Shown here: positions 1-64,000 of the stretch, in pieces
How the letters are laid out: every line of letters starts with the position of its first letter
Numbering within the stretch: the stretch's first letter is position 1
NCBI GenBank assembly: GCA_964291625.2
Contig: OZ220089.1
Span: 3,680,001-3,744,000 of the forward strand
DNA from: Candidatus Latescibacterota bacterium
GTDB taxonomy: Bacteria; Latescibacterota; UBA2968; UBA8231
Length of the DNA stretch: 64,000 nucleotides
Direction: 5' to 3'
Notes under the pieces: generated by a model
The model's database searches: none
The model's input: the letters and a program-made list of their open reading frames with translations, nothing else
What the model was told of the DNA's origin: nothing
Program-made: the position numbers and the translations under genes

Positions 1-700
1 CGGCCCAGTCGCCCACGTCCGGCGGAGGCAGGTCGCGGTCGATGTAGCGGTCGTAGTAGAACCGGGGCGGCGTCAGGGGGGGATGGGGATCGATGAAGGA
101 GAGGTTGAGGAAGAAGGGGCAGCTCGGGTCGCGGCGCTGGAGGAACTCCATGGCCCGGTCGATCACCCAGAAGGTGTGCATCTGCTCCTCGGGCAGGTGA
201 TGGGGGCGTCCCACCCAGCCGTTGGACGACACGCCGTGAGCCATGCCCGGGTCGACCTCGCGGCGGCCGTGCATCTCGCGCAGCCACTTCACGTACTCGT
301 TGTCCCCGCCCCGGGTGGAGTTGGCCAGCTGCATGTGGTCGAAGCCGTAGCGCCGGCGGTCCGGGTGCAGGTGCAGCTTGCCGATCATCTCGGTCTGGTA
401 GCCGGCGCGGGACAGCTCCCCGGCCAGGGTGGCCGGCGGGTTCCACTCGACGCCGCCGCGGAAGCCGACGGCGCCGTTGGCCGCCGGGGCCGTGCCCGAC
501 ATGAGGCTGCGCCGCGCCGGGATGCAGCTCGGGCTCTCGGCGTAGGCGTGGAGGAAGTGGGCGCCGGAGCGGGCCAGGGCGTCGAGGTTCGGCGTCTGCA
601 GCGGCGCCGGGGCCACGGGGTCGGCGGCCACGCAGTCGCCGCGCTGCTGGTCGGTCATCACGAGGAGGATGTTGGGGCGCTCGTTCACGGTGGGCGGCAT
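1..700 (-). CDS. Sulfatase (formylglycine-dependent arylsulfatase family), 3' end outside window
   Basis: Manual translation from ATG at 700: MPPTVNERPNILLVMTDQQRGD...SPSCIPARRSLMSG...GKLHL...DPHPP. Contains the CxPxR signature. Not in the ORF track because it has no stop in the window. Confidence 0.9.
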   Translation of the reverse strand, partial: MPPTVNERPNILLVMTDQQRGDCVAADPVAPAPLQTPNLDALARSGAHFLHAYAESPSCIPARRSLMSGTAPAANGAVGFRGGVEWNPPATLAGELSRAGYQTEMIGKLHLHPDRRRYGFDHMQLANSTRGGDNEYVKWLREMHGRREVDPGMAHGVSSNGWVGRPHHLPEEQMHTFWVIDRAMEFLQRRDPSCPFFLNLSFIDPHPPLTPPRFYYDRYIDRDLPPPDVGDWA

Positions 701-762
701 CCTTGTGCAGGAGGGGGGGGAACGCGTCACAGGATAGGGCGGCGCCGAAGGGGGCGCCAAGG

Positions 763-1611
763 TCAGCCGGCGGCCACCCAGTGCCGGTAGAGGGGCTTCA
801 CCGCCTCGGGCAGTTCGGCCCAGACCTCGGGCCGGATCTCGGGGGAGGCGTAGTTCTTGGCGTTCGTCTCCACCACCATGGCGGTGTGCTCGGCCGAGCC
901 TTCCCGCGCCGGCTCGAGGTTGAGCCACCACGGGGCGTAGCGCACGACCAGGGCCACGCGGTCCTCGTCGGAGCGGTTCGGCGGCACGGCGTGCCACAGG
1001 CGGCTGTCGTAGACGAGGACGGTCCCGGCGGTCCCCACGGCGTGGGTCTCCGTCGGGTACGGGGCGTCGCGGTCGACGCCGGGCAGGGTCCCTGCCGAGG
1101 GGTTGGTCCCGAAGCGGTGGCTGCCGGGGACCAGCAGGGTGCCCCCGTTCCGAGCCGTGAAGTCGGTGAGCATCCAGATCGTCGACAGGTGCAGCAGGGC
1201 GTCGGGGTAGGGCGCCGGGATGTGGCTGGCGTTCGTCTGGTTGTAGGGCCAGTCGGAGTGCCAGTAGCCGCGGCCGCAGCCCGGGCGGTTGATGACGCAG
1301 TCGGTGGTGGTGATGCGGAAGTGCTCGCCGAAGAAGGCCCGGCAGATCGCCAGGACGCCCTCGTCGCTCAGGTAGGGGGCGAAGCCCTGGGTTTCGTTGA
1401 TGACCCCGCGCAGGCTGTCGACGCCGGTGACGCTGACGCGGTGGCCCTTGGCGCGGATGGCGGCCAGCATCGCCTCGGACTCGGCGCGGCGGCGGCCCTG
1501 GGCCTCGACTACGGCGTCGCGGATGGCAGCGGTCTCGCCCTCGGGGATGACCCCGGGCAGGAGGGTGAAGCCGTCGTGGCGGATGCGGCGCTCGGCCTCG
1601 GCGGCGTTCAT
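763..1611 (-). CDS. Phytanoyl-CoA dioxygenase (PhyH) family Fe(II)/2OG dioxygenase
   Basis: C-terminal part of ORF 763..2541. Start MNAAEAERRIRHDGF overlaps the hemL stop (ATGA). Motifs WHSDW, NGGTLLVPGSH, RLWHA...NRS...R. Confidence 0.88.
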   Translation of the reverse strand: MNAAEAERRIRHDGFTLLPGVIPEGETAAIRDAVVEAQGRRRAESEAMLAAIRAKGHRVSVTGVDSLRGVINETQGFAPYLSDEGVLAICRAFFGEHFRITTTDCVINRPGCGRGYWHSDWPYNQTNASHIPAPYPDALLHLSTIWMLTDFTARNGGTLLVPGSHRFGTNPSAGTLPGVDRDAPYPTETHAVGTAGTVLVYDSRLWHAVPPNRSDEDRVALVVRYAPWWLNLEPAREGSAEHTAMVVETNAKNYASPEIRPEVWAELPEAVKPLYRHWVAAG

Positions 1612-2906
1612 GGCGCGATGCGGCCGAGGACCCGGCCCGCGGCCTCGACGGTGCGGTCCACCATCTCCTCGGTGTGCCGCGTCGACAGGAAGCCGGCCTC
1701 GAAGGCGGAGGGGGCGAGGTAGATGCCCTCGTCGAGCATGCCCCGGAAGTAGCGCTGGAACAGCTCGGTGTCGGTCCGGCGCGCCTCGGCGTAGCTGCGC
1801 ACCGGCCCCGGGTGGAAGAACATCCCCACCATGGATCCGCAGTGGGCGACGGTGGCCGGCACCCCGGCTTCGGCGGCGGCCCGGCGCATGCCTTCGACCC
1901 AGCGCCGGCCGAGGGCCTCCAGGCGCTCGTAGGGGTCGGTGTCGCGCAGGTGGCGCAGGGTGGCCAGTCCCGCGGTCATGGCCAGGGGGTTGCCGGACAG
2001 GGTGCCGGCCTGGTACACGGGACCGGCCGGGGCCAGCTGCGACATCAGCTCCGCCCGGCCGCCGAAGGCGCCCACCGGCAGGCCGCCGCCGATGACCTTG
2101 GAGTAGGTGCTCAGGTCGGGGGTGATGCCGAAGCGCTCCTGGGCGCCGCCGAGGGCGACGCGGAAGCCGGTCATGACCTCGTCGAAGATCAGCAGGATGC
2201 CGTGCTCCGAGCACAGGTCGCGCACGCCCTGCAGGAAGCCCTCCTCGGGCGGCACGAGACCCATGTTGCCGGGCACCGGCTCGAGGATGACGGCCGCCAC
2301 CTTCCCGGGGCCGATGCCGTCGACGGTGCGGCGCAGCAGGTCGAGGTCGTTGAACTCGATGCTCGCCGTGCAGCGGGCCACGTCGCCGGGCACGCCGGGG
2401 GAGCCGGAGATGCCGAAGGTGGCCACGCCCGAGCCGGCCTCCACCAGCAGGCCGTCGGAGTGGCCGTGGTAGCAGCCGTTGAACTTGATCACGTGGTCGC
2501 GGCCGGTGACGCCCCGGGCCAGGCGCAGGGCCGTCATGCACGCCTCGGTGCCGGAGTTGACCATGCGCACCATCTCCACCGAGGGCACGATCTCGCAGAT
2601 CAGCTCGGCCATCTCCACCTCGATGTCGGTGGGGGCGCCGAAGCTGGTGCCGCGCCCGAGGACGCCCCCCAGGGCCTCGACGACCACGGCCGGCCGGTGG
2701 CCGAGGATCAGGGGCCCCCAGGAGCCGACGTAGTCGATGTAGCGGTTGCCGTCGGCGTCGACGATCTCGGCGCCGTCCCCGTCGCGGATGAAGAGGGGCT
2801 CGCCGCCGACGGCCTGGAAGGCGCGCACGGGACTGTTGACGCCTCCGGGAATCACCCGGGCGGCACGGTCGTAGAGGGAGGCGGAAGTCGACTGGGAACG
2901 GGACAT
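1608..2906 (-). CDS. hemL: Glutamate-1-semialdehyde 2,1-aminomutase
   Basis: IPGGVNSPVRAF, SFGAPT, NSGTEA, GCYHGH, FDEVMTGFR, SKVIGGGLPVGA, YQAGTLSGNP. Confidence 0.95.
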   Translation of the reverse strand: MSRSQSTSASLYDRAARVIPGGVNSPVRAFQAVGGEPLFIRDGDGAEIVDADGNRYIDYVGSWGPLILGHRPAVVVEALGGVLGRGTSFGAPTDIEVEMAELICEIVPSVEMVRMVNSGTEACMTALRLARGVTGRDHVIKFNGCYHGHSDGLLVEAGSGVATFGISGSPGVPGDVARCTASIEFNDLDLLRRTVDGIGPGKVAAVILEPVPGNMGLVPPEEGFLQGVRDLCSEHGILLIFDEVMTGFRVALGGAQERFGITPDLSTYSKVIGGGLPVGAFGGRAELMSQLAPAGPVYQAGTLSGNPLAMTAGLATLRHLRDTDPYERLEALGRRWVEGMRRAAAEAGVPATVAHCGSMVGMFFHPGPVRSYAEARRTDTELFQRYFRGMLDEGIYLAPSAFEAGFLSTRHTEEMVDRTVEAAGRVLGRIAP

Positions 2907-3141
2907 GTGGAGGAGGTCCTTCGGTTGGCCGGATCGGCGTGGAAGCCCTGAAGCTACGGAGCCCCGCGGGCCCCGGACAGAGCCGCCCGGACTCCGTGAC
3001 AGGGACCGGGGCCGTGGCTACATTCGGCGAGGTTCCCGTCGCGGCCCGGCGCCTCCCAGCCGCTCAAGGAGTGCCACCGCCGGCCGCGACCCGGCTGCCG
3101 CGGCCTCCCTCATCAAGCCTTCTGCGACCGCCCATTCCCTG

Positions 3142-4533
3142 ATGGCAAGGATCTCCCTGCGCTCCCGCGCCTGGCACGGCGACACCGACATCGAGCTGGC
3201 CGTGCCCGACGCCTGGAGCGTCGAGGTCCTGCCTCCGGCGGACGCTCCCGAGCTCGGCGAGGAGGAGTTGGCCCGCGCCCTGCAGGAGCCCACCGCAGGT
3301 CCGACCCTGGGAGAAGCCGCCCGCGGCAGGGAGACGGCGCTCATCGTCGTCGACGACCTCGGCCGGCCGACGCCGGCCCACCGCATCGTCCCCCACCTGC
3401 TGAAGACCCTGGCCGAGGCCGGTGTGCCCGAGGGCGGCATCTCCTTTCTCGTGGCCACCGGCTCCCACCGGCCGCTCACGGACGAGGAGAAGGAGCGCAA
3501 GCTGGGGGCCGAGGTCTGCCGCCGGTACCCCGTCCACTGCCACGACGCCTTCGGCCCGGACCTGCGCGACCTCGGGCGGCTGCCCTCCGGCATGCCGGTG
3601 ATCGTCAACGGCCGGGTGGTGGATGCCGGAATCGCCATCGGCGTCAGCTGCGTCCTGCCCCACACCATGACCGGCTTCAGCGGCGGATGCAAGATCCTGC
3701 TGCCCGGGTGCGCCGGGATCCTCAGCATCGCCGAGCTGCACAGCTTCGAGGCCAAGCGTCCCCGCGGCGGCACCGAGCCGGCCACGCGCCGCCCGGACGC
3801 CCGCGAGGTGATTGAGGCCTTCGCCGAGCGCGCCGGCCTCGACTTCTCCGTGAACGTGGTGGTCAACTCCCGGCGGCAGATCGCCGCCGTCGCCGCCGGC
3901 GAACCGGGCCCCGCCCACGCCGCCGCCGTGGAGCGGGCCAGACGGATCTACCGCACCGAGATCCCGGAGGAACTGCGCCGGCAGGCGGACCTGGTCATCG
4001 CCAACGCCTACCCCCTCGACGCCGATCCCGTGCAGGTCTCCAAGTCCCAGTGGCCGCGGCGGGTCTTCCCCGAGGCGCGGCTGGTCCTCCACGACGCCGC
4101 CTGCGACGGCATCGCCTACCACGGCTGGAGCGAGTTCCAGAAGGCCTCGGTGCTCAACATGCTCTGCGGCGCCGTCAGCCAGGCGCGCACCGACGGCTGT
4201 TGCCCGGGCCTGGTGGGGACCCTGCTCGGCCTGGCCCCCTTGCGCGAGCTGGGCCACCGGCGGCTGCGGCGCGAGGCCGAGCGGACCGACGTCAGCTACC
4301 GCGCCTACGAGGAGGGGCGGGGCACCATCCGCCGCAACACGGCGGCCAAGCGGGTCATGGCGCGGCGGGGACCCCTGGTGCTCTGCTCGGAGGGCTTCCC
4401 GGAGTGGAAGCGGCGGATCCAGTTCCCGAAGGCGGGGCTGTACCGGTCGTGGGAATCCCTGGCGGCGGACCTGCCGGCGGACAATCTGCGGGTGGCCGTG
4501 CTGCCTTGCGCGCCGCTGCAGATCCCGGCGTAG
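3142..4533 (+). CDS. LarA/DUF2088 nickel-pincer-dependent racemase/epimerase family protein
   Basis: Start MARISLRS at 3142. Motifs VDDLGRPTP, ATGSHR, PH..GFSGGCKILLPG, DLVIANAYPLD. Confidence 0.8.
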   Translation: MARISLRSRAWHGDTDIELAVPDAWSVEVLPPADAPELGEEELARALQEPTAGPTLGEAARGRETALIVVDDLGRPTPAHRIVPHLLKTLAEAGVPEGGISFLVATGSHRPLTDEEKERKLGAEVCRRYPVHCHDAFGPDLRDLGRLPSGMPVIVNGRVVDAGIAIGVSCVLPHTMTGFSGGCKILLPGCAGILSIAELHSFEAKRPRGGTEPATRRPDAREVIEAFAERAGLDFSVNVVVNSRRQIAAVAAGEPGPAHAAAVERARRIYRTEIPEELRRQADLVIANAYPLDADPVQVSKSQWPRRVFPEARLVLHDAACDGIAYHGWSEFQKASVLNMLCGAVSQARTDGCCPGLVGTLLGLAPLRELGHRRLRREAERTDVSYRAYEEGRGTIRRNTAAKRVMARRGPLVLCSEGFPEWKRRIQFPKAGLYRSWESLAADLPADNLRVAVLPCAPLQIPA

Positions 4534-4547
4534 CAGACTCCCTCCGG

Positions 4548-5717
4548 CTACTCCATCAGCGTCGCGGTATCCCGCCATCCCAGGACGGTTCCGTGGGCGC
4601 GGTCCTGGCGCTCCTCGCCTCCGTAGACCAGGTAGTAGTCCTGCTCCATGGGCAGACCCGCCGCCAGCTTCCGGTAGTAGCGCAGGCCCTTGAACTGGTC
4701 CGTCCCCAGCGTCGTTCCCGCCTTGATCTCGACCACCTGCCGCCGGCCCCCCCTTTCGTAGAGCAGGTCCAGCTCGTTGCCGGTGTTGTCCCGCCAGAAG
4801 TAGAGGTCGGGACGGCGGCCGGCGTTGACGTGCTCCTTGATGATCTCGGAGATGACCCAGTTCTCGAAGATCGCCCCGCGCAGGTAGTGGGTGGCGAGCT
4901 GTGCGGCGGACTCCAGACGCAGGAGCGAGCAGAGCAGGCCCGTGTCATGGAAGTAGAGCCTGGGCGACTTGATTAGGCGCTTGGAGAAATTCTCGTGGTG
5001 CGGAGGCAGCAGGAAGGCGATGTAGCTGGCTTCGAGGACCGAGATCCAGGCGCGCACCGTCTTGTAGTTGATCCCCAGGTCGTTGCCGAGGCCGCTCAGG
5101 TCGAGCAACTGTCCAACCCTTCCGGCGCAGGCCATCAGGAAGCGCTGGAAGGCGCCCAGGTCGCCGATGTTGCGCAGGCTCCTCACGTCGCGCTCGACGT
5201 AGGTCTGGATGTAGGCAGGGTAGTAGTCGGGGGGGTCGATGCCCCGGTCGTAGAGGACCGGGTAACCCCCCCTGAACAGGCTCTCGTCCAGGCTGGCGGC
5301 GGCGCCGGCTCCAAGCTCCCGCCGGGAGAAGGGCAGCAGCGTCAGCGGCGCCACGCGGCCGGCCAGGGACTGGCTCACCTGCTCCATGAGGAGGAAGTTC
5401 TGCGAGCCGGTGAGGACGAACTGCCCCATGGTGCCGCGCTCGTCCACCAGGACCTGCAGGTAGGAGAACAGGGGTGGCACCTTCTGCGCCTCGTCGATGA
5501 TCAGCCCCCGGTCTCCGTACTGCTCCAGGAAGCGCCGCGGATCCTCCTCCGCGGCGGAACGATCGTCGAGCCGCTCGAGATTGACGTAGGCGTAGTCCGG
5601 GAAGATGCCGCGCACGAGGGTGGTCTTGCCCGACTGGCGCGGTCCGGAGACCGAGAGGATCGGATAGAGTCCGGCCAGCTTCTGGAGGTGAGGGCCTAGA
5701 TGACGTCGAACGCGCAT
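4548..5717 (-). CDS. AAA_14/DUF4143 ATP-binding protein
   Basis: GPRQSGKTT Walker A, IIDEAQ, LTGSQ, SLAGR, GGYP, KSPRLYFHDTGL, E.D...EIK C-terminal nuclease-like motif. Confidence 0.9.
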   Translation of the reverse strand: MRVRRHLGPHLQKLAGLYPILSVSGPRQSGKTTLVRGIFPDYAYVNLERLDDRSAAEEDPRRFLEQYGDRGLIIDEAQKVPPLFSYLQVLVDERGTMGQFVLTGSQNFLLMEQVSQSLAGRVAPLTLLPFSRRELGAGAAASLDESLFRGGYPVLYDRGIDPPDYYPAYIQTYVERDVRSLRNIGDLGAFQRFLMACAGRVGQLLDLSGLGNDLGINYKTVRAWISVLEASYIAFLLPPHHENFSKRLIKSPRLYFHDTGLLCSLLRLESAAQLATHYLRGAIFENWVISEIIKEHVNAGRRPDLYFWRDNTGNELDLLYERGGRRQVVEIKAGTTLGTDQFKGLRYYRKLAAGLPMEQDYYLVYGGEERQDRAHGTVLGWRDTATLME

Positions 5718-5756
5718 TCTTTACAAAATAGGAATCGAGATCCTGTTTTGTAAAGA
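5718..5756. promoter_or_regulatory. AT-rich inverted repeat abutting the start codon of the DUF4143 gene (candidate operator/promoter)
   Basis: TCTTTACAAAATAGGA-N7-TCCTGTTTTGTAAAGA, 15/16 complementary. Confidence 0.6.
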
Positions 5757-5830
5757 CGAGGTGGCCCCGCGAGCGGCGAGTGCTGCCCGCGCGGCTGCAG
5801 ATCCCGGCCTGAATCCCCGCCCGCCCGCCG

Positions 5831-6934
5831 CTACTCCACCGGCAGCTGGTACCCCTCCTTCATCACCTCGATCTTCGCCAGCACCGAGGCCTGGCCCTGG
5901 GATCGGTCCCCGTAGGTCACGTAGAGGGTGCGGGACCGCTCGCCGCGGCCGAAGCCGACGTTGGTGGGCAGGGTCGGCGTGGGGATCCAGGCCCGCTCCT
6001 GGCCCTCGGGCGAGTAGACGTAGATCCCGGGGCGGGTCATGTCGCGCACCGCCACGTAGAGGTTGCCCTCCACGTCGCAGACCAGGCCGTCGGGGCCGTC
6101 CTGGGGGGCGTAGTCGACCAGCACCTCGCGGAAGGTGGCGGAGCCGTCCTCGGCCAGGTCGTAGGCCAGCAGTGCCATGCGGCCCTTGGGCGGCGGCGGG
6201 GTGCCCGGCGGAAACCGGTCGAAGGCGGGGCTGCCGTTGTCGTTGGAGACGACGTAGAGGCTCTTCTGGTCCGGCGACACGGCGACGCCGTTGGGCTTGC
6301 CGGCGTCGGTGATGATGCGGGTGATCGAGCCGTCGGGGTCGATGCGGTAGACGCCGAAGACCTCCTGCTCCATTGGCTCGTGGCCGAGGTACTTGGGGTC
6401 GGAGAAGTAGATGCGGCCCTTCTCGTCGAGGGACAGGTCGTTGGGCGCGTTGAGCCGGTAGCCATTGTAGTGGCTGGCGAGGATCACCGACTTGCCGGTG
6501 GCCATGTCGGTGCGCGTCACCCGGCGGCCGCCGTGGTCGGCGCCCTCGCAGGCGATCAGCCGTCCCCGGGCGTCGAACTTCAGGCCGTTGGACATGCCGC
6601 TCGGCGAGCGGAAGACCTCGGTGCGGCCGGTCTCCGGGTCGTAGCGCATGATGTGGCCGGCCTGGGGCGGGTCGCCGGAGACGTGGGTGAAGGTGATGTC
6701 GCTGAAGTAGACGCGGTTGTCGGGGGCCACCGCCGGCCCCTCGCTGAAGAAGGCGCCGTCGTAGAGCACCTCGAGACGGGCCCCCGCGGGCAGGATGTCG
6801 GGGTCGGTCAGCTCGAGGGTTTGCAGCACCGGGGATGCGCCTTCTGGGAAGGTTCCCTGCGCAAAGGCGTCGGGAGCGGCGTGGGCGAGCAGCACGGCGA
6901 GCAGGGATGTCCGGGCGAGCAGTGATCGTCTCAT
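5831..6934 (-). CDS. Secreted SMP-30/gluconolactonase family beta-propeller
   Basis: Start MRRSLLAR with signal peptide and AGGAG RBS. Motifs SEGP, SNGL, APNDL, KPNGVAVSPD, PDGL, PTNVGFG. Confidence 0.88.
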   Translation of the reverse strand: MRRSLLARTSLLAVLLAHAAPDAFAQGTFPEGASPVLQTLELTDPDILPAGARLEVLYDGAFFSEGPAVAPDNRVYFSDITFTHVSGDPPQAGHIMRYDPETGRTEVFRSPSGMSNGLKFDARGRLIACEGADHGGRRVTRTDMATGKSVILASHYNGYRLNAPNDLSLDEKGRIYFSDPKYLGHEPMEQEVFGVYRIDPDGSITRIITDAGKPNGVAVSPDQKSLYVVSNDNGSPAFDRFPPGTPPPPKGRMALLAYDLAEDGSATFREVLVDYAPQDGPDGLVCDVEGNLYVAVRDMTRPGIYVYSPEGQERAWIPTPTLPTNVGFGRGERSRTLYVTYGDRSQGQASVLAKIEVMKEGYQLPVE

Positions 6935-7139
6935 GAACTGACTCCTTGGCCGGCGCGCATCAGGGGCGCCTGGGGTGGATCCGCCTATCCGGCGGATGGA
7001 GAGCAGAGGCGGCGGCCTCCGAGGTCCGCCCGGGACCTGAAGACGGGTGCGGGGTCCGAGCCCCGCGATGTTGAGAGGAGCGCCCCCGGTGGACAAGGGG
7101 CATTCGGTCGCGCAGCGGCTCGGCCGAGTGGCGGGCCAC

Positions 7140-7970
7140 TCAGGCCTCCTGCGCGCCGAGCCGGTCGAGCACCCGGCGCAGGGCCGCCGTTGCGGTGGCG
7201 AAGCGCTCGGCGCCGGTGCCGCCGAAGTCGGGGTCGTCGGCCCTCAGGTGGGGCTCGATCGACAGGAAGCCGCTGAAGCCGCGGTCGAGGGCGTCTCCGA
7301 GGACGGCCTCCACCTCGCCGTCGCCGTGACCGGCGGGGACCACCCGGCCGCTGGCGGCGACCTTGTCCTTGATGTGGAACCAGACCACGTGGTCGGCGAG
7401 CCGCTCCCAGGCCTGCCGCGGATCGGAGCCGCAGGTGACGAAGTTCGCCGGGTCGAAGAGGCCGCGCAGGTGGGGGCTGCCCACCGACTCGATCAGGTCG
7501 GCGCAGCGCTCGGGCACGTCGCCGTAGATGCCGCTCTCGTTCTCGTGGACGAGGGTGATCCCCGCCTCGGCGGCGGCGGCCGTCATGCGCCGCATCTGGC
7601 CGATCACCTCGCCGCGCACCTGCTCTGCCTCCTCGCCCTCGTGGCGGAAGGAGAAGACGCGCACGAAGCGGCAGCCGAGCTGATCGGCGCGGCGCAGGGC
7701 GACCTGAAAGCGGGCGAAGTGGGCCTCCAGGTCGGAGCGGATCGGCGTCTTACCGATGGGCGAGCCCACGCTCGACACGTCGATGCCGGCGTCCTCCAGC
7801 CGGCGGCGGAAGGCCGCGGTCTCGTCGTCGGACAGGTCAAGGACGTTGGTCCCGCCGAGGCCCCGGACCTCCACGTGGCGGACCCCCGCGGCGAGCAGGC
7901 CGTCGATCTGCTCCCCGCCGTCGGCGGCGATCTCGTCGGCGAAGCCGGTGATCGTGACCGGGCCCCTCAC
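7140..7970 (-). CDS. Sugar phosphate isomerase/epimerase (xylose-isomerase-like TIM barrel)
   Basis: GTG start overlapping the upstream stop. TGFADEI, LVHENE, FDPANF, FHIKD, SIEPHL. Confidence 0.85.
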   Translation of the reverse strand: MRGPVTITGFADEIAADGGEQIDGLLAAGVRHVEVRGLGGTNVLDLSDDETAAFRRRLEDAGIDVSSVGSPIGKTPIRSDLEAHFARFQVALRRADQLGCRFVRVFSFRHEGEEAEQVRGEVIGQMRRMTAAAAEAGITLVHENESGIYGDVPERCADLIESVGSPHLRGLFDPANFVTCGSDPRQAWERLADHVVWFHIKDKVAASGRVVPAGHGDGEVEAVLGDALDRGFSGFLSIEPHLRADDPDFGGTGAERFATATAALRRVLDRLGAQEA

Positions 7971-9193
7971 GGCGAGCCTTCCGGCGGCCACGGGTCGAGG
8001 CAGGCGCCGCCGGGCGAGGGCGCCGTGGGCCGCCAGCGCAGCTCGTGGAAGGAGCGGTAGGCCACGTCGAGCCAGGGCGTCTCCAGGCGGACGTGGCCCT
8101 CGTAGCGGGAGGTGAGCGCCGCCTCGAGGACGCCGCTGGTCAGCAGGGTGCGCTCCACCGGGTACTGGAACCGGCCGCTGAGGAACATCTCCTCCACGTT
8201 GAGGCCCAGGTAGCTGAAGTGGGCGTAGGCGCCCTCGGAGCCGCCGTGGCCCTGGCACTTGAACCAGGTCGCCTCCACCTCGCCGCCGGAGCGCCGCGAG
8301 GCGTAGGCCAGCTCGGAGAGATAGCCGTTGAGCATGACCACGGCGCCGCGGAAGCCGTCGCGGTACTCCAACAGGAAGAGGGCCGGGTTCTCGCAGTGGT
8401 CCTCCATCTCGCCCGCCTCCTTGCGCCCGCTCCCGTCCACGGTGGCGCACGCCGCCCCGGCCAGCTCCCGCCACCAGGCGCCCTCGCCGCGGCCGTGGGC
8501 CCAGGCCGCCTCGCCCTCCAGGCAGGTGACGGCGGCGACCCCGGTCTCGCCGCCGGCTCGGCGCTCGGCCATGCACTGCAGCACCTCGAGGGTGTGGAAG
8601 CCGTAGATGTCGAGGCCGGAGAACCCCACGGCCACGGCCTCCTGCAGCGGCGTGTCCAGCTCGTGCTCGAGGAAGGGGTCGCGCCAGCAGACGGGCAGCG
8701 AGGAGCCGGCCATGAAGGGAGCCCCCAGTTCGGCGGCGCGGTCGCGCATCCACAGGGCGTCCTGCCAGCGCCAGGACAGGTGCTTGTCGTTGAAGACCGG
8801 CGCCGCCCGGCCGCTGGTGGAGAACACCCCCGTGATCTGCTCCATGAAGTGCCGCCGGGGATAGAGGTGCTGCTCCTTCTCGTTGAAGGCGTAGTCGCCG
8901 TGCTCGCCGATGAGCAGGACCCCGTCCACGGCCAGCTCCCCGGTGCCGAGGGTCAGGGCCTGGACGATGCTGCGGCTCACGGGCACGCCGAAGGCCTCGG
9001 CCGTGGCCAGGCCGATGTCGTTCTCCGCCACCTGGTCCATGTAGAGGGAGACGATCTTCGAGCGCGGCTCGACGAACCCGTCGTCGGTGGGGAATCCGCG
9101 CAGGTACTTGCCGACGATGACGTCGGCGTGGGAACGCGGCCGGTACTCGGTGACGACGGCGGCGATCCTCGGGCTCTCGGTGCCTTCGCTCAC
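7967..9193 (-). CDS. Conserved hypothetical oxidoreductase-like protein (Gfo/Idh/MocA-like N-terminus)
   Basis: C-terminal part of ORF 7967..9676, GTG at 9193. SHADVI..., VDGVLLIGEHGDY, FNDKHLS, MAGSSLP. Coupled with the downstream gene. Confidence 0.7.
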   Translation of the reverse strand: MSEGTESPRIAAVVTEYRPRSHADVIVGKYLRGFPTDDGFVEPRSKIVSLYMDQVAENDIGLATAEAFGVPVSRSIVQALTLGTGELAVDGVLLIGEHGDYAFNEKEQHLYPRRHFMEQITGVFSTSGRAAPVFNDKHLSWRWQDALWMRDRAAELGAPFMAGSSLPVCWRDPFLEHELDTPLQEAVAVGFSGLDIYGFHTLEVLQCMAERRAGGETGVAAVTCLEGEAAWAHGRGEGAWWRELAGAACATVDGSGRKEAGEMEDHCENPALFLLEYRDGFRGAVVMLNGYLSELAYASRRSGGEVEATWFKCQGHGGSEGAYAHFSYLGLNVEEMFLSGRFQYPVERTLLTSGVLEAALTSRYEGHVRLETPWLDVAYRSFHELRWRPTAPSPGGACLDPWPPEGSP

Positions 9194-9215
9194 GGGCGGT
9201 CCTCTCCTTGGTGTG

Positions 9216-10169
9216 TCAGGAAGCGGCGAGGGCCGCCAGCAGGGCGCGCAGGTAGCCAATGGAGTAGGCCAGCCCCTGGTGCACGCCCTCGCCGTCGCCC
9301 TCCACCTGGGGGATGTGGTCCGGGTTGATGCAGCCGTCGAAGCCGACCCGGCGCAGCTCGAGGAGGATCTTGAACATGTTGATGTCGCCGTCGTCGAGCA
9401 GGGTCTCCTCGAAGGCGCCCGCCGTGGCCAGGGAGCCGCGGACGTTGCGCATGTGCAGGGTGAAGAGGCGGCCCTTGCGGCCGTAGTTGTGAATCTCGTC
9501 GAGCACGAGGGGGCCGCCGCCGGCCTGGGCGCGGGTGCCGCAGCAGTAGAGGTAGCCCACCTGCCGCGACGGGAAGGCGTCGATGATGCGGTGAAAGCCC
9601 AGCCCGCCGAAGGGGGTGTCCACGTTGGGCACGTCCGAGGGGTGCATGGCCAGCCGGATGCCGCGCTCTTCGGCAATCGGCACGAGGCGCCCGTAAAGGA
9701 GGAGGAACCGCTCCCACCAGCGGTCCAGGGCCTCGCGGTCCGGCGCCGGCTCGGGATCGCGGGCCAGGGTCTCGCCCCGGGAGCGGTAGCCGCCCCGGTG
9801 CACGGCGCGGTAGCGGCTCATGAGCCACGGGAAGGTGTCGCCCGCCACCCGCTGACGGGCGATCGGCGCTCCGGCCTCGGCGAAGGCCTCCAAGGCCCGG
9901 CAGGTGTTGTCCAGCTCGCGCTCGGCGCCGGCGCCCCCGGAGAAGAACTCCTCGGTGATGTCGGGCAGGGTGACGCGGTTGATGTCGAGGCCGAAGTCGC
10001 GGACTCGGCGGCGGATGGCCCGCACCTGCCCGGCGTCGGGGTAGCCCTGCTCCTTCACCCCCGGCCAGAAGGCGCCCTGCCCGAAGTCGAGGCAGTCGGC
10101 GCCGAGCTGGGTAACCAGGCGCAGGTAGCTGTCGGAGAGGTCGCCGTGCCAGACGGAGATACGTATCAT
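9216..10169 (-). CDS. Mannonate dehydratase (UxuA)-like protein
   Basis: Start MIRISVWHGDL. Motifs LAMHPSD.P, LHMRNVRG, F.ETLLDDGDINM, PDHIP, AYSIGYLRAL. Confidence 0.8.
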   Translation of the reverse strand: MIRISVWHGDLSDSYLRLVTQLGADCLDFGQGAFWPGVKEQGYPDAGQVRAIRRRVRDFGLDINRVTLPDITEEFFSGGAGAERELDNTCRALEAFAEAGAPIARQRVAGDTFPWLMSRYRAVHRGGYRSRGETLARDPEPAPDREALDRWWERFLLLYGRLVPIAEERGIRLAMHPSDVPNVDTPFGGLGFHRIIDAFPSRQVGYLYCCGTRAQAGGGPLVLDEIHNYGRKGRLFTLHMRNVRGSLATAGAFEETLLDDGDINMFKILLELRRVGFDGCINPDHIPQVEGDGEGVHQGLAYSIGYLRALLAALAAS

Positions 10170-10274
10170 GGTGGCAGTCCGGAAAGGGTCAACGCCGGCG
10201 GCGGAATAATGGGAGCCCCGGGCTTCTTCGCAACCCCGGCGGTCTGGTGACCCCCGGTTCTGGAGGAGGGCAGG

Positions 10275-12332
10275 ATGACAAGTACGCGCGCGTATCGGAT
10301 CCCGGCCGTTTTGCTGGCGTGGGTGATTCTCCGAGGACAGGTACCCGGCTTCGCCGAGACCGGAGAGGACAGGATCTACTGGGCCGACATGAACGGGATC
10401 TACTGGTCCGACCTGAAGGAAGGCAACACGCAACGCATCGTCAGCGCGGATACGAGGCGCCCCGGCAAGATCGCCGTCGATGTGGCCGGAGGGAAGATGT
10501 ACTGGATCGACAAGAGAGGCGAGACGATCCAGCGGTCGGACCTGGATGGCTCCAACAGCGAGTGGCTGATTGGACCCCAGGGCTACGGATCTGCGAACGA
10601 CCTCGATCTGGATCTGGATCGGAGAAAGATCTACTTCTCGACCCGCACCACCAATACCGACGCCGTGGCCGGCGGGGTCTATCGAGCCAATCTCGACGGC
10701 TCGGATATCGAGCTTCTGGAGATGGGGTGGCCCAGAACCTTGCTGGTGGATTCGGCAAGAGATCTCGTGTACCTGACGGATGGGTACGGCATCTATCTGC
10801 TCGATCGGGAAGGACACGAGTACGTCCTCGAGTCAAGATCCACGCGGTCCCAGAGGGACGTGGCACTGGATCTGGTCAACGACAAGGTCTATTGGACGGA
10901 CCCGGAGGAGCGCGCCATCCGCCGATCGGACCGCGATGGTTCCAACGTGGAGGATGTCCTGACCGAACTGGCGGATACTCCGGGAGAGATCGCCCTCGAC
11001 CCCGAAGGGGGCAAAGTTTACTGGACGCTCCTGTACGACGCAGGCTACCGCTACGAGAGCTATGGGGGCCTTCGGCGAGCCAACCTCGACGGTTCCGATG
11101 TGGAGCATGTCGTGGATCGGGGAGAGGTGGTTGGCTTCATCCTCGACCTGGAGGGAGGCAAGGTCTATTGGACCGACGCCCGTGGCACCATTCATCGAGC
11201 CGAATTCGACGGCACCGGGGTCGAGGATCTCTTCGCCCCCTTGGTGAGAGCTCCCTACTCCGTGGCATTGGACCAGACGGAGGGGAGGATCTACTGGAGT
11301 GACGTGCTGACAGGTTCCATCCAAAGAGCAGGTCTGGATGGCTCAAGCCCGGAGATCGCGGTCGGGGAATTGAGGAGGCCCAGGGGCATCGTCCTCGATG
11401 GAGACAGACTCTACTGGGCGGACTCCGGGACCGGGAAGATCCAGTCGGCCGATCTGAAGGGTGCCAGTGTGATGGACATCGCTACGGAACTGGATGACCC
11501 TGACAAAGTGGCCGTGGACCCGGCTCACCGCAGAATCTACTGGACAGAGCCGGGGAGGTCCCTGATCCGCCGGGCCGATCTGGATGGAACCCACATCGAG
11601 GAATATCCAGTCGAGTCTGCCCCTGACGGATTGGCCTTGGACGTTGCCGGCGGGAAGATGTACTGGACACGGACGAAAGGCCGGATAGGCGGCCATGACC
11701 GTCCAACGGGGATCAGCCGCTCCAGCCTGGACGGTACGGACGTGGAGCACCTTTCCGGTGACATCGAGAACGTGGAAGTCGTTGGCGATCTCTGGGTCCA
11801 TGATTTCAGGGCCGTGGCCTTGGACCCCGCTGGCGGCAAGATCTACTGGACCTCCGTGAACAATCCACCTGTAGTCAGCCCCTACACCTTGTGGGCCTAT
11901 CGAGCCAACCTTGACGGGTCTGGCGCCGAGAGAATGCTGGTGCTCCAGGACCACTGGGGGTATCAGCGATCAGGGCTCAAGGTTTGGCCACCTGCTCTCA
12001 TGGGGAACGCCCTGGCCCTGGACTTTTCCCGCCGGACCGCGGTATCCGCTGGAAACAGCGTTCCCCTCTCCACCACTCTCCTTACCAGCTACCCGAATCC
12101 CTTCAACGCCTCCACCCTGATCTCCTACACCCTCGCGGCCTCCGGCCCCGTCAGCCTGATCATCTACAACACCCTCGGCCAGCCGGTCCAAACCCTCATC
12201 GACAAGATCCAGGTCCCCGGCCGCTACAGCGTCCCCTGGCAGCCCGCGGAGGCCCTGGCCAGCGGCGTCTACCTCTATCGCCTGACCACCCCCGGCGCCG
12301 TCCTCACCCGCAGGCTCGCCCTCGTCCGTTGA
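10275..12332 (+). CDS. Secreted LDL-receptor class B (YWTD) repeat protein with C-terminal FlgD-Ig/T9SS-like sorting domain
   Basis: Signal peptide, about 12 ALD..GGKxYW..I.RA.LDG repeats, C-terminal SYPNPFNAST...SGVYLYRL. Confidence 0.88.
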   Translation: MTSTRAYRIPAVLLAWVILRGQVPGFAETGEDRIYWADMNGIYWSDLKEGNTQRIVSADTRRPGKIAVDVAGGKMYWIDKRGETIQRSDLDGSNSEWLIGPQGYGSANDLDLDLDRRKIYFSTRTTNTDAVAGGVYRANLDGSDIELLEMGWPRTLLVDSARDLVYLTDGYGIYLLDREGHEYVLESRSTRSQRDVALDLVNDKVYWTDPEERAIRRSDRDGSNVEDVLTELADTPGEIALDPEGGKVYWTLLYDAGYRYESYGGLRRANLDGSDVEHVVDRGEVVGFILDLEGGKVYWTDARGTIHRAEFDGTGVEDLFAPLVRAPYSVALDQTEGRIYWSDVLTGSIQRAGLDGSSPEIAVGELRRPRGIVLDGDRLYWADSGTGKIQSADLKGASVMDIATELDDPDKVAVDPAHRRIYWTEPGRSLIRRADLDGTHIEEYPVESAPDGLALDVAGGKMYWTRTKGRIGGHDRPTGISRSSLDGTDVEHLSGDIENVEVVGDLWVHDFRAVALDPAGGKIYWTSVNNPPVVSPYTLWAYRANLDGSGAERMLVLQDHWGYQRSGLKVWPPALMGNALALDFSRRTAVSAGNSVPLSTTLLTSYPNPFNASTLISYTLAASGPVSLIIYNTLGQPVQTLIDKIQVPGRYSVPWQPAEALASGVYLYRLTTPGAVLTRRLALVR

Positions 12333-12334
12333 GC

Positions 12335-12760
12335 GTGAGCCGCCGCCAGGAGTACCCCTTCGAGATCGAGCTCGAGGTGCGGGACTACGAGTGCGACCTG
12401 CAGGGGGTGGTCAACAACGCCGTGTACCTCAACTACCTCGAGCACGCCCGCCACCGCTGCCTGCTGGAGACGGGGCTGGACTTCGCCCGCCTCCACCAGC
12501 AGGGCTGCGACTTGGTGCTCATGCGCTCGGAGGTCGACTACCTCTCTCCGCTCAGGTCGGGGGACCGCTTCGTCGTCGCCTCGCGCCTGGGGCGCGGCGG
12601 CCGCGTCCGCTGGATCTTCGACCAGGAGATCTTCCGCCTGCCCGAGGGCGAGTCCGTGGTGCGGGCGCGCATGGAGGGGACCGGCGTCATCGGTGGGCGG
12701 CCGCGACTGACGCCGGAGGTGCAGGCCCTGCTGGACGCGGCCGGGGAGGCCGCCCCTTGA
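12335..12760 (+). CDS. Acyl-CoA thioesterase (4HBT/YbgC hot-dog family)
   Basis: GTG start. VRDYECDLQGVVNNAVYLNYLEHAR. Confidence 0.88.
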   Translation: MSRRQEYPFEIELEVRDYECDLQGVVNNAVYLNYLEHARHRCLLETGLDFARLHQQGCDLVLMRSEVDYLSPLRSGDRFVVASRLGRGGRVRWIFDQEIFRLPEGESVVRARMEGTGVIGGRPRLTPEVQALLDAAGEAAP

Positions 12761-12777
12761 GCCTCGTGCGGCCGCCT

Positions 12778-13539
12778 TCAGATGCGCCCGGGGATCGAGC
12801 GGCCCCGGGCGAGGATGGCGTCGCTGCGGCCCTGGCCGGTGAAGCGGCAATGGGCGCTGACGTAGTGGGTGGCGTATCCCCAGCGGCGCAGGCCGGTGGT
12901 GTTCGGACGGCTGCTGTGCAGGATGTGGCCGTGGTGGAAGCTGCAGTCGCCGGCGGCCAGCTCCACCGGCCGTTCCTCCGGCAGCTCGCCGGCCAGGGAA
13001 CGGCGCTCGAGCTCCCGCCAGCGCTCCTGCTCGATCCAGCCGTGGCGGTGGCTGCCCGGCAGCATCCACAGACAGCCGTTGGGGATGGTGGCCTCGTCCA
13101 GCGCCGCCCAGCAGGTGACCATGCGGTCGGGCGGGTCCACGTGGAAGCCGAGGGGCTGGTCCTGGTGGTAGGCCTGCCGCGAGCCGATGCGGGGCGGCTT
13201 CATGAACAGCTGGTCCTGGTAGAGCTTGATGTCGGGCCCGAGGAGGGACTCCACGCAGTCGAGGATGCGGGGGTTCAGGGCGTGGGTGCGGAAGACGCCG
13301 TCCACGAAGGCGAGGTGGCTCATCTTCCTCAGGGCGTTGGCCCGGTCGCCGGCCTCGGCCTCGCCGGCGGCCACCGCGGGCTCGACCTGGAGCTGGGTGG
13401 GATCGACGTGGGCCGCCTCCCCCCGCGACACCCGCTCGGCGCGGGCCTTCATGACTTCCACGTCCGCCGGGCCGAGCAGTCCCCGCACGATGAGGAACCC
13501 GTCCTCCCGGAAGCTCTCGACCTGACTCTCCGTCAGCAT
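12778..13539 (-). CDS. PhyH family dioxygenase
   Basis: FREDGFL, FMKPP, YHQD, NGCLWMLPGSH, LHSS.PN...R. Confidence 0.9.
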   Translation of the reverse strand: MLTESQVESFREDGFLIVRGLLGPADVEVMKARAERVSRGEAAHVDPTQLQVEPAVAAGEAEAGDRANALRKMSHLAFVDGVFRTHALNPRILDCVESLLGPDIKLYQDQLFMKPPRIGSRQAYHQDQPLGFHVDPPDRMVTCWAALDEATIPNGCLWMLPGSHRHGWIEQERWRELERRSLAGELPEERPVELAAGDCSFHHGHILHSSRPNTTGLRRWGYATHYVSAHCRFTGQGRSDAILARGRSIPGRI

Positions 13540-13595
13540 GACTCTCTCCCCGTGGCGGCCGGGAAGATAGCCCCGGACCGCCGGAGGTCCATCCC

Positions 13596-14747
13596 ATGAC
13601 CGTTCCGGACTTCGAGCGCGTGCGGGACGACTTCCCGCGGGCGCGCACCGCCGCCTACTTCGACAACGCCTCCTCCCACCCCATCAGCGTCCGCACGTCC
13701 GCGGCCCTGCACCGCTACGTGGACTGGGTCGCTCACAACGTGGGCGATCCCTGGTGGCCGGACTGGGCGCCGCCCCGCGACGAGGCCCGCCGTCTCTTCG
13801 CCCGCCTGATCCACGCCGACCCGGCCGAGATCGCCTTCGCCCGCAGCACCGTGGAGGCCGAGAGCAACCTGCTCAACGGCATGGCCGATCACCTGGCCGG
13901 CGGCAACGTCGTCACCAACGACCTGGCCTTCTCCGCGTGCCTCTGCAACTACAAGGTGAGGGAGGCCGCCGGTCTGGAAGTGCGCATCGTGCGCAACCAC
14001 GACTGGCGCATCGACATGGACGCCATGGCCGCGGCCATCGACGCCGACACGCGCCTGGTCTCGGTCGCCCTCGTCTCCAACGTCAACGGCCTCCTCGCCG
14101 ACGTGCGAACCCTCAGCGAGCTGGCCCACGCCCGCGGCGCCTTCCTCTACGCCGACATCATGCAGGCCGCCGGCGCCGTGCCCATCGACGTGGGCGCCAT
14201 GGGCATCGACATGGCCGCGTGCTCGACCTTCAAGTGGCTCATGGGGGTGAAGGGCTTCGGCTTCCTCTACGTGCGGCGGGACCTGCAGCACTCGGTGGTC
14301 AAGGCGTCGCAGCCTTCCGGCTCGGTCCGCCTCAACTACCCGCCCTGGACGGATGGGGGTGACGGGCGGCCCGAAGTCAGCGTCATGACCCGGGACGATG
14401 CCACGGCCTGGGAGGTGAGCTATGCCTCCTACGAAGGCCTGATCGCCGCCCAGCAGAGCCTGCGCTACATCCTCGACCTCGGGGTGGAGAACATCCGCGG
14501 CCATGTGCGCAGTCTCACCGACCGCCTGCAGGAGGAACTGCCTGCCAGGGGCTATCGGCCGATGACGCCGCGAGGCAACGAGAGCCCCATCCTCGCCTTC
14601 GCCGCGCCCGACCCCGAGGCGGCCGTGCGCCGCACCCGCGAGGCTGGCGTTCATGTGGCGATGCGCTTTGGTGACAAGCTGCGGCTGTCGCCCTCGGTCT
14701 ACAACAACCAGGAAGACGTGAGCCGCCTCATCGAGGCGTTGCCCTGA
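13596..14747 (+). CDS. Class V PLP-dependent aminotransferase (cysteine desulfurase/kynureninase-like)
   Basis: YFDNAS, DIMQAAG, STFKWLMG (PLP lysine), LRLSPSVYN. Confidence 0.85.
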   Translation: MTVPDFERVRDDFPRARTAAYFDNASSHPISVRTSAALHRYVDWVAHNVGDPWWPDWAPPRDEARRLFARLIHADPAEIAFARSTVEAESNLLNGMADHLAGGNVVTNDLAFSACLCNYKVREAAGLEVRIVRNHDWRIDMDAMAAAIDADTRLVSVALVSNVNGLLADVRTLSELAHARGAFLYADIMQAAGAVPIDVGAMGIDMAACSTFKWLMGVKGFGFLYVRRDLQHSVVKASQPSGSVRLNYPPWTDGGDGRPEVSVMTRDDATAWEVSYASYEGLIAAQQSLRYILDLGVENIRGHVRSLTDRLQEELPARGYRPMTPRGNESPILAFAAPDPEAAVRRTREAGVHVAMRFGDKLRLSPSVYNNQEDVSRLIEALP

Positions 14748-14756
14748 GCGGCCCTC

Positions 14757-14951
14757 TCAGGGACTTCCCTCTTCGACTTCTTCCTGCTTCTCGGCCAGTC
14801 CCACGGCGAGCAGGGCAAGGACGGGGAATACGAGTCCCAGAACGAACCACTCGTCGCCGCTCCGGTTCTTCGTCCTGGCTACGAAGCGGGAGAAGAAGGC
14901 CGAGGCGAGCCAGAAGGCGATGGCTGGTGCCAGTCCCAGGTTGAGATCCAT
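14757..14951 (-). CDS. Small membrane protein (64 aa, two hydrophobic segments)
   Basis: GAGGAG RBS before the ATG at 14951. MDLNLGLAPAIAFWLASAFFSRFVARTKNRSGDEWFVLGLVFPVLALLAVGL..., with the common A..K.RS...WF.LG pattern. Confidence 0.7.
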   Translation of the reverse strand: MDLNLGLAPAIAFWLASAFFSRFVARTKNRSGDEWFVLGLVFPVLALLAVGLAEKQEEVEEGSP

Positions 14952-15070
14952 TTGCTCCTCTCCGGGGTCGGAGGTTTGCGGTCCACGACGGGCGTCCGCC
15001 GGCGGACACTGGTGTGCGGCAACGGTCACCCTCGGCGCCCGCCCCAGGCAGGCGCTCGGGAGAGCCGGGT

Positions 15071-15087
15071 CTGGCATGGAGGTTGCA
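15071..15087 (+). promoter_or_regulatory. Sigma54 (RpoN) -24/-12 promoter
   Basis: CTGGCATGGAGGTTGCA = TGGCAY-N5-TTGCA with exact GG-N10-GC spacing, about 45 nt before a small ORF. Confidence 0.75.
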
Positions 15088-15130
15088 ATGGTGAGGGCGA
15101 CGACTCACCACCTTCCGCAAGGAGGACATC

Positions 15131-15217
15131 ATGCAGACCTTCCGCCGCGCCGCCGAGATCGCAGCTCCCGTCGCCATCGTCGTGTGCTTCCTCGGCCCGT
15201 TCTTTGTCGGCGCCTGA
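15131..15217 (+). CDS. Small hydrophobic peptide A (28 aa) MQTFRRAAEIAAPVAIVVCFLGPFFVGA
   Basis: AAGGAGG RBS, sigma54 promoter upstream, paralog at 28495, hairpin downstream. Confidence 0.7.
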   Translation: MQTFRRAAEIAAPVAIVVCFLGPFFVGA

Positions 15218-15224
15218 TCAGCGA

Positions 15225-15258
15225 GGGGCTCGGCAACGCTCAGGCGGGGCCGAGCCCC
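15225..15258. terminator. Hairpin between the convergent peptide A gene and HD gene
   Basis: GGGGCTCGGC ... GCCGAGCCCC 10-bp inverted repeat. No U-tract. Confidence 0.4.
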
Positions 15259-15815
15259 AGTCGCCCCTCCTCGGGGCGCAGGGCCTGGATGACGAAGTCG
15301 ATGTGCTCGTCCAGGTCCACCCCGAACTCCTCGGCCCCCTGGCGGATCTCGCCGCGGTCGACGGCGCGGGCGAAGCCCCGGTCCTTGAGCTTCTTCCGCA
15401 CGCTGCGCACGCCCAGGTCGGCGAGGCTCTTCGACGGCCGCACGAGGGCGCAGGCCACGAGAAAGCCGCACAGCTCGTCCACGGCGAAGAGGGCCTTGGC
15501 CACGGGCGTGTCCCGCGGCACACCGCTGTACGTGGCGTGTCCGAGGATGGCCCGGCACAGGGGCTCGGGGTAGCCGCGCTCGCGCAGCAGGGCCACGCCG
15601 AAGGCCGGGTGCCCGTCGGTGGGGGAGCGCGCCTCGTTGGGGTGGGACTCGTAGTCGAAGTCGTGGAGCAGTCCCACGGTGGCCCAGGCCTCCTCGTCCT
15701 CCCCGAGGCGGCGGGCGCAGGCGCGCATGGCGGCCTCCACGGCGTACATGTGCCGGCGCAGGGGCTCCGACGCCGTGTGCTCGTGCATCAGGGCCAGGGC
15801 TTCGTCCCGGGTCAC
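15240..15815 (-). CDS. HDIG/HD domain metal-dependent phosphohydrolase
   Basis: GTG start overlapping the msrAB stop. [36 protein letters not shown]. Confidence 0.88.
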
Positions 15816-16870
15816 GGGCTCTCTCCCGCCTGCGCCTGGGCCTCGAAGCGGGCGAGGTACTCGCCGTAGCCGGCCTCCTCCATCTCCTCCCGCGGCACGA
15901 AGCGCAGGGCCGCCGAGTTGATGCAGTAGCGCAGCCCCGTGGGCTCGGGTCCGTCGTCGAAGAGGTGGCCCAGGTGCGAGTCGCCGTGCTTGCTGCGCAC
16001 CTCGGTGCGCGGGTAGATCAGCTTGAAGTCCCTCTTCTCGACGATGTTCTCCGCCACCAGGGGGCGCGTGAAGCTCGGCCACCCGGTGCCCGAGACGTAC
16101 TTGTCGACGGAGAGGAAGAGGGGCTCGCCCGAGACGATGTCCACGTAGATCCCCTCCTTCTTGTTGTCCCAGTATTCGTTGCGGAAGGGCGGCTCGGTGC
16201 CCTCCTCCTGGGTGACCTCGTACTGGAGGCGGGTCAGGCGGCTGCGCAGCTCCTTCTCCGGCGGCTTGAGGTAACGCGTCTCGGTCCCGCCGCCGCCGCC
16301 CCAGTGGGCGCGGATGAACTGGTCGCGGCCGGAGCCGGAGCGGTAGCGCTTGTAGTGGGCCGGGTCCTTGCGGTAGAAGTCCTGGTGGTACTCCTCGGCC
16401 GGGTAGAACACGTCGGCGTCGCGCACCGGCGTGACGATGGGGTCCTCGAAGCGGCCCGAGGCCGCCAGGTCCGCCTTCGAGGCCTCGGCCAGCCGCCGCT
16501 GCTCCTCGTCGTGGACGAAGATCGCCGAGGTGTACTGATACCCGCGGTCGACGAAGGAGCCGCCGGCGTCGGTGGGGTCGAACTGCATCCAGTAGACCTC
16601 GAGGAGCCGCTCGTAGCTGATCGTCTCCGGGTCGAAGGTGACCTGCACCGCCTCCAGGTGCCCGGTCTTGCCCCCCGCGACCGCGCGGTACGTGGGGTTC
16701 ACCTCCGGACCGCCGATGTACCCGGAGATCACGGAGTGCACGCCCTCCAGCTTCTCGAAGGGCGGCTCCAGGCACCAGAAGCAGCCGCCGGCAAAGGTGG
16801 CCCGGGCCGCTTCCCCGGCGCCGGCGGCAGCCGGCAGCGCCGCCAGCAGGGCCGTGAAGATCCGTCTCAT
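15812..16870 (-). CDS. msrAB: Exported bifunctional peptide-methionine sulfoxide reductase MsrA-MsrB
   Basis: Signal peptide [18 protein letters not shown], MsrA GGCFWC and AEEYHQDF, Msr[22 protein letters not shown]. Confidence 0.93.
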
Positions 16871-16892
16871 CGTATCGCCTCCTGTCGTGGTG

Positions 16893-17801
16893 TCATCCCT
16901 TCGCCGACGCCCGCGCCGCGGCGGATGTTCCGGGGTGCGGGACGGTGTTGAGGTCGAAGGCGTTCCAGTAGTACTGGTAGTTGCTCGACTTCCAGCCGGC
17001 GTAGATCTCGTCCCAGCCCATGCGGTTGAAGTGCGGCAGCAGCGATCCCTCGGTGACCGGCTGCGAGCCTCCCTGGTAGCGGTAGTCCACGGAGAGGCGG
17101 ATGCGGTCGGGACTGCGGTTCGGCAGGGCCTTGTGCACGGCGTGGCTGTGAAAGAAGAGGGCATCGCCGATCTCGAAGTCCCCCGCCGCCCAGCGCAGTC
17201 CCTGTGCCTCCAGGGGCGCCGTGTCGATGCCGACCTTGCCGGCGCCGAGGGCCGGCTCCACCGGGTACAGCCCGCCCTTGTGCGATCCCGCGAGCACCGA
17301 CAGTCCGCCCAGGTCTTGCGGACAGGCGCCGAGGGGGATCCACGCGGTATACGTTTCCGGCGTTCCCCGGATATGGATGAAATCCTGGTGCGCCGGCGTC
17401 GTGTGGCTGGCGTTCTCCGGGAACATGATTCGGCCGATGTTCCGCGGATGGACGAGCGTCTCCTCGCCGAAGAGCCTGTCGCACATCTCCAGGATCGCCG
17501 GGTGGTGGGCGAAGGCATGGAACGACTCCAGGCGCTGGAACTCGTCCAGCACCGGCCAGTAGCCGTCGTCGCCCTCGACGAAGGGGCCGCCGGCGCGCAG
17601 GCCCTCCATCAGTCCCTCGCCGCCCCGGGTCCATCCGTGGCGGTGGCAGATCTCCAGGAAACCGCGGCGCAGGCCGAGGACGGAATCGGCGTCGATCAGG
17701 CCGCGGAAGAAGAGGTAGCCGTCCCGGCGCGCACGGTCCTGCAGCCGGTCCGGATGTTCCAGCAGATCGTTGGAGACGGCGAAGGGTTCAGCTCTTGCCA
17801 A
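16893..17801 (-). CDS. PhyH family dioxygenase
   Basis: TTG start with [40 protein letters not shown]...R.S.DYRYQ. Confidence 0.88.
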
Positions 17802-17826
17802 GGGATGCTCCTCGCTTGCGGGCGGC

Positions 17827-18846
17827 TCAGCCGAGGCGCCAGTGGATGCCCATCAGGCAGGTCGGCTCTCCCGGCTTGTCGATGGCGTAGTAGACGGTCA
17901 GGATGGAGCCGTCCGCCAGCTGTGCCGACGCCGGATACCCCAGGTCGGGGCTGGTGTCCGTGCACAGGACGATCTCCTCGCTCCAGGTCTCGCCTTCATC
18001 GGCGGTCACGCGCGCCCGTTGCCCGAAGGGCGGCACCCTGACGCCGTACACGAGGAGGATGCGGTTGTCCTCCTCCAGGCGAATCATGTGAGCGGGATAG
18101 CCGAGGATGCCGGTCTTGAAAGGTTCCGTCCAGGTGCGGCCGCCGTCGCGGCTCTCGGCCTGGAACATGTACTTCTCTTCCAGTATGGATGTGCCATAGC
18201 GGAACATCCCGATGAGCTTGCCGCTCTCCGTCTCGGCGAGATACGGTTCGCCCAGGCCGATGCCCTCGGGCTCGGGGACGGTGCCGATGACCTGCCACGA
18301 TCGGCCCTGGTCGGTCGACTCCTCGGCGGTCAGGCCATGCACGCCGTCGAAGGTGCCGCTGCCGAGGTAGAGCAGGCGGCCGTCGTCGAGTTCGACCGGT
18401 CCATGGGGAGCGGACCCCTTGTTCCTTACCGGTTGTTCCCAGGTGACCCCCGAATCCGTGGATCGCTGGGTCCAGTGGCCCATCCACCGCTCCCGCACTT
18501 CCGGGCTCAGCGTCGCGGCGTGGGCCTCGTACCGCTCGTCGTTCTCGAACTCCACCGATGTGAACCAGGTGGAGATCAGCGTGCCGTCGGAGGTCTCCAC
18601 CAGTCCGGCGTCGCGGTCGTCGAGGGGGGTGTTGCGGATGACGACGGGATCGCTCCAGGTGGCGCCCTCGTCGGAGCTGCGCACCAACTCCGTCTTGCCC
18701 CAGGGGCAGATGTGCCCGTCCCGGTCGCCCGAGAACACGACGATCAGCTCGCCGCCACGGGTGCGCACGATGGTCGGCCACCCGATGTAGCGGCCCGGCT
18801 CCTTGCAGAGGATCCGCCTGGACAGAATCTCGGCTGAGGGTGTCAT
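17827..18846 (-). CDS. BNR/Asp-box sialidase-like beta-propeller (GH33-like)
   Basis: Asp-box repeats SSDEGATW, STDSGVTW, STDQGRSW, SRDGGRTW, TADEGETW and DLGYP. Confidence 0.8.
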   Translation of the reverse strand: MTPSAEILSRRILCKEPGRYIGWPTIVRTRGGELIVVFSGDRDGHICPWGKTELVRSSDEGATWSDPVVIRNTPLDDRDAGLVETSDGTLISTWFTSVEFENDERYEAHAATLSPEVRERWMGHWTQRSTDSGVTWEQPVRNKGSAPHGPVELDDGRLLYLGSGTFDGVHGLTAEESTDQGRSWQVIGTVPEPEGIGLGEPYLAETESGKLIGMFRYGTSILEEKYMFQAESRDGGRTWTEPFKTGILGYPAHMIRLEEDNRILLVYGVRVPPFGQRARVTADEGETWSEEIVLCTDTSPDLGYPASAQLADGSILTVYYAIDKPGEPTCLMGIHWRLG

Positions 18847-18849
18847 CGG

Positions 18850-19809
18850 TCAGGTCCTGGATGCGGTCCGCCACCGCCAGCCCGCCTCCTTCTTCCCCGG
18901 AGGAAGGGCCACGTTGCTGGACCCCATGAACTGGATGGTCGTGCGCCGCTGCCGCTCGCTGCGCCAGGCGGTGGTCCCGTGCGCTACGCCGCCGAAGAAC
19001 AGGACATCGCCGGCCTTCAAGGGCGGTGGTCCTCGGGCAGGTCGTCCTGCATCTCCAGGGCGAAGTCGACGGCGCGGTTCGCCGCCGCCAGCCACTCCTC
19101 GTCCATGACGCCCCGCAGGACGAGGTAACCGCGCACGTCCCAGAACCACAACTCATCCGGGTCGGGCTGGCTGTTCTCGTCCAGATGGAAGGCCAAGGAC
19201 GGCGGCCGCTCTTCCACTGTCGCCACCCAGGTCCGTTCCCCGTCGGAGATGACCGTGCCCCCCCGTCCGGTGGCCCTCGTCCCGACAACCGCCCGCTGCT
19301 CCGGGGTCAGCTCCGTCACCCATTCCGGAGCTTCGATCTCGGGATAGCCGGCCGTCGGCCGCGCCCGCGAGTTGACGTACACGATCTCGATCACCCGTCC
19401 CGGCCGGCCGCGGACACCGTAGAGCGTGTTGGCGGCGCAGATGAGAGCATCCCCGGCTTCGAGCACGGGCTCCTCGGTCATGCCCAGGTCATCGGCGCCG
19501 GCGAGGAAAGCGGCCGGCGGCTCCGTCGCCCGGTTGTGGCTGCCCGGGACCAGCACGATACCCCCGTCTTGGGGCGTGGGCGCAAGAGCGAGGAACACCC
19601 TCACTCCCTTGCACTCCCGGGTATCGCCGTTGTTTGCATACCGCAGCCGCCTGCGGTCTTCCGGTGGACCCGCCGACAGGGGCACCGCGCCCTGCCCTCC
19701 GTCCGGGACCGGGGCCGGCGGCTGATCGATGACGAAGCCAGGCGGAGAGCGCCCCTGGCAGGTGGATGAAGCCGGCGATATCGAATCCGTAGTCCTGGTC
19801 TGCGTTCAC
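18850..19809 (-). pseudogene. Degraded two-domain PhyH-like dioxygenase
   Basis: Three frames: VNADQDYGFDIAGFIHLPGALSA | GFVIDQPP...GGIVLVPGSHN...WFWDVRGYLVLRGVM...DHRP | LKAGDVLFFGGVAHGTTAWRSERQRRT. Frameshifting deletions near 19740 and 19025. Confidence 0.75.
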
Positions 19810-19927
19810 CTGTTTCTCTCCTTCGCGGTCGTGCGTAAGCAAGGCGGCCGCCAGGGAGCTGTAAAACTCGATGACGCGCACGATGGTGCCGATTGCCCGA
19901 GACCCCGGGCCGGGATAACCTTCGCGC

Positions 19928-21139
19928 ATGACCAGCTCCGAAACCATCACCATCGTCGGCGGCGGCATCTGGGGCCTGAGCACCGCCTTCCACCTGGCCG
20001 AGCGCGGCGCGGGACCCGTGCGCGTCCTCGAGCGCAACGCGGAGGTCGCGGCGGAGACGACCCCCCGCGCCGCGGGACTGGTAGGCCAGGTGCGCAGCTC
20101 GGCGGCCATGTGCCGGGCGGTCCGCTACGCCCTCGACCTGCTCTCCGGGTTCGGCGAGCGGTCCGGGCACGACCCGGGCCTGCGGCGGCCGGGGAGTCTC
20201 CTCGCGGCCCTGACCCCGGAGCGGATGGCCGCCTACGAGGGCCTGATCGAGCGCGCCCGGGCCAGCGGGGTCGAGGCCGCCTTCCTCTCCCATGACGAGA
20301 TGGAGCGGCTCTGCCCGGGCCTGGACGTCGCCCGCCTCGAGGGCGGCTGCTACGTCACCGGCGACGGCTACGTCGACCCCGGCCGCTGCGCCCGCGCCTA
20401 TGCCGCCGCCGCCCGCGACCTGGGAGTCCGCATCGACTGCTCCGCCGAGGTGACGGGTCTCGATGTCGAGGGGGGCGCCGTGCGCGGCGTGCGCACCGCG
20501 GGCGAGACCATCGCCGCCGACCGGGTGGTCCTCACCGCCGGCCCCTGGAGCAGCCGCCTGCTGCGCCGCTTCGGCGTCGAGGAGTTGCCCCTGCAGACGA
20601 TCCGCCACCAGCGGGCCCGCACCGCCGCCGCCGGGATCTCCGCCGACCACCCCGTGGTCCGCGTCACCGAGGTGAGCTGCTACGTCCGCCCGGAGCGCGG
20701 CGGCTACCTCTACGGCTTCTTCGAGCCGGACCCGCACCTCGTCGATCTGGACGAGGGCTTCCGCACCTCGGACCTGGCCGAGCCGCGCGGTACCATCGCC
20801 GAGGCCGCGGACCGGCTGGCCCCACTCTTCCCGTCCCTGCCCGGGCTGGAGGTGGCCGAGTACTCCCAGGGGGTCACCTCCTTCGCGCCCGACGGCGGCT
20901 ACCTGCTCGGGCCGGTGCCGGCGGTGGAGGGGCTCTACGTGGCCTCGGCCTGCGCCGCCCTCGGCATCGCCGGGTCCGCCGCCGTGGGCCGCTGGCTCGC
21001 GGCCTGGGTGATCGACGGGGATCCGGGGGAGGACCTGGCGGAGTTCGGTCTCGGGCGTTTCGGCGAGCACGGCCGCGACCCCGAGTGGGTGCGCCGCGAG
21101 AGCCGCGGCTTCTACGCCACCTACTACAATGTCCGCTGA
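19928..21139 (+). CDS. FAD-dependent oxidoreductase (DAO / sarcosine-dimethylglycine oxidase family)
   Basis: IVGGGIWG, ETTPRAAG, DGYVDP, SFAPDG..LLGP. Confidence 0.85.
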   Translation: MTSSETITIVGGGIWGLSTAFHLAERGAGPVRVLERNAEVAAETTPRAAGLVGQVRSSAAMCRAVRYALDLLSGFGERSGHDPGLRRPGSLLAALTPERMAAYEGLIERARASGVEAAFLSHDEMERLCPGLDVARLEGGCYVTGDGYVDPGRCARAYAAAARDLGVRIDCSAEVTGLDVEGGAVRGVRTAGETIAADRVVLTAGPWSSRLLRRFGVEELPLQTIRHQRARTAAAGISADHPVVRVTEVSCYVRPERGGYLYGFFEPDPHLVDLDEGFRTSDLAEPRGTIAEAADRLAPLFPSLPGLEVAEYSQGVTSFAPDGGYLLGPVPAVEGLYVASACAALGIAGSAAVGRWLAAWVIDGDPGEDLAEFGLGRFGEHGRDPEWVRRESRGFYATYYNVR

Positions 21140-21153
21140 CAGGAGGTGACGCG

Positions 21154-21870
21154 ATGGCAGACCTGAGCGGCCGGGTGGCCGTGGTCGTGGGCAGCAGCTC
21201 GGGGATGGGGCAGGCGGCGGCGCGGGTCTATGCGGAAGCAGGGGCGAAGCTGGTGCTGGCGGCGCGCAGCGAGGGAGCACTGGAGGCGCTGGCCGCCGAG
21301 ATCGGCGACGGCGCCCTGGCCTGTCCCACCGACGTGACCGATCCGGCCCGGGTGGAGAACCTCGTCGGCACCGCCCTCGACGCCTTCGGCCGCATCGACG
21401 TGCTCCTCTACGCCACGGGGACCAACATTCCGGAGCGCAGCCTCCAGGTGCTCTCCCGCGAGACCTGGAACGACATGATCGCCACCAACCTGACCGGCGC
21501 CTTCCACTGCACGAAGGCGGTGCTGCCGGCCATGCGGGCCCAGGGCTCGGGCCTGATCATCTACCTCTCCTCCGGCTGCGTGCAGAAGCCCGACGTCTCG
21601 GGCGTCGCCTACCAGGCCACCAAGTGCGGGATCTCCGGCCTGGCCCACGGGACCTTCGAGGAGGAGCGCGAGAACGGGATCCGCACCACCGTGATCTTCC
21701 CCGGCCTGTGCGACACCCCCCTGGTCCTGCGGCGGCCGACGCCGACACCGCCCGAGGTGATGGCGAAAGCCCTGCAGCCCGAGGACGTGGCCGACGCCTG
21801 CCTGTACGTGGCCGCCACGCCCGGCCGGGCGCGGGTGCCCGAGCTGGTGCTCCTGCCCGCGGGACTGTAG
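21154..21870 (+). CDS. Short-chain dehydrogenase/reductase
   Basis: AGGAGG RBS, GSSSGMG, YQATK catalytic motif. Confidence 0.9.
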   Translation: MADLSGRVAVVVGSSSGMGQAAARVYAEAGAKLVLAARSEGALEALAAEIGDGALACPTDVTDPARVENLVGTALDAFGRIDVLLYATGTNIPERSLQVLSRETWNDMIATNLTGAFHCTKAVLPAMRAQGSGLIIYLSSGCVQKPDVSGVAYQATKCGISGLAHGTFEEERENGIRTTVIFPGLCDTPLVLRRPTPTPPEVMAKALQPEDVADACLYVAATPGRARVPELVLLPAGL

Positions 21871-21883
21871 CTCCCCGGGCCTC

Positions 21884-22912
21884 TCAGGGGTCCCCGGGCG
21901 TCACCTTCTCCAGATAATCCACCAGGCGCCGGCGCGCCGGGCTGTCCCCGTGGATCTCGAGCCCCACTTGCGCCCAGGTCAGGGGGGTGGTCCCGTGCTC
22001 GTCGTCCACCGCCGCCGGGTCGGCCCCGGACTCCACGAGGAGTCGCGCCAGGCCGGCCGTGGCGCACAGGTGCAGCGGCGTCTGGCCCATGTCGGCGCGG
22101 GCGTTGGCGTCGGCGCCGCGCCGGATGAGGACCGCCGCCAGGGCGCCGTGTCCGCCGTGGACGGCGGCGTGCAGGGGCGTCCCCACAACCCGGTTGACAC
22201 CGATCCGGCCGCGGAAGGCGAGGGCCGCGGGATCGGCGTCGACGCGGCGCAGCAGGCGCTCGGTCCAGCCGAGGGCGGCCAGGTGGCAGGGGTCGGGGCA
22301 GGCGCCGCGCTCGACCAGCAGGGCGGCCACCGACCGGCCCCGGGGACCGCGGCCGAGGGCGGCGTCCAGGGGCGTGGCGCCCCGGGGATCGACGCTCTCC
22401 GGGGAGGCGTCGCCCTTCAGAAGGAGCCCGGCCACGGCGGGGGTGGCCGCATGGTGCAGGGGCGGCGCCTCGTCCAGGGCGGGCGCCGAGGCCAGGGCGG
22501 GGTCCTCCTCCAGGAGCCGCGCCACGGCGGCGGCATCGCCGAGCAGGGCGGCGGAGGCGATGTCGAGGCGGGCGCCGCGCGCCAGCAGCAACTCCGCCAC
22601 TTGGTGGTGGCCCCAGTGGGCGGCCAGCTGCAGGGGGCTCCAGCCGTAGCCCCCGAGGCCGCCCTCGACGTCGGCGCCGCGATCCAGCAGCAGCCGGGCG
22701 ATCTTCGGCCGCCCGCGCTCCGCGGCGAGTTGCAGGGGGGAGGGGCGGCCCCCCCACCGGGGGTGGGGCCCCGGCTCGTCGACGGCTCCCTCATCCAGGT
22801 CGAGGGCCGCGGCCACGGCGGCCGGGTCGCCGCGCCAGACGGCTTCGCCCAGCCGGCGGCCGGCGGTCCTGCGCCGCTGGCCGGAGTCACGGGGAGGCTC
22901 GGAAGGAGGCAT
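21884..22912 (-). CDS. Ankyrin repeat protein
   Basis: SPLQLAA, PPLHHAA, TPLDAA, TPLHAA, GQTPLH, TTPLTWA repeats. Confidence 0.88.
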   Translation of the reverse strand: MPPSEPPRDSGQRRRTAGRRLGEAVWRGDPAAVAAALDLDEGAVDEPGPHPRWGGRPSPLQLAAERGRPKIARLLLDRGADVEGGLGGYGWSPLQLAAHWGHHQVAELLLARGARLDIASAALLGDAAAVARLLEEDPALASAPALDEAPPLHHAATPAVAGLLLKGDASPESVDPRGATPLDAALGRGPRGRSVAALLVERGACPDPCHLAALGWTERLLRRVDADPAALAFRGRIGVNRVVGTPLHAAVHGGHGALAAVLIRRGADANARADMGQTPLHLCATAGLARLLVESGADPAAVDDEHGTTPLTWAQVGLEIHGDSPARRRLVDYLEKVTPGDP

Positions 22913-23028
22913 GAGAATCTCGACGGGGACACCGGGAGCATCGCTTCGGGGGCCGCAATCTACCGGCGCGCCTCGAACAGCGGCAAAACCGCCTTGCCGT
23001 GATCTCTCCCTTCGGCGACTATCGAGCC

Positions 23029-23559
23029 ATGGCCCGCCCGGCTCAACCGCTCTGGCGCAACCTCGCCTGGCCCTTGCTCGACACCAGCGTGCACCCCCTG
23101 CGCTACGTCCTGCGCGCCTGGCCCCTGGCCATGGTGCCGACCCTTGCCATCGCCCTGGTCCTGTCGACCCTGTTCCAGTTGTTCGGCCTCGACCTCTTCC
23201 TCGGAGAGGACCCCATGGCGCCCCTGAAGTCGACGCCGAAGTGGGTGTTCCTGCTGACGGTCGTCCTCTTCGCCCCTCTCTCCGAGACCCTGCTCATGGC
23301 GCCGATGCTGGCCGTGCTCATGCGCCTGTGGGGCGGGCGCCGGCTTCCCGCCGCCCTGTCCTCGGCGGCGGTGTGGGCCTTCCTGCACTCCCTCAGCGCC
23401 CTGCTCTGGGGAGTGTGCATCTTCTGGACCTTCCTGGTGTTCTCCATCGCCTGGCTGGCCTGGAGGCCCCGCTCCTTCGGCCACGCCTTCTTCGTCACCG
23501 CCGGGATCCACGCCCTCCAGAACGGCGCCGCAGGCGTGTGGGTGATGCTGGCCTTGTAG
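23029..23559 (+). CDS. CPBP/CAAX family intramembrane protease-like protein
   Basis: Multiple TM segments, APLSETL, WAFLH, GIHALQN. Confidence 0.75.
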   Translation: MARPAQPLWRNLAWPLLDTSVHPLRYVLRAWPLAMVPTLAIALVLSTLFQLFGLDLFLGEDPMAPLKSTPKWVFLLTVVLFAPLSETLLMAPMLAVLMRLWGGRRLPAALSSAAVWAFLHSLSALLWGVCIFWTFLVFSIAWLAWRPRSFGHAFFVTAGIHALQNGAAGVWVMLAL

Positions 23560-23650
23560 GCAGGGCGCGGATGGCCCCTTTGTGTCCCTCCGCGGATTTG
23601 ACTACACTCAAGCCGACCGGACGAAACTGGAGCATCCTCCGGACACCATG

Positions 23651-23691
23651 AAGGGCAGCCCGTGCACGAGGATGGGCTGCCCTTTCTTTTT
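23651..23691 (+). terminator. Intrinsic terminator upstream of the TonB receptor gene
   Basis: AAGGGCAGCCCGT-loop-ATGGGCTGCCCTT followed by TCTTTTT. Confidence 0.75.
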
Positions 23692-23763
23692 CGGCTCCGG
23701 AGGGCCCCCGGCCAACGCTGGCCCGGGGCGACTGCTTCAGCCCTCGAGAGGGGAGTCAACCCT

Positions 23764-26700
23764 ATGTGCATCAAGAAGAATTCGAGCATTGCCATGTTGG
23801 CGGCCGCAGTCCTGCTGTGGGGGGGACCAGCCGGCGCCCAGGGGACCGGCGGCCTCTCGGTCACCGTCGTCGACGCCGGCGGAGAGGCTTTGCCCTCGGC
23901 CCTGGTCTTCATCGAGGCCATCGATGTCGGCGGGTTCTCCGACGAGGAAGGTTGGTTGACCCTTGACAAGGTGCCCGCCGGCGAGCACCTCGTCGCCGTC
24001 GAGCTGATCGGCTATGAAAGCACCACCACCACCGTGATGGTTGTCGCCGGAGAGACCGCGACGGTCGAAGTGGAGCTGGCCGCCAGCGCGGTCCAGTTGG
24101 AGGAAGTGGTGGTGACCGGCACCGCCATCAAGGACTCCCACATCAGCTCGACCTACGCCGTCGCCGTGACCGGCCGGGAGGAGATGGCCGAGCAGGGATC
24201 GCCGCAGGCGGTCGACTTCTTCAAGAACCTGAGCGCCAGCCACGGCGTGATCGGCGAGCGCAGCAGCTGGTACAACGCCAACCAGGCCGCCACCCTCTCC
24301 GAGAGCATCGCCAACGTCAACCTGCGCGGCCTCGGGGCCTCGCGGACCCTGGTGCTGATCAACAGCCGCCGCCAGACCTACGTGCCGGCGCGTCTCATCG
24401 GCGGCCGCTTCGTCGACGTGAACGCCATCCCCTCCATCGCCCTCGACCGCGTCGAAGTGCTCAAGGAGGGGGCCGCCGCCATCTACGGGTCGGACGCGGT
24501 GGCCGGGGTCGCCAACTTCCTGACACGCTCCGACTTCACGGGTCTGGAAGTCTCGGCCTCGCACGAGTACCTGGCCGGCGCGGGCGACTCCGACGTGGGC
24601 GCCATCTGGGGCGGGCAGCTCGGCGGCGCCCATGCGGTCGTCGCCGCGGAGTGGCGGGGACGCAGCGAGCTGCCGTCCACCGAGAGGGACTATCTGCTGC
24701 AGCCGTGGCACGGCGGCGGCCAGCGCCTCGGATGGTCGAGCCTGGGGAACCCGGGCACCTTCGCCGTCGGCGCCCCGGCCCCCTGGACGGCCGCCATCCA
24801 CGCCCCCGACTGCGAGCAGTTCGGCGGCTTCCGGGAGTCCTGGACCTGCCGCTTCCGCTACCAGCAATACGAGAACCTGATCGAGGAGATGAGTCATCTC
24901 CGTCTGTTCTCGGAGATAAACGGTTCGCTGGCCGACGGCACGGAGTATCACTTCGAGGGCCTGCTGGCCCGGGCCGACATCCCCAACTGGTACACCACCC
25001 CTTCGTACCCTCCCTTCCCGCTGACGGACACGAGCATCATGGAGGTCGCCCCCGACCATCCGGGGCGGCAGGCCTTCTGCGAGGAGTACGGGGCGGCGGA
25101 CGGTGACCTGTACCACGCCGAGTGCCAGGCTGGCGAGAACTGGTATTTCAACGGCCGCCCCTTCGGCAACTCGGGTCCCGGACGCATCCTGGGCCGCGAC
25201 TCCAGCACGTTGCGCCTGGCGGCCTCGGCGAACCGCGACCTCTCCTTCGGTGGCCGCGAGACCCACTTCGACCTGGGCCTCTCCTGGTCCCGCACCGAGG
25301 GCAACTACAACCTGCCGGGCGTGTACATCGAGCGGCTCTTCCTCGGCTTCCGCGGTTTCGGGGGACCCGACTGCGGCGTCGGCGTGGAGGCGGACAACAC
25401 CTCCCTGGCGGGGATGCGGCTCGGTCCGCTCAACGGCCAGGTGGCCGGTCAGGGCGGCTGCCAGTACTACAACCCCTTCGGCAATGCCATCGAGTTCACG
25501 GACCAGCACGGCTCGAGCTATGCGGACCGGGCAAACCCGAACCCCCGTTACCGCGCCGACCTTGCCAACAGCCCCGAACTGCGGAATTGGCTGGCAGATA
25601 ACGAAGTCGATCTGCAGAGCACGGCGGACATGCTGGTTGCCGATGCCACGCTGACCGGAACCTGGATCGAGGACGTGGCCAGCTACGCGACGGGGTACCA
25701 GTTCCGCCTGCTCAATGCCAGCGGCGATCCCAACGACGCGGGCGACGTGACCATCAACCCCTGCCCGGTCGTGGGCGATACGAACTGCTCGGCCGAGGAC
25801 CGGTTCGGTCCCTATGCCTTCACCAACGTGAACAATCCCTATGACGTATCGCAGACTGTGCACCGTCTCTTTGCCGAGATCCCCCTGAGCCTGGGGTCGC
25901 GCTTCGACACCCAGCTCGCCGCCAACTACGAGTTCCACGACGTGGCGAGCAGCTTCGATCCCAAGCTCGGCTGGCGCTATCAGATCGCCGAGTCGTCGAC
26001 CCAATCGCTCTTTCTACGCGGCTCGGTGCAGACGACGTTCCGCACGCCGTCGCTGGACGACGTGAACACGAGCCCGCTGTCGACGCTCGAGTGGATCAAC
26101 GAGACGGGCGCCTATCAGACGGTGGACCGGATCGGCAGCAAGGACCTCAAACCCGAGCGGGCCTTCACCTACAATGCGGGCCTCGTCCTGGCCACGGAGG
26201 CCGGCCTCGATGTGACGTTCGACTACTGGAGCTACGACTTCAGCGATGTCATCGGCTCCATGCCGCACGGAGCGATCACCGCCCTGTATGATGAGAACAA
26301 CGAGGCCCTGAAGCAGTTCATCGTCTGCCCCGACGGGATCGGCACCGGCACCTGCGAGGCCTCGGCGCTCGAGCGGGTGCAGGTCGACATCGTCAACTGG
26401 CCGGGGGTGAAGACCTCGGGGATCGATTTGCATCTGGGCGGGCGCACTGATACCGGAGCCGCGGAATTCTCGTTCGGCTTGGACGCTACATACACGCTGG
26501 AGTACCGGGCGAAGGCCCTGATGCTCGGCAACTTGGTGCTGCAAGAGGAGGCAAACGCGGCCGGTTACCTGAATTTCGGCAATCCCATTGCCACCTCGCT
26601 GCCGAGATTGAAGGGCCGGGTTTCGACGGGATATGCTTGGAAAGCCTACCGCTTGGTTAGCTTCCTAAACTACATCTCGTCCTACGACGACCGGGGGTCG

Positions 26701-26937
26701 TGGATCTCTGGGACAGACAAAATCAGAGAGGAATTCGGTACTATCGATCCGTATACCACTTGGGACGTTAGCTTCCTGTGGAGCCTGCCCCGGGGCGCCA
26801 ACCTGGTGCTCTCCGGGATGAACCTGCTCGACAAACGGCCGCCCCTGGTCAATATCGAGCAGGCGTACGACGGCTTCACCCACGATCCCAAGGGCCGGCG
26901 GATCAAGCTGGCCGTCACCTGGGGACTGGGCGGCTGA
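23764..26937 (+). CDS. TonB-dependent receptor with N-terminal carboxypeptidase-regulatory-like domain
   Basis: GGGGAG RBS, signal peptide, LEEVVVTG TonB box, NLRGLGASRTLVLIN, RVEVLKEGAAAIYGSDAVAGVANF plug, LKPERA. Confidence 0.92.
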   Translation: MCIKKNSSIAMLAAAVLLWGGPAGAQGTGGLSVTVVDAGGEALPSALVFIEAIDVGGFSDEEGWLTLDKVPAGEHLVAVELIGYESTTTTVMVVAGETATVEVELAASAVQLEEVVVTGTAIKDSHISSTYAVAVTGREEMAEQGSPQAVDFFKNLSASHGVIGERSSWYNANQAATLSESIANVNLRGLGASRTLVLINSRRQTYVPARLIGGRFVDVNAIPSIALDRVEVLKEGAAAIYGSDAVAGVANFLTRSDFTGLEVSASHEYLAGAGDSDVGAIWGGQLGGAHAVVAAEWRGRSELPSTERDYLLQPWHGGGQRLGWSSLGNPGTFAVGAPAPWTAAIHAPDCEQFGGFRESWTCRFRYQQYENLIEEMSHLRLFSEINGSLADGTEYHFEGLLARADIPNWYTTPSYPPFPLTDTSIMEVAPDHPGRQAFCEEYGAADGDLYHAECQAGENWYFNGRPFGNSGPGRILGRDSSTLRLAASANRDLSFGGRETHFDLGLSWSRTEGNYNLPGVYIERLFLGFRGFGGPDCGVGVEADNTSLAGMRLGPLNGQVAGQGGCQYYNPFGNAIEFTDQHGSSYADRANPNPRYRADLANSPELRNWLADNEVDLQSTADMLVADATLTGTWIEDVASYATGYQFRLLNASGDPNDAGDVTINPCPVVGDTNCSAEDRFGPYAFTNVNNPYDVSQTVHRLFAEIPLSLGSRFDTQLAANYEFHDVASSFDPKLGWRYQIAESSTQSLFLRGSVQTTFRTPSLDDVNTSPLSTLEWINETGAYQTVDRIGSKDLKPERAFTYNAGLVLATEAGLDVTFDYWSYDFSDVIGSMPHGAITALYDENNEALKQFIVCPDGIGTGTCEASALERVQVDIVNWPGVKTSGIDLHLGGRTDTGAAEFSFGLDATYTLEYRAKALMLGNLVLQEEANAAGYLNFGNPIATSLPRLKGRVSTGYAWKAYRLVSFLNYISSYDDRGSWISGTDKIREEFGTIDPYTTWDVSFLWSLPRGANLVLSGMNLLDKRPPLVNIEQAYDGFTHDPKGRRIKLAVTWGLGG

Positions 26938-26941
26938 CGAC

Positions 26942-28066
26942 ATGAGGAGCGGAAAGGCCAGGGACGGCGGGGTCGTCCTCGCCGCCCTGGCCGCCGCTTC
27001 CATCTGTCATGCCCACCCTGCAGGGGAACTGGATCCCGAGCCCATGAACGTCGCGGTCGACGTCAAGCCGCTGCAGCCCCACAAGGGGACCACCCTCGCC
27101 TCCTGCGTCCATCCCCTGATGGCCGCCGCCGGCCGGCCCGAGTGGTCGATGGCGCGTCTCCAGGGCGTCCTGGGCCACGCCTTCCAGTTCGCCATGGAGG
27201 AAGGGGGCGGCATGGTCTTCCACGACAACCTCGACTGGAGCCTGGCCGTGGGCCTGTTGCCGGAGCTGGCCCGGTTCCGCGTGTACGAAGCCAACGACAA
27301 GAGCGTCGATGTCGATTGGCCGGCGCTGAAGGCCGAGGCCCGGGATGCCGCCGTGGCCAGCCTGGAGCGGGGGATCCCGGTGCTGGTGTGGCAGCCCATG
27401 AGCCTGGAGCAGAAGGAGAGCGATCACCCCGCGCATCACGCCTACTGCTGGGGGCTCATCGTCGGCTACGACCCCGAAGGCGAGACCTACACCATCCGCC
27501 ACCCCTTCGTCGAAGTCGACTACATGGTGCGCTACGACGCCCTCGGCCCCGGGGATCCCGGCGGGTGGTTCAACGTCACCGTCTACGAGGGTCCCGCCGA
27601 GGCGGCCGAGCGGGCGACCCACCTCATGGCCCTCCGAAACGCCATCGCCTTCGCCGAGGGGACGCGCTTCGAGCAGGCCGGCCGGCCCCAGACCCGGCCC
27701 CAGGGCCTGGCCGCCTACGAGACCTGGAGCGCCGCCTTCGATTCCGCGGACGTGGTCAAGCAGCCCACGCGCCATCACGCCAAGATCCTGACCTGGCGGC
27801 GGGAGCTCGCCGCCGGGTACATGCGCGAGCTGACGGACCTGCTGCCGGAAGGGGCGGAACCGCTGGCAGCGGCCGCCGCCGACTACGACCGGGAGCACAA
27901 GGCCCTGGTGGCCCTGTCCGCCCTCGTCGACTCCACCCACCAGCGGGGCGAGTACACCGGCGACGAGCTGGCCGAGGCCCGCCGGCTGATCGCCGAGGCC
28001 CTGGAGGCGGACCGGGCGGCCGTGGGCCGGATCGAGGCGGCGCTGGCGATCCTGGACGGGTCGTAG
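26942..28066 (+). CDS. Exported hypothetical protein, possibly BtrH_N/C39-like papain fold
   Basis: Signal peptide, LERGIPVLVW, WGLIVGYD, GLAAYETW. Starts 4 nt after the TonB receptor stop. Confidence 0.6.
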   Translation: MRSGKARDGGVVLAALAAASICHAHPAGELDPEPMNVAVDVKPLQPHKGTTLASCVHPLMAAAGRPEWSMARLQGVLGHAFQFAMEEGGGMVFHDNLDWSLAVGLLPELARFRVYEANDKSVDVDWPALKAEARDAAVASLERGIPVLVWQPMSLEQKESDHPAHHAYCWGLIVGYDPEGETYTIRHPFVEVDYMVRYDALGPGDPGGWFNVTVYEGPAEAAERATHLMALRNAIAFAEGTRFEQAGRPQTRPQGLAAYETWSAAFDSADVVKQPTRHHAKILTWRRELAAGYMRELTDLLPEGAEPLAAAAADYDREHKALVALSALVDSTHQRGEYTGDELAEARRLIAEALEADRAAVGRIEAALAILDGS

Positions 28067-28085
28067 CGGCGCCGGTCCCGCGCGC

Positions 28086-28205
28086 TCAGGCCAGGCTCTC
28101 GAGCACCTGTCCAAGCCGCCTGAAGGCCATGGCGGCGGCCCAGCCGTAGCTCAGGACCACGGCGGCGGGCAGCACCAGGTGCTGAAACAGTTCCGTCCGT
28201 CCCAT
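28086..28205 (-). CDS. Small hydrophobic peptide C (39 aa) MGRTELFQHLVLPAAVVLSYGWAAAMAFRRLGQVLESLA
   Basis: GAGGAGG RBS and a consensus sigma54 promoter about 35 nt upstream. Confidence 0.65.
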   Translation of the reverse strand: MGRTELFQHLVLPAAVVLSYGWAAAMAFRRLGQVLESLA

Positions 28206-28240
28206 CGGTTCCCTCCTCTTCTGCGAGATGTCCGGCTCCG

Positions 28241-28257
28241 TGCAAGGCCCGTGCCAG
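28241..28257 (-). promoter_or_regulatory. Sigma54 -24/-12 promoter (minus strand)
   Basis: Reverse complement CTGGCACGGGCCTTGCA, a perfect TGGCACG-N4-TTGCA. Confidence 0.8.
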
Positions 28258-28313
28258 TCTCTGGGGGGCACCGATCTCCAGCGGCGCCGGACGCGGTCCT
28301 CCAGGACCCCGGA

Positions 28314-28373
28314 GACTGCAGGCCTGCAGTCGTCCCTTGGGCCAGGCACGAGGTGTTCGACAGCGAACACCTC
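28314..28373. promoter_or_regulatory. Two palindromes, candidate enhancer (bEBP) binding sites
   Basis: GACTGCAGGCCTGCAGTC (28314-28331) and GAGGTGTTCG-ACAG-CGAACACCTC (28350-28373, contains TGT-N10-ACA). Confidence 0.55.
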
Positions 28374-28432
28374 TGTCTCGAAACAGGTCACCAGCGAGGT
28401 CCATCTCGAGCCTGCCACCCAGGGGAACCGGC

Positions 28433-28449
28433 CTGGCACGGTGGTTGCA
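28433..28449 (+). promoter_or_regulatory. Sigma54 -24/-12 promoter (plus strand)
   Basis: CTGGCACGGTGGTTGCA, a perfect TGGCACG-N4-TTGCA. Confidence 0.8.
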
Positions 28450-28494
28450 AGAGCGAGGGCGTCAACTCACGACCCTTCGCCCGAGGAGGACGAC

Positions 28495-28605
28495 ATGAGG
28501 ACCCTTCGCATCGCCAGAGAGATCGCCGTTCCCGTGGCCATCGGTCTGTGCTTCGCCGGACTGTCGACCTTCGCCCACTACGCCACCGTCTCCCTCACCG
28601 TCTGA
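28495..28605 (+). CDS. Small hydrophobic peptide B (36 aa) MRTLRIAREIAVPVAIGLCFAGLSTFAHYATVSLTV
   Basis: GAGGAGG RBS, sigma54 promoter, 14/22 identical to peptide A over the N-terminus, GC hairpin just after the stop. Confidence 0.7.
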   Translation: MRTLRIAREIAVPVAIGLCFAGLSTFAHYATVSLTV

Positions 28606-28806
28606 GAGCGCGGCGGCTGACCGGACCGCCGCCTCTCCGGCCCGGTCGCACACCGGCCTTGGTCAAGGTCCACCTTTGCGGGTTCCTTGGGGTGGATCTC
28701 TCGACCAGCGCCATGCGACAGGGCCTCGCCTGGCCGGGCCGCTCTCCCGTCCGTGTGCCATCGGGCGGGGGGCGGCCCACTCCATTCGGCCCGGGAGCAT
28801 CAGTCC

Positions 28807-31800
28807 TTGTCCCTCTGCGACGGCGCGCCCGGACGGGCCATCCTCTTCCTCACATGGGCCCTGGCCGTTTCCCCCCAGACGGCCGGCGCCGTTCCACCGT
28901 ACGTCTGCGCCGAGGCCCTGATCGCCGCCTCGAGCCCGGCCGGGGCGGTCCCTCCTCCCCGGGCCAAGCCCGCCGCTCCCCTCTCGCGGGTCACCGCCCT
29001 CGTGGTCTTCGCTGGCTTCCAGGGCCAGCAACTCGGCGTGCCCTCCTGGGCCGAGTCCCTCTTCGACCTGGACCGTCCCGGCAGCGTCAGCCACTTCTAC
29101 CGGGAGATGTCCTTCGGGAGCCTCACCCTCCGCGGAGTCGTGGCGCCAAGGCGCTACCTCGCCTCGGGCGACGCCATCGACTACGCGGCGGCCCGTGCCA
29201 CGGAACGCGGCCGCTACGCGGAGTTCGTGCGGGAGATCCTGCGCCAGGTGGACGAAGACCTGGACCTCGCCCGGTTCGACAGCGACGGCCCCGACGGGCG
29301 GCCGGACTCCGGCGACGACGATGGAGAGGTGGATCTCCTCGTTCTCCTCACACCCGCCCTGCCGCGCAACTTCATCCTCGGGGGCGCCACCGGGATCGGC
29401 GATCTGGGGCTCCGCGAGGCCGCGGCCACCGCCGACCCGGACTTCGAGGGCAACCCGATCACCTATCGCCTCGGTCTGGTCGCCCAGGGCCGCTCCTTCC
29501 CGGAGGCGGCGGGCACCGTCGCCCACGAGCTGGGGCACACCCTCTTCGGCCTGATAGACCTCTACAACGTGGCCTATCTCAGCCGGGAGGAGCCGCGGGA
29601 CCCGGCCGACGATTCGGCGGGCATCGGCAACTGGGGTCTCATGGGCTGGGGGGCCCTCGGCTGGGGGGGCGGCGACGGACCCGTCGGCTTCTCCGCGTGG
29701 AGCCGTCTCCGCCTCGGATGGTCCCGGGTCACCGAGGTCGACCAACCGTCGCAGGGGATCGTCCTGCGGGACGTGGCGAGAACGGGAGAGCTGGTCCGCA
29801 TCCCTGCCGGCGGGGAGGAGTACTTCCTCCTCGAGTACCGGACCCGCTCCTCCTGGTACGACCGGGGGGTCCCGGCCGAGGGTTTGCTCATCTGGCACGT
29901 CATGAGCAACCGCACCGGCGAGGTCACCAACGCCCACTGGCTGGTCGACCTGGAGTGCGCCGACGGCCGCTGGCAGGAAGGCGGGTTCCCCGTGGGCCGC
30001 ACGCCGGACCCGCTCCACGGCGGCGACAACCTCGACTTCTGGGCGGGGGATGACTCCTACGCCCGGGACCATGGGGGCAACCTCGGCGACGCCACCGACG
30101 TCTTCGGACCCGCCGGGCGCACGGAGTTCACCGCCCACACGAACCCGAGCTCCGCGGACCGGGAGGGCCGGAGCACGTTCCGCGTCACCGGCATCGAGGT
30201 GACGGAGAGAGGGCTCGAGGCGCGGGTCGAGATCGATGGGCCGCGGATCGAGTTCGAGGCCCTGAGGGTGCAGGATGAGACCGGGGACGGCGTTCTGGTG
30301 GCCGGCGAGGAAGGGGCGCTGCGCCTCGACCTCGTGAACCGGGGAGGGCTTCCGGCCCTTGGCGCGACCCTGACGCTGGAGCCCCTGGACGATCTGCTGA
30401 CGGTGACCCCGAACCGCCTGCCCCTGCCCGACATGCCGCCCGACGAGCGCATTCTCGGAGGCGCCGTCGCCGAGCCGCCGCGGCTGCGGGCCTCCACCGA
30501 CTTCCCCTCCTCCCGGGTGGCGCGGCTGCGTCTGACCGCCGAGGCCGACGGCGACACCATCGGCCGGCACCGGCTCGAGGTCCCCCTGATCAGCGCGCGG
30601 CAGGAAGGCCTGCAGTGGCGCCTGCGCGACCCGGACGGAACCGGCCGCATCGACCCCGGGGGGTTCTTCCACCTCGATCTGGAACTGGCCTCGGCCGCCC
30701 CCGCGCTGCTCTCCGGCCTGAGGTGGTACCTGTCCAGCGGCAGCGCCGGCATCCGCAGGGTGTCCGCCGGCACCGTCGAGTTCCGCGCCGACGGCGGCCA
30801 GGGCGCCCGCAGCTCCCGCACCCCGGAGTTCCTCGCCCTGACCGAAGCCGCCGGACGGGAGGCCGACTTCGTCCTGGAGGTGCGCACCCCCTTCCAGGTG
30901 TGGACGGACACCGCGACCTTCCGGGTCACCCGGTCCCGCGACCTGACCCCGCCCCGGGTGACCGGCACACGCGTCTCCCCCGTGGAGGGCGGGTTCAGGG
31001 TGCAGGTGCACCGCCGCTGGATCCTCGACGGAAGCCGCATCTCCCGGGCGGCGGCCAGGATCCACTCCCTGCCCGATTCCAGCCTGGCCGCCGAGGTGCC
31101 CCTGGCCGAGCGGGACGGCGTGTACGAGGCCGAGTGGGAGGGCCCCGCCGCTTCGTACTCCGTCGCCGTGGCCGTCGAGGACGAGGAGGGCAACCTCGGG
31201 TTGAGCGCGCCCTTGTCCATCCGGATTGCCGAACCTGCCGAGGCCCCGCCCGGGCATGTGCCGCCCGGGCCGGCGCCGCCCGGGCCGGTGTCGGCCGGGG
31301 ACTGGTGGGCGGCCGGGCCGGATACGGTCGCCCCCGCCGCCATGCGGCGGACCCACGCGGGGGCCACGATCTGGTACGGCCTGACGGACTCGCAGGTCTG
31401 GCGCTCCGACGACCGCGGGACGTCCTGGCAGCCCACGGCCCTCATGCTCTCAGGGCACGCCGGCCCCGGCGTCATCTACGGCGATCCCGACGACCCGCTG
31501 ATCGCCTACGTCATCGAGAACGGGCACCCCGGCGGCTCCCGTTTCGCCGGCGCCCTGGTCACCCGTGACGGCGGAGTCACCTGGACCCCCATCGCGGTGC
31601 CCGAGGGCGTGTACGTGGCGCTCGTCGATCCCCATCTCCCCGGCAGGCTCTACGGCCTGGCGCCGGAGGCGGTCTTCCTGAGCGAGGACGGCGGACGGAA
31701 CTGGACGGACTTCCTCGTTCCGGAAGCCGTGTGGGCCTCTTCCCATCCGGCGGACCCGGGCCGGACCTACGCCTGGGTGTCCTTGGCCGCGGCCGACTCG

Positions 31801-33504
31801 AGTCTCTGGCGGGTCGGCCACGGAGGCACCTACCCCGTCGGCGGCTTCCTGGCCAACCCCGGTGCCTTCGCCGCGGACCCGTGGACTCCGGGGGGCTTCT
31901 ACGCCGTCGAGGGGAGCACGCTCTACCACAGCCCGGACGAGGGCGGGCCGTGGGAGCCCCGGGGAGCTGTCGGCGGCCACGTCGAGGGGCTTGCCGTCTC
32001 CGCCTCTGCGCCCGGCCTGATCTACGCCCGCGGCGTCCGCCGCGTGCACCGCAGCGAGGACGGCGGCGCCTCCTGGGACCCGACGCCTCCGGAATACCTC
32101 GGGATCGAAAGCGTGAGCGCCGATGCCACCCACCCATCCGGCCTCCTCGTCCAGACCCAGGGGGAGTTGTTCGTCTCGAGAGATCAGGGCCGGACCGCGG
32201 CACCGGTCCGGGTCGAGGCGCCTGTGCCGGCCGGGACGTTGTGGTTCGACGATGCGGGGCGCCTCGGCATGTCCACCGCGTGGTCGGAGGAGCATGGCCA
32301 CCGCTACATCGGGATCTACAGGAACGACGGGCCGACCTGGAGATGGACCGGTCTCCCGTCAAGGGCCTGGCCGCTCTACGAGGTGATCGTGGAGGATCCC
32401 GCGGTGGAGGGTCTGCTCCTGGCACAGGGCGTGCAGGCCCGCGGGTTCCTCAGGCGAGGCCCGCTCTGGGGATATCCCTTCGTGCAGACTTTCGCACGGA
32501 GCACCAACGGTGGCGCCAGCTGGGAAGCCCTGGACGTCGGCAGGTACTACCTGCACCCCCGGGTCCCTCCGCATGCCACATACATCAAGCACACGCGCAG
32601 GGAAGGGCAGTACTTCCTGGCGGGCGCCGGCGTGTGGCGAAGCGAGGATTACGGCGAGAGCTGGGAGAGGATCGGTCCCTTCAGGAATCTCTCACTCAGC
32701 GAACTCCCAACAACCACCCTGGCGGGCGGAGCCCTGCTGAGCCCGCGGGACTCGCTCATGGTCGTCTTCGGCGACTCCGTCTGGGTGGGACACACCTCCG
32801 GAACGGGCTGGAGGGTGGCCGGCCGTCTCGAGCCCGGAGCCTCGGGGCTGGACCTGGCCCGGCATCCGGACGAGCCCGGCGTCCTCTGCGCGGCGGCGAC
32901 CACGGGATGCTTCGTCTCCGGAGACGGGGGGCGGACCTGGCGCCGGGCCCTGGAGCCCCGGTGGGGATCGTGGAGGAGGGCGCGCCTGCGCGGCCATCCG
33001 GTCGAGGCCGACGCGCTGTACCTGGCCGCCGACCGCGAGCTGTATCACAGCCCGGACCGCGGAGAGACCTGGCGGCCCCTCGACGGGGGCTATCCGGGGG
33101 TCCACTGGATCAACGACGTCGCCGTCGATCCCCTCGATCCGTCGATCCTCTACGTGGCCACGAGCGGCGGGCTGTACTCCATCGAACATCCCCCCACGTC
33201 GATCTCCGGGGACCCTCGGGTGCCGCGGACTGCCGAGCTGGGGCCGAGCTACCCCAACCCCTTCAACGCCGGCACTGTCATCCCCTTCCGCCTGGGGGCC
33301 GCCGGCCGGGTGAGGATCGACGTCTTCAACCTCCTCGGACAGCGGGTCCGCCGCCTGCTCGACGAGCGGCGCGCCCCCGGCCTGCACAAGGTGCGCTGGT
33401 CCGGGACCGACGACCGGGGGGCCCCGGTCTCCAGCGGTGTCTACTTCTACCGCCTCAGCATGGGCGATGTGGTCGAGACCCGGCGCTGCATGCTGATCAG
33501 GTGA
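28807..33504 (+). CDS. Large secreted M6 (immune inhibitor A-like) metalloprotease with BNR/Asp-box propellers and C-terminal FlgD-Ig sorting domain
   Basis: AHELGH..GLIDLY zinc motif, W.LMG.G, EYFLLEYR, GLLIWHV, many S.D.G..W repeats, SYPNPFNAGT...SGVYFYRL. Start uncertain (TTG 28807 with GGGAG RBS; frame open from 28687). Confidence 0.85.
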   Translation: MSLCDGAPGRAILFLTWALAVSPQTAGAVPPYVCAEALIAASSPAGAVPPPRAKPAAPLSRVTALVVFAGFQGQQLGVPSWAESLFDLDRPGSVSHFYREMSFGSLTLRGVVAPRRYLASGDAIDYAAARATERGRYAEFVREILRQVDEDLDLARFDSDGPDGRPDSGDDDGEVDLLVLLTPALPRNFILGGATGIGDLGLREAAATADPDFEGNPITYRLGLVAQGRSFPEAAGTVAHELGHTLFGLIDLYNVAYLSREEPRDPADDSAGIGNWGLMGWGALGWGGGDGPVGFSAWSRLRLGWSRVTEVDQPSQGIVLRDVARTGELVRIPAGGEEYFLLEYRTRSSWYDRGVPAEGLLIWHVMSNRTGEVTNAHWLVDLECADGRWQEGGFPVGRTPDPLHGGDNLDFWAGDDSYARDHGGNLGDATDVFGPAGRTEFTAHTNPSSADREGRSTFRVTGIEVTERGLEARVEIDGPRIEFEALRVQDETGDGVLVAGEEGALRLDLVNRGGLPALGATLTLEPLDDLLTVTPNRLPLPDMPPDERILGGAVAEPPRLRASTDFPSSRVARLRLTAEADGDTIGRHRLEVPLISARQEGLQWRLRDPDGTGRIDPGGFFHLDLELASAAPALLSGLRWYLSSGSAGIRRVSAGTVEFRADGGQGARSSRTPEFLALTEAAGREADFVLEVRTPFQVWTDTATFRVTRSRDLTPPRVTGTRVSPVEGGFRVQVHRRWILDGSRISRAAARIHSLPDSSLAAEVPLAERDGVYEAEWEGPAASYSVAVAVEDEEGNLGLSAPLSIRIAEPAEAPPGHVPPGPAPPGPVSAGDWWAAGPDTVAPAAMRRTHAGATIWYGLTDSQVWRSDDRGTSWQPTALMLSGHAGPGVIYGDPDDPLIAYVIENGHPGGSRFAGALVTRDGGVTWTPIAVPEGVYVALVDPHLPGRLYGLAPEAVFLSEDGGRNWTDFLVPEAVWASSHPADPGRTYAWVSLAAADSSLWRVGHGGTYPVGGFLANPGAFAADPWTPGGFYAVEGSTLYHSPDEGGPWEPRGAVGGHVEGLAVSASAPGLIYARGVRRVHRSEDGGASWDPTPPEYLGIESVSADATHPSGLLVQTQGELFVSRDQGRTAAPVRVEAPVPAGTLWFDDAGRLGMSTAWSEEHGHRYIGIYRNDGPTWRWTGLPSRAWPLYEVIVEDPAVEGLLLAQGVQARGFLRRGPLWGYPFVQTFARSTNGGASWEALDVGRYYLHPRVPPHATYIKHTRREGQYFLAGAGVWRSEDYGESWERIGPFRNLSLSELPTTTLAGGALLSPRDSLMVVFGDSVWVGHTSGTGWRVAGRLEPGASGLDLARHPDEPGVLCAAATTGCFVSGDGGRTWRRALEPRWGSWRRARLRGHPVEADALYLAADRELYHSPDRGETWRPLDGGYPGVHWINDVAVDPLDPSILYVATSGGLYSIEHPPTSISGDPRVPRTAELGPSYPNPFNAGTVIPFRLGAAGRVRIDVFNLLGQRVRRLLDERRAPGLHKVRWSGTDDRGAPVSSGVYFYRLSMGDVVETRRCMLIR

Positions 33505-33559
33505 TGCCCGGGGGAACCGCTGACCCGCCCCGCCCGTCGCCGGGACACCATGGCGCATC

Positions 33560-34157
33560 CTCCTGGCCCGGGTCGATTCCCGCAGCGATCTCACGTAGTT
33601 CGGAGAAGGCTGTCCCCATCTCTGCGGGACCGTCAGGAATGTGGGTGCCATCTCGGGGTATTCGACATGGTCGGCTACTGTCGAGGCCAACACCCAGATG
33701 TGGCGGAGGAGCACGAAGTGCGGTATCAGCTGTCTTTCACTACCGCTCAGCGGTCTGACCGATTCATAGCCCGCCAGGAGGTCCTGCCACAAGCCTTCTG
33801 AATCGCTCATGGCCCTGTCGCGGGCCCACCGGAATGTTGCGAGATCCCACAGGCGCCACCCGAGACCAGCGAGCTCGGAATCGAAGAAGGTGATGCCGGC
33901 CGTTCCTCATCGGAATCGGGAGGAGACGGGCAGGCCGGCCTGTCTGAGGAAGCGGGCCCACTCGTACTGATAGACAAGGGGAGACGCCGGCCGTCCCAGC
34001 AGAAGGGTCTCGTGAACACGAAGGACCGCCTTGCCGGCCGCTGAGCGGACCGGTCAGGAGCCATGAGTCTGCAGTGGACGGGTTCCGGGAGACCATACTC
34101 CCGCTGCACCAGTCCGGCGAGGTATCTGCTCGAGATGCGAGAGAACTCAGTCTGCAT
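33560..34157 (-). pseudogene. Degraded APH/homoserine-kinase-type phosphotransferase
   Basis: N-terminus MQTEFSRISSRYLAGLVQREYGLPEPVHCRL, then in another frame ITFFDSELAGLGWRLWDLATFRW...LAGYESVRPLS..E...IPHFVLLRHIW. Middle deleted, no clean stop. Confidence 0.65.
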
Positions 34158-34233
34158 GTCCCATTTGCGCCGCAGAGTCAGGCGGCTGGGGGGATAACCA
34201 TGCCTAACTTGGGCCGACCTGGAAACCGGGAGC

Positions 34234-34509
34234 ATGAGCATGGCCAGCATCACGATCCGCAATCTCGAGGAAGACGTAAAGACGCGGCTCCGCAAGCGGG
34301 CGGCAGAGCACGGCCGGTCGATGGAGGAGGAGGCACGGCTGATCCTGGCCGAGGCGGTCGCGCGGGAGGCCGCCCCCGCCAGGGGCTTGGGAACGGCGAT
34401 CCACGAACTGTTCAAGCCCCTCGGGGGAGTGGACCTGGAACTGCCGCCGCGCGAACCGATGCGCGAACCACCGCGTTTCGACCGGGGCGACGGCGATGGT
34501 CGTCCTTGA
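34234..34509 (+). CDS. FitA-like ribbon-helix-helix antitoxin
   Basis: MASITIRNLEEDVKTRLRKRAAEHGRSMEEEARLIL...LELPPREPMREPP. Confidence 0.9.
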   Translation: MSMASITIRNLEEDVKTRLRKRAAEHGRSMEEEARLILAEAVAREAAPARGLGTAIHELFKPLGGVDLELPPREPMREPPRFDRGDGDGRP

Positions 34510-34918
34510 TACCAGTGTCGTCTCCGAGTTGATGCAGACCGAACCGAGTTCGAAGGTCCGGGCCTGGCTGGACGACCGGCCGACGCGGGAGCTCTTCGTG
34601 ACGGCGGTAACCGAGGCGGAGGTCCGCACTGGCATCGCCTTTCTGCCCGAGGGTGCCCGCCGCCGGGGTCTCGCTGAGGCTGCCGAGCGCGCCTTCGGTG
34701 GTCTGTTCGCCGGACGGGTCCTGCCGTTCGACAGGGCCGCGGCTCTTGTCTATGCGGAGATCGCTGCGGCTCGGCGCGCCAGCGGGCGCCCGCTCTCACA
34801 GACCGATGGTCAGATCGCGGCTATCGCCCGGTCCCGAGCCATGGCGGTGGCGACGCGGAATGTTCGGGACTTCTCGGGGACGGGGATCGAGGTGATCGAC
34901 CCCTGGACCGAGGCATGA
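34496..34918 (+). CDS. vapC: VapC/FitB-like PIN-domain toxin
   Basis: VVLDTSVVSE, DGQIAAIA, VATRNVRDF...IDPW. Overlaps the antitoxin. Confidence 0.92.
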   Translation: MVVLDTSVVSELMQTEPSSKVRAWLDDRPTRELFVTAVTEAEVRTGIAFLPEGARRRGLAEAAERAFGGLFAGRVLPFDRAAALVYAEIAAARRASGRPLSQTDGQIAAIARSRAMAVATRNVRDFSGTGIEVIDPWTEA

Positions 34919-34924
34919 AGTGAG

Positions 34925-34969
34925 GGAGTCTCCCAGGCGCTCTCTGATCCGCTGAGCCTGGGAGACTCC
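34925..34969. terminator. Hairpin between convergent vapC and cbiB
   Basis: GGAGTCTCCCAGGC ... GCCTGGGAGACTCC 14-bp inverted repeat. Confidence 0.55.
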
Positions 34970-34984
34970 ATCCCGAGGCGCCCT

Positions 34985-35946
34985 TCACCAGAGAACCGCC
35001 GCCACAACCCCGGCAGAGGCCAGGCAGGTCGCCGCGACGAAGACGCAGGCGCGGCGCAGGTCTCCGGGGCGCCCCCCTCCGGGTCCCCGGGCCGCCCCAG
35101 CCAGAGATCGGTGATCCGTTCGCCCCCCTGCCAGATCGGTCCGGCCAGGCGGCATTGCAGGGCCCCGGCCGCGGCGGCCTCGCTCCATCCGGCGTTGGGG
35201 CCGGGCACGAGCCCGTGCTGGCGCCAGCCGACGGAGAGGGCCTTGCGGGCCGAGCACCCGGGCAGCACCAGGGCGGCCAGGACCATCAGCCCCCACGTTA
35301 GGCGGGCCGGGAGGTAGTTGAGGAGGTCGTCCAGGCGGGCGCCGCACCAGCCGAAGCGCAGGTAGCGGGGGCTGCGGTTGCCGACCATGGAGTCCATGGT
35401 GCTGACCACCTTGAACAGGACCACCCCCGGCAGGCCCAGCAGGGCGTACCAGAAGATGGGGGAGACGAAGCCGTCCACCGCGTTCTCGGCGAGGCTCTCC
35501 ATGCCGGCCCGGCGGCATGCGGCCGCATCCATGGGCGCCGTGTCGCGGGCCACCAGCCGGGCGGCCGCCTGACGGGCCCCGGCGAGGTCGCCGCCGGCCG
35601 CGGCGCGGTCGATGGCCATTCCGTGCTTGAGGAGATCGCGCAGGGCCAGCAGGCTGTAGAGCAGGAAGAGATGAAAGAGCTGGGCGAGGGCAGGGGAGAG
35701 GCGTCCCAGGCCCCAGGCGGCGCCGGCCACCAGGCCGACGCACAGGGCGCCCAGGACGGCGAAGAGCAGGCAGCCGCCGCCATGGCCGTCGAGCCCGAGG
35801 CGGCGCAGGACCGCCTCGATCCGCGACAGGGCGCCGCCGGCCAGGCGGACGGGATGCAGGCGGTAGACGGGGTCGCCGAGGAACGCGTCCAGGGCCACGG
35901 CGCCCAGCAGCAGCAGGGGATCCGGCGCCAGGCCCTCTATTCCCAC
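34985..35946 (-). CDS. cbiB: Adenosylcobinamide-phosphate synthase CbiB/CobD, with an apparent frameshift near 35065
   Basis: LDAFLGDP..LHPV, ESLAEN.VDG.VSP.F, STMDSMVG, ARLDD.LN..PARL, PNAGWSEAAAAGAL. The natural C-terminus (DLRRAC...AVLW, stop 34985) lies in a different frame. Confidence 0.85.
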
Positions 35947-37064
35947 TTGAGCCGCCAGCCCAGGGCCACGGCGTCGGCCACCGCCCCCATGGGCTCGCCC
36001 GTGTCGGCGGCGAGCTGCCGCCAGCACTCCGTCCACGATCCCGGACGGGCCGCCAGGCAGGAGGCCAGGACCGCCGCCTGCTGCCGCAGTGCCGGGCCTG
36101 CCTGGTCCGGAGGCAGCCCGCCGTATCTCACCCGGTCCCGGACGGCGGCGAAGGCGTAGGCCGCGGCCACGGCCCCGGGCTCGCGCAGGACCGCCTCCCG
36201 GTTCTGGTCCAGCAGGGAGAAGGCCTCCTCGTCGAGGCGCTCCCTCAGCGCCTCCATGAGGCGGGTCTCGTCGAGGCCGAAGCGGCGCAGGGCGTAGGGG
36301 ATGCTGCGGGTGAAGGAGGGCTCGAGGCCGTTCTGCCAGCGCAGGGACTCCCGGGTCGCCCGCCGCACGGCGCGGCCGATCAGCTCGCCGAGCCGGGCGT
36401 GGTGGCCGGTGTTGGCCTTGGGCCTGCGGTCGTCGAGGGGGGCGGCGACGGCGTACTGGTCGGTGCCGGTGCCGGTGGCCAGGCCGGCCGAGCCGCGGCT
36501 GGAGACGGCCAGCTCCTGCAGGGCCGCGGACTTGGCCTCGGTGAGGGTGATGGCGGTCCGGGCCAGGGCCGCCGGGGTCAGGGGCCAGCCGACCAGCAGC
36601 AGCACGTTGATCGTGCCGGCGTGGGGATCGACCTCGCGCCAGCCGTCCTCGCCCTCGTGCCAGCGGGCGGGGTCACCGGCGCGCCCGGCATTCCCTTCCA
36701 CGCCCGCGGTGACCACGGCCCTCACCTTGACGCCGGCGAACTCCTCGCTCGCCTGGGCGGCGCAGTTCATGTTGGCCGCCGTCCCCATGAGCCCCACGGC
36801 ATCGGGGTCGAGGCCGAGCTCGCCGCAGACGGCGCGGTGGTACCCGCCTTCGCCGAGCTGCCGGAGGTGCACGAAGCGCGCCTCGTGGCCCCGGCCTTCG
36901 CAGCTCTGGTGGTTGACCAGGTAGCGCAGGTCCTCGCGCTGGCCGCCGCCGGCGGCCGAGGTGCACAGCACCCGGTGCGGTTGCAGCAGCTCGACGATCA
37001 GGAACCGCCCGCGGCGGCGGACCTCGTATCCCTCTTCCGCGGCCAGAGTCTCGTCCGCGCTCAT
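35937..37064 (-). CDS. cbiZ: Adenosylcobinamide amidohydrolase CbiZ
   Basis: GLMGTAANM, VTAGVEGNA, GTINVLL, TEAKSAAL, ATGTGTD. Confidence 0.88.
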   Translation of the reverse strand: MSADETLAAEEGYEVRRRGRFLIVELLQPHRVLCTSAAGGGQREDLRYLVNHQSCEGRGHEARFVHLRQLGEGGYHRAVCGELGLDPDAVGLMGTAANMNCAAQASEEFAGVKVRAVVTAGVEGNAGRAGDPARWHEGEDGWREVDPHAGTINVLLLVGWPLTPAALARTAITLTEAKSAALQELAVSSRGSAGLATGTGTDQYAVAAPLDDRRPKANTGHHARLGELIGRAVRRATRESLRWQNGLEPSFTRSIPYALRRFGLDETRLMEALRERLDEEAFSLLDQNREAVLREPGAVAAAYAFAAVRDRVRYGGLPPDQAGPALRQQAAVLASCLAARPGSWTECWRQLAADTGEPMGAVADAVALGWRLKWE

Positions 37065-37999
37065 GGACCCGCTTCCAGGCGCTCCCATCCCCGGTCCTCG
37101 CGGTCGCCCTCGAACTCGCCGGGATGGAGGATCTCGGCGACGATCTCCGCCGACTCCACCAGGCGCGGCCCCGGGCGGTTGAAGAACTGGTTGCCGTCGG
37201 TGAGGAAGACCCGCCCCTCGCGCACGGCCCGCAGCCGGGACCATGCCGGCGGCCGGGTGAGCGCCGGCAGCTCCCGCCGCGAGCGGAGGATGTCGAAGCC
37301 GCAGGGCATGAGGAGGATGAACTCCGGCTGCGCCTCCTCCAGGGCTTCCCAGGACAGCCAGGGGGAGTGGGCCCCGGCGGCGGACAGGAGGTTGAGGCCG
37401 CCGGCGGCCTCCACCAGCTCGGGGATCCAGTTGCCGGCGGCCATGAGGGGCTCGAACCACTCGATGCAGACGACGGTGGGGCGCTCGTCGAGAGCCGTGG
37501 TCCGCGCCGCGAGCCGGTCGAGACGCTCCCGCAGTTCGGCCACCAGGGCGCGGCCTCGCGCCTCCACTTCCAGGGCTTCGGCGACCCGCCCGATGTCGGC
37601 CCACACATCCTCCAGGCGGTTGGGCTCCAGCGACAGGATCGACGGCCGCGAGCGCACCAGCCGGCCGGCCGCCTCCTCGACATCCTTGAGGCTGACGGCG
37701 CAGACCTCGCACTGGGACTGGGTCACCAGCCAGTCCGGGGCCAGCTCGTCGAGGAGGTCCGCGTCCACCCGGTAGACCGAGGCGGCCTCCTGCAGGATCG
37801 CCTTGACCCGCTGGTCGACCTGGTACGAGGTGCCGTCCGGGTCGAACTTGGGGGCCGTGCAGGCCGGCAGCTCCTCGACCCCGGGGGGATGGTCGCACTC
37901 GTGGGAGCGGCCCACGAGCAGATCGCGGCAGCCGAGGGCGCAGACGATCTCGGTGCTGCTCGGCAGGAGGGAGACGACGCGCATGGCGGACTCCGTCAT
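37061..37999 (-). CDS. Cobalamin-binding protein (BtuF-like), no evident signal peptide
   Basis: RVVSLLPSSTEIVCALG..LVGRSHECDHP, QCEVCAVS, FNRPGPRLVES. Confidence 0.85.
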   Translation of the reverse strand: MTESAMRVVSLLPSSTEIVCALGCRDLLVGRSHECDHPPGVEELPACTAPKFDPDGTSYQVDQRVKAILQEAASVYRVDADLLDELAPDWLVTQSQCEVCAVSLKDVEEAAGRLVRSRPSILSLEPNRLEDVWADIGRVAEALEVEARGRALVAELRERLDRLAARTTALDERPTVVCIEWFEPLMAAGNWIPELVEAAGGLNLLSAAGAHSPWLSWEALEEAQPEFILLMPCGFDILRSRRELPALTRPPAWSRLRAVREGRVFLTDGNQFFNRPGPRLVESAEIVAEILHPGEFEGDREDRGWERLEAGP

Positions 38000-39012
38000 C
38001 GGGTGGTCTCCGCCGGGGCGGCTCGCAGGTGACCGACCACCTCGTGGAGGCTGGCGCAGAGGCGCGGGCCCGCGGCGGTGCGCAGCCGCCAGGAAGGGCC
38101 GCCGCCGTGGCCGAGGACCTCGACGCACGGGGGCGTCTCGCGCCCCGCCTCGACGCGGAAGCCGGCCCGCTCCAGGGCGCGGGCCGTCCACCGGGCAGGG
38201 AGCCCCTCGCCCTCCAGGCCGACCTCGCCCTCCGGCTCCGGGTCCAGGCGGAAGGACCCGGTGGCCGGGTCGAAGTCCCCGAAGGTCTGCTGGAAGGCCC
38301 CGCTCAGCACCAGGTCCTCCGGAGCCCCGGTCTGCAGGGGGCCCCCGGGGGGCAGCAGCCACAGGCGATCGGCGCTGCGCAGGGCCAGCTCCAGGTCGTG
38401 GGTGGAGAGCAGCACGGCCCGGCCGCCCTCGCCGGCCAGGCGCCGCAGGAGCTGCACGATCTCCACCCGCCTCGGCAGGTCGAGGAAGGCCGTGGGCTCG
38501 TCGAGGAGGAGCACCGCCGGCTCCTGGGCCAGGGCCCGGGCGATGGTCACCTTCTGGCGCTCGCCATCGCTCAGCTCCCCCGCGCTGCGCGCCGCCAGCT
38601 CGCGGGCCCCCACCGCCTCCATGGCCCAGCGCACCACCTCCTCGTCCTCCGGCGACAGGCGGCCGTCCCAGCGGGTGTAGGGATGGCGGCCGAGCGCCGC
38701 CAGGGCGTAGGCCGACAGGTTCCCCGTGTCCACCCGCTCCGTGAGGACCAGGCCCAGGTGCCGCGCCCGCTCGCCCTCGCCCATGGCGTGCAGGTCGCGG
38801 CCGTGGAGGAGGACTTCGCCGGAGAGCGGCTTCTGCAGGCCGGCCAGGGTGCGCAGGAGGGTGGACTTGCCGGCGCCGTTGGGGCCCAGCAGGCAGACCA
38901 GCTCCCCCGCGTGCAACTCCACGCCGAGGTTGGCGGCCACCTCCACCCGGGGGCGCCGGCGGGGCGCGTAGCCGATGCCCAGGGCCCGAGTCTGCAGGAT
39001 GGCGTCGCCCAC
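37996..39012 (-). CDS. ABC transporter ATP-binding protein (BtuD/FhuC family)
   Basis: GPNGAGKST, LSDGERQ, LLLDEPTAFLD, STHD. Confidence 0.92.
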   Translation of the reverse strand: MGDAILQTRALGIGYAPRRRPRVEVAANLGVELHAGELVCLLGPNGAGKSTLLRTLAGLQKPLSGEVLLHGRDLHAMGEGERARHLGLVLTERVDTGNLSAYALAALGRHPYTRWDGRLSPEDEEVVRWAMEAVGARELAARSAGELSDGERQKVTIARALAQEPAVLLLDEPTAFLDLPRRVEIVQLLRRLAGEGGRAVLLSTHDLELALRSADRLWLLPPGGPLQTGAPEDLVLSGAFQQTFGDFDPATGSFRLDPEPEGEVGLEGEGLPARWTARALERAGFRVEAGRETPPCVEVLGHGGGPSWRLRTAAGPRLCASLHEVVGHLRAAPAETTR

Positions 39013-39017
39013 GGCGT

Positions 39018-40106
39018 TCAGGCGGCGAAGGCCTGCCGCAGGGTGCGGCGGCGCAGGATGATCCAGGTGACCACGGGGGCGCCGATGAGGGCGGTCACGG
39101 CGTTGAGGGGCAGGGTGGCCTGGCTGCCGGGCAGGCGCGCCGCCAGGTCGGCGCCCAGGGCCAGCATGGCGCCCAGGATCAGGGTGGCGGGCAGCAGCAC
39201 CCGGTGGTCGGAGGTGTTGAAGAGGGCGCGGCACAGGTGCGGCACCGCAACCCCCACGAAGCCGATGGGGCCGCAATAGGCGGTCACGGCGCCGGCCAGC
39301 AGGGCGGCGCTGGCGATGATCCACAGCCGCGCCCGGCGCGTCTCCAGGCCCATGCTGCGGGCATAGGTCTCGCCGAGGAGGAGGGCGTTGAGGGGCTTCA
39401 CCAGCAGGCCGGCGATCCCCAGGCCGGCGAGCACCACCGGCGCCAGCACGGCGAGCTGGCCCCAGGTGACGGCGCCGAAGCTGCCGAAGGTCCACAGGAC
39501 GTAGGTCTGCACCTGCTCGGGGATGCTGAAGTAGAGGAGGACGCTCACCAGGGCGGCGGTGAGGTAGCCGAACATGAGGCCGAGGATGAGCAGGGTCATG
39601 GCGTGCTCCAGGCGCCGGCCCACCAGCATCACCAGGCCCAGGACCAGGCCCGCTCCGGCCACGGCTGCGGCCACCACTCCGGCCTGCCCGAGGAGCCCGA
39701 GCCCGGCGAGGAGCCCGCCCCCGGTGACGCCGGTGCCCAGGACGACCAGGGCCACCCCCAGGCTGGCGCCGGCGCTGATGCCGAGGATGAAGGGGTCGGC
39801 CAGGGGGTTGCGGAAGAGGGTCTGCATCTGCAGGCCGCCGGCGCTCAGGGCGGCGCCGGCCAGGACCGCGGTGAGGGCGCGGGGCAGGCGGATGGCGAGG
39901 ACGATGTGGGTCCAGCTCTCCTTCTGGCCGGTCCCGTCCCAGAGGATGGCGATCACCGCGTCGAGGGGGATGGAGACCGACCCGAAGCCGAGGCTGAGGG
40001 CCAGCAGGCCGAGGAGGGCCGCCGCCAGGGCCGGGAAGAGTCCCCGGCGGGCGCCCAGGCGCGGCCAGGGGGGGCTGTCGGCCGCGGCGTCGGAAGAGGC
40101 GGACAC
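39018..40106 (-). CDS. FecCD/BtuC family ABC permease
   Basis: IRLPRAL, LFRNPLADPFILGISAGA, GPIGFVGVAVPHL. GTG start at 40106 is inferred. Confidence 0.9.
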   Translation of the reverse strand: MSASSDAAADSPPWPRLGARRGLFPALAAALLGLLALSLGFGSVSIPLDAVIAILWDGTGQKESWTHIVLAIRLPRALTAVLAGAALSAGGLQMQTLFRNPLADPFILGISAGASLGVALVVLGTGVTGGGLLAGLGLLGQAGVVAAAVAGAGLVLGLVMLVGRRLEHAMTLLILGLMFGYLTAALVSVLLYFSIPEQVQTYVLWTFGSFGAVTWGQLAVLAPVVLAGLGIAGLLVKPLNALLLGETYARSMGLETRRARLWIIASAALLAGAVTAYCGPIGFVGVAVPHLCRALFNTSDHRVLLPATLILGAMLALGADLAARLPGSQATLPLNAVTALIGAPVVTWIILRRRTLRQAFAA

Positions 40107-40293
40107 GGGTCGGTTCAGAGCCGTTCCGACGGCCGGATCTCTAATGGCAATTGAACGGCCACGTCCGCTTGTAACCCCTTGTACACGACGATAACTGTTT
40201 TTGGTGGCGGACATCCCATGACTAGTGGACTATGGAGAATAGAACGTCCAAGGTATACTCTAGTCCCGTTTCCATGGGCATAAGCGTTCTCGG

Positions 40294-41805
40294 ATGGAGA
40301 CTCCCGTGGACAAGGCAAAATGGAACCCCACCGGCCAGGCCTGGCTGAGGAGCGAGCTGAACCTGCCAGTCCCCGCGCCGGCGGTAGAGAGCTATGTCGG
40401 AGCAGGCGCGCGGCGAACCGAGGTGCGAGGCTCGCGAATCGTGGAGCGGTATCCGCGGCAGTACACCGGGGACGGTTCCATCGCGGCCCATCTCCGTTTC
40501 GCCCTGCGCCATGAGCCGGTCGATCTCGGGGTGCTGGTCCCGGCCCTCCAGGCCATCGAGCCGGCCGAGCTGGAGGCCTGGGCCAGGAGGGAACCCACGG
40601 GCGCCTTCAGCCGGCGCGCCTGGTTCTTCTACGAGACCTTCACCGGCCGGACCCTGGACCTGGAGGACGTCCGCGCCGGCAACTACGTCATGGCCCTCGA
40701 TCCCCGCAGGCACATCGTCTCCGAACGCCGCAATTCCCCGCGCCATCGCGTGGCCGACAACCTTCTCGGAGGTCCCGGTCTCTGCCCCACGGTCCGCCGC
40801 ACGCCCAGGCTGACGGAGCAGATCGGCATGCAGGTGGGCGGGGAGGGGCGCGCCCTCATCGAAAGCTGCGACCCGGTCATCCTCGCCCGGGCCGTCAACT
40901 ACCTCTACACCAAGGAGACGCGCTCCTCCTTCGCCATCGAGGGAGAGACCCCGGGTGCCCGGCGCACCGAGCGCTTCGTCGCCGCGCTCAGGGAGGCGCC
41001 GGACTTCGATCCGGCCGACATGGACGCCCTGGTGCGCCTGCAAGGGGAGATCGTCGACCCCCGGTACGCGGCAAGCGGCTGGCGCGGTTTCCAGAACTTC
41101 GTCGGCTCGACCGCGGGGGAGTACCGTGAGCAGGTGCACTTCATCTGCCCGCGCCCCGAAGACGTGGCCGACCTCATGCAGGCCTGGAGGAGATTGACCC
41201 GGCGCGTTGTCGAGGGGGGGGTCGATCCCGTGGTGGCGGCCGCGGTCTGCGCTTTCGCCTTCGTCTTCATCCACCCCTTCGAGGACGGGAACGGCCGCAT
41301 CCACCGCTTCCTGGTACATCACGTTCTCGCCAGGCGGGGGTTCAGTCCGCCCGGGGTCATCTTCCCCGTCTCCGCGGCCATACTCCGCGATCAGCGCAGC
41401 TACGAAGGGGTGCTCGAGACCTTCTCGCGGCCGATTCTCGAGTTCATCAAGTGGGACTGGACGGCAGGGCGGGAGATCGCCGTTGGCAACGAGACGGCAG
41501 ATCTCTACCGCTACTACGACGCCACCGCCTTCGCGGAGTACCTGTACGACCGCGTGGCCGACACGGTCCGCCGCGATCTCAAGGAGGAACTCGAATTCGT
41601 CGCCGTCTTCGACCGCGCCTTCGAAGCGGTGCGCGGGATCGTCGACATGCCGGACCGCCGGGCCTCCCTGTTCGTGCGCCTCTGCATGCAGAGCGGCCGG
41701 CTCTCGGCGGCGAAACGGCAGCGGTTCCCCGAGCTGCACGACGCGGAAGTCGCCGCCATGGAAGCGGCGGTCCGCGCTGCGGCGGAAGACGGGACCGGAC
41801 GCTGA
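40294..41805 (+). CDS. Fic family protein
   Basis: Canonical HPFEDGNGRIHR motif. AT-richer upstream region. Confidence 0.92.
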   Translation: METPVDKAKWNPTGQAWLRSELNLPVPAPAVESYVGAGARRTEVRGSRIVERYPRQYTGDGSIAAHLRFALRHEPVDLGVLVPALQAIEPAELEAWARREPTGAFSRRAWFFYETFTGRTLDLEDVRAGNYVMALDPRRHIVSERRNSPRHRVADNLLGGPGLCPTVRRTPRLTEQIGMQVGGEGRALIESCDPVILARAVNYLYTKETRSSFAIEGETPGARRTERFVAALREAPDFDPADMDALVRLQGEIVDPRYAASGWRGFQNFVGSTAGEYREQVHFICPRPEDVADLMQAWRRLTRRVVEGGVDPVVAAAVCAFAFVFIHPFEDGNGRIHRFLVHHVLARRGFSPPGVIFPVSAAILRDQRSYEGVLETFSRPILEFIKWDWTAGREIAVGNETADLYRYYDATAFAEYLYDRVADTVRRDLKEELEFVAVFDRAFEAVRGIVDMPDRRASLFVRLCMQSGRLSAAKRQRFPELHDAEVAAMEAAVRAAAEDGTGR

Positions 41806-41885
41806 GGGGGCGGAGGCACCGGCGCGGAACCGGCCGGGGCCATGGGGAGCGTCGGCCGCGGCGGCGGACGAGACGGGCGTGGTGC

Positions 41886-43043
41886 TCACTCCAGCCTCCG
41901 GTGGAAGTGCAGGGTGTGGTCGGGCAGGCGGTCGGGGTGGAGGATGCGGATGAAGTCGGCGAGGACGAGGTCGGGCCGGGAGATGCCCCTCTCCCAGTAG
42001 TCGTTGCCGCCGTGCTCGTTGAGCCGGGCGTTGGCGTTGTAGACCCTGCCCCCTTCGAAGGCGGCGAAGGCGGCGTAGCGCTCGTCGGCGGCCCTCACGT
42101 CGGCCAGCGACAGCCACTCGTTGCGCATGGTCAGCCAGAAGTCGGCGTCGTGGGCCTTCTCGTACACGGCCTCGAAGTCGAGGGGCAGGCTCTCCCGGGA
42201 GTCGTTCCCGGCCCACAGGTAGCGGCCGCCGGCGTCGGCGATCAGCTGCGCTGGATAGCTGCCGCCTCCGGAGACGTGCCAGGTGTCGCGCCACAGGGAT
42301 CCGCCGAAGACCGTGGGGCGTTCGTCGGCGGGCACGTCCTGCAACAGCTTCGCGAGGCTCCGGTAGCGGGCCTCGATCCCGGCGAAGCGCTGCTGGCCCA
42401 GGGCCTCGGCGTTGAAGAAGGCGGCGGTGAACTTGAGCCACTCGCTGCGGCCCAGAAGCGACGGTTCGGTGTACTCGGCGTTGATGGCCACGGTCACGCC
42501 GGCCTGCTCCAGCACCGGGTGGGCGTTGTACGGCGACTGGGCCGAGGCCACGGTCATGACCAGGTCGGTCTCCAGTTCCAGAACCACCTCGAGGTTTACC
42601 CCGGCGCCGTGGCCGATCTCGGCGATGGCGCCGTCGGCGAAGCGCTTGTTCACCCCCGGGGAGTGGACCATCTCGATGTCGCTGACGGCGACCAGGCTCT
42701 CCAGAAGGTCCAGCAACTCGAGGTGGGGCAGCTGCGTCGTGGAGAGGGCCGCCAACCGCCGGACGGGTATGGCGATCCGCCGGGCGCCCTCATGGCCCTC
42801 GGGGTCGGGAGTGCCGCACTGCACCAGCAGGTACCGCACGGGCTCCTCGGCGCCGGGCCAGGGGGTGTGCACGGTGACCAGCTTGTAGTGGCCGAAGTAC
42901 TCGATGGAGAAGCTCTCGGCGTGGCGCAGCTCCGCCTTGTGGGGGAAGTAGTCCGCCTCCGGGTTCCAGGCCTCGACGCACTCCGCCCGGCCCGCCGCCG
43001 GGGCGGCGAGGACGATCCACGCCCACAGGCATGTCCTACGCAT
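41886..43043 (-). CDS. ABC substrate-binding protein (cobalamin/iron-complex family)
   Basis: Signal peptide MRRTCLWAWIVLAAPAAG, EYTEPSLLGRSEWLKF, NDYWERG..RPDLVLAD.I.ILHP. Confidence 0.88.
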   Translation of the reverse strand: MRRTCLWAWIVLAAPAAGRAECVEAWNPEADYFPHKAELRHAESFSIEYFGHYKLVTVHTPWPGAEEPVRYLLVQCGTPDPEGHEGARRIAIPVRRLAALSTTQLPHLELLDLLESLVAVSDIEMVHSPGVNKRFADGAIAEIGHGAGVNLEVVLELETDLVMTVASAQSPYNAHPVLEQAGVTVAINAEYTEPSLLGRSEWLKFTAAFFNAEALGQQRFAGIEARYRSLAKLLQDVPADERPTVFGGSLWRDTWHVSGGGSYPAQLIADAGGRYLWAGNDSRESLPLDFEAVYEKAHDADFWLTMRNEWLSLADVRAADERYAAFAAFEGGRVYNANARLNEHGGNDYWERGISRPDLVLADFIRILHPDRLPDHTLHFHRRLE

Positions 43044-43614
43044 CTTCCCGCTCCCCGGCGGCGCCCGCCCCCGGCTCCCACAGCACGTCCGCCTCGCCGC
43101 CGTCGTTGGCGGCACGGGCCATGGCGAAGAGCAGGTCCGAGAGCCGGTTGAGATACTGCAGGGCCGGCTCTCCCACCGGCTCCTGGTCCGCCAGCTGCCA
43201 GGCGGCGCGCTCGGCCCGCCGGCACACGGTCCGCGCCAGGTGGAGCCAGGCCGCCGGCGGCCGCCCCCCGGGCAACACGAAGCTGCGCAGGGGAGCCAGA
43301 TCGCGGGTGAGCTGGTCGATCCGCCTCTCCAGGTAGTGGACCTGCTCCGGCTTCAGGCGCAGGCGCTCCTCCTCTCCTTCGGCCTGGGGCACGCACAGGT
43401 CGGCCCCCAGGTCGAAGAGGTCGTTCTGCACCCGGGCGAGGACCTCGTCGGGCCCGGCGCCGCTGCACCGGGCCAGGCCGATCACCGAGTTCAGCTCGTC
43501 CACGCAGCCGTAGGCGTCGATGCGGGCGCTCGTCTTGGGCACCTGCGACATGTCGCCGAGCCGCGTCAGGCCGCCGTCGCCCGTCTTCGTGTAGAGCCTC
43601 GATAGAGTGACCAT
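43036..43614 (-). CDS. pduO: ATP:cob(I)alamin adenosyltransferase, PduO type
   Basis: LYTKTGDGG.T, AYGCVDELNS, QNDLFDLGADL, ARTVCRRAER, YLNRLSDLLF. Confidence 0.93.
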   Translation of the reverse strand: MVTLSRLYTKTGDGGLTRLGDMSQVPKTSARIDAYGCVDELNSVIGLARCSGAGPDEVLARVQNDLFDLGADLCVPQAEGEEERLRLKPEQVHYLERRIDQLTRDLAPLRSFVLPGGRPPAAWLHLARTVCRRAERAAWQLADQEPVGEPALQYLNRLSDLLFAMARAANDGGEADVLWEPGAGAAGEREDA

Positions 43615-43632
43615 GGCGGTTCCTTCCTCCCT

Positions 43633-45036
43633 CTACTTGATCAGCATCACCTTGCCCGCCGCCCGCCGGTCGCCGGCGCGCAGGTGGACCAGGTAGGCGC
43701 CGTTGCCCACCGGCTGGCCGGCGTCGTCGCGGCCGTCCCATCTCAGGACGTGCCGCCCGGCCGCCGCGGGGCCATGGGCCAGGGTGCGGACGGTGCGGCC
43801 GAGCAGGTCGCGGACGGTCAACTCGACCGGGGTGTTGGAGTTGTCCACGGCCATGGGGATGTGCACGGAGGCGTTGAAGGGATTGGGCCAGGCCGCCTCG
43901 AGGGAGAACCCCCGCGGCCGGCCGCCGCCGGCGATCTCCTCGACGGCCGTGGGAGCCGCGTCACGGAGGACGACGAGGTGCATCGGCGGCAGGCCGGTGT
44001 TGACGGGGCCGGCCAGGAAGGCGCCCGTGGCCGCGTCGTAGAGCTTGAGCCCGGCGGCGTCCGGGTCGTCCCAGCTGCCGCGGTCGGCGACGATCAGGCG
44101 CTCTCCGTCGGCGGCCAGGTGCGGGATGAAGCCGCCGCTGATGCTCTCCAGGGGCTCGCCCACGGCGCCGGTCTCGAGATCGAAGGGCCTCACGCTGTTG
44201 GCGAAGCTCTCGTCCGCCACCACGGCGTAGCCCCGGTTCCCGTCGACGAGGACCATGGAGGTGATGTCGCCCCCGAGGTCCGCCTCGCTCACGGCAAGGC
44301 CGAGGCTGCGGTTGGCGGCCGTATCGACGATCTCCACCCCTCCGGCTCGATCTCCGAAGTTGACCACCACGCCCACGGCGATGCGGTCGCCGGAGACGGC
44401 CAGGCTGTTGGGATTGGCGGCGCTCAGGGCGATGCCCTGCACCCCTTCGGTATCCGGGTCCACGTCGACGAGGGTGTCGGTGGCCAGGTCGACGACGATC
44501 AGGTAGCTCACGTCCACCGGACCCCAGCCGCCGTTGCGGTCGAGGCGCTGGCAGCCCAGGTAGAGGCGCCCGCCGACGCGGACGATCTGCGAGACCTCGG
44601 GCAGGCCGTCGCCGTCGGCGAAGGCGCCCAGGTCGATCTCCCCGAGCTGCGCCCCGTCCCGGGGATCGACGATCAGCAGGGAGGCCGTCTCGTAGAGCGT
44701 CACGTAGGCCTTGTCGGGCGCCACGATCTCGATGTCGTGCGGGTTCGTCCCGTTGCCCACCGAGAACTGGGTCACGGGCGTGCGCAGGTCGGTCTCGTCC
44801 AGGACCAGGATGTTGTCCTGGCCGAGGCGGTTGACGACGTAGACGCGGCCCTCGTGGTAGTGTCCCGCGGCGTCGGAGTGAACGGCCAGCAGGTTGACCT
44901 CGGCCTCGGCGGCGCCGGCGGCCAGGAAGGCGGTGCTGCCGGTGGAGAAGTCGGTGGTGATGACGAAGAGGCCGCTCTGCGCCGACGACGGGACCGCCGT
45001 CAGCAGGAGGGCGGCGGCAAGGGAAAGCCGGTGCAC
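43633..45036 (-). CDS. Secreted YncE/BtuG-like beta-propeller with C-terminal FlgD-Ig sorting domain
   Basis: GTG start with signal peptide, VYVVNR...NPHDI...KAYVT, C-terminal AWPNPFNAS...WDGRDD.G..VGNG.Y. Lies directly after btuB. Confidence 0.75.
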   Translation of the reverse strand: MHRLSLAAALLLTAVPSSAQSGLFVITTDFSTGSTAFLAAGAAEAEVNLLAVHSDAAGHYHEGRVYVVNRLGQDNILVLDETDLRTPVTQFSVGNGTNPHDIEIVAPDKAYVTLYETASLLIVDPRDGAQLGEIDLGAFADGDGLPEVSQIVRVGGRLYLGCQRLDRNGGWGPVDVSYLIVVDLATDTLVDVDPDTEGVQGIALSAANPNSLAVSGDRIAVGVVVNFGDRAGGVEIVDTAANRSLGLAVSEADLGGDITSMVLVDGNRGYAVVADESFANSVRPFDLETGAVGEPLESISGGFIPHLAADGERLIVADRGSWDDPDAAGLKLYDAATGAFLAGPVNTGLPPMHLVVLRDAAPTAVEEIAGGGRPRGFSLEAAWPNPFNASVHIPMAVDNSNTPVELTVRDLLGRTVRTLAHGPAAAGRHVLRWDGRDDAGQPVGNGAYLVHLRAGDRRAAGKVMLIK

Positions 45037-45055
45037 GCAGGTCCTGCCTTTCGTT

Positions 45056-47317
45056 CTAGGGGTTCGTGGCATAGTGCAGGCCGAGTCCGTAGAACCGGCC
45101 CGGGAGCGGGTAGCCCCACAGGTCGGCCACCCGGTCGTCGGTCAGGTTGCGCAGCTCCAGGGAGAGGGAGAGGCCCGCCGCCAGGGGCAGGCTGCCGCCG
45201 AGGTTGTAAAGGGTGCGCACGGGCACGGCGCGAAGGTTGGCGCGGTCGAGGAAGTGGCGGCTCTCGCGGCTGACCTCGCCGTGAAGCCCGACGCCGCCCA
45301 GGTCGAGGGCGGCGCGCCCGTGGAGCCGGTGGCGCGGCGCGTTGGGCAGGTCGTTGCCGCGCTCGAAGGAGAAGGGGGTGCGGTTCTCGGCGCGCTGGTA
45401 CGCGTAGTGGCCGCGGACCGACAGCCACGGCGACAACCGCGCCTGCACCCGCGTCTCCACGCCGCGCAGCAGGGCCCGCCCCAGGTTGTGGGGCCGGGAG
45501 ACGCGCTGCGAGTTCTGCACGAAGCGGATCAGGTCGTCGACGCGGTTGCGGTAGTACACGGCCTCGGCCAACTCCAGCCCCGCGCCGTCGCCGCGGCGCC
45601 GGTAGACCAGTCCCAGGTCGCGGTTGTGCCCCTCCTCGCTGACCAGGCCGGTGTTGCCGATCACGGCGCCGCGGTCGCCGAAGAGCTCGAAGAAGCTCGG
45701 GGGCCGCCGGTAGCGGCCGCCGTGGGCCTTGAGGGCCAGGCCGCCGCCGAGGTCCAGCTTCCCCCCCAGGCGCCAGCCCCACAGCAGCTCGCGGTTCTCG
45801 CGTCGCGGCAGGACGCCGCTGGGGGCGAAGCTCTTGCGGTCGAAGAAGCGGTCGTCCAGCCCCTCGGCCTGAGTGCCGGCGTTGAGGGTCAGCCGCGGCC
45901 CGAGGGGCACCTCCACCTCGGTGCCGGCGGCCAGGGCCCGGCGGCGGCTGCGCAGGAGCCGGCTCTCGGACCGCAGCAGGTCGTCGGGCGAGAAGCTCTC
46001 GCCCCGGGCCGCGGCGAAGGCGGTGACCAGGGAGCGGCCGGGCAGGAGGGCGTTCACCTCGCCCCGCACGCCCAGGCCCCGGGTGAGGTTGCGGTCGTGC
46101 TGGCGGCCGACGCCCACCTCGCCGAGGCGGTCCCGGTACTCGTCGCGCGTCAGGGAGTGGTGGGCCTGCAGCCGGTAGCCGGCGCCGCGGCCCAGGGGCC
46201 CGAAGAGGGAGGCCTCGGCGATGTGCCGCCAGGTGTCGTAACGGGTGTGCAGGGACTGGTTGTTGCCGAGGCCGGGGATGCCCTTGCCGAGCAGGTCGAG
46301 GGTGTTGTGGACCTGCAGGCGGCCGGCCCCCAGGCTGCGCCCGGCCTTGGCCAGGGCGCGCAGGCCGCGGAAGTCGCTGTTGAGCCGCCGCGCCCAGCCG
46401 TCGTCGCCGGCGTTGTACTCGGTGCCGTTGTCGTCGAGAAAGCGGAAGTCGTTGCGGCTGGCGCTGTAGTCGACCAGGCCCAGGTACTCCCACTCCCTCC
46501 AGGGGCCGCCGATGGACGCCCCGACCTGGCGGGTGCCGAAGGAGCCGCTGGCAGTGCGCACGCGGGTGAGGACCTCGCTGCCGAGGGGGCGGGTGCGCAG
46601 GTGGACGACGCCGCCGAGGCTGTTGCCGCCGAAGCGGGCCGGCACCGCCCCCCGGTAGATCTCGACGCTGCTCAGGCCGCCGATGGGCAGGCCGCCCAGG
46701 TCGACGCCGCCGCCCGCGGCCCGGTTGAGGGGCACCCCGTCGAGGAAGACCTGCACCTGCTCCGAGGTGGAGCCGCGGATGGAGAGGGTGCTGAAGCTGC
46801 CGAGTCCTCCGTAGCGGCGCACGTTGACGCCGGTGGCGCGGTCGAGGGTCTGGGCCAGGTCGGCCCCGGGGGCGCGCCTGTCGAGGGAGATGGTCTCGAC
46901 GAAGGCGGCCACCGGCTCGCCGCCGGGGTGGCGCCGGGCGCGGACGACCATCTCGTCCATGAGCAGGGGGAGGGGCTCCAGGCGCCACTCGACCGAGGCG
47001 AGGCCGTCGCCGGTCTGCAGCCGGGCCCGGTGCGGGCGGTATCCAAGCCGCCGCACGCCCAGGTCCCACGCGCCGGGCGGCAGGTCCTCGAGGCGGAAGG
47101 CGCCGGCCGTGTCGCTGCGGGCGGAACGGACCGCGCCCGAGGGGGAGCGCAGGGTCAGGAGGGCGCCGGCCACGGGCTCCCCCGCGTCGGCGTCCAGTAG
47201 CCGGCCTTCGAGGACGCCGGCCAGCAGAGGCGGGGGCTGCAGGGCCAGGAGGCCCAGGAGGGAAATCAAAAAACCCGCCCTCGTTCGAGAGCGGGTCGGG
47301 GCGCCGTGTCCGGGCAC
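45056..47317 (-). CDS. btuB: TonB-dependent cobalamin receptor (BtuB-like)
   Basis: DEMVVRA, GVNVRRYGGLGSFST.SIRGS...V.V..DG, VEIYRG, R.P.F.EL, C-terminal PLPGR. Follows a cobalamin riboswitch. The true start may be TTG 47269. Confidence 0.85.
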   Translation of the reverse strand: MPGHGAPTRSRTRAGFLISLLGLLALQPPPLLAGVLEGRLLDADAGEPVAGALLTLRSPSGAVRSARSDTAGAFRLEDLPPGAWDLGVRRLGYRPHRARLQTGDGLASVEWRLEPLPLLMDEMVVRARRHPGGEPVAAFVETISLDRRAPGADLAQTLDRATGVNVRRYGGLGSFSTLSIRGSTSEQVQVFLDGVPLNRAAGGGVDLGGLPIGGLSSVEIYRGAVPARFGGNSLGGVVHLRTRPLGSEVLTRVRTASGSFGTRQVGASIGGPWREWEYLGLVDYSASRNDFRFLDDNGTEYNAGDDGWARRLNSDFRGLRALAKAGRSLGAGRLQVHNTLDLLGKGIPGLGNNQSLHTRYDTWRHIAEASLFGPLGRGAGYRLQAHHSLTRDEYRDRLGEVGVGRQHDRNLTRGLGVRGEVNALLPGRSLVTAFAAARGESFSPDDLLRSESRLLRSRRRALAAGTEVEVPLGPRLTLNAGTQAEGLDDRFFDRKSFAPSGVLPRRENRELLWGWRLGGKLDLGGGLALKAHGGRYRRPPSFFELFGDRGAVIGNTGLVSEEGHNRDLGLVYRRRGDGAGLELAEAVYYRNRVDDLIRFVQNSQRVSRPHNLGRALLRGVETRVQARLSPWLSVRGHYAYQRAENRTPFSFERGNDLPNAPRHRLHGRAALDLGGVGLHGEVSRESRHFLDRANLRAVPVRTLYNLGGSLPLAAGLSLSLELRNLTDDRVADLWGYPLPGRFYGLGLHYATNP
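47268..47296 (-). terminator. Riboswitch expression-platform terminator
   Basis: Minus strand ACCCGCTCTCG-AA-CGAGGGCGGGT-TTTTT. Confidence 0.75.
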
Positions 47318-47357
47318 CGGTGACCACCTTTCTACCGAAGGAGTCGTTCACCTCGGT

Positions 47358-47548
47358 CGCAGGCAGGTCTCCTGGCTTCCGGTGTGCGTCCTCCGGCTCC
47401 TTCCCGATCCGCTTGGGGATCAGTGGCTGATGCCGGAGACGCGACGGCGGTTGCGCCGTCTACCGGTCACAGTGGCGGGACCGCGGCAGATTCTCACTGC
47501 CTTCCCTATTCTTCCGCCGCCCGGGGAGGCGGCGGACACCTGCGCCGT
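47358..47548 (-). ncRNA. Cobalamin (AdoCbl) riboswitch
   Basis: Minus strand AATAGGGAAGGCAGTGAGAATCTGCCGCGGTCCCGCCACTGTGA...GCCACTG...GGGAAGG...GAAGCCAGGAGACCTGCC (B12 box), upstream of btuB. Confidence 0.95.
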
Positions 47549-47561
47549 TATGTCGGCGGGG

Positions 47562-47591
47562 AGTGTAGGAGTGGGGCGGGAGGTTTGTCAA
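47562..47591 (-). promoter_or_regulatory. Sigma70-type promoter for the riboswitch/btu operon
   Basis: TTGACA-N18-TACACT immediately 5' of the riboswitch. Confidence 0.75.
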
Positions 47592-47730
47592 GATCCCCCA
47601 CGTGAGCCCGTCGGGTACAGGCGGGCTTTTGCGGGTTCCGCGAGGGGAATCATATTCAATGGGTCTCCGGCCGCCGCCGAAAACGGCGCGCCGTCGCCTT
47701 GCGCCTCCTCCACTCGTTCGTGGAGTCACC

Positions 47731-49512
47731 ATGGCCGCAACGTACCCCCGCATTCCCTACGGAGAGGCCGATTTCAAGCGCATCCGCGTGAATGGCTGGC
47801 TCTACGTCGACAAGACCCGCTTCGTCCACACGTTGGAGAAGGAGCGCTACGCCTTCCTGATCCGGCCCCGCCGCATGGGCAAGTCCTGCTGGGTCTCCCT
47901 GCTGGACCACTACTACAACCGCAACCGCGCCGGCGCCTTCGAGGCCGTCTTCGGCGGCACCGACCTGGGGCGGCGCCCCACGGAGGAGCGCCATCGCTAC
48001 GTCATCCTGCGCTTCAACTTCTCGGCCTTCGAGGATACCCTGGACACGCTGCGGGAGCGCTTTGAGACCTACTGCCACCTGATGGTCCGTAACGCCCTGG
48101 AGCGCAACCCGGACCTGTTTCCCGAAAAGGAGACGGAGCGCATCCTCTCCCAGCCCTCCATCGACGCCAAGCTCAACGAGTTGTTCCTGTACGCCGGCGA
48201 CTACGGCATCCCGCTGTACGTGCTGATCGACGAGTACGACAACTTCGCCAACACGGTGCTGGCCCATCACGGCGAGGAGGCGTACCAGTCCTTCACCCAC
48301 GGCGGCGGCTTCTACCGCAACTTCTTCGCCACCCTCAAGGCCGGCGCCGGACAGAGCGAGGGCGGCCTGGAGCGGCTGTTCATCACCGGCGTGTCGCCGA
48401 TCACCATGGACGACGTGACCAGCGGCTTCAACATCGGCAGGAACATCAGCCTGCGCCCCGAGTTCAACGACATGCTCGGCTTCACCGAAGAGGAGGTGCG
48501 GGGTCTGCTGGAGATGTACCGCGACCACGGGGTGTTCAGTCAGGACGTGGAAGCCGCCCTGGAGGTGATGCGGGAGTGGTACAACGGCTACCGGTTTTCC
48601 GAGGAGGTCGAGGGGGACCTCTACAACACCGACATGGTCCTCTATTTCCTCGATGAGTCCATGCCGAACAAGAGGGCGCCGCGGGAGTTGATCGACACCA
48701 ACGTGCGCATCGACTACGGCAAGCTGCGCCACCTGCTGACGGTCAACCGCCAACTCAACGGCAACTTCGACCTGCTGCGTCACATCATCGGCGAGGAAGT
48801 GACCGACAGCGACATCCAGATCAGCTTCCCCCTGGACCGGCTCGGCCGGCGCGAGAACTTCCTGTCGCTGCTGTTCTACTTCGGTCTGCTCAGCATTCGC
48901 GAGGTGTCCCACGGGGTGCCCCGGCTGGGCATTCCCAACCAGACGGTGAAGCGCCTGATGTACGGGTACCTGCGGGATGCCTACGACGACGTGGGGGTGT
49001 TCTCCGTCGACGTGTACATCTTCTCACGCCTGGTGCGCGAGATGGCCTACGACGGCGCCTGGCAGCCGGCCCTGGAATTCCTGCAGAAGGCCCTCGTCGA
49101 GCAGACCGGCATCCGCGACTACCTCGACGGCGAGAAGGTGATTCACGGGTTCATGGCGGCCCACTTCAGCATGGTGAGCCAGTTTCTGCTGCACTCGGAG
49201 TACGAATTGAACAAGGGGTACGCCGACCTCTACCTGGAGCCCTTCGTCGCCCAGTACCCCGACATGAGGTTCGGCTACGTGCTGGAACTCAAGTATCTGA
49301 AACGGCGCGAGCCCCTCGACGAGTCCCTGCTGGAGGCGACGACGCAGGAGGCCGCCCTCCAGGTGAGCGGCTACCTGGCCGACCCGGGCTTGCAGCGCCG
49401 CTACCCGTCGGTGCGGCACATCGGTCTGGCGGTGGTCTTTCACGGCTGGGAGCTGGCGGCCTGCGAGGCGGTGGACGCCGGCGCGGAGGCGGCCGACCCC
49501 GCGCCCGGTTGA
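47731..49512 (+). CDS. AAA-ATPase-like protein with C-terminal PD-(D/E)XK nuclease domain
   Basis: IPYG..DF..IR...YVDKT, RPRRMGKS, LIDEYD, FITGVSP, WYNGYRF, GYADL...LELKY. Confidence 0.9.
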   Translation: MAATYPRIPYGEADFKRIRVNGWLYVDKTRFVHTLEKERYAFLIRPRRMGKSCWVSLLDHYYNRNRAGAFEAVFGGTDLGRRPTEERHRYVILRFNFSAFEDTLDTLRERFETYCHLMVRNALERNPDLFPEKETERILSQPSIDAKLNELFLYAGDYGIPLYVLIDEYDNFANTVLAHHGEEAYQSFTHGGGFYRNFFATLKAGAGQSEGGLERLFITGVSPITMDDVTSGFNIGRNISLRPEFNDMLGFTEEEVRGLLEMYRDHGVFSQDVEAALEVMREWYNGYRFSEEVEGDLYNTDMVLYFLDESMPNKRAPRELIDTNVRIDYGKLRHLLTVNRQLNGNFDLLRHIIGEEVTDSDIQISFPLDRLGRRENFLSLLFYFGLLSIREVSHGVPRLGIPNQTVKRLMYGYLRDAYDDVGVFSVDVYIFSRLVREMAYDGAWQPALEFLQKALVEQTGIRDYLDGEKVIHGFMAAHFSMVSQFLLHSEYELNKGYADLYLEPFVAQYPDMRFGYVLELKYLKRREPLDESLLEATTQEAALQVSGYLADPGLQRRYPSVRHIGLAVVFHGWELAACEAVDAGAEAADPAPG

Positions 49513-49574
49513 CAGGGAGCTTCGGGCACCGACGGCGGCCTTTGCTTTACCGAATTCATCTGTGCCATCCGTCG

Positions 49575-49604
49575 GTTTCTCCGGTCGATCCCTGCCGGAG
49601 AAAC
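49575..49604. terminator. Hairpin between convergent genes
   Basis: GTTTCTCCGG-N10-CCGGAGAAAC. Confidence 0.45.
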
Positions 49605-49629
49605 AGGTTGAACGGCCTCAGCCGGTCTG

Positions 49630-50634
49630 TCACCCATCCTCCCCGCCCGTGAGCCACTCCGGGTCCAGCCGCGCCAGCACCAGGCCCCGCTCCACCTCGT
49701 AGAGGCAGAGGATCCTCCCGCCGGCCACGGCCAGATCGGAGTAGGCGGCGCGGCCCTCGGTGATCACCCGGGAGACCGGCCAGCTCCGGCACTCGTCCAG
49801 GCTCAGCCGCAGGGTGAGGCGGCGCCGCTCCCGCGGGTCCGAGGGATGGGCGAGCAGGACGCGGTCCTCCGACAGGCGCGCGAGGCTGCCCTGGCAGGAA
49901 GGCTCGGGCTGTCCGGGGTCGTACTCGACGTCGGTCCAGGTGTGGCCGCCGTCGCGGCTCCAGGCGCGGGCGCGCAGGGACCGGCCGCCGCGGCTGCGGG
50001 CGTTCAGGTAGACGGCGCCGTCGGCCGTCTCCACCGCGGCGCACTCGTCCGAGGCGTCGCGGGTCAGCATCTCGCCGCGGGTCCAGCTCTGGCCGTGGTC
50101 GTCGCTGTAGATGGCGTACGACGACTGGATCTCCCCCCAGGAGGGGCGGGGCCGCCACCGCACCGGGCCGGGGGACTCGTCGCACCAGGAGGGCGCCAGC
50201 AGCCGGCCGCCGCTCAACTGGATGCCGTGGCAGGGGCCGGTGCCGACGAAGGCCCAGGAGGGATCCTTCGCGGTGGCCGTGATATCCCGCGGCTCCGCCC
50301 AGCCGGCGCCGTCGTCGTCGCTGCAGGTGCAGAAGACTTCCTGGTTGTTCCTGCAGAACAGGAGCCACACCACGCCGGTCGTCCCGTCGACGATGGGGCA
50401 GGGGTTGCCGCAGGTGTGGGTGCCGTCGCTGACGGCGACGCGCGGGGAATCCCAGGTGAGGCCGGCGTCGAAGCTGCGGCGCACGAGGATGTCGATCTCG
50501 TCGTGGTCGTGGCCGGTGTGGCGGCGGGCCTCGCAGAAGGCGAGGACGGTGCCGGCCGTGGTCGTGACCAGGGCCGGGATGCGGTAGACGAAGTAGCCGT
50601 CCCGGCGGTGGACCCAGAGGTCGCTCTCGTGCAT
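49630..50634 (-). CDS. Exo-alpha-sialidase (GH33)
   Basis: YRIPAL (FRIP-like), Asp boxes SFDAGLTW, SDDHGQSW, SRDGGHTW, DEC, NARS, AAYSDL. Confidence 0.88.
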   Translation of the reverse strand: MHESDLWVHRRDGYFVYRIPALVTTTAGTVLAFCEARRHTGHDHDEIDILVRRSFDAGLTWDSPRVAVSDGTHTCGNPCPIVDGTTGVVWLLFCRNNQEVFCTCSDDDGAGWAEPRDITATAKDPSWAFVGTGPCHGIQLSGGRLLAPSWCDESPGPVRWRPRPSWGEIQSSYAIYSDDHGQSWTRGEMLTRDASDECAAVETADGAVYLNARSRGGRSLRARAWSRDGGHTWTDVEYDPGQPEPSCQGSLARLSEDRVLLAHPSDPRERRRLTLRLSLDECRSWPVSRVITEGRAAYSDLAVAGGRILCLYEVERGLVLARLDPEWLTGGEDG

Positions 50635-53531
50635 CAGATTCCGACCACCATCTCGAAGCGGGAATCGCCTTCGTCCAGGCGGTAGACGTAGCGCAGGCCC
50701 ATGTTCAGCGGGATCTGCAGGGAGAAGGGGTAGAAGTCGGCCGTCAGCTCGGCGCCCGTCGACTGGTAGGTTCGCGCCGGCCGGGCGCCGCGGCCGTAGT
50801 CGTAGAACAAGCCGGCCCTGAGGCGCTGAAGGAACACGAGGGCGCCCAGGTTCCAGTCCGGGTAGAGCAGGGGCAGGTCATAGTTGGCCGTCCCCTGAAA
50901 GAGGCGGCGGTGGAATCGGTAGCCGTAGCCGCGGACGAATGGCTGCTCGCTGGCGAAGCGGTACGGAAGGCCGTCCGCCGCGCCGGGGTCCTGCCACTCG
51001 TAGCCGCCCGCCAAGTGCAGGCCGTGGTGGGCGGCCAGGCCGGGGAAGCGCAGCCCCAGCCGTCCCGACAGCAGGGTGCCGGCGTAGTCGCCCGCCAGGG
51101 GCGTGTGCCGCCAGGCCAGCTGCAGGCTCTGACCCCAGAGCGGAGCCAGATCGCGCGCGGCCGGCCGGCGGAACCTCGCGAACTCCAGCCGGTAGGTCAG
51201 GGGCGTGAAGCGTCCGTTGTGGTTCCTCGTCACCACGTCTCCCGCTTCCTGGCTCGCGCTCTCCGGATCGGGCCACCAGAGGTCGTCGCCGGGCCGGTTG
51301 AGGTCGTCCCGGCCGGCGATATCGGTCCACTCCACCGTCGCGCTCAGTTGGAGGGAGGACCGCCAGGGGCCTCGGGAGAGAGTCAGGGGAATCCCGACGC
51401 CGGCGCTCACGCTCCTCTCGCTCCACCTGTCCGTCTCTTCCCTCTCCTGGACCTCGAGGCTGTCCCCTTTCGCTTCCCGTGTCCTGATCACGTAATCCCC
51501 GGCCCGCTCGCCCCAGCGCCCGCCGAGGTTGAGCACCGGGTACCACGCCGCCAGGCTGAGCCCGCCCAGGACGCTGAAGGCGCTCTCGTTGCTGTTGTAC
51601 TCGACCCCGGCGCTCGTGCTGCTGAGACCGAGCAGATCGCTGGAGGTGAGACTGAGGGCGTAGTCCGGCGGCGCCGGACTGAAGGCCCAGCTGTGGACGT
51701 TGAGGAGGTGGCCCAGCGGCCGATAGCCGCTCACCGGATAGACCCGTTGCGGGATATTCGCCAGCACGGGTCCGCCCTGCTCCTGCTCGACCAATGGTTG
51801 GAAGTAGCGCACCCGGCGGTCCTCGACCTGCTCCACCGGCGTCCAGTCCGCCGGGTCCAGGTGCATGGCGGCGATGCGGTAGCCGTCGACGGTGTACTCC
51901 TGAAAGAGGAGCGAATCGCCGGCCACCGCCGCGTGGGTCGCCGCCAGCGGCCGCGAGGTCACCCGGTAGCGGGCTCCGCTCTTCAGGTGGACGGCGTGGA
52001 TGTTGTCGATGCCCCCATGGGGTGAGTCGAACAACAGGTAGGGACCCCAGAACACCGGCCAGCCGATATCGTCGTGGGTGCGGGGCAACACGATCTCCCC
52101 CTGGCCGTCGGCCGGGTCGATGAGCTCGAGCGTGTTGCCGCCTTCGTCCAGCCGCAAGACGGCGATGCGGCGGCCGTCCTCCGACCACGCCGGCGTGCGC
52201 CACAAGACCCCGTCCGGGGCGGGGAAGCGGGCGGTCTCGGCGCCGCTGGCGGTCTCCAGCAGCACGAGGTGGCAGCGCCGGTCCGGTCCGAACTCGACGG
52301 CGGCGATCCGCGCTCCGTCGGGAGAAGGAGCCGGGGCGAAGAGCTTGCCCCCGTGGGTGAGCTGGCGGACCCGGCCGCTGTCGAGGTCCATCACCACCAC
52401 GTCGGAGTAGTCGCGAAAGCCCCAGCGCCGATCCGGGGTGGAGCGGTTCCAGGCCGCGGTCCCGCCGGCCGCGCGGAGGCCGCCGAGGGCCTGGTAGAAG
52501 CGCAGGCGCTCCTCGCGGCCGTCGGGGTGGAGCCGCACCAGGGTCGGCGGATCGGCGAGTCCGCTCTTGCCCGCCAGCACGCTGCCGTCGTTCAGGGGCT
52601 GCGGGAACTTGTAGTTGGTCCACACGCCCGGGCCGTCCTGCCCGTCGAGGACTCGCAGCGGCGTCGTGGGCAGATACTCCTGCTGCGCCTGCCACAGGCC
52701 GGTCAGCTCGTCCATCGTCCGCTCGTAGGTCCGGGCGGCGCTGGCCCCGGTGTGCTGCCGGAGGGCGAAGCTGAAGGACCAGGGGAGGGTGACGGGGAGG
52801 AACAGCCCCCACCGGGTGGTGCTGCCCAGCACCTTGTCCCACGCCTCGGCGCCGTGGTGCCGCCGTACGTAGGTGGTCAGATGGTACCCGAGCTGGTAGT
52901 GGTCCGGGTACCAGTCGCGGTACGAGCGGTGATGGGCCTTGTAGTAGGAGTATCGCCGACCCGACAGGAGCAAGGCCCGGATGTGCAGACCGAACCGGGG
53001 CGTGCGCCCGCGCCCGGTCTCGCTCAGGGCCGTCTCGATGCCTACGGCGTCCCCCTCCCAGAACCACGGGGGGAAGAGCAGATAGCTGGCTGCGGCCTGG
53101 CCCAGCTCGCCGCCCAGGAGCCACCCCAGGCGGACCAGGCCCCGGCGCATGCGGTCGAACTGCACCACGTGGCGCATCTCGTGGACCGCCAGCAGCTGGT
53201 ACCACTCGCCGCTGAGCCCCGCGTCCTGGGGCGGGGTGCTGAACCACACGCTGCGCCGCGGGGCCAGGGAGACGAAACCGTTGACCCGGGCCGTCTGGTT
53301 GGCCAGCACCACGTCCACCGGCTTTTGCGGCCCTCTGAGGGTTCTGGAGACCGGGCCGTAAATGTGTTCCAGCGTGTTGGCCACCCGCTGGGCCTCGGCG
53401 GCGATCTCGGCGGGGAAGATGACCCTGAACCGCTCCGTCCGGATCTGTTGCCAGTCCAGGCCCGGCGGGCTCTGCTGCGCCAGGGACGGGGCTGCGATCA
53501 GCAGCGAGAGTGCGAGGGCTCTCTTCAGCAT
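50634..53531 (-). CDS. Outer-membrane-associated protein: N-terminal HExxH zincin-like domain, TolB/PD40 propeller, C-terminal beta-barrel
   Basis: Signal peptide MLKRALALSLLIAAPSLAQ, LAVHEMRH...PWFWEGDA, PAPSPDG, PAWSEDG, C-terminal FYDYG...STGAEL. Confidence 0.75.
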   Translation of the reverse strand: MLKRALALSLLIAAPSLAQQSPPGLDWQQIRTERFRVIFPAEIAAEAQRVANTLEHIYGPVSRTLRGPQKPVDVVLANQTARVNGFVSLAPRRSVWFSTPPQDAGLSGEWYQLLAVHEMRHVVQFDRMRRGLVRLGWLLGGELGQAAASYLLFPPWFWEGDAVGIETALSETGRGRTPRFGLHIRALLLSGRRYSYYKAHHRSYRDWYPDHYQLGYHLTTYVRRHHGAEAWDKVLGSTTRWGLFLPVTLPWSFSFALRQHTGASAARTYERTMDELTGLWQAQQEYLPTTPLRVLDGQDGPGVWTNYKFPQPLNDGSVLAGKSGLADPPTLVRLHPDGREERLRFYQALGGLRAAGGTAAWNRSTPDRRWGFRDYSDVVVMDLDSGRVRQLTHGGKLFAPAPSPDGARIAAVEFGPDRRCHLVLLETASGAETARFPAPDGVLWRTPAWSEDGRRIAVLRLDEGGNTLELIDPADGQGEIVLPRTHDDIGWPVFWGPYLLFDSPHGGIDNIHAVHLKSGARYRVTSRPLAATHAAVAGDSLLFQEYTVDGYRIAAMHLDPADWTPVEQVEDRRVRYFQPLVEQEQGGPVLANIPQRVYPVSGYRPLGHLLNVHSWAFSPAPPDYALSLTSSDLLGLSSTSAGVEYNSNESAFSVLGGLSLAAWYPVLNLGGRWGERAGDYVIRTREAKGDSLEVQEREETDRWSERSVSAGVGIPLTLSRGPWRSSLQLSATVEWTDIAGRDDLNRPGDDLWWPDPESASQEAGDVVTRNHNGRFTPLTYRLEFARFRRPAARDLAPLWGQSLQLAWRHTPLAGDYAGTLLSGRLGLRFPGLAAHHGLHLAGGYEWQDPGAADGLPYRFASEQPFVRGYGYRFHRRLFQGTANYDLPLLYPDWNLGALVFLQRLRAGLFYDYGRGARPARTYQSTGAELTADFYPFSLQIPLNMGLRYVYRLDEGDSRFEMVVGI

Positions 53532-54319
53532 CAGGCCGAGGCCCCGGAATACCGCCTCAGGCCGGCCTGCCAGAACAGCCGCGACAGGACCAGCATCGCC
53601 GCGGCCAGGGCCACGGTACCCGCGAGCCACTCGCCCGGCAGTCGGCCCACCAGGGCCCCGGCCGGCACGGTGACGGCGAAGGCCACGGGCACGACGAAGG
53701 TGAGCACCATCCGCATCCACCCCGGGTAGATGGTCACCGGCCACTTGGCCGCCCGGTAGAGGCTGTGGAAGACCATGAGGATGTTGCCGACTCGGACGAA
53801 CCAGAAGGAGACCGTCGACAGCATGAGCCAGAAGCTGTAGATGATGGCGCCCCCCGAGCACAGGGTCAGGGCGAAGACCCCCGCCTCTTCGAGCCCCGTC
53901 CGCCGCCCCAGCCAGGCCAGGGCCCCGGCGATCACGGCGGCGCCGACGGCCACGTCCACCAGCCGCCAGACGCGCACCTGGCCGATGCTGACCAGCACCT
54001 GGGCCTCCTCCGGCTTGGTGAGGGTGAAGTCGAGGGTGCCCTCGCGCACGTCCTCCACCAGGCGTTCCATGCCCGGCTGCACCACCAGGCCCACCAGGCC
54101 GGACATGAGGGTCCAGACCCCGAGGAGGGCGATCAGCTCGGCCGCCTGCCAGCCGTTCAGTTGGTCGGTGTGGCCGTAGACGACGTAGACCGCGAAGAGG
54201 GCGGCGCCCAGGTCGATTCCCGTGCGGCCCAGCTGCAACCAGAAATTGGTTCGGTACTGCAGCTCGTTCATCGCCCCGAGGCGGAAGAACGTGGCCAGCA
54301 GACGCAGGGGGGTGCGCAC
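53531..54319 (-). CDS. ABC-2 family permease (DUF990 type)
   Basis: QYRTNF, VREGTLDFTLTKP, KWPVTIYP, GLRRYSGAS. Confidence 0.88.
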   Translation of the reverse strand: MRTPLRLLATFFRLGAMNELQYRTNFWLQLGRTGIDLGAALFAVYVVYGHTDQLNGWQAAELIALLGVWTLMSGLVGLVVQPGMERLVEDVREGTLDFTLTKPEEAQVLVSIGQVRVWRLVDVAVGAAVIAGALAWLGRRTGLEEAGVFALTLCSGGAIIYSFWLMLSTVSFWFVRVGNILMVFHSLYRAAKWPVTIYPGWMRMVLTFVVPVAFAVTVPAGALVGRLPGEWLAGTVALAAAMLVLSRLFWQAGLRRYSGASA

Positions 54320-54321
54320 CC

Positions 54322-55128
54322 TCAGTTCCCCACGGCGCCGTAGCGGGCCGAGGCCCGGCTCCAGCCGAAGTGGATGGCGGCGACGCCGGCGGTCAGCCAC
54401 GCCCCCTGGGCCAGGACCCCGTTCACCGCCTGGTCCGGCGTCAGCCGGCCCAGGACCAGCTCCACCGGGAAGGCGAGCATCCAGCGGAAGGGCGAGTACG
54501 AGGCCGCCGCCTCCAGCCAGCCGGGCAGCAGGGACAGGGGGGCCAGGCCGCCCATGAGGACCATACCGAGTCCCAGGTAGAGGGCGTTCAGGCCCGAGGT
54601 GTCGGTGATCCAGAAGGCGAGCAGCCCCATGGCCCACTCGAAGAGGAAGCGCAGCAGGAAGGCCAGGGCCAGGACCGGCGCGAAGGCCAGCGCCGCCCAC
54701 AGGGGCGGGTCGAGGCGGGGCTCGAAGTACCAGGCCAGCAGCGCCAGCGCGGGACCCACCACGGCGAGGGTGAGGACCTTGTAGGCCGCGTTCTGCAGCA
54801 CGTCCCGGTGCCAGGGGTGCAGGGGCTGCACGAGGATCGGGTTGTAGAACCCGGAGCGCACCCGCCAGCCCATCTCGAACATGTGCCAGGTGAAGGTGAC
54901 GTGGTTGACGAACATGACGGCGAGGAAGTAGGCGGCCAGGGCGCCCGAGTCGAAGTCGCCCACCCGGCCTCCCTTCGAGGCGGCCACGGTGAGCCACACC
55001 ACGAGGTGGATCAGGGGCTGCAGCATCAGGCCCAGGAGCCAGATGACCATGGCGGCGCGGTACTGGAACAGCGCCGCCAGCTCGAGGCCGAAGAGGGTCC
55101 GGTAGACGTCTGCGAGGGCGGCGATCAA
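54322..55128 (-). CDS. ABC-2 family permease (DUF990 type)
   Basis: TTG start, FQYRAA, VRSG.YN..LVQPL, PFRWMLAFPVE, RYGAVG. Confidence 0.86.
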   Translation of the reverse strand: MIAALADVYRTLFGLELAALFQYRAAMVIWLLGLMLQPLIHLVVWLTVAASKGGRVGDFDSGALAAYFLAVMFVNHVTFTWHMFEMGWRVRSGFYNPILVQPLHPWHRDVLQNAAYKVLTLAVVGPALALLAWYFEPRLDPPLWAALAFAPVLALAFLLRFLFEWAMGLLAFWITDTSGLNALYLGLGMVLMGGLAPLSLLPGWLEAAASYSPFRWMLAFPVELVLGRLTPDQAVNGVLAQGAWLTAGVAAIHFGWSRASARYGAVGN

Positions 55129-56117
55129 GGGCCCGGCCCCGGCGCGTCGGCCCGCTGGCGGAAGACCTGCTCGATGACCTCCTCGATGGGGGGCTCGGCC
55201 ACCGTCAGGTCGGCCACGGGCAGCTCCGCCAGCAGCCGCGCCGTCACCTGGGCCGCCTCCGCCTTGGGCACCGACAGGGTCGCCCGGCTGCCCTCGACGC
55301 GCACATCGTGGCCGAAGGCGGCCAGGCCCGGGTCCTCGCGCTCGAGGTCGACGACGATCGTCTTGTGGGGCGAGAACCGCCGCACCAGCTCGGAGAGGGC
55401 GCCGTCGAAGAGCAGCTGTCCGTGGTGGATGACGACGACGCGCTCGCAGAGGGCCTCCACGTCGGCCATGTAGTGGCTGGTGAGCAGCACCGTCGCCCCC
55501 GAGGCGCGGTTGTGCCCGGCCACGAAGGAGCGGATGCGGCGCTGCATGGTCACGTCGAGGCCGAGGGTGGGCTCGTCGAGGAAGAGGATCTTCGGCCGGT
55601 GGAGCAGGGCCACGGCGATCTCGCACTTCATGCGCTCGCCGAGGGACAGGTTGCGCACCGGCTTGCGCAGCAGCTCGGCCAGCTCCAGCAGCTCGGTGAG
55701 CTCGTCCACGGTGCGGCGGAATTCGCCCGCCTCCAGCCGGTAGATGGCGCGGTTGCGCTCGAAGGAGTCGGCCACCGGCAGGTCCCACACGAGCTGGTTG
55801 CGGTTGCCCATGACCAGGGTGATCTGGCGCAGGAACTCGCGCTGCCGGCGGAAGGGCTCGAAGCCGAGGACCCGGGCCCGCCCCGCCGTCGGGTTCAACA
55901 GGCCGGAGAGCATCTTCAGGGCCGTCGTCTTGCCGGCGCCGTTGGGGCCCAGGAAGCCGACGATCTCCCCCGGCTCGACGGAGAAGGAGAGCTCGCGCAC
56001 CGCCTCGACCTCCCGGTGGCGCCGGCGCACCAGGCTGCGCGCCGCGTTCCACAGGCCGGGGTCGCGCTCGGGGACGCGGTAGGTCTTGGAGAGGGACTCG
56101 CAGGTCAGGGCCGCCAT
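55125..56117 (-). CDS. ABC transporter ATP-binding protein
   Basis: GPNGAGKTT, LSLGERMK, FLDEPTLGLD, TSHYM. Confidence 0.93.
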   Translation of the reverse strand: MAALTCESLSKTYRVPERDPGLWNAARSLVRRRHREVEAVRELSFSVEPGEIVGFLGPNGAGKTTALKMLSGLLNPTAGRARVLGFEPFRRQREFLRQITLVMGNRNQLVWDLPVADSFERNRAIYRLEAGEFRRTVDELTELLELAELLRKPVRNLSLGERMKCEIAVALLHRPKILFLDEPTLGLDVTMQRRIRSFVAGHNRASGATVLLTSHYMADVEALCERVVVIHHGQLLFDGALSELVRRFSPHKTIVVDLEREDPGLAAFGHDVRVEGSRATLSVPKAEAAQVTARLLAELPVADLTVAEPPIEEVIEQVFRQRADAPGPGP

Positions 56118-56149
56118 GCCGCTACCCTAGGCGGAGCGCGGCGGGCCCG

Positions 56150-57733
56150 TCAATCGAGCCCCAGGTCGGCGGCGATCACCTGCCAGGCGTTGTACCCCGG
56201 CAGCCCGGTGATGTTGCCCGAGGGATGGCAGGAGGAGCCGCACAGGTAGAGGCGCTCCAGGTATCCCCGGTAGTGGCCGGCCCCCGGGAAGGGCCGGTGG
56301 TAGCCGCTCTGGCCGTGGCCGAGGGAGCCCACCAGCAGGTCGCCGCCGCGCATGTTCGGCAGCCGCCGGGGGATCTCGTTCACGGGCCGGACCATGGATC
56401 CACGTACGACGTCGGGCAGGTTCGGGGCGAAGCGGGACCAGGCCTCGAGGATGCGGCCGCCGTGGGGCTCGGCCTCCGCCTCCCAGTTGGCGGCGCGGCC
56501 ACGCAGGCGGAAGGGCGCCTTCTGCCACATGAAGGCGGTGTGGGCGCCCTCCGGGGCCTGGGCGGGATCGAACCGGCTCGGGCAGGACCCCCAGGTCACC
56601 ATCGGCGGCAGGCGGCCCTGCTCGTGGGCGGAGACCATGTCGTCGAGGTCGGCCACCGACCGCAGGCCGAGGATGACCATGAAGGCGTCGGCGAGGGCGG
56701 GATCGGTGAGGGCGGCCGAGTACGCGGGGGGCTCGTCGAGGTTGAGGTAGAGTCCGAAGAGGGGGGCCAGCAGGTTGTAGCGGAAGGCGGCGGCCCGGTC
56801 GCGCCAGGGGTTGGGCAGGTGCTCGGGATCGATGAGGTCGAGGAAGGTCTGCTGCGGGTTGAGGCTGGAGGCGACGAAGTGGCGGGCGCCGATCCGCTCT
56901 CCGTCGGCGGTGACCACCCCGGCGGCCCTCCCCGGGCCGTCCCCCGCGGCGGGCTCCACGAGGACGCGGGCCGGCTCGACGCCGGTGCGGACCTCGCCGC
57001 CGGCCTCGGTGACCGCGCGGACCAGGGCTTCGGCCAGCCGGGCCGACCCGCCGGCGCACATCTGCGCCTTGCCGCGGGCGGCCAGCAGCGCCGGGATGTG
57101 GTGGCCGAAGCCGCGGGCCGTGGGCTCGACCTCGCGCAGGCCGTTGAAGAACAGGAGACCGGCCTGGACCGCGGGGCTCTCGAACTCGCGCAGCACTAAC
57201 TCCCGCGGCGACAGGGCGCTCGTCTGCAGCAGCAGGCGGCCCTCGGCGGTCGACTCCAGGCGGCGCCGGCGCTCCCGGGGCGGCGGGGGCGGCGCCTGGG
57301 CCTCGGGCTCGAGGATGCGCGTCACCACCGGCCGGAAGGCGTCGCGCCAGCGGCGCAGGGTGTCGGCGTCGCGGCGGCTGAAGCGGGCGAAGGACTCGGC
57401 GGTGCGCTCGAAGTCGGTCCACCAGGTCAGGGACCGGCCGTCGGCCAGCAGCAGGGCCACGTTCAGGTCGGGCTCCAGGTAGCGGGCGCCGCGCCGCTCC
57501 AGCTCGAGGCCTGTGTACCAGGGCATCCGGGTCACGCCGCGGTGGTAGAAGGAGTGGGTGTTGTGCAGGAATCCGGAGCCCGCCGGCCACTCCTCGGTGC
57601 GCAGCCCGCCGCCGGCGACGTCGCTGCGCTCCAGGCAGACCACGTGCAGGCCGGCACGGCAGAGGTACGCCTGCAGGATCAGGCCGTTGTGGCCGGCCCC
57701 GAGGATGATGCCGTCGCAGGTGGTGTCCGCCAT
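56150..57733 (-). CDS. Phytoene-dehydrogenase-like NAD(P)/FAD oxidoreductase
   Basis: ILGAGHNGL, LYLCGSSCHPSGNITGLPGYNA. Confidence 0.88.
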   Translation of the reverse strand: MADTTCDGIILGAGHNGLILQAYLCRAGLHVVCLERSDVAGGGLRTEEWPAGSGFLHNTHSFYHRGVTRMPWYTGLELERRGARYLEPDLNVALLLADGRSLTWWTDFERTAESFARFSRRDADTLRRWRDAFRPVVTRILEPEAQAPPPPPRERRRRLESTAEGRLLLQTSALSPRELVLREFESPAVQAGLLFFNGLREVEPTARGFGHHIPALLAARGKAQMCAGGSARLAEALVRAVTEAGGEVRTGVEPARVLVEPAAGDGPGRAAGVVTADGERIGARHFVASSLNPQQTFLDLIDPEHLPNPWRDRAAAFRYNLLAPLFGLYLNLDEPPAYSAALTDPALADAFMVILGLRSVADLDDMVSAHEQGRLPPMVTWGSCPSRFDPAQAPEGAHTAFMWQKAPFRLRGRAANWEAEAEPHGGRILEAWSRFAPNLPDVVRGSMVRPVNEIPRRLPNMRGGDLLVGSLGHGQSGYHRPFPGAGHYRGYLERLYLCGSSCHPSGNITGLPGYNAWQVIAADLGLD

Positions 57734-57743
57734 GCCGGCGGCG

Positions 57744-58928
57744 CTATCCGGACTCCTGGAGAGCTGCGGCCATTTCACGCAGGCCGATCGCCTCCACGTC
57801 CTCCGACAGCGGGTAGCGCTCGTCCCCCGAATAGACGATGAAGGACCGCTCCGGCTCGATGTCGCCGCGGGCATGGTGGAAGCCGCGGCTCGGACGGGGG
57901 GTCAGGCCGAGCTTGATCTCGATGGCCCAGGGTTGGCGCCTGCCCGGCAGCTCGAGCACCAGGTCGATCTCGGCACCGGCCTGGGTGCGAAAGAAGCTGG
58001 CCGCCGTACCGGGGGGTACCGCGGCCAGCAGGTTCTCGATCACGAACCCTTCCCAACTGGCGCCGGCCACGGGATGGCCGGCGAGGGCGTTGTGGTCTTC
58101 GATGCCGAGCAGGGCGTGGACCAGACCGCTGTCGCGGACGTAGACCTTGGGGGACTTGACCAGCCGCTTGCGGATGTTGGCGTGGAAGGGCCGCAGCCGC
58201 CGCACCAGCAGCAAGTCGACCAGCAGATCGATGTACCCCGTCACCGTCGGACTGCTCACCCCCAGGCTGGCCGCCAGCCTGGACGCGTTCAGGAGCCCGC
58301 CCTGGCCGTGGGCCAGCATCGTCCACAATCGCTCCAGGGTCTCAGCCGGCAGGCGCCGCTGGGTGAACTCGGAGACGTCGCGCTGCAGGTAGGTGCGGAT
58401 GAAATCGCGGCGGAAGGCGAGGCTGTCGGCATCGCCGGCCGCCAGCAGGCTGTCGGGAAACCCTCCGCGCACCCAGAGCGCCGCCATCGGCGTCGTCGCG
58501 GCGGTGACGTCGAGCACGTCGAGCGGGTTGAGCGGCACGTACTCGATGCGTCCGGCCAGGCTCTCCCCCGACTGCCTGAGCAGGTCCATGGACGCCGATC
58601 CCAGGATCAGGAAGCGCCCCCTGCCCTTCCCTGCCCGCCGGCCCCGGTCGATCAGGCCGCGCAACTCCTGAAACAACTCGGGCGCACGGTGGATCTCGTC
58701 GAGAATGACCAGGCGATCCTCGTACTCGGAGAGGAACAGGGCCGGGTCGGCGAGCTTGGCGCGGTCGGCGCCGGCTTCCAGATCGAGGTAGACGGCCTCG
58801 GTCTGCTCCGCGATCGCGTGAGCCAGGGTGGTCTTGCCGATCTGCCGCGGCCCGATAAGGGCGACCGCCGCCTGGCGCTTCAAGGCGGCTCTGGTCAGTT
58901 TATCTGCTCGGCGAGCAATCATTGTCAT
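57744..58928 (-). CDS. AAA_14/DUF4143 ATP-binding protein
   Basis: GPRQIGKTT, ILDEIH, ESLAGR, RGGFP, KSPKVYVRDSG, EIDLV...IEIK. Confidence 0.92.
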   Translation of the reverse strand: MTMIARRADKLTRAALKRQAAVALIGPRQIGKTTLAHAIAEQTEAVYLDLEAGADRAKLADPALFLSEYEDRLVILDEIHRAPELFQELRGLIDRGRRAGKGRGRFLILGSASMDLLRQSGESLAGRIEYVPLNPLDVLDVTAATTPMAALWVRGGFPDSLLAAGDADSLAFRRDFIRTYLQRDVSEFTQRRLPAETLERLWTMLAHGQGGLLNASRLAASLGVSSPTVTGYIDLLVDLLLVRRLRPFHANIRKRLVKSPKVYVRDSGLVHALLGIEDHNALAGHPVAGASWEGFVIENLLAAVPPGTAASFFRTQAGAEIDLVLELPGRRQPWAIEIKLGLTPRPSRGFHHARGDIEPERSFIVYSGDERYPLSEDVEAIGLREMAAALQESG

Positions 58929-59017
58929 TGAAAATCTAAAGTGAAAGTTTCAAAAAACAAGGATAACGCTTCTCCTCGGCTTGATCCCCGCCGGACCGTA
59001 GGCGACTCTATGCGCCC

Positions 59018-60247
59018 ATGAGCCGCTCCGTCGACGCCTCCTGGGCCCTCTACGACCGCGCCGCCGAGGTCATCCCCCTGGGGACGCAGACCCACAGCAA
59101 GGCGCCGCGGGAGGCGCTGCGCGGCGTCGAGCCCTGCTTCATCGAGCGCGGCGCCGGCTGCCGCCTCTGGGACATGGACGGCAACGAGTACATCGACTTC
59201 CGCTGCGGTCTCGGGCCGATCAGCCTCGGGTACGCCCACCCGGCCGTGGTCGAGGCCGTGCGCCGCCAGATCGGCGACGGCAGCGTCTTCAGCTACGCCC
59301 ACCCCCTGGAGGTCGAGGTCGCCGAGCGCCTGGTGGAGGTCGTCCCCTGCGCCGAGAGCGTCCGCTTCCTCAAGACGGGGGGCGAGGCGATGGCCGCGGC
59401 CCACCGCCTGGCCCGGGCCTGCACCGGCCGCGACCTGATCCTCGCCTGCGGCTACCACGGCTGGGTCAACTCCATGGGCCGGGCGGGTGTGCCGGCGGCC
59501 ATGGGCAACCTCTACCGCGACCTGCCCTGGGGACGGCCCGACGCCTTCGAGGCCGCTTTCGACGAACTGGGAGGGGATCGCGTCGCCGCCGTCAGCGTCG
59601 CCTGCGGGTACGCCGACATCGAGGCCGGGCACCAGTTCCTGCCGGCCCTGAGGGCGCTCACCGAGCGCCACGGCGCCCTGCTCGTCTTCGACGAGATCGT
59701 CACCGGCTTCCGCCTGCGCCGGGCCGGGGCCCAGGAGTACTTCGGCGTCACCCCCGACCTGGCCGTCTTCGCCAAGGGGCTCTCCAACGGCGTGCCCCTC
59801 TCCTGCTACCTGGGACGGCGGGACCTGATGGAGAGCGTCACCGACGTGGTCGTCTCCTCCACCTTCGGCGGCGACACCCTCGGTCTGGCGGCGGCGCGCG
59901 CCGTCCTCGAGGTGTACGAACAGCAGGACGTGATCGGGGTCCTGTGGGAGCGGGGCCGGCAGCTCCACGCCGGTCTGGAGACGATCGCCGGCCGCCTGGG
60001 GGTGGACGCCGGTTTCCGCGGCCTGCCGCCGGCCGGGTACCTGGACCTGCCCTCCCCGGAGGCCCGGCTCGCCTTCGAGGAGGAGTGTCTGCGCCGCGGC
60101 GTCATCCCCTACAGCTTGTTCTACCTCAACTTCTCCCACGGCCCCGCCGACGTGGACGAGGCCCTGGGCGTCGTCGAGGAGGCCCTCGCCGTGGTCAGGG
60201 ATCGGGGGCTGCTGGCCGCGGCGCTGGAGCAGGCCCCGCCGCGATGA
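59018..60247 (+). CDS. Class III PLP aminotransferase (GSA-aminomutase-like paralog)
   Basis: GTQTHSK, KTGGEA, GYHGW, FDEIVTGFR, AKGLSNG.P, SSTFGG. Confidence 0.85.
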   Translation: MSRSVDASWALYDRAAEVIPLGTQTHSKAPREALRGVEPCFIERGAGCRLWDMDGNEYIDFRCGLGPISLGYAHPAVVEAVRRQIGDGSVFSYAHPLEVEVAERLVEVVPCAESVRFLKTGGEAMAAAHRLARACTGRDLILACGYHGWVNSMGRAGVPAAMGNLYRDLPWGRPDAFEAAFDELGGDRVAAVSVACGYADIEAGHQFLPALRALTERHGALLVFDEIVTGFRLRRAGAQEYFGVTPDLAVFAKGLSNGVPLSCYLGRRDLMESVTDVVVSSTFGGDTLGLAAARAVLEVYEQQDVIGVLWERGRQLHAGLETIAGRLGVDAGFRGLPPAGYLDLPSPEARLAFEEECLRRGVIPYSLFYLNFSHGPADVDEALGVVEEALAVVRDRGLLAAALEQAPPR

Positions 60248-60281
60248 GCCCGCGGCGCGACTCCTTCCCGGGATCCTTCCG

Positions 60282-61208
60282 GTGACGGCCCCGGCCGCCC
60301 CGGCGCGGGTCCTGGTCCTCGGCGGCATCAACATGGGCCTGATCACCCGCGCCGAAGCCCTTCCGGCCCCGGGGCAGACCCTGCGCGGCGAGCGCTTCTA
60401 CAGCTCCCCCGGCGGCAAGGGGGCGACCCAGGCGGTGGCCGCTTCGCGGCTGGGTGCGCGGGTCCGCATGGTGGGGCGCGTCGGCGGCGACCTCTTCGGC
60501 CCCGCCCTCCTCGAGTCCCTGCGCTCCCACCGGGTCGACACCGCGGACGTCGCCGTCGATGCGGAAGCGGCTTCCGGGGTGGGCGTCATCCTCGTCGACG
60601 GCCGCGGCCAGAACCGGGTCCTGGCAACGTACGGGGCCAACCTGCGCTGCGGCGAGGAGCAGTTGCGGGCGGTGGAGGCCGCCCTCCCCGAGACCGACGT
60701 GCTGCTGCTGCAGATGGAGATCCCCTTCGATGTATCCGTGAGGGCGGCGAGAGCGGCCAGGGACCGGGGGGTCCGGGTCATCCTCGACCCGGCGCCGGCG
60801 GCCGACATACCGGCGGAGGCCTTCGCGGCCTTCGACATCATCGCGCCGAACCAGCCGGAGGCGGAGCACCTGGTGGGCGTCGCCGTCGACGACGTGGAGT
60901 CCGCCTCCCGGGCCGCGGGCCTGCTGATGGAGCGGGGGGCTCCGGCGGCGGTGATCAAGATGGCGGAGCTGGGTGCCTGCTACCGGACCGCCGATGAGGA
61001 GGGGTTCGTCCCGCCCTTCGCCGTCGAAGCCGTGGACACCACCTCCGCGGGAGACGCCTTCCACGGCGCTCTGGCGGTGGCCCTGGCCGAGGGCGGGAGC
61101 CTGCGCGAGGCCGTCACTTTCGCTTCCGCCGCCGGCGCCCTGGCCGTGACCCGGCCCGGCGTGCAGGACTCCATGCCGGCGCGCACCGAGGTCGAGGAGG
61201 CCCTGTGA
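60282..61208 (+). CDS. rbsK: Ribokinase (PfkB family)
   Basis: [40 protein letters not shown]. Confidence 0.85.
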
Positions 61209-61975
61209 AGATCGCCACCTGGAACGTGAACTCCATCAAGGTGCGGCTGCCGCAGCTGCTGCAGTGGCTGGAGGCCGAGGCGCCGGACCTGATGGGGCTG
61301 CAGGAGACCAAGGTCGTGGACGAGGTCTTTCCCTCGGCGGAGCTGGAGGAGGCCGGGTACCACGCCGCCATCAGCGGCCAGAAGGCCTACAACGGCGTCG
61401 CCCTCCTCAGCCGCGAGCCGGCTGCCGACGTGGTGACCGACCTGCCGGGCATGGAGGACCCGCAGCGGCGGGTGCTGGGGGCCACGGTGGGGGGGCTTCG
61501 CTTCCTGAACCTGTACGTGCCCAACGGCCAGAGCGTGGGCTCCGACAAGTACGCCTACAAGCTGGAGTGGCTGGGCCGCTGCCGGGAGTACGTGGAGGAC
61601 CAGTTGACCCGGCACGAGCGGCTGGTGGTGGTGGGCGACTTCAACGTCGCCCCCGAGGACCGGGACGTGCACGACCCGGCCCTGTGGGCCGACTCGGTGC
61701 TGTTCTCCAACGCCGAGCGCGAGGCCTTCGCCGGCCTCCTGGCCACCGGCCTGACCGACGCCTTCCGGCTGTTCCCCCAGGAGGAGGGGACCTTCTCCTG
61801 GTGGGACTACCGCATGGGCGCCTTCCGCCGCAACCGCGGGTTGCGCATCGACCACATCCTGCTCTCGGAGGCCCTGCGCGGCACCTGCACCTCCTGCCGC
61901 ATCGACCGCGAGCCCCGGAGGTGGACCAAGCCCTCCGACCACGCCCCGGTGGTGGCCGAGGTGGCCGGCTCCTGA
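61205..61975 (+). CDS. xth: Exodeoxyribonuclease III
   Basis: [43 protein letters not shown]. Confidence 0.95.
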
Positions 61976-61990
61976 AGGCAGGCGGCCCCT

Positions 61991-64000
61991 CTACCTCACA
62001 TGCAGGGTATAGGGGCCGGTTTCGTCCTGGTTCAGGCCTTCCACCCGGATGTAGTAGGTTCCGGCCTGCAGGGAGGCCCTCACGCGGAAGTTCGACCCCT
62101 CTCCGGCATCGTCGTCCCTGGCCAGGACCGTGCCTGCACCATCCACGATGTAGCCGAAGGTGTCGAGGTCTCCGGCCGTAGAGGCGACCACGGTGTACCC
62201 CGAGTCGAGGTCGATCCGGAAGTAGTCGACGTCACCCGGTTCCAAGGCGCCCAGAGTCGAGCTTCCCACCGAGACGGGAGTCGCCTCCTCGCGGCTGTCG
62301 CCGTGCGCGTCCGTAGCCACATGCAGGGTGTATGGACCGGTCTCGGCATTGGCGAAGCCCCGGACCCGGATGTAGTAGGTGCCCGAATCAACGACAGCGG
62401 TGACCCGGAAGTTGGGCCCTCCTCTCGAGTCGTCGTTGCTCGCCACGACGGTGCCCGTGCTGTCCTCGATGGTGCCGTGGGTGTCCTGATCGCCCGTGGC
62501 CCAGGCGGCCAGGATCCCCACCCGGCTGACCTCGAAGCGGAAGTAGTCGACGTCATTCGGTTCCAGCTCGCCCTGTGTCGCGCTGCCCGGAGCCACCAGC
62601 GTCGCCGACGAGCGGGTGTCGCCGTGGTCGGCCAAGGCGGCGGGCCTGTCGAGGGCGATCCAGACGGGCCCCTCCAGGTCGGTGACGAGGTCTTCGACCT
62701 GGGAGCCGTCGAGGTTGGCGCGCTGGATCTTGTCGGTGACCGGATCCGCCCAGTAGATCTTGCTCTCGGCGCCGTCCACCGCCAACCCCCGAGGCATTCG
62801 CAGTCCCGTGGTGACGAGGTCTTCGACCTGGGAGCCGTCGAGGTTGGCTCGCTGGATCCGGTCGGTGCCGAAGTCGCTCCAGTACATCTTGCCGCCGGCC
62901 ACGTCCAGGGCCAGCCCCGCCGGACTGGTCAGCCCGGTGACGAGATCCTCGATCGCGGAGCCGTCGAGGTTGGCTCGCTGGATCCGGTCGGTGCCGAAGT
63001 CGCTCCAGTACATCTTGCCGCCGGCCACATCCAGGGCCAGCCCGTCGGGGGAGCCCAGGCCGGAGGTGATCAGGTCTTCCACCTCGGAGCCGTCGAACTG
63101 GGCCCGTTGGATCTTGTCGCTCCCCCGGTCGGTCCAGTACATCTGACCGCGGGCGACATCCAGGGCGATGCCGCCGGGGGTGGTCAGTCCCTCGGTGACC
63201 AGGTCTTCGACCTCGGAGCCGTCGAGGTTGGCTCGCTGGATCCGGTCGGTGCCGAAGTCGGTCCAGTACACCTTGCCTCCGGCCTTGTCCACCGCCATGC
63301 CGTAGGGGCTGACCAGGGCGGTGTCGACCAGGTCTTCCACGCCGGAGCCGTCGAGATGGCCGCGCTGAATCTTGTTCGTCGTCCAGTCCGCCCAGTACAT
63401 CCGGGCCCGGGTTCCGCCCAGGGCGATTCCGCGCGGAGCGTCGAGGCCCTGGTCGACGAGGTCCTCGACCTGCGAGCCGTCGAGGTTGGCGCGCTGGATC
63501 TTGTCGGTGCCGTCATCGGACCAGTACACCTTCCTCCCGGCCACGTCGAGGGCCAGGCTCCACGGAGAGGCCACCTCGGTGACCAGATCCTCGACCTGGG
63601 AGCCGTCCAGATTGGCGCGCTGGATCTTGTCGGAGCCCCAGTCCGTCCAGTACATCTTGCCCTCGGCCAGGTCGAGTGCGAGTCCGGCGGGATCGGTCAG
63701 TTCGGTGACCAGATCCTCGACCTGTGAGCCGTTCAGCTTGGCACGCTGGATCTTGTCGGAGCCCCAGTCCGTCCAGTAGATCCTCTCTCCGGCCAGGTCG
63801 AGTGCGAGTCCGGCGGGATCGGTCAGCCCGGTGACCAGATCCTCGACCTCGGAGCCGTCGAGGTTGGCGCGCCGGATCTTGTCCGGGTCCCACTCCGTCC
63901 AGTAGATCCTGCCCCCGCTCGCGTCCAGGGCCAGCGCATAGGGATCGCCCAACTCGGTGAGCACGTCTTCGACCTGGGAGCCGTCGAGGTTGGCGCGCTG
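61991..64000 (-). CDS. LDL-receptor class B (YWTD) repeat protein with two C-terminal PPC-like domains, 5' end outside window
   Basis: At least 10 repeats P.GLALD..GGKMYW.D...KIQRANLDGSQVEDLV, then two DHGD...DVDYFR...DDD...NFR...GTYYIRV domains. Confidence 0.9.
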   Translation of the reverse strand, partial: QRANLDGSQVEDVLTELGDPYALALDASGGRIYWTEWDPDKIRRANLDGSEVEDLVTGLTDPAGLALDLAGERIYWTDWGSDKIQRAKLNGSQVEDLVTELTDPAGLALDLAEGKMYWTDWGSDKIQRANLDGSQVEDLVTEVASPWSLALDVAGRKVYWSDDGTDKIQRANLDGSQVEDLVDQGLDAPRGIALGGTRARMYWADWTTNKIQRGHLDGSGVEDLVDTALVSPYGMAVDKAGGKVYWTDFGTDRIQRANLDGSEVEDLVTEGLTTPGGIALDVARGQMYWTDRGSDKIQRAQFDGSEVEDLITSGLGSPDGLALDVAGGKMYWSDFGTDRIQRANLDGSAIEDLVTGLTSPAGLALDVAGGKMYWSDFGTDRIQRANLDGSQVEDLVTTGLRMPRGLAVDGAESKIYWADPVTDKIQRANLDGSQVEDLVTDLEGPVWIALDRPAALADHGDTRSSATLVAPGSATQGELEPNDVDYFRFEVSRVGILAAWATGDQDTHGTIEDSTGTVVASNDDSRGGPNFRVTAVVDSGTYYIRVRGFANAETGPYTLHVATDAHGDSREEATPVSVGSSTLGALEPGDVDYFRIDLDSGYTVVASTAGDLDTFGYIVDGAGTVLARDDDAGEGSNFRVRASLQAGTYYIRVEGLNQDETGPYTLHVR
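62680..64000. repeat. Intragenic tandem repeat, period about 126-129 bp
   Basis: Near-identical DNA blocks, e.g. GAGCCGTCGAGGTTGGCTCGCTGGATCCGGTCGGTGCCGAAGTCG near 62832, 62958 and 63216, and GTCGAGTGCGAGTCCGGCGGGATCGGTCAG at 63671 and 63797. Confidence 0.85.

Follow-up and report, generated by a model that had tools for sequence, protein, structure and literature searches.

The window analyzed here, a stretch of 64,000 nt from Candidatus Latescibacterota bacterium (GCA_964291625.2, contig OZ220089.1), contains two short and similar segments in which a promoter-like sequence is followed by a leader and a very small ORF. The question raised by this locus is whether these segments are genes of a multicopy micro-peptide family placed at unrelated loci and controlled by sigma-54, as claimed in the original prediction, or whether the conserved unit is an RNA or a DNA repeat, and what such peptides could do. 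We suggest, with a probability of roughly 60%, that they encode inducible, membrane-resident micro-proteins belonging to an activator-specific sigma-54 regulon. Whole-genome counts refer to the genome G000 (5.9 Mb in 2 contigs, C1 and C2, with 69.5% G+C), called this genome below.

The cassette family and its loci

Cassette A (15072-15217) and cassette B (28434-28605) are homologous. When A was searched by blastn against the whole 5.9-Mb genome, B was the sole strong match (125 nt aligned, 75.2% identity, E 3.5e-17), with the runner-up at E 0.005, and by tblastn the peptides share 14 identical residues out of 22. The alignment of promoter, leader, ribosome-binding site and ORF claimed for these segments was recovered feature by feature where predicted, as were the 14 identical residues and the 14-bp palindrome upstream of promoter A, at a distance of 64 nt. 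Considering the promoters and ORFs, the identity in both searches and the excess of the promoter pattern over a reversed-sequence control (see below), the resemblance between A and B is far beyond chance. Their features are as follows:

14994-15007, no strand: palindrome GTCCGCCGGCGGAC (GTCCG-N4-CGGAC) of cassette A, candidate enhancer-binding-protein site (UAS), with 64 nt between it and the promoter TGG
15072-15087, plus strand: putative sigma-54 promoter A, TGGCAT-GGAGG-TTGCA, TGGCATGGAGGTTGCA (CTGGCATGGAGGTTGCAA spans 15071-15088), with GG at 15073-15074 and GC at 15085-15086
15088-15130, plus strand: leader A, with the Shine-Dalgarno AGGAGG at 15120-15125 and GAGGGCG-N3-ACTCAC near the expected start
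15131-15217, plus strand: ORF A, 28 aa, MQTFRRAAEIAAPVAIVVCFLGPFFVGA, the same peptide being found in 3 species
15225-15258, no strand: GC-rich hairpin without a T run, between ORF A and the convergent HD-domain gene
28434-28449, plus strand: putative sigma-54 promoter B, TGGCAC-GGTGG-TTGCA, TGGCACGGTGGTTGCA (CTGGCACGGTGGTTGCAA spans 28433-28450)
28450-28494, plus strand: leader B, with the Shine-Dalgarno GAGGAGGA at 28483-28490
28495-28605, plus strand: ORF B, 36 aa, MRTLRIAREIAVPVAIGLCFAGLSTFAHYATVSLTV, with an in-frame 12-nt deletion in G002

The hairpin is conserved in G002, G004 and G006 and is a likely terminator of cassette A. The leader motif GAGGGCG-N3-ACTCAC (15088-15112 and 28450-28474) lies around the expected transcript start and is common to A, B and 3 of the 5 copies of type C; an insertion parts it from the promoter in two C copies, and it shows no conserved structure. 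Between the aminotransferase gene and cassette A there is a 240-nt segment (14750-14989) present in this genome only, being absent at the equivalent place in G002, G004 and G006. An ORF on the minus strand (14757-14952) encodes a hydrophobic sequence of 65 aa, with its own ribosome site and no Pfam match.

Extending the search to the whole genome and to related genomes revealed further copies and orthologues. Cassette B matched C1:3370587-3370693 by blastn (E 5e-16), which belongs to a third cassette, C (C1:3370490-3370715), located outside the window; its gene encodes a 38-aa peptide with the promoter TGGCACGGCGATTGCG upstream. A fourth gene, D, was recovered by a peptide profile within the window and is divergent from B:

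28086-28205, minus strand: ORF D, 39 aa, MGRTELFQHLVLPAAVVLSYGWAAAMAFRRLGQVLESLA, a distant paralogue (E 1.7e-13 with a 21-row profile that already included type D rows)
28206-28240, minus strand: leader D, with the Shine-Dalgarno GAGGAGGG at 28211-28218
28241-28256, minus strand: putative sigma-54 promoter D, TGGCAC-GGGCC-TTGCA, TGGCACGGGCCTTGCA, forming an inverted repeat with promoter B
28355-28368, no strand: palindrome GTTCG-ACAG-CGAAC common to the divergent B and D, extended as GGTGTTCG..CGAACACC to 28352-28371

Of the four paralogues in the genome (A-D), three (A, B and D) are thus located in the window. By profile searches, five of the 10 genus genomes, each from a different species (G000, G002, G004, G006 and G007), carry types A-D, amounting to 17 cassettes, all intact, which bears out the claim of a multicopy family. 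In the other 161 of the 168 phylum genomes, these searches returned neither A-D cassettes nor the look-alikes that we call type E. The latter are peptides of 34 aa, one from this genus (L032, G001:C73, 1501-1602) and one from another genus (L033, G091:C27, 1498-1599), and could be distant relatives; they reached E 0.095 before their own kind joined the profile. Type E genes lie directly downstream of ankyrin-repeat protein genes and have no sigma-54 promoter. Weak DNA matches in G001, G003 and G005 fall within larger unrelated frames, hence they were discarded as chance.

Among 1.84 billion representative proteins searched exhaustively by HMM, 13 matched at E <=0.001, all of them members of this family and several carrying miscalled upstream starts. 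Scanning 185,579 species genomes for the B/C motif resulted in 6 loci from 4 assemblies, labelled as Gemmatimonadaceae bacterium or Candidatus Latescibacterota bacterium MAGs. In JGI metagenome contigs, the peptide pattern matched 126 stretches with no confirmed relative, and the promoter-leader DNA pattern matched 114, none of the 80 loci inspected having the full -24 element or an EIAxP peptide. No family of Pfam-A or NCBIfam was found for three of the peptides at E up to 10, and the best score in the protein Atlas was 0.81, below the useful range. The sequencing runs that contain the region are labelled sponge metagenome; near relatives of this organism turn up in sponge-labelled runs. At the level of listings and abstracts, nothing was found in the literature on sigma-54-driven multicopy micro-peptide genes. 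This is a new, lineage-restricted small-protein family, with types A-D confined to one genus of uncultured bacteria among the sampled phylum genomes, and its regulatory setting is unusual, not unprecedented.

The placement at unrelated loci also held. Cassette A is surrounded by genes for a class-V aminotransferase, PhyH dioxygenases and an HD-domain protein; B and D by those for a TonB-dependent receptor and a 1605-aa M6-peptidase/BNR protein (28687-33504); and C by those for a 545-aa protein without assigned family and a PhyH protein. Only the stretch from palindrome to frame matches for type A in G007 and for type D in G002 and G007, while the flanks do not. In G002, moreover, D is absent beside B and sits on another contig. 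The conservation of the cassette without its flanks and the relocation of D indicate that gain, loss or movement affects the cassette as a whole.

Two readings of the peptides depend on these neighbors. As short members of a paralogous set, they could be precursors of ribosomally made, post-translationally modified natural products (RiPPs), with PhyH-type dioxygenase genes at up to 2.5 kb from A and 0.5 kb from C. PhyH (phytanoyl-CoA dioxygenase) genes are, however, hugely expanded in this genome (123 matches at E <=1e-5, against 0 in 14 control genomes), which corresponds to about one per 48 kb, so a PhyH gene at these distances needs no explanation other than chance. No modifying enzyme, protease or transporter recurs at the A, B/D and C loci, and the peptides lack a division into leader and core, with conservation peaking at the N-terminus and the helix core. 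We give hardly any credence to this possibility.

Alternatively, B could be an upstream reading frame, or leader, that controls the following gene for the 1605-aa secreted protein. The DNA from the stop of ORF B to the likely start of this gene (28606-28722) is almost invariant in 3 species, and G002 has lost part of the hairpin that follows B. Against this, A and D are each followed by a convergent gene and are consequently monocistronic, and C is followed by an unrelated gene 450 nt later, so the family in general cannot be a leader. For B itself, such a role seems quite improbable.

Coding frame and selection

The frames of all 17 cassettes are intact, with lengths from 27 to 39 codons. Each of the four indels found within frames has a length divisible by three: A of G006 is 3 nt shorter and B of G002 12 nt shorter, A of G007 is 3 nt longer and the database relative P0005 12 nt longer. 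The leaders, unlike the frames, carry 1-nt indels. Variable sites are distributed as 32, 26 and 47 over codon positions 1, 2 and 3, and the pooled pN/pS, computed over pairs that are not independent, is 0.49 in the annotated frame versus 1.18 and 1.70 in the other frames. DNA-level searches in the 10 genus genomes recovered the same loci, with no further and no decayed copies.

Selection is clearer in some types than in others. Pairs of type A mostly have dN/dS of 0-0.5, with one at 0.76. The A copy of G007 differs from the other A copies by dS of 0.85-1.3, with dN/dS of 0.24-0.40 (0.26 against ORF A of this genome), and all pairs among the four orthologues of type D have dS of 0.37-0.67 and dN/dS of 0.15-0.50. 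In type D and in A of G007, therefore, there is real divergence with the peptide retained. For types B and C, pairwise dN/dS is near 1 (0.3-1.6) on few substitutions, so these types alone are indistinguishable from neutrality. By the pooled value, the purifying selection claimed for the family is moderate, and types B and C add little to this test.

These data bear on a further alternative, in which the unit would be untranslated, either a sigma-54-dependent small RNA or a dispersed regulatory DNA repeat, the open frame being incidental. The high conservation of the B and C DNA, third positions included, would agree with it, as would the leader motif, conserved across paralogues without explanation. 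A constraint on RNA behind the low dS of B and C was rejected, since their flanks are as conserved as the ORFs at the kilobase scale (83-95% identity between genomes). One of the 13 database relatives, P0011, could also point in this direction: it has an A-type peptide up to residue 25 and then continues in another frame for 139 aa. The run-on part is antisense to the neighboring gene and is a frameshift or an assembly error. No copy with a broken frame, which would favor an RNA or a repeat, was detected in the 10 genus genomes, P0011 being the sole shifted frame.

Searches for RNA structure gave no signal. Folding of the predicted transcripts resulted in z-scores from -1.3 to +1.6 relative to shuffles, and the consensus structure of 11 transcripts of types A, B and C reached -4.3 kcal/mol over 161 columns, with double changes in 2 of 17 pairs. 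Rfam showed no match at the cassettes. Its only match in the window is a cobalamin riboswitch elsewhere (RF00174, 47345-47558, minus strand, 95 bits). With all frames intact, every frame indel in frame, pN/pS below 1 in the annotated frame only, synonymous sites diverged while the peptide is retained (dS of about 0.4-1.3 in type D and in A of G007), and neither fold signal nor covariation, we regard an untranslated unit as very unlikely. The in-frame indels, the frame-specific substitutions, the Shine-Dalgarno sites and the lack of RNA structure support a coding function over RNA, as far as this can be read from DNA, in agreement with the claim that these are micro-peptides.

Putative sigma-54 promoters and the upstream palindrome

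The pattern TGGYAY-N5-TTGC, with its -24 GG and -12 GC elements, is present in all 17 A-D cassettes of the 5 genomes. From promoter to ATG there are 44-49 nt in A, 46-48 nt in B and 35-37 nt in D; in C, the distance is 45-46 nt in three copies and 93-94 nt in the two with a leader insertion of about 48 nt. A ribosome site of the GGAGG type is found in every one of the 17. The strict pattern occurs 25 times in the 5.9-Mb genome versus 9 in the reversed-sequence control. This genome has one rpoN (Sigma54_DBD, E 1e-61) and 19 strong activator genes (Sigma54_activat, E <1e-38).

The second shared element is the palindrome GTYCG-N4-CGRAC. It has 37 perfect occurrences in the 5.9 Mb, so that a 130-nt window would contain one with a chance of 0.0008. 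Of the 25 strict promoters, however, 5 are preceded by one at a distance of 64-98 nt (four palindromes in total, B and D having one in common), namely those of A, B, D, a gene for a 796-aa MacB_PCD/FtsX permease (C1:2223823) and a gene for a 70-aa helix-turn-helix (HTH) protein (C1:1137024); in the latter, palindrome and promoter are retained in G007. Under a loose pattern, the palindrome occurs in 14 of the 17 cassettes. Nine have it at -77 to -80, comprising all five A copies (-77 to -79), all three B copies and C of G007, while in D cassettes it lies at -70 to -152, and copy C of this genome has a degenerate version only. Both arms change together, being GTCCG/CGGAC in A, GTTCG/CGAAC in B and D, and GTTCA/TGAAC in B and D of G006, whereas the 4-nt spacer varies. 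Such symmetric changes around a variable spacer give it the look of a dimer-binding site.

Three of the four defining features of standard sigma-54 promoters were found: the -24 and -12 elements, rpoN together with activator genes, and a candidate upstream activator site (about 80-150 bp from the start), which corresponds to the palindrome 64-98 nt before the -24 element. By sequence, the cassette promoters can be assigned to this class. As a rare palindrome precedes A, B and D as well as the genes of the permease and the HTH protein, a single regulon specific to one activator is suggested. From these DNA motifs, the four peptide genes probably belong to a small regulon under the control of one activator. 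The sigma-54 regulon that had been proposed finds support in silico in the 17 promoters, the shared symmetric palindrome, and the presence of rpoN and the 19 activators.

The permease gene is the second of two adjacent MacB_PCD/FtsX genes (781 and 796 aa; locus L051, C1:2221000-2234000), and only this second gene (C1:2223823-2226213) bears the palindrome and promoter. On the other strand, 4-8 kb downstream of the permeases, there are genes for a stand-alone receiver protein and for an NtrC-type activator of 748 aa (C1:2231601-2233847); the activator lies 8 kb from the permease and nothing ties it to the palindrome. The link of the peptides to the permease is the shared DNA motif.

The 70-aa HTH protein was considered as a possible copy of the DNA-binding domain of an activator, and this was rejected, the best matches to activator C-termini having E >2. 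It belongs to a separate family with 7 paralogues, and only one of them carries the promoter and palindrome. The paralogues are located at C1:1137024 (minus strand), C1:1823487, C1:48096, C1:2065645, C1:1833549, C2:245642 and C2:713020. This family of about 70 aa is Fis-like, with the conserved ARMY..N..A..ALGI...SF.RLCR.YG.ETP, and another paralogue, not the one at C1:1137024, is directly upstream of pspA.

Sigma-54-like sites were also observed before genes for GroES/Cpn10, PspA/IM30 and an apparent small heat-shock protein (C1:4728345, C1:47683 and C1:3837961, all on the minus strand). Pfam confirmed the Cpn10 and PspA identities; the small heat-shock gene has no such confirmation. These sites suggest that sigma-54 may drive stress chaperones in this lineage.

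Of the words sampled from 19001-29000, 41% and 9% are present in two RNA-library runs labelled sponge metagenome. RNA contigs over 13001-31000 have low and roughly even depth, with little cover at the bin of cassette A, and such contigs give neither starts, strands nor levels of transcripts.

Peptide properties and comparison with known systems

The peptides begin with 1-4 basic residues, followed by a near-invariant E-I-A-x-P (Q-D/H-F/L-x-L-P in type D) and then by a hydrophobic run. The best 19-residue windows have a mean Kyte-Doolittle hydropathy of 1.4-2.3, and the N-flank has a net charge of 0 to +3. The hydrophobic moment is low (0.2-0.7), so the helices are uniformly hydrophobic, not amphipathic. 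AlphaFold2, run on type C with a 21-row alignment, returned one helix over residues 2-37 with a mean pLDDT of 91. These properties are those predicted for single-pass membrane micro-proteins with the N-terminus inside, and not for amphipathic lytic peptides. A complex prediction for the 796-aa permease with a C-type peptide scored 0.01, which counts neither way.

In the mechanism that we propose, each cassette would be a self-contained gene of about 230 bp for a small membrane protein. A bacterial enhancer-binding protein would bind GTYCG-N4-CGRAC, with the center about 95 bp upstream of the start site, and its activation would enable the opening of TGGCAC-N5-TTGCA by sigma-54 RNA polymerase. 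Translation of the short mRNA, with a leader of 26-41 nt (85-86 nt in two C copies) and a strong Shine-Dalgarno, would then yield a peptide of 27-39 residues. Given the basic N-terminus, the E-I-A-x-P and the single hydrophobic helix, insertion into the cytoplasmic membrane is expected, with the N-terminus inside. A, B, C and D would be switched on along with the MacB/FtsX-type permease and the 70-aa HTH protein. Since the peptide, permease and HTH genes bear the same palindrome and promoter, we read the peptides as putative modulators that reside in the membrane and are induced as part of a response concerning the envelope or transport.

A different role for the same molecules would be that of membrane-damaging effectors. 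They could be toxic to the cell itself, like type I toxins, and silenced by the tight sigma-54 promoter, or be exported as leaderless peptides against competitors or an animal host, with the co-regulated MacB/FtsX permease acting as exporter or protection; in the exported form they would have a bearing on host-microbe or microbe-microbe interaction. Their small size, hydrophobic helices and several paralogues, the lack of signal peptides, the gain, loss and relocation of cassettes as units, the palindrome and promoter shared with the permease gene and the sponge label of the runs are all consistent with this. On the other hand, no antisense RNA or nearby complementary element was found: within about 400 nt there is neither such an element nor a sigma-70-like antisense promoter, in a scan that does not cover the promoter types of this phylum. 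The leaders are short and unstructured with the Shine-Dalgarno exposed, the moment is low relative to the hydropathy, and no exporter or immunity gene adjoins any cassette. We consider effectors of this kind unlikely.

Type I toxins such as TisB, Ibs, Ldr, ZorO and Fst are described as small, hydrophobic, often multicopy on chromosomes, narrowly distributed and tightly repressed (PMC2887945, PMC8309996). The cassette peptides resemble them in being small and hydrophobic, with several copies and a narrow distribution. They differ in having no detected antisense or divergent RNA partner, in the short, unstructured leader with an exposed ribosome site, and in the activator-dependent sigma-54 promoter, whereas the promoters of the toxins are constitutive or SOS-controlled.

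Phenol-soluble modulins and leaderless bacteriocins form sets of helical paralogues of 20-50 residues, induced directly by a response regulator and handled by ABC transporters; they are amphipathic or cationic, and their genes lie beside export or immunity genes. The cassettes likewise encode a set of paralogous, leaderless, helical peptides, but these are uniformly hydrophobic and their genes stand alone. A bolder version, which we regard as improbable, is that a sponge-associated lineage has multiplied and relocated portable modules of activator site, sigma-54 promoter and micro-ORF into a signal-gated arsenal of membrane-active peptides, with export or tolerance through the co-regulated MacB/FtsX permease and with the host or rival microbes as targets. 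If true, this would parallel the phenol-soluble modulin system, in a Gram-negative bacterium and under sigma-54. Membership of the cassettes among type I toxins, modulins or bacteriocins, RiPPs or RNA families is not supported.

For the preferred reading as membrane-resident micro-proteins, the interest lies in how the genes can be found. Bacterial proteins with fewer than 50 residues are mostly missed by annotation, and 3 of the 4 genes of this genome have frames short enough for gene callers to miss or mis-start. A whole micro-protein regulon could be recognized here from DNA because each gene carries the same sigma-54 promoter and activator palindrome, and this example comes from an uncultured lineage with otherwise opaque signalling. 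The module of about 230 bp is also small enough to be synthesized and tested with candidate activators in a heterologous sigma-54 host.

Among known systems, the closest analogies to the peptides seem to be small membrane-protein modulators and the small phage-shock proteins. AcrZ, KdpF, MgtS, CydX and MgrB are small membrane-protein modulators of transporters and sensors, and AcrZ is co-regulated with an unlinked efflux pump. The cassette peptides resemble this type in having fewer than 50 residues, one transmembrane helix, here predicted, and no signal peptide, and they share promoter and palindrome with the unlinked MacB/FtsX permease gene. They are, however, non-homologous, controlled by sigma-54 and present as four paralogues, and their link to the permease would be one of co-regulation, suggested by the shared motif. 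In Escherichia coli, the phage-shock genes depend on sigma-54 and PspF and include the small membrane proteins PspB, PspC, PspD and PspG. The likeness covers membrane proteins, -24/-12 promoters, an activator bound upstream and an inducible envelope response, and a PspA/IM30 gene preceded by a sigma-54-like site is present in this genome too. That site lacks GTYCG-N4-CGRAC, which implies an activator different from the one suggested for the cassettes. Compared with the phage-shock proteins, the cassette peptides have fewer residues, exist in several copies with a promoter for each, and bear no sequence relationship to them.

Follow-up and report, generated by a model that had tools for sequence, protein, structure and literature searches.

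Outward-facing putative sigma-54 cassettes for two predicted membrane micro-peptides in a Candidatus Latescibacterota genome

The locus and its sigma-54 promoters

The region at 28086-28605 of the window, by which we mean the whole 64-kb stretch of DNA analyzed here, is intergenic; on one side a gene of 374 aa ends at 28066, and on the other lies a large gene of the M6-peptidase-like kind. Within it lie two outward-facing sigma-54 sites spaced 177 nt apart, each followed by GAGGAGG, an ATG and a one-helix ORF of 36 or 39 aa, referred to here as pepP (plus strand) and pepM (minus strand), respectively. The features of the region, followed by those of a third member of the same peptide family found elsewhere in the window, are listed below.

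28086-28205, minus strand: pepM, small ORF of 39 aa (MGRTELFQHLVLPAAVVLSYGWAAAMAFRRLGQVLESLA), with ATG at 28205-28203 and TGA at 28088-28086
28212-28218, minus strand: Shine-Dalgarno sequence GAGGAGG of pepM, 6 nt 5' of the ATG
28241-28256, minus strand: sigma-54 promoter of pepM, TGGCACGGGCCTTGCA, with a start predicted from the sequence near 28230
28314-28331, unstranded: perfect palindrome of 18 bp, GACTGCAGGCCTGCAGTC, unique in the genome as a sequence and species-specific
28350-28373, unstranded: UAS1, a 10+10 inverted repeat with core TGTTCGACAGCGAACA at 28354-28369, likely an activator (bEBP) binding site
28374-28390, unstranded: UAS2, a weaker second element, TGTCTCGAAACAGGTCA, starting 20 nt (about two helical turns) past UAS1; putative binding site
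28434-28449, plus strand: sigma-54 promoter of pepP, TGGCACGGTGGTTGCA, with a start predicted from the sequence near 28460
28483-28489, plus strand: Shine-Dalgarno sequence GAGGAGG of pepP, 5 nt 5' of the ATG
28495-28605, plus strand: pepP (subfamily a), small ORF of 36 aa (MRTLRIAREIAVPVAIGLCFAGLSTFAHYATVSLTV), with paralogues and orthologues
28606-28640, plus strand: GC-rich hairpin 3' of pepP, stem 28610-28616 / 28626-32, lacking a U-run; possible terminator or attenuator
14993-15008, unstranded: UAS-like site of the third family member, CGTCCGCCGGCGGACA, 1 mismatch
15072-15087, plus strand: sigma-54 site of the third family member, TGGCATGGAGGTTGCA, 1 mismatch
15131-15217, plus strand: relative of pepP belonging to subfamily c, ORF of 28 aa (MQTFRRAAEIAAPVAIVVCFLGPFFVGA), with copies also in genomes G002, G004, G006 and G007

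An earlier, sequence-only reading of this region had described both sigma-54 sites, and both are indeed present and perfect, although its coordinates were off by one (they occupy 28241-28256 and 28434-28449). The two hydrophobic one-helix ORFs preceded by GAGGAGG that it had pointed out are likewise present, and they are conserved in relatives. The divergent pairing of the peptide genes is real in this genome but is not fixed, since in G002 and G007 pepM and pepP are found apart from one another, and each has upstream sites to itself. In comparisons among relatives, the pepM cassette shifts between genomic contexts as one unit; conservation in the alignment peaks within the proposed elements, with spacers at about 50% or lower. 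A mechanically called ORF of 125 aa (28228-28605) crosses the region in frame with pepP and might mislead gene callers. Open frames arise easily in DNA of 70% GC.

Both promoters fit the -24 GG and -12 GC elements with their fixed spacing (TGGCACG-N4-TTGCW). Perfect matches to TGGCACG-N4-TTGCA number five in the 5.9-Mb genome, two of which are those described here, and the reversed-pattern control yielded none. With up to one mismatch allowed, the whole genome held 40 sites vs. 20 in the control, and the 64-kb window held three, compared with a shuffle mean of 0.33 and with three matches reached in none of 100 shuffles. Both promoters are kept in relatives, the pepM orthologues scoring 10-11 of 12 (G002, G006 and G007) and the pepP promoter 12 of 12 in G002 and G006; in these two genomes the pepP 5' UTR also matches in 34-35 of its 36 aligned columns. 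The rpoN and bEBP genes on which such promoters depend were also found: the genome encodes one rpoN (Sigma54_DBD match, 209 bits) and about 19 strong bEBP genes (23 PF00158 matches, 19 of them at E 1e-38 or lower).

In X1, the only RNA library in which the region is represented and one that consists of assembled contigs, a contig covering pepP spans 28310-28721, its first base being 124 nt before the pepP promoter; such contigs cannot show starts, and their signal may be carried-over DNA as well as RNA. Neither this contig nor the absence of X1 contigs over 28084-28309, which includes pepM and its promoter, is informative on expression. The hairpin after pepP matches its G006 counterpart in 34 of 36 columns, but a consensus terminator scan found no terminator there and, because of this, its role as a terminator or attenuator can only be proposed.

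It could be argued that the plus-strand promoter mainly serves the M6-peptidase-like gene, with pepP acting as a leader peptide or uORF that governs read-through of the hairpin. The large gene is co-oriented and begins at about 28687, about 80 nt past pepP, in a synteny that is held in G006 and G002; furthermore, the hairpin has no U-run and the X1 contig spans it, reaching 28721. However, other members of the family are stand-alone, and subfamily b ends in a strong hairpin, with a T-run after it in G000 (the genome studied here). The pepM cassette, which moves as a unit between contexts, is convergent with its neighboring gene and, since 19 nt separate the two stops, pepM can serve no downstream gene. 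We regard a leader role for pepP as very unlikely.

A family of 27-39-aa peptides

Among 168 genomes of the phylum, a six-frame HMM search recovered 17 copies of these peptides from five (G000, G002, G004, G006 and G007), all belonging to a single genus. The copies form four subfamilies (M, a, b and c), and four copies reside in G000; among these is the one at 15131-15217, a third member within the window that has a sigma-54 site to itself and that the earlier reading had missed. A profile comparison of pepM with the pepP subfamilies a and b (probability 93.5%) suggests that pepM and pepP are probably distant paralogues of one family. Beyond the phylum set, a search of 1.84 billion representatives returned 15 matches at E <=0.001. 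The 13 that were inspected are short and belong to the same subfamilies, while the other two, P0010 (459 aa) and P0011 (1270 aa), cover just 15-16 profile positions each. Genomes related through the search with the a and b alignment are labeled Gemmatimonadaceae or Candidatus Latescibacterota. Searches of Pfam and NCBIfam with the peptides gave zero matches, and the best scores in the ESM Atlas (0.86 and 0.77) were under the level of a usable lead.

Several properties of the family are indirect evidence for translation. The ATG and a GGAG-type Shine-Dalgarno sequence are kept in 17 of 17 copies, including all four pepM copies, and stop positions are constant within subfamilies. The four pepM orthologues are each 39 aa long, subfamily b measures 38 aa, subfamily c 27-29 aa, and subfamily a 36 aa plus one copy of 32 aa. 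Length changes compared at the DNA level (n=2: the 32-aa G002_a and the 27-aa G006_c) preserve the frame, with pepP of G002 having lost 12 nt in frame. In the 13 copies examined, GC3 is 0.81-0.89 vs. a GC2 of 0.41-0.53 (0.87 vs. 0.46 for pepM and 0.86 vs. 0.53 for pepP), and this contrast is the signature of real genes in the G000 genome. For pepM, dN/dS is 0.34-0.50 in three pairs among G000, G006 and G007, and the flanking genes give 0.36-0.37; subfamilies a and b range from 0.3 to 1.5 on 2-14 differences and are thus uninformative. Speaking against coding, variable columns distribute by codon position as 11/11/14, the third position being only slightly above the others.

It is also conceivable that the cassettes encode sigma-54-dependent small regulatory RNAs of the Qrr or GlmY type, the ORFs being incidental or the transcripts dual-function. 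The Qrr small RNAs of Vibrio exist in several copies, every one of them equipped with a sigma-54 promoter and LuxO sites, and the units described here are likewise short and paralogous, with a separate sigma-54 promoter and activator sites for each and a hairpin past the ORF. The 5' UTR, ORF and hairpin of pepP are 91-97% identical between G000 and G006, compared with 81% for the pepM ORF, and dS is low in subfamilies a and b (0.04-0.22). However, pepP has 2 synonymous differences, and its low dS is not clearly unusual because the genes on either side show dS values of 0.15-0.21 between the same two genomes. Predicted folding of the transcripts was not more stable than that of shuffles (z = +1.20 and +0.56), a consensus fold of 10 copies was weak (-10.6 kcal/mol, with covariation in 2 of 20 pairs), and the region had no match in Rfam. 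In contrast to Qrr, the units here keep a Shine-Dalgarno sequence, an ATG and coding-type periodicity, with GC3 far above GC2, while the folding analyses found no conserved RNA structure, and the similarity of pepM to pepP is at the level of protein. A regulatory-RNA function as the main role of these cassettes appears to us quite improbable.

With respect to structure, AlphaFold2 predicted a single helix for both peptides, comprising residues 2-35 in pepP (pLDDT 89.7) and 3-38 in pepM (pLDDT 87.3). The best 19-residue hydropathy window is 1.75 for the 36-aa and 1.82 for the 39-aa peptide, and the helix is long enough for a membrane span. The peptides have a hydrophobic core, a basic N-terminus and a net charge of +1 to +4. 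These features suggest that they are most likely small inner-membrane proteins.

Even if translated, the peptides could act as effectors, either as membrane-depolarizing toxins similar to TisB, a stress-induced membrane-depolarizing toxin that slows growth, or as antimicrobials or signals exported by a MacAB-like system. Several paralogues exist, all of them short hydrophobic helices with a mild positive charge, each unit has a strong promoter and Shine-Dalgarno sequence, the units appear to be co-regulated with MFP/ABC/FtsX transporters (see below), and cassette contexts differ from genome to genome. Nevertheless, a double-glycine leader was rejected on reading the peptide sequences, as was a signal peptide of the lipoprotein type (a lipobox is absent and Cys is not conserved), and a basic N-terminus followed by about 25 hydrophobic residues suits a membrane anchor more than a cargo. 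Of the features of type I toxin-antitoxin systems, the hydrophobic peptide is present; the two units do not overlap, and a sigma-70-like promoter for an antisense antitoxin RNA was absent from both strands of 27900-28900, although the consensus scanned for may not suit this phylum. We consider an effector role rather unlikely.

Candidate upstream activator sites and a proposed shared regulon

The sequence-only reading had proposed that the 10-bp inverted repeat with a TGT-N10-ACA pattern at 28350-28373 is enhancer-like. The repeat is real and conserved, and its spacing from the plus-strand promoter is constant at about 80 nt; in G000, UAS1 precedes the promoters of pepP and pepM by 80 and 113 nt, respectively. 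Its conserved core, TGTYCG-N4-CGRACA, recurs about 80 nt upstream in paralogues, and in G006 a compensatory double change (TTCG..CGAA to TTCA..TGAA) keeps the palindrome. UAS1 and UAS2 stand in tandem at -80/-60 relative to the pepP promoter; activators of sigma-54 promoters are expected to bind roughly 80-150 bp upstream, and binding is predicted here. UAS2 is identical in 13-14 of 18 aligned columns (G006 and G002), and a second site 20 nt past the first (<=1 mismatch) is present in five other copies (G000_c, G004_c, G006_c, G006_b and G007_b). G007_M has two sites 20 nt apart that are placed further upstream, and tandem sites also precede permease and HTH genes. The distance between promoter and site varies among the pepM copies from 71 to 173 nt.

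The exact 20-nt sequence GGTGTTC-N6-GAACACC is unique in the genome, and a common motif appeared only upon relaxing it to TGTYCG-N4-CGRACA, for which the genome contains 6 exact matches vs. 0 in the reversed control and 67 matches with 1 mismatch vs. 21. Inverted repeats of the 10+10 shape of UAS1 occur 44 times in the genome and are rarer than perfect 9+9 palindromes, of which there are 133, or about 1.4 per 64 kb. The 18-bp palindrome at 28314-28331, to which a regulatory function had also been ascribed, exists, but it was rejected as a conserved regulatory site: only 11 of its 18 bases are identical in G006, which has a 21-nt insertion there, and the whole segment is replaced in G002.

Across the family, a sigma-54 site scoring 10-12 of 12 lies 50-109 nt upstream in 17 of 17 copies, compared with a chance rate of about 0.003 per 125 nt as estimated from the genome-wide counts at <=1 mismatch. 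Of the 17 copies, 13 have a UAS match (<=1 mismatch) in the preceding 260 nt, against a background of 0.003 per 244 nt. For G000_b, the upstream site was not recognizable at up to 2 mismatches, and the upstream region of G004_b is masked. The composite of activator site and sigma-54 site occurs at 10 places in 5 of 61 family genomes and at none in all controls. It could be proposed that the arrangement arose by chance and is functionless, and the general ease with which open frames and palindromes form in GC-rich DNA is all that speaks for it; against it, two of the five perfect sites in the genome lie just 177 nt apart, the arrangement is kept across 17 copies, and every reversed-pattern control gave zero. 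Chance is effectively refuted.

The same motif connects the peptides with a set of other genes. One occurrence stands just 12 nt away from where a REC-AAA-HTH_8 activator gene starts; followed by a sigma-54 site, this occurrence also precedes an operon of HlyD_3 and ABC-ATPase (ABC_tran) genes that is divergent from the activator gene. Others are found ahead of MacB_PCD/FtsX genes, of a REC+PD40 gene and of a small gene for a stand-alone Fis-like HTH protein of 70 aa. In the partner kinase of the activator, only 7 residues (RNLDYPA) separate the two membrane helices, which leaves almost no periplasmic loop, and the kinase gene adjoins MFP/ABC-ATPase genes. A complex prediction with two copies of the kinase N-terminus and pepP returned "no answer" with a score of 0.00, which speaks neither for nor against an interaction. 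Orthologues of the activator (93-99% identity) are present in exactly the five peptide-bearing genomes among ten of the genus; since these five are closely related to one another, phylogeny confounds the co-occurrence. In G007, one peptide copy is located about 5 kb from the kinase and activator genes. An activator paralogue (44% identical overall and 52% identical in the HTH) resides in a second MFP/ABC/FtsX cluster with the same type of site, and the assignment is ambiguous between the two. The genes for these two candidates occupy 2231604-2232986 and 4164430-4165809 of contig C1 in G000.

In either case, the activator of the peptide promoters is likely NtrC-type (REC-AAA-HTH_8), rather than NifA-type, the class whose UAS pattern, TGT-N10-ACA, the earlier reading had named. 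The core of UAS1 (28354-28369) does fit that pattern, and it is located 80-115 bp upstream of -24/-12 promoters as is a NifA UAS. However, NifA has a GAF-AAA-HTH architecture, whereas the candidate activators are REC-AAA-HTH_8 proteins, the one encoded beside the motif having a partner kinase; the predicted targets are peptides and transporters instead of nif genes; and the site is longer, more specific and tandem (TGTYCG-N4-CGRACA). Membership of the Psp regulon was considered and rejected: pspA (Pfam PspA_IM30) carries a sigma-54-like site, and the 300 nt upstream of it contain no TGTYCG-N4-CGRACA at <=2 mismatches.

Proposed regulation and relation to known systems

The best explanation for these observations is that the region comprises two self-contained outward cassettes, each composed of activator sites, a sigma-54 promoter, a strong RBS and an ORF of 36-39 aa. 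For transcription, RpoN would be needed together with an activator of the NtrC type occupying the TGTYCG-N4-CGRACA tandem at 28354-28390, about 80 bp upstream of the plus and about 113 bp upstream of the minus promoter, so that one activator assembly could serve both. The regulon sharing this type of site would include the MacB/FtsX permease clusters, the HlyD and ABC-ATPase operon, the Fis-like HTH gene and the peptide paralogues. The kinase resembles Bce-type sensors of membrane-active compounds, and we therefore infer that stress on the envelope or from antimicrobials would induce the peptides alongside the transporters, and that the membrane would be their site of action. It is fairly probable, in our judgment, that they are small membrane proteins of a sigma-54 envelope-stress regulon, a function proposed from gene context.

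The sequence-only reading had recognized no described system with this layout. However, divergent sigma-54 promoter pairs are already known: the zraP/zraSR genes of Escherichia coli and Salmonella have such promoters under the NtrC-type activator ZraR and respond to envelope stress, as outlined in a passage of PMC4987338, and Desulfovibrio operons with divergent sigma-54 promoters served by one activator appear in passages of PMC4641369. The zraP/zraSR locus, as portrayed there, shares with the present one an outward sigma-54 promoter pair and would share with it a single two-component activator, a link to envelope stress and a small accessory product. It differs in that both products here are predicted membrane peptides of 36-39 aa instead of a periplasmic chaperone and a regulator operon; moreover, the activator genes here are located elsewhere in the genome, the site motif is another one, and the pairing is not conserved among relatives. 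The chaperone encoded by zraP is about 140 aa long and periplasmic.

Enterobacterial MgrB, AcrZ, MgtS, YohP and PspG are described as stress-induced small membrane proteins, some of them exerting feedback on a sensor kinase and some binding a transporter, and PspG is named as a PspF/sigma-54 target in a passage of PMC4987338. They resemble the present peptides in being shorter than 50 aa (about 80 aa for PspG) and in their single membrane helix, as well as in belonging to a dedicated stress regulon, as the peptides here would. In contrast, no sequence similarity was detected (Pfam and NCBIfam), and here there are four paralogues, each with a sigma-54 promoter. The terms sigma54, sigma-54, RpoN and enhancer are all absent from a 2025 review (PMC12648545). 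A literature search on small proteins or sORFs of sigma-54/RpoN regulons, whose scope lay outside supplementary regulon tables, gave no match.

A likeness in sensing is offered by the Bce modules of Firmicutes, in which an intramembrane-sensing kinase and BceAB, an ABC transporter of the FtsX/MacB type, sense antimicrobial peptides. Here too, MFP/ABC-ATPase genes neighbor that of a kinase whose two membrane helices are linked by just 7 residues, and the upstream-site motif is common to the kinase locus and the FtsX/MacB permease clusters. In Bce modules, however, the regulator is OmpR-type and acts at sigma-70 promoters, whereas here it would be a sigma-54 activator at sigma-54 sites; the regulon here adds four micro-peptide genes and a stand-alone HTH protein; and the host is an uncultured organism from another phylum.

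A more far-reaching reading is that a Bce-type antimicrobial-sensing module has been rewired onto sigma-54. First, the loop-less kinase and the NtrC-type activator would switch on the MacB/FtsX transporters and the four paralogous micro-peptides, along with a decoy-like stand-alone copy of the DNA-binding domain of the activator. Second, the peptides could serve as membrane-level feedback or coupling elements that bind the kinase or the permeases, in the manner in which MgrB binds PhoQ and AcrZ binds AcrB. Finally, the cassettes of site, promoter and ORF (about 250-600 bp) could be portable, relocating with their own regulation. Taken in its entirety, feedback peptides and portable cassettes included, this reading is tentative and unlikely.

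Small membrane proteins are routinely overlooked by annotation and, to our knowledge, their regulation is known almost wholly from enterobacteria and from sigma-70-type promoters. Although the distribution of the present family is narrow (five related species), an unambiguous promoter signature and a conserved enhancer flag here a family of 27-39-aa micro-proteins in an uncultured lineage, and the same signals tie it to a defined two-component/ABC-transporter regulon. The system, with its promoter, sites, two candidate activators and four peptides, is one that could be rebuilt in a laboratory host, and it could serve for studying the role of stress-induced micro-peptides beside MacB-type transporters and loop-less sensor kinases. 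As this case shows, scans for sigma-54 sites can also act as a finder for unannotated small genes.

Divergent sigma-54 promoters and two short ORFs

The sequence-only reading had described two outward-pointing sigma-54 sites, each followed by GAGGAGG and an ORF of 36 or 39 aa; these are present, and the sites and ORFs are conserved in relatives. The elements of the 520-bp region, where pepP and pepM denote the two ORFs, are as follows.

28205-28086, minus strand: pepM, 39-aa ORF
28241-28256, minus strand: pepM sigma-54 site, TGGCACGGGCCTTGCA
28314-28331: exact 18-bp palindrome (133 repeats of this shape in the genome)
28350-28373: exact 10+10 inverted repeat (44 repeats of this shape in the genome)
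28434-28449, plus strand: pepP sigma-54 site, TGGCACGGTGGTTGCA
28495-28605, plus strand: pepP, 36-aa ORF

The sigma-54 sites are oppositely oriented and face outward, and downstream of each lies GAGGAGG, with the ATG of the short ORF 5-6 nt further on. With at most one mismatch, TGGCACG-N4-TTGCW has three matches in the window (shuffle mean 0.33; three reached in 0 of 100 shuffles), the third of which, at 15072-15087, is the sigma-54 site of another member of the peptide family. Across the genome under study (G000; 5.91 Mb, 69.5% G+C, two contigs, the window being C1:3680001-3744000), there are five perfect matches and none to the reversed control, and 40 matches with at most one mismatch compared with 20 for the control. 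A consensus scan of 27900-28900 found neither a sigma-70-like promoter nor a U-run terminator.

The presence of rpoN and bEBP genes, proposed earlier as a check, was confirmed: G000 has one rpoN (Sigma54_DBD, 209 bits), and the sigma-54 interaction domain is matched 23 times, strongly in 19 cases and never within the window. Near-consensus sigma-54 sites also lie upstream of groES, hsp20, pspA and ssb (G000:C1:4728345, 3837961, 47683 and 4632884, respectively, all on the minus strand; genes Pfam-confirmed), which suggests a broad use of sigma-54 for stress genes in this organism. The TGTYCG-N4-CGRACA motif, a candidate activator-binding site, is absent from these four promoters; the data suggest sigma-54-driven heat-shock and envelope-stress genes under other activators.

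The peptide family and its coding status

Two pepP paralogues were found in G000 by tblastn, at C1:3370599 and window 15131-15217, both preceded by a one-mismatch sigma-54 site, and more family copies occur in relatives of the same genus (G002, G004, G006 and G007). A six-frame HMM search of the phylum (168 genomes, 49 genera) with a 13-row alignment returned 17 copies from five genomes of a single genus, with four copies each in G000, G002 and G006, three in G007 and two in G004. Copies are named by genome and subfamily.

Subfamilies of the peptide family
Subfamily a (pepP): 36 aa (one copy 32 aa)
Subfamily b: 38 aa
Subfamily c: 27-29 aa
Subfamily M (pepM): 39 aa

Conservation in relatives, likewise proposed as a check, extends to every copy: all 17 keep an ATG start, a GGAG-type Shine-Dalgarno sequence and, 50-109 nt upstream, a sigma-54 site scoring 10-12 of 12. 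Across the subfamilies, Met is followed by a basic stretch and then by an acidic residue, A-(V/L)-P and a run of hydrophobic residues; Pro13 is invariant. Profile comparison of subfamily M with a+b gave a probability of 93.5% (E = 2.3e-7), to be read with caution, as hydrophobic peptides align easily. Among 1.84 billion representative proteins, 15 match the family profile at E <=0.001; the 13 retrieved are all short and fall into these subfamilies, and some of them carry a spurious extension at the N-terminus. A species-representative collection holds six loci, in four MAG records whose labels are Gemmatimonadaceae or Candidatus Latescibacterota, and Pfam, NCBIfam, Rfam and Atlas gave no lead for pepP/pepM. 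Judged by these searches, the family appears almost invisible beyond these genomes. A mechanical ORF of 125 aa (28228-28605, plus strand) runs in frame with pepP across promoter and enhancer, and spurious extensions of this kind occur in several database family proteins (P0001, P0002, P0004 and P0012).

The possibility that these loci specify small RNAs rather than peptides finds no support, as MFE z-scores of +1.20 and +0.56 and a weak consensus fold with 2 of 20 covarying pairs all speak against it. The conserved ORF starts, ribosome-binding sites and stop positions count for coding. Both length changes compared at the DNA level are in frame (a 12-nt deletion in G002_a and one codon fewer in G006_c), GC3 is 0.81-0.89 and GC2 0.41-0.53 in the 13 copies examined, as in real genes here, and AlphaFold2 predicts a single long helix for each of pepP and pepM. 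The dN/dS values (0.34-0.50 for pepM; 0.3-1.5, on few differences, for subfamilies a and b) have no power because the compared genomes are too close, flanking genes of the G000/G006 pair having dS of 0.21 and 0.15 (omega 0.37 and 0.36). Variable columns per codon position, 11/11/14 in a+b and 10/10/15 in M, are neutral or against coding.

The window contains a third family member, of subfamily c, within 14993-15217.

14993-15008: upstream activator-type site
15072-15087: sigma-54 site, one mismatch
15131-15217: subfamily-c peptide, 28 aa

Divergent from it is a 64-aa ORF (14760-14951, minus strand) with two hydrophobic segments and the ribosome-binding site GGAGAGGAG; it has no Pfam match, and no sigma-54 site was seen for it.

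Putative enhancer sites and apparent mobility of the pepM cassette

Alignment of G000 to G006 and G002 showed conservation concentrated in the following elements.

Identical columns, G000 against G006 unless stated
Each promoter: 14/16
Inverted repeat: 18/24 (G002, 22/24)
pepP 5' UTR: 34/36
pepP ORF: 101/111
Hairpin: 34/36
pepM ORF: 97/120

Of the spacers, 28257-28313 is about half identical to G006 and 28332-28349 matches at 5/18 positions. The palindromic enhancer-like region of the sequence-only reading was thus upheld in part: the 10+10 inverted repeat is conserved, whereas the 18-bp palindrome is identical at 11/18 positions in G006, with 21 nt inserted there, and the entire pepM side is replaced in G002. 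In G006 the inverted repeat is TGTTCA-N4-TGAACA, both arms having changed with the palindrome preserved, and the same repeat type lies 78-81 nt upstream of the promoter across paralogues. TGT-N10-ACA is the NifA site pattern; the inverted repeat shares it, but the candidate activator is not NifA-like.

TGTYCG-N4-CGRACA occurs in the genome six times exactly, against none reversed, and with one mismatch 67 times against 21. Within 260 nt upstream it is found in 13/17 copies at <=1 mismatch (background 0.003 per 244 nt) and in 16/17 at <=2, the exception being G000_b; the G004_b region is partly masked. A second, weaker element begins 20 nt downstream of the first (28374-28390 in the pepP/pepM region), and a second site at this offset is present in five other copies (G000_c, G004_c, G006_c, G006_b and G007_b), while the G007_M pair, also spaced by 20 nt, lies farther upstream, at -173/-153. 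Across 61 family genomes, the composite of site, 55-95 nt and TGGCAC-N5-TTGC occurs at 10 places in five of them, with none in reversed controls. For pepM the promoter-to-site distance varies (71 nt in G002, 113 nt in G000, 138 nt in G006, 153/173 nt in G007). The flavour TGTTCG..CGAACA lies upstream of pepP-a and pepM, and TGTCCG..CGGACA upstream of subfamilies b and c, an HTH gene and permeases.

The cassette of sites, promoter and pepM ORF occupies three genomic contexts among the relatives: adjoining pepP (G000, G006), within the cluster of a second activator and ABC genes (G002; L098 3472-4085), and between homologues of genes at G000 C1:3.209 Mb (G007; L086). Its presence elsewhere in G002 and G007 contradicts the view of the pairing as essential; by its placement, the cassette behaves as a relocating unit. 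Apart from the 18-bp palindrome, the uniqueness of the layout and the essential pairing, the core of the earlier reading stands, and the regulatory arrangement is real and conserved.

Candidate activators and a proposed mechanism

Elsewhere in G000, the motif and a sigma-54 site after it are found upstream of two MacB_PCD/FtsX permease gene clusters (C1:2196294, C1:2223752), a receiver-domain gene with a PD40 protein, and the gene for a 70-aa HTH protein (G000:C1:1137095, minus strand; L058), whose orthologues in G002, G006 and G007 likewise follow tandem sites. In all four genomes the gene for this stand-alone protein (64-71 aa; orthologues L057, L059 and L065) is preceded by tandem activator sites together with a perfect sigma-54 promoter. 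With the candidate activator's C-terminal HTH the protein shares 35% identity in a 40-aa alignment (E = 6e-4), and it may be a competitor for the same sites, providing negative feedback.

The candidate is a 461-aa REC-AAA-HTH_8 activator (C1:2231604-2232986) with the motif 12 nt from its start codon. The opposite way from this motif, the sigma-54 site TGGCATGCATCTTGCG is followed by an operon for an HlyD-family adaptor, an ABC ATPase and a Beta-lactamase2-family protein, the gene for which (G000:C1:2235315-2236694; L066 9315-10694, plus strand) fits a cell-wall/antibiotic stress theme. A histidine kinase of 452 aa is encoded downstream of the activator; at its N-terminus are two hydrophobic segments with only seven residues between them, the layout of intramembrane-sensing kinases. 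Its G007 orthologue (L071/L079) matched by tblastn in two pieces with a one-base overlap near codon 235, which points either to a frame break of 1 nt or to a mistake in the assembly of that single-contig genome. Activator orthologues (93-99% identity) occur in 5/10 genus genomes, the same five that carry the peptides, a co-occurrence that is weak evidence because the five are close kin. The kinase/activator/adaptor cluster of G007 has a subfamily-c copy and the small HTH gene ~5 kb away. The assignment is complicated by the second activator, which is 44% identical to the candidate (HTH 52%) and belongs to a different adaptor/ATPase/FtsX cluster that carries this type of site too; it is into this second cluster that the G002 pepM cassette is inserted. 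That the two activators share out the peptide family by site flavour is speculation.

We propose that the loop-less kinase would sense an envelope-active signal in the membrane, possibly via the ABC permeases as in Bce systems, and phosphorylate the NtrC-type activator, which would assemble on the tandem sites (28354-28390). The bound activator could then, through looping, open the sigma-54 closed complex at 28434-28449 and, in the other direction, that at 28256-28241. Translation of two short mRNAs, each with a strong ribosome-binding site, would give two single-pass membrane peptides, made together with the transporters, and the peptides could be transporter accessories, kinase accessories or membrane effectors. 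The RNA data come from a single metatranscriptome, that of a near-identical strain, with contigs spanning 28310-28721; they begin upstream of the promoter and are thus uninformative on transcription starts.

The sequence-only reading knew of no precedent for the layout, but divergent sigma-54 promoters under one activator are described in passages on zraP/zraSR (PMC4987338) and on divergent Desulfovibrio operons (PMC4641369), and FtsX-like permeases under sigma-54 are mentioned in a passage of PMC12316311. A narrow literature search found no description of a micro-peptide family of <40 aa, each with its own sigma-54 promoter, and the words sigma54, sigma-54, RpoN and enhancer are all absent from a 2025 small-membrane-protein review (PMC12648545). 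This is a new small-protein family within a known regulatory frame.

Two further observations concern pepP. An exact 10-nt direct repeat, GACCCTTCGC, lies in its 5' UTR (28471-28480) and in codons 2-5 (28500-28509), and is kept in G002 and G006 save for one base of the second copy. Downstream, a gene at 28687-33504 (plus strand) encodes a product of ~1600 aa with Peptidase_M6, BNR/Sortilin-Vps10 and C-terminal FlgD_ig domains; given a leaky hairpin, this gene and pepP could share a transcript.
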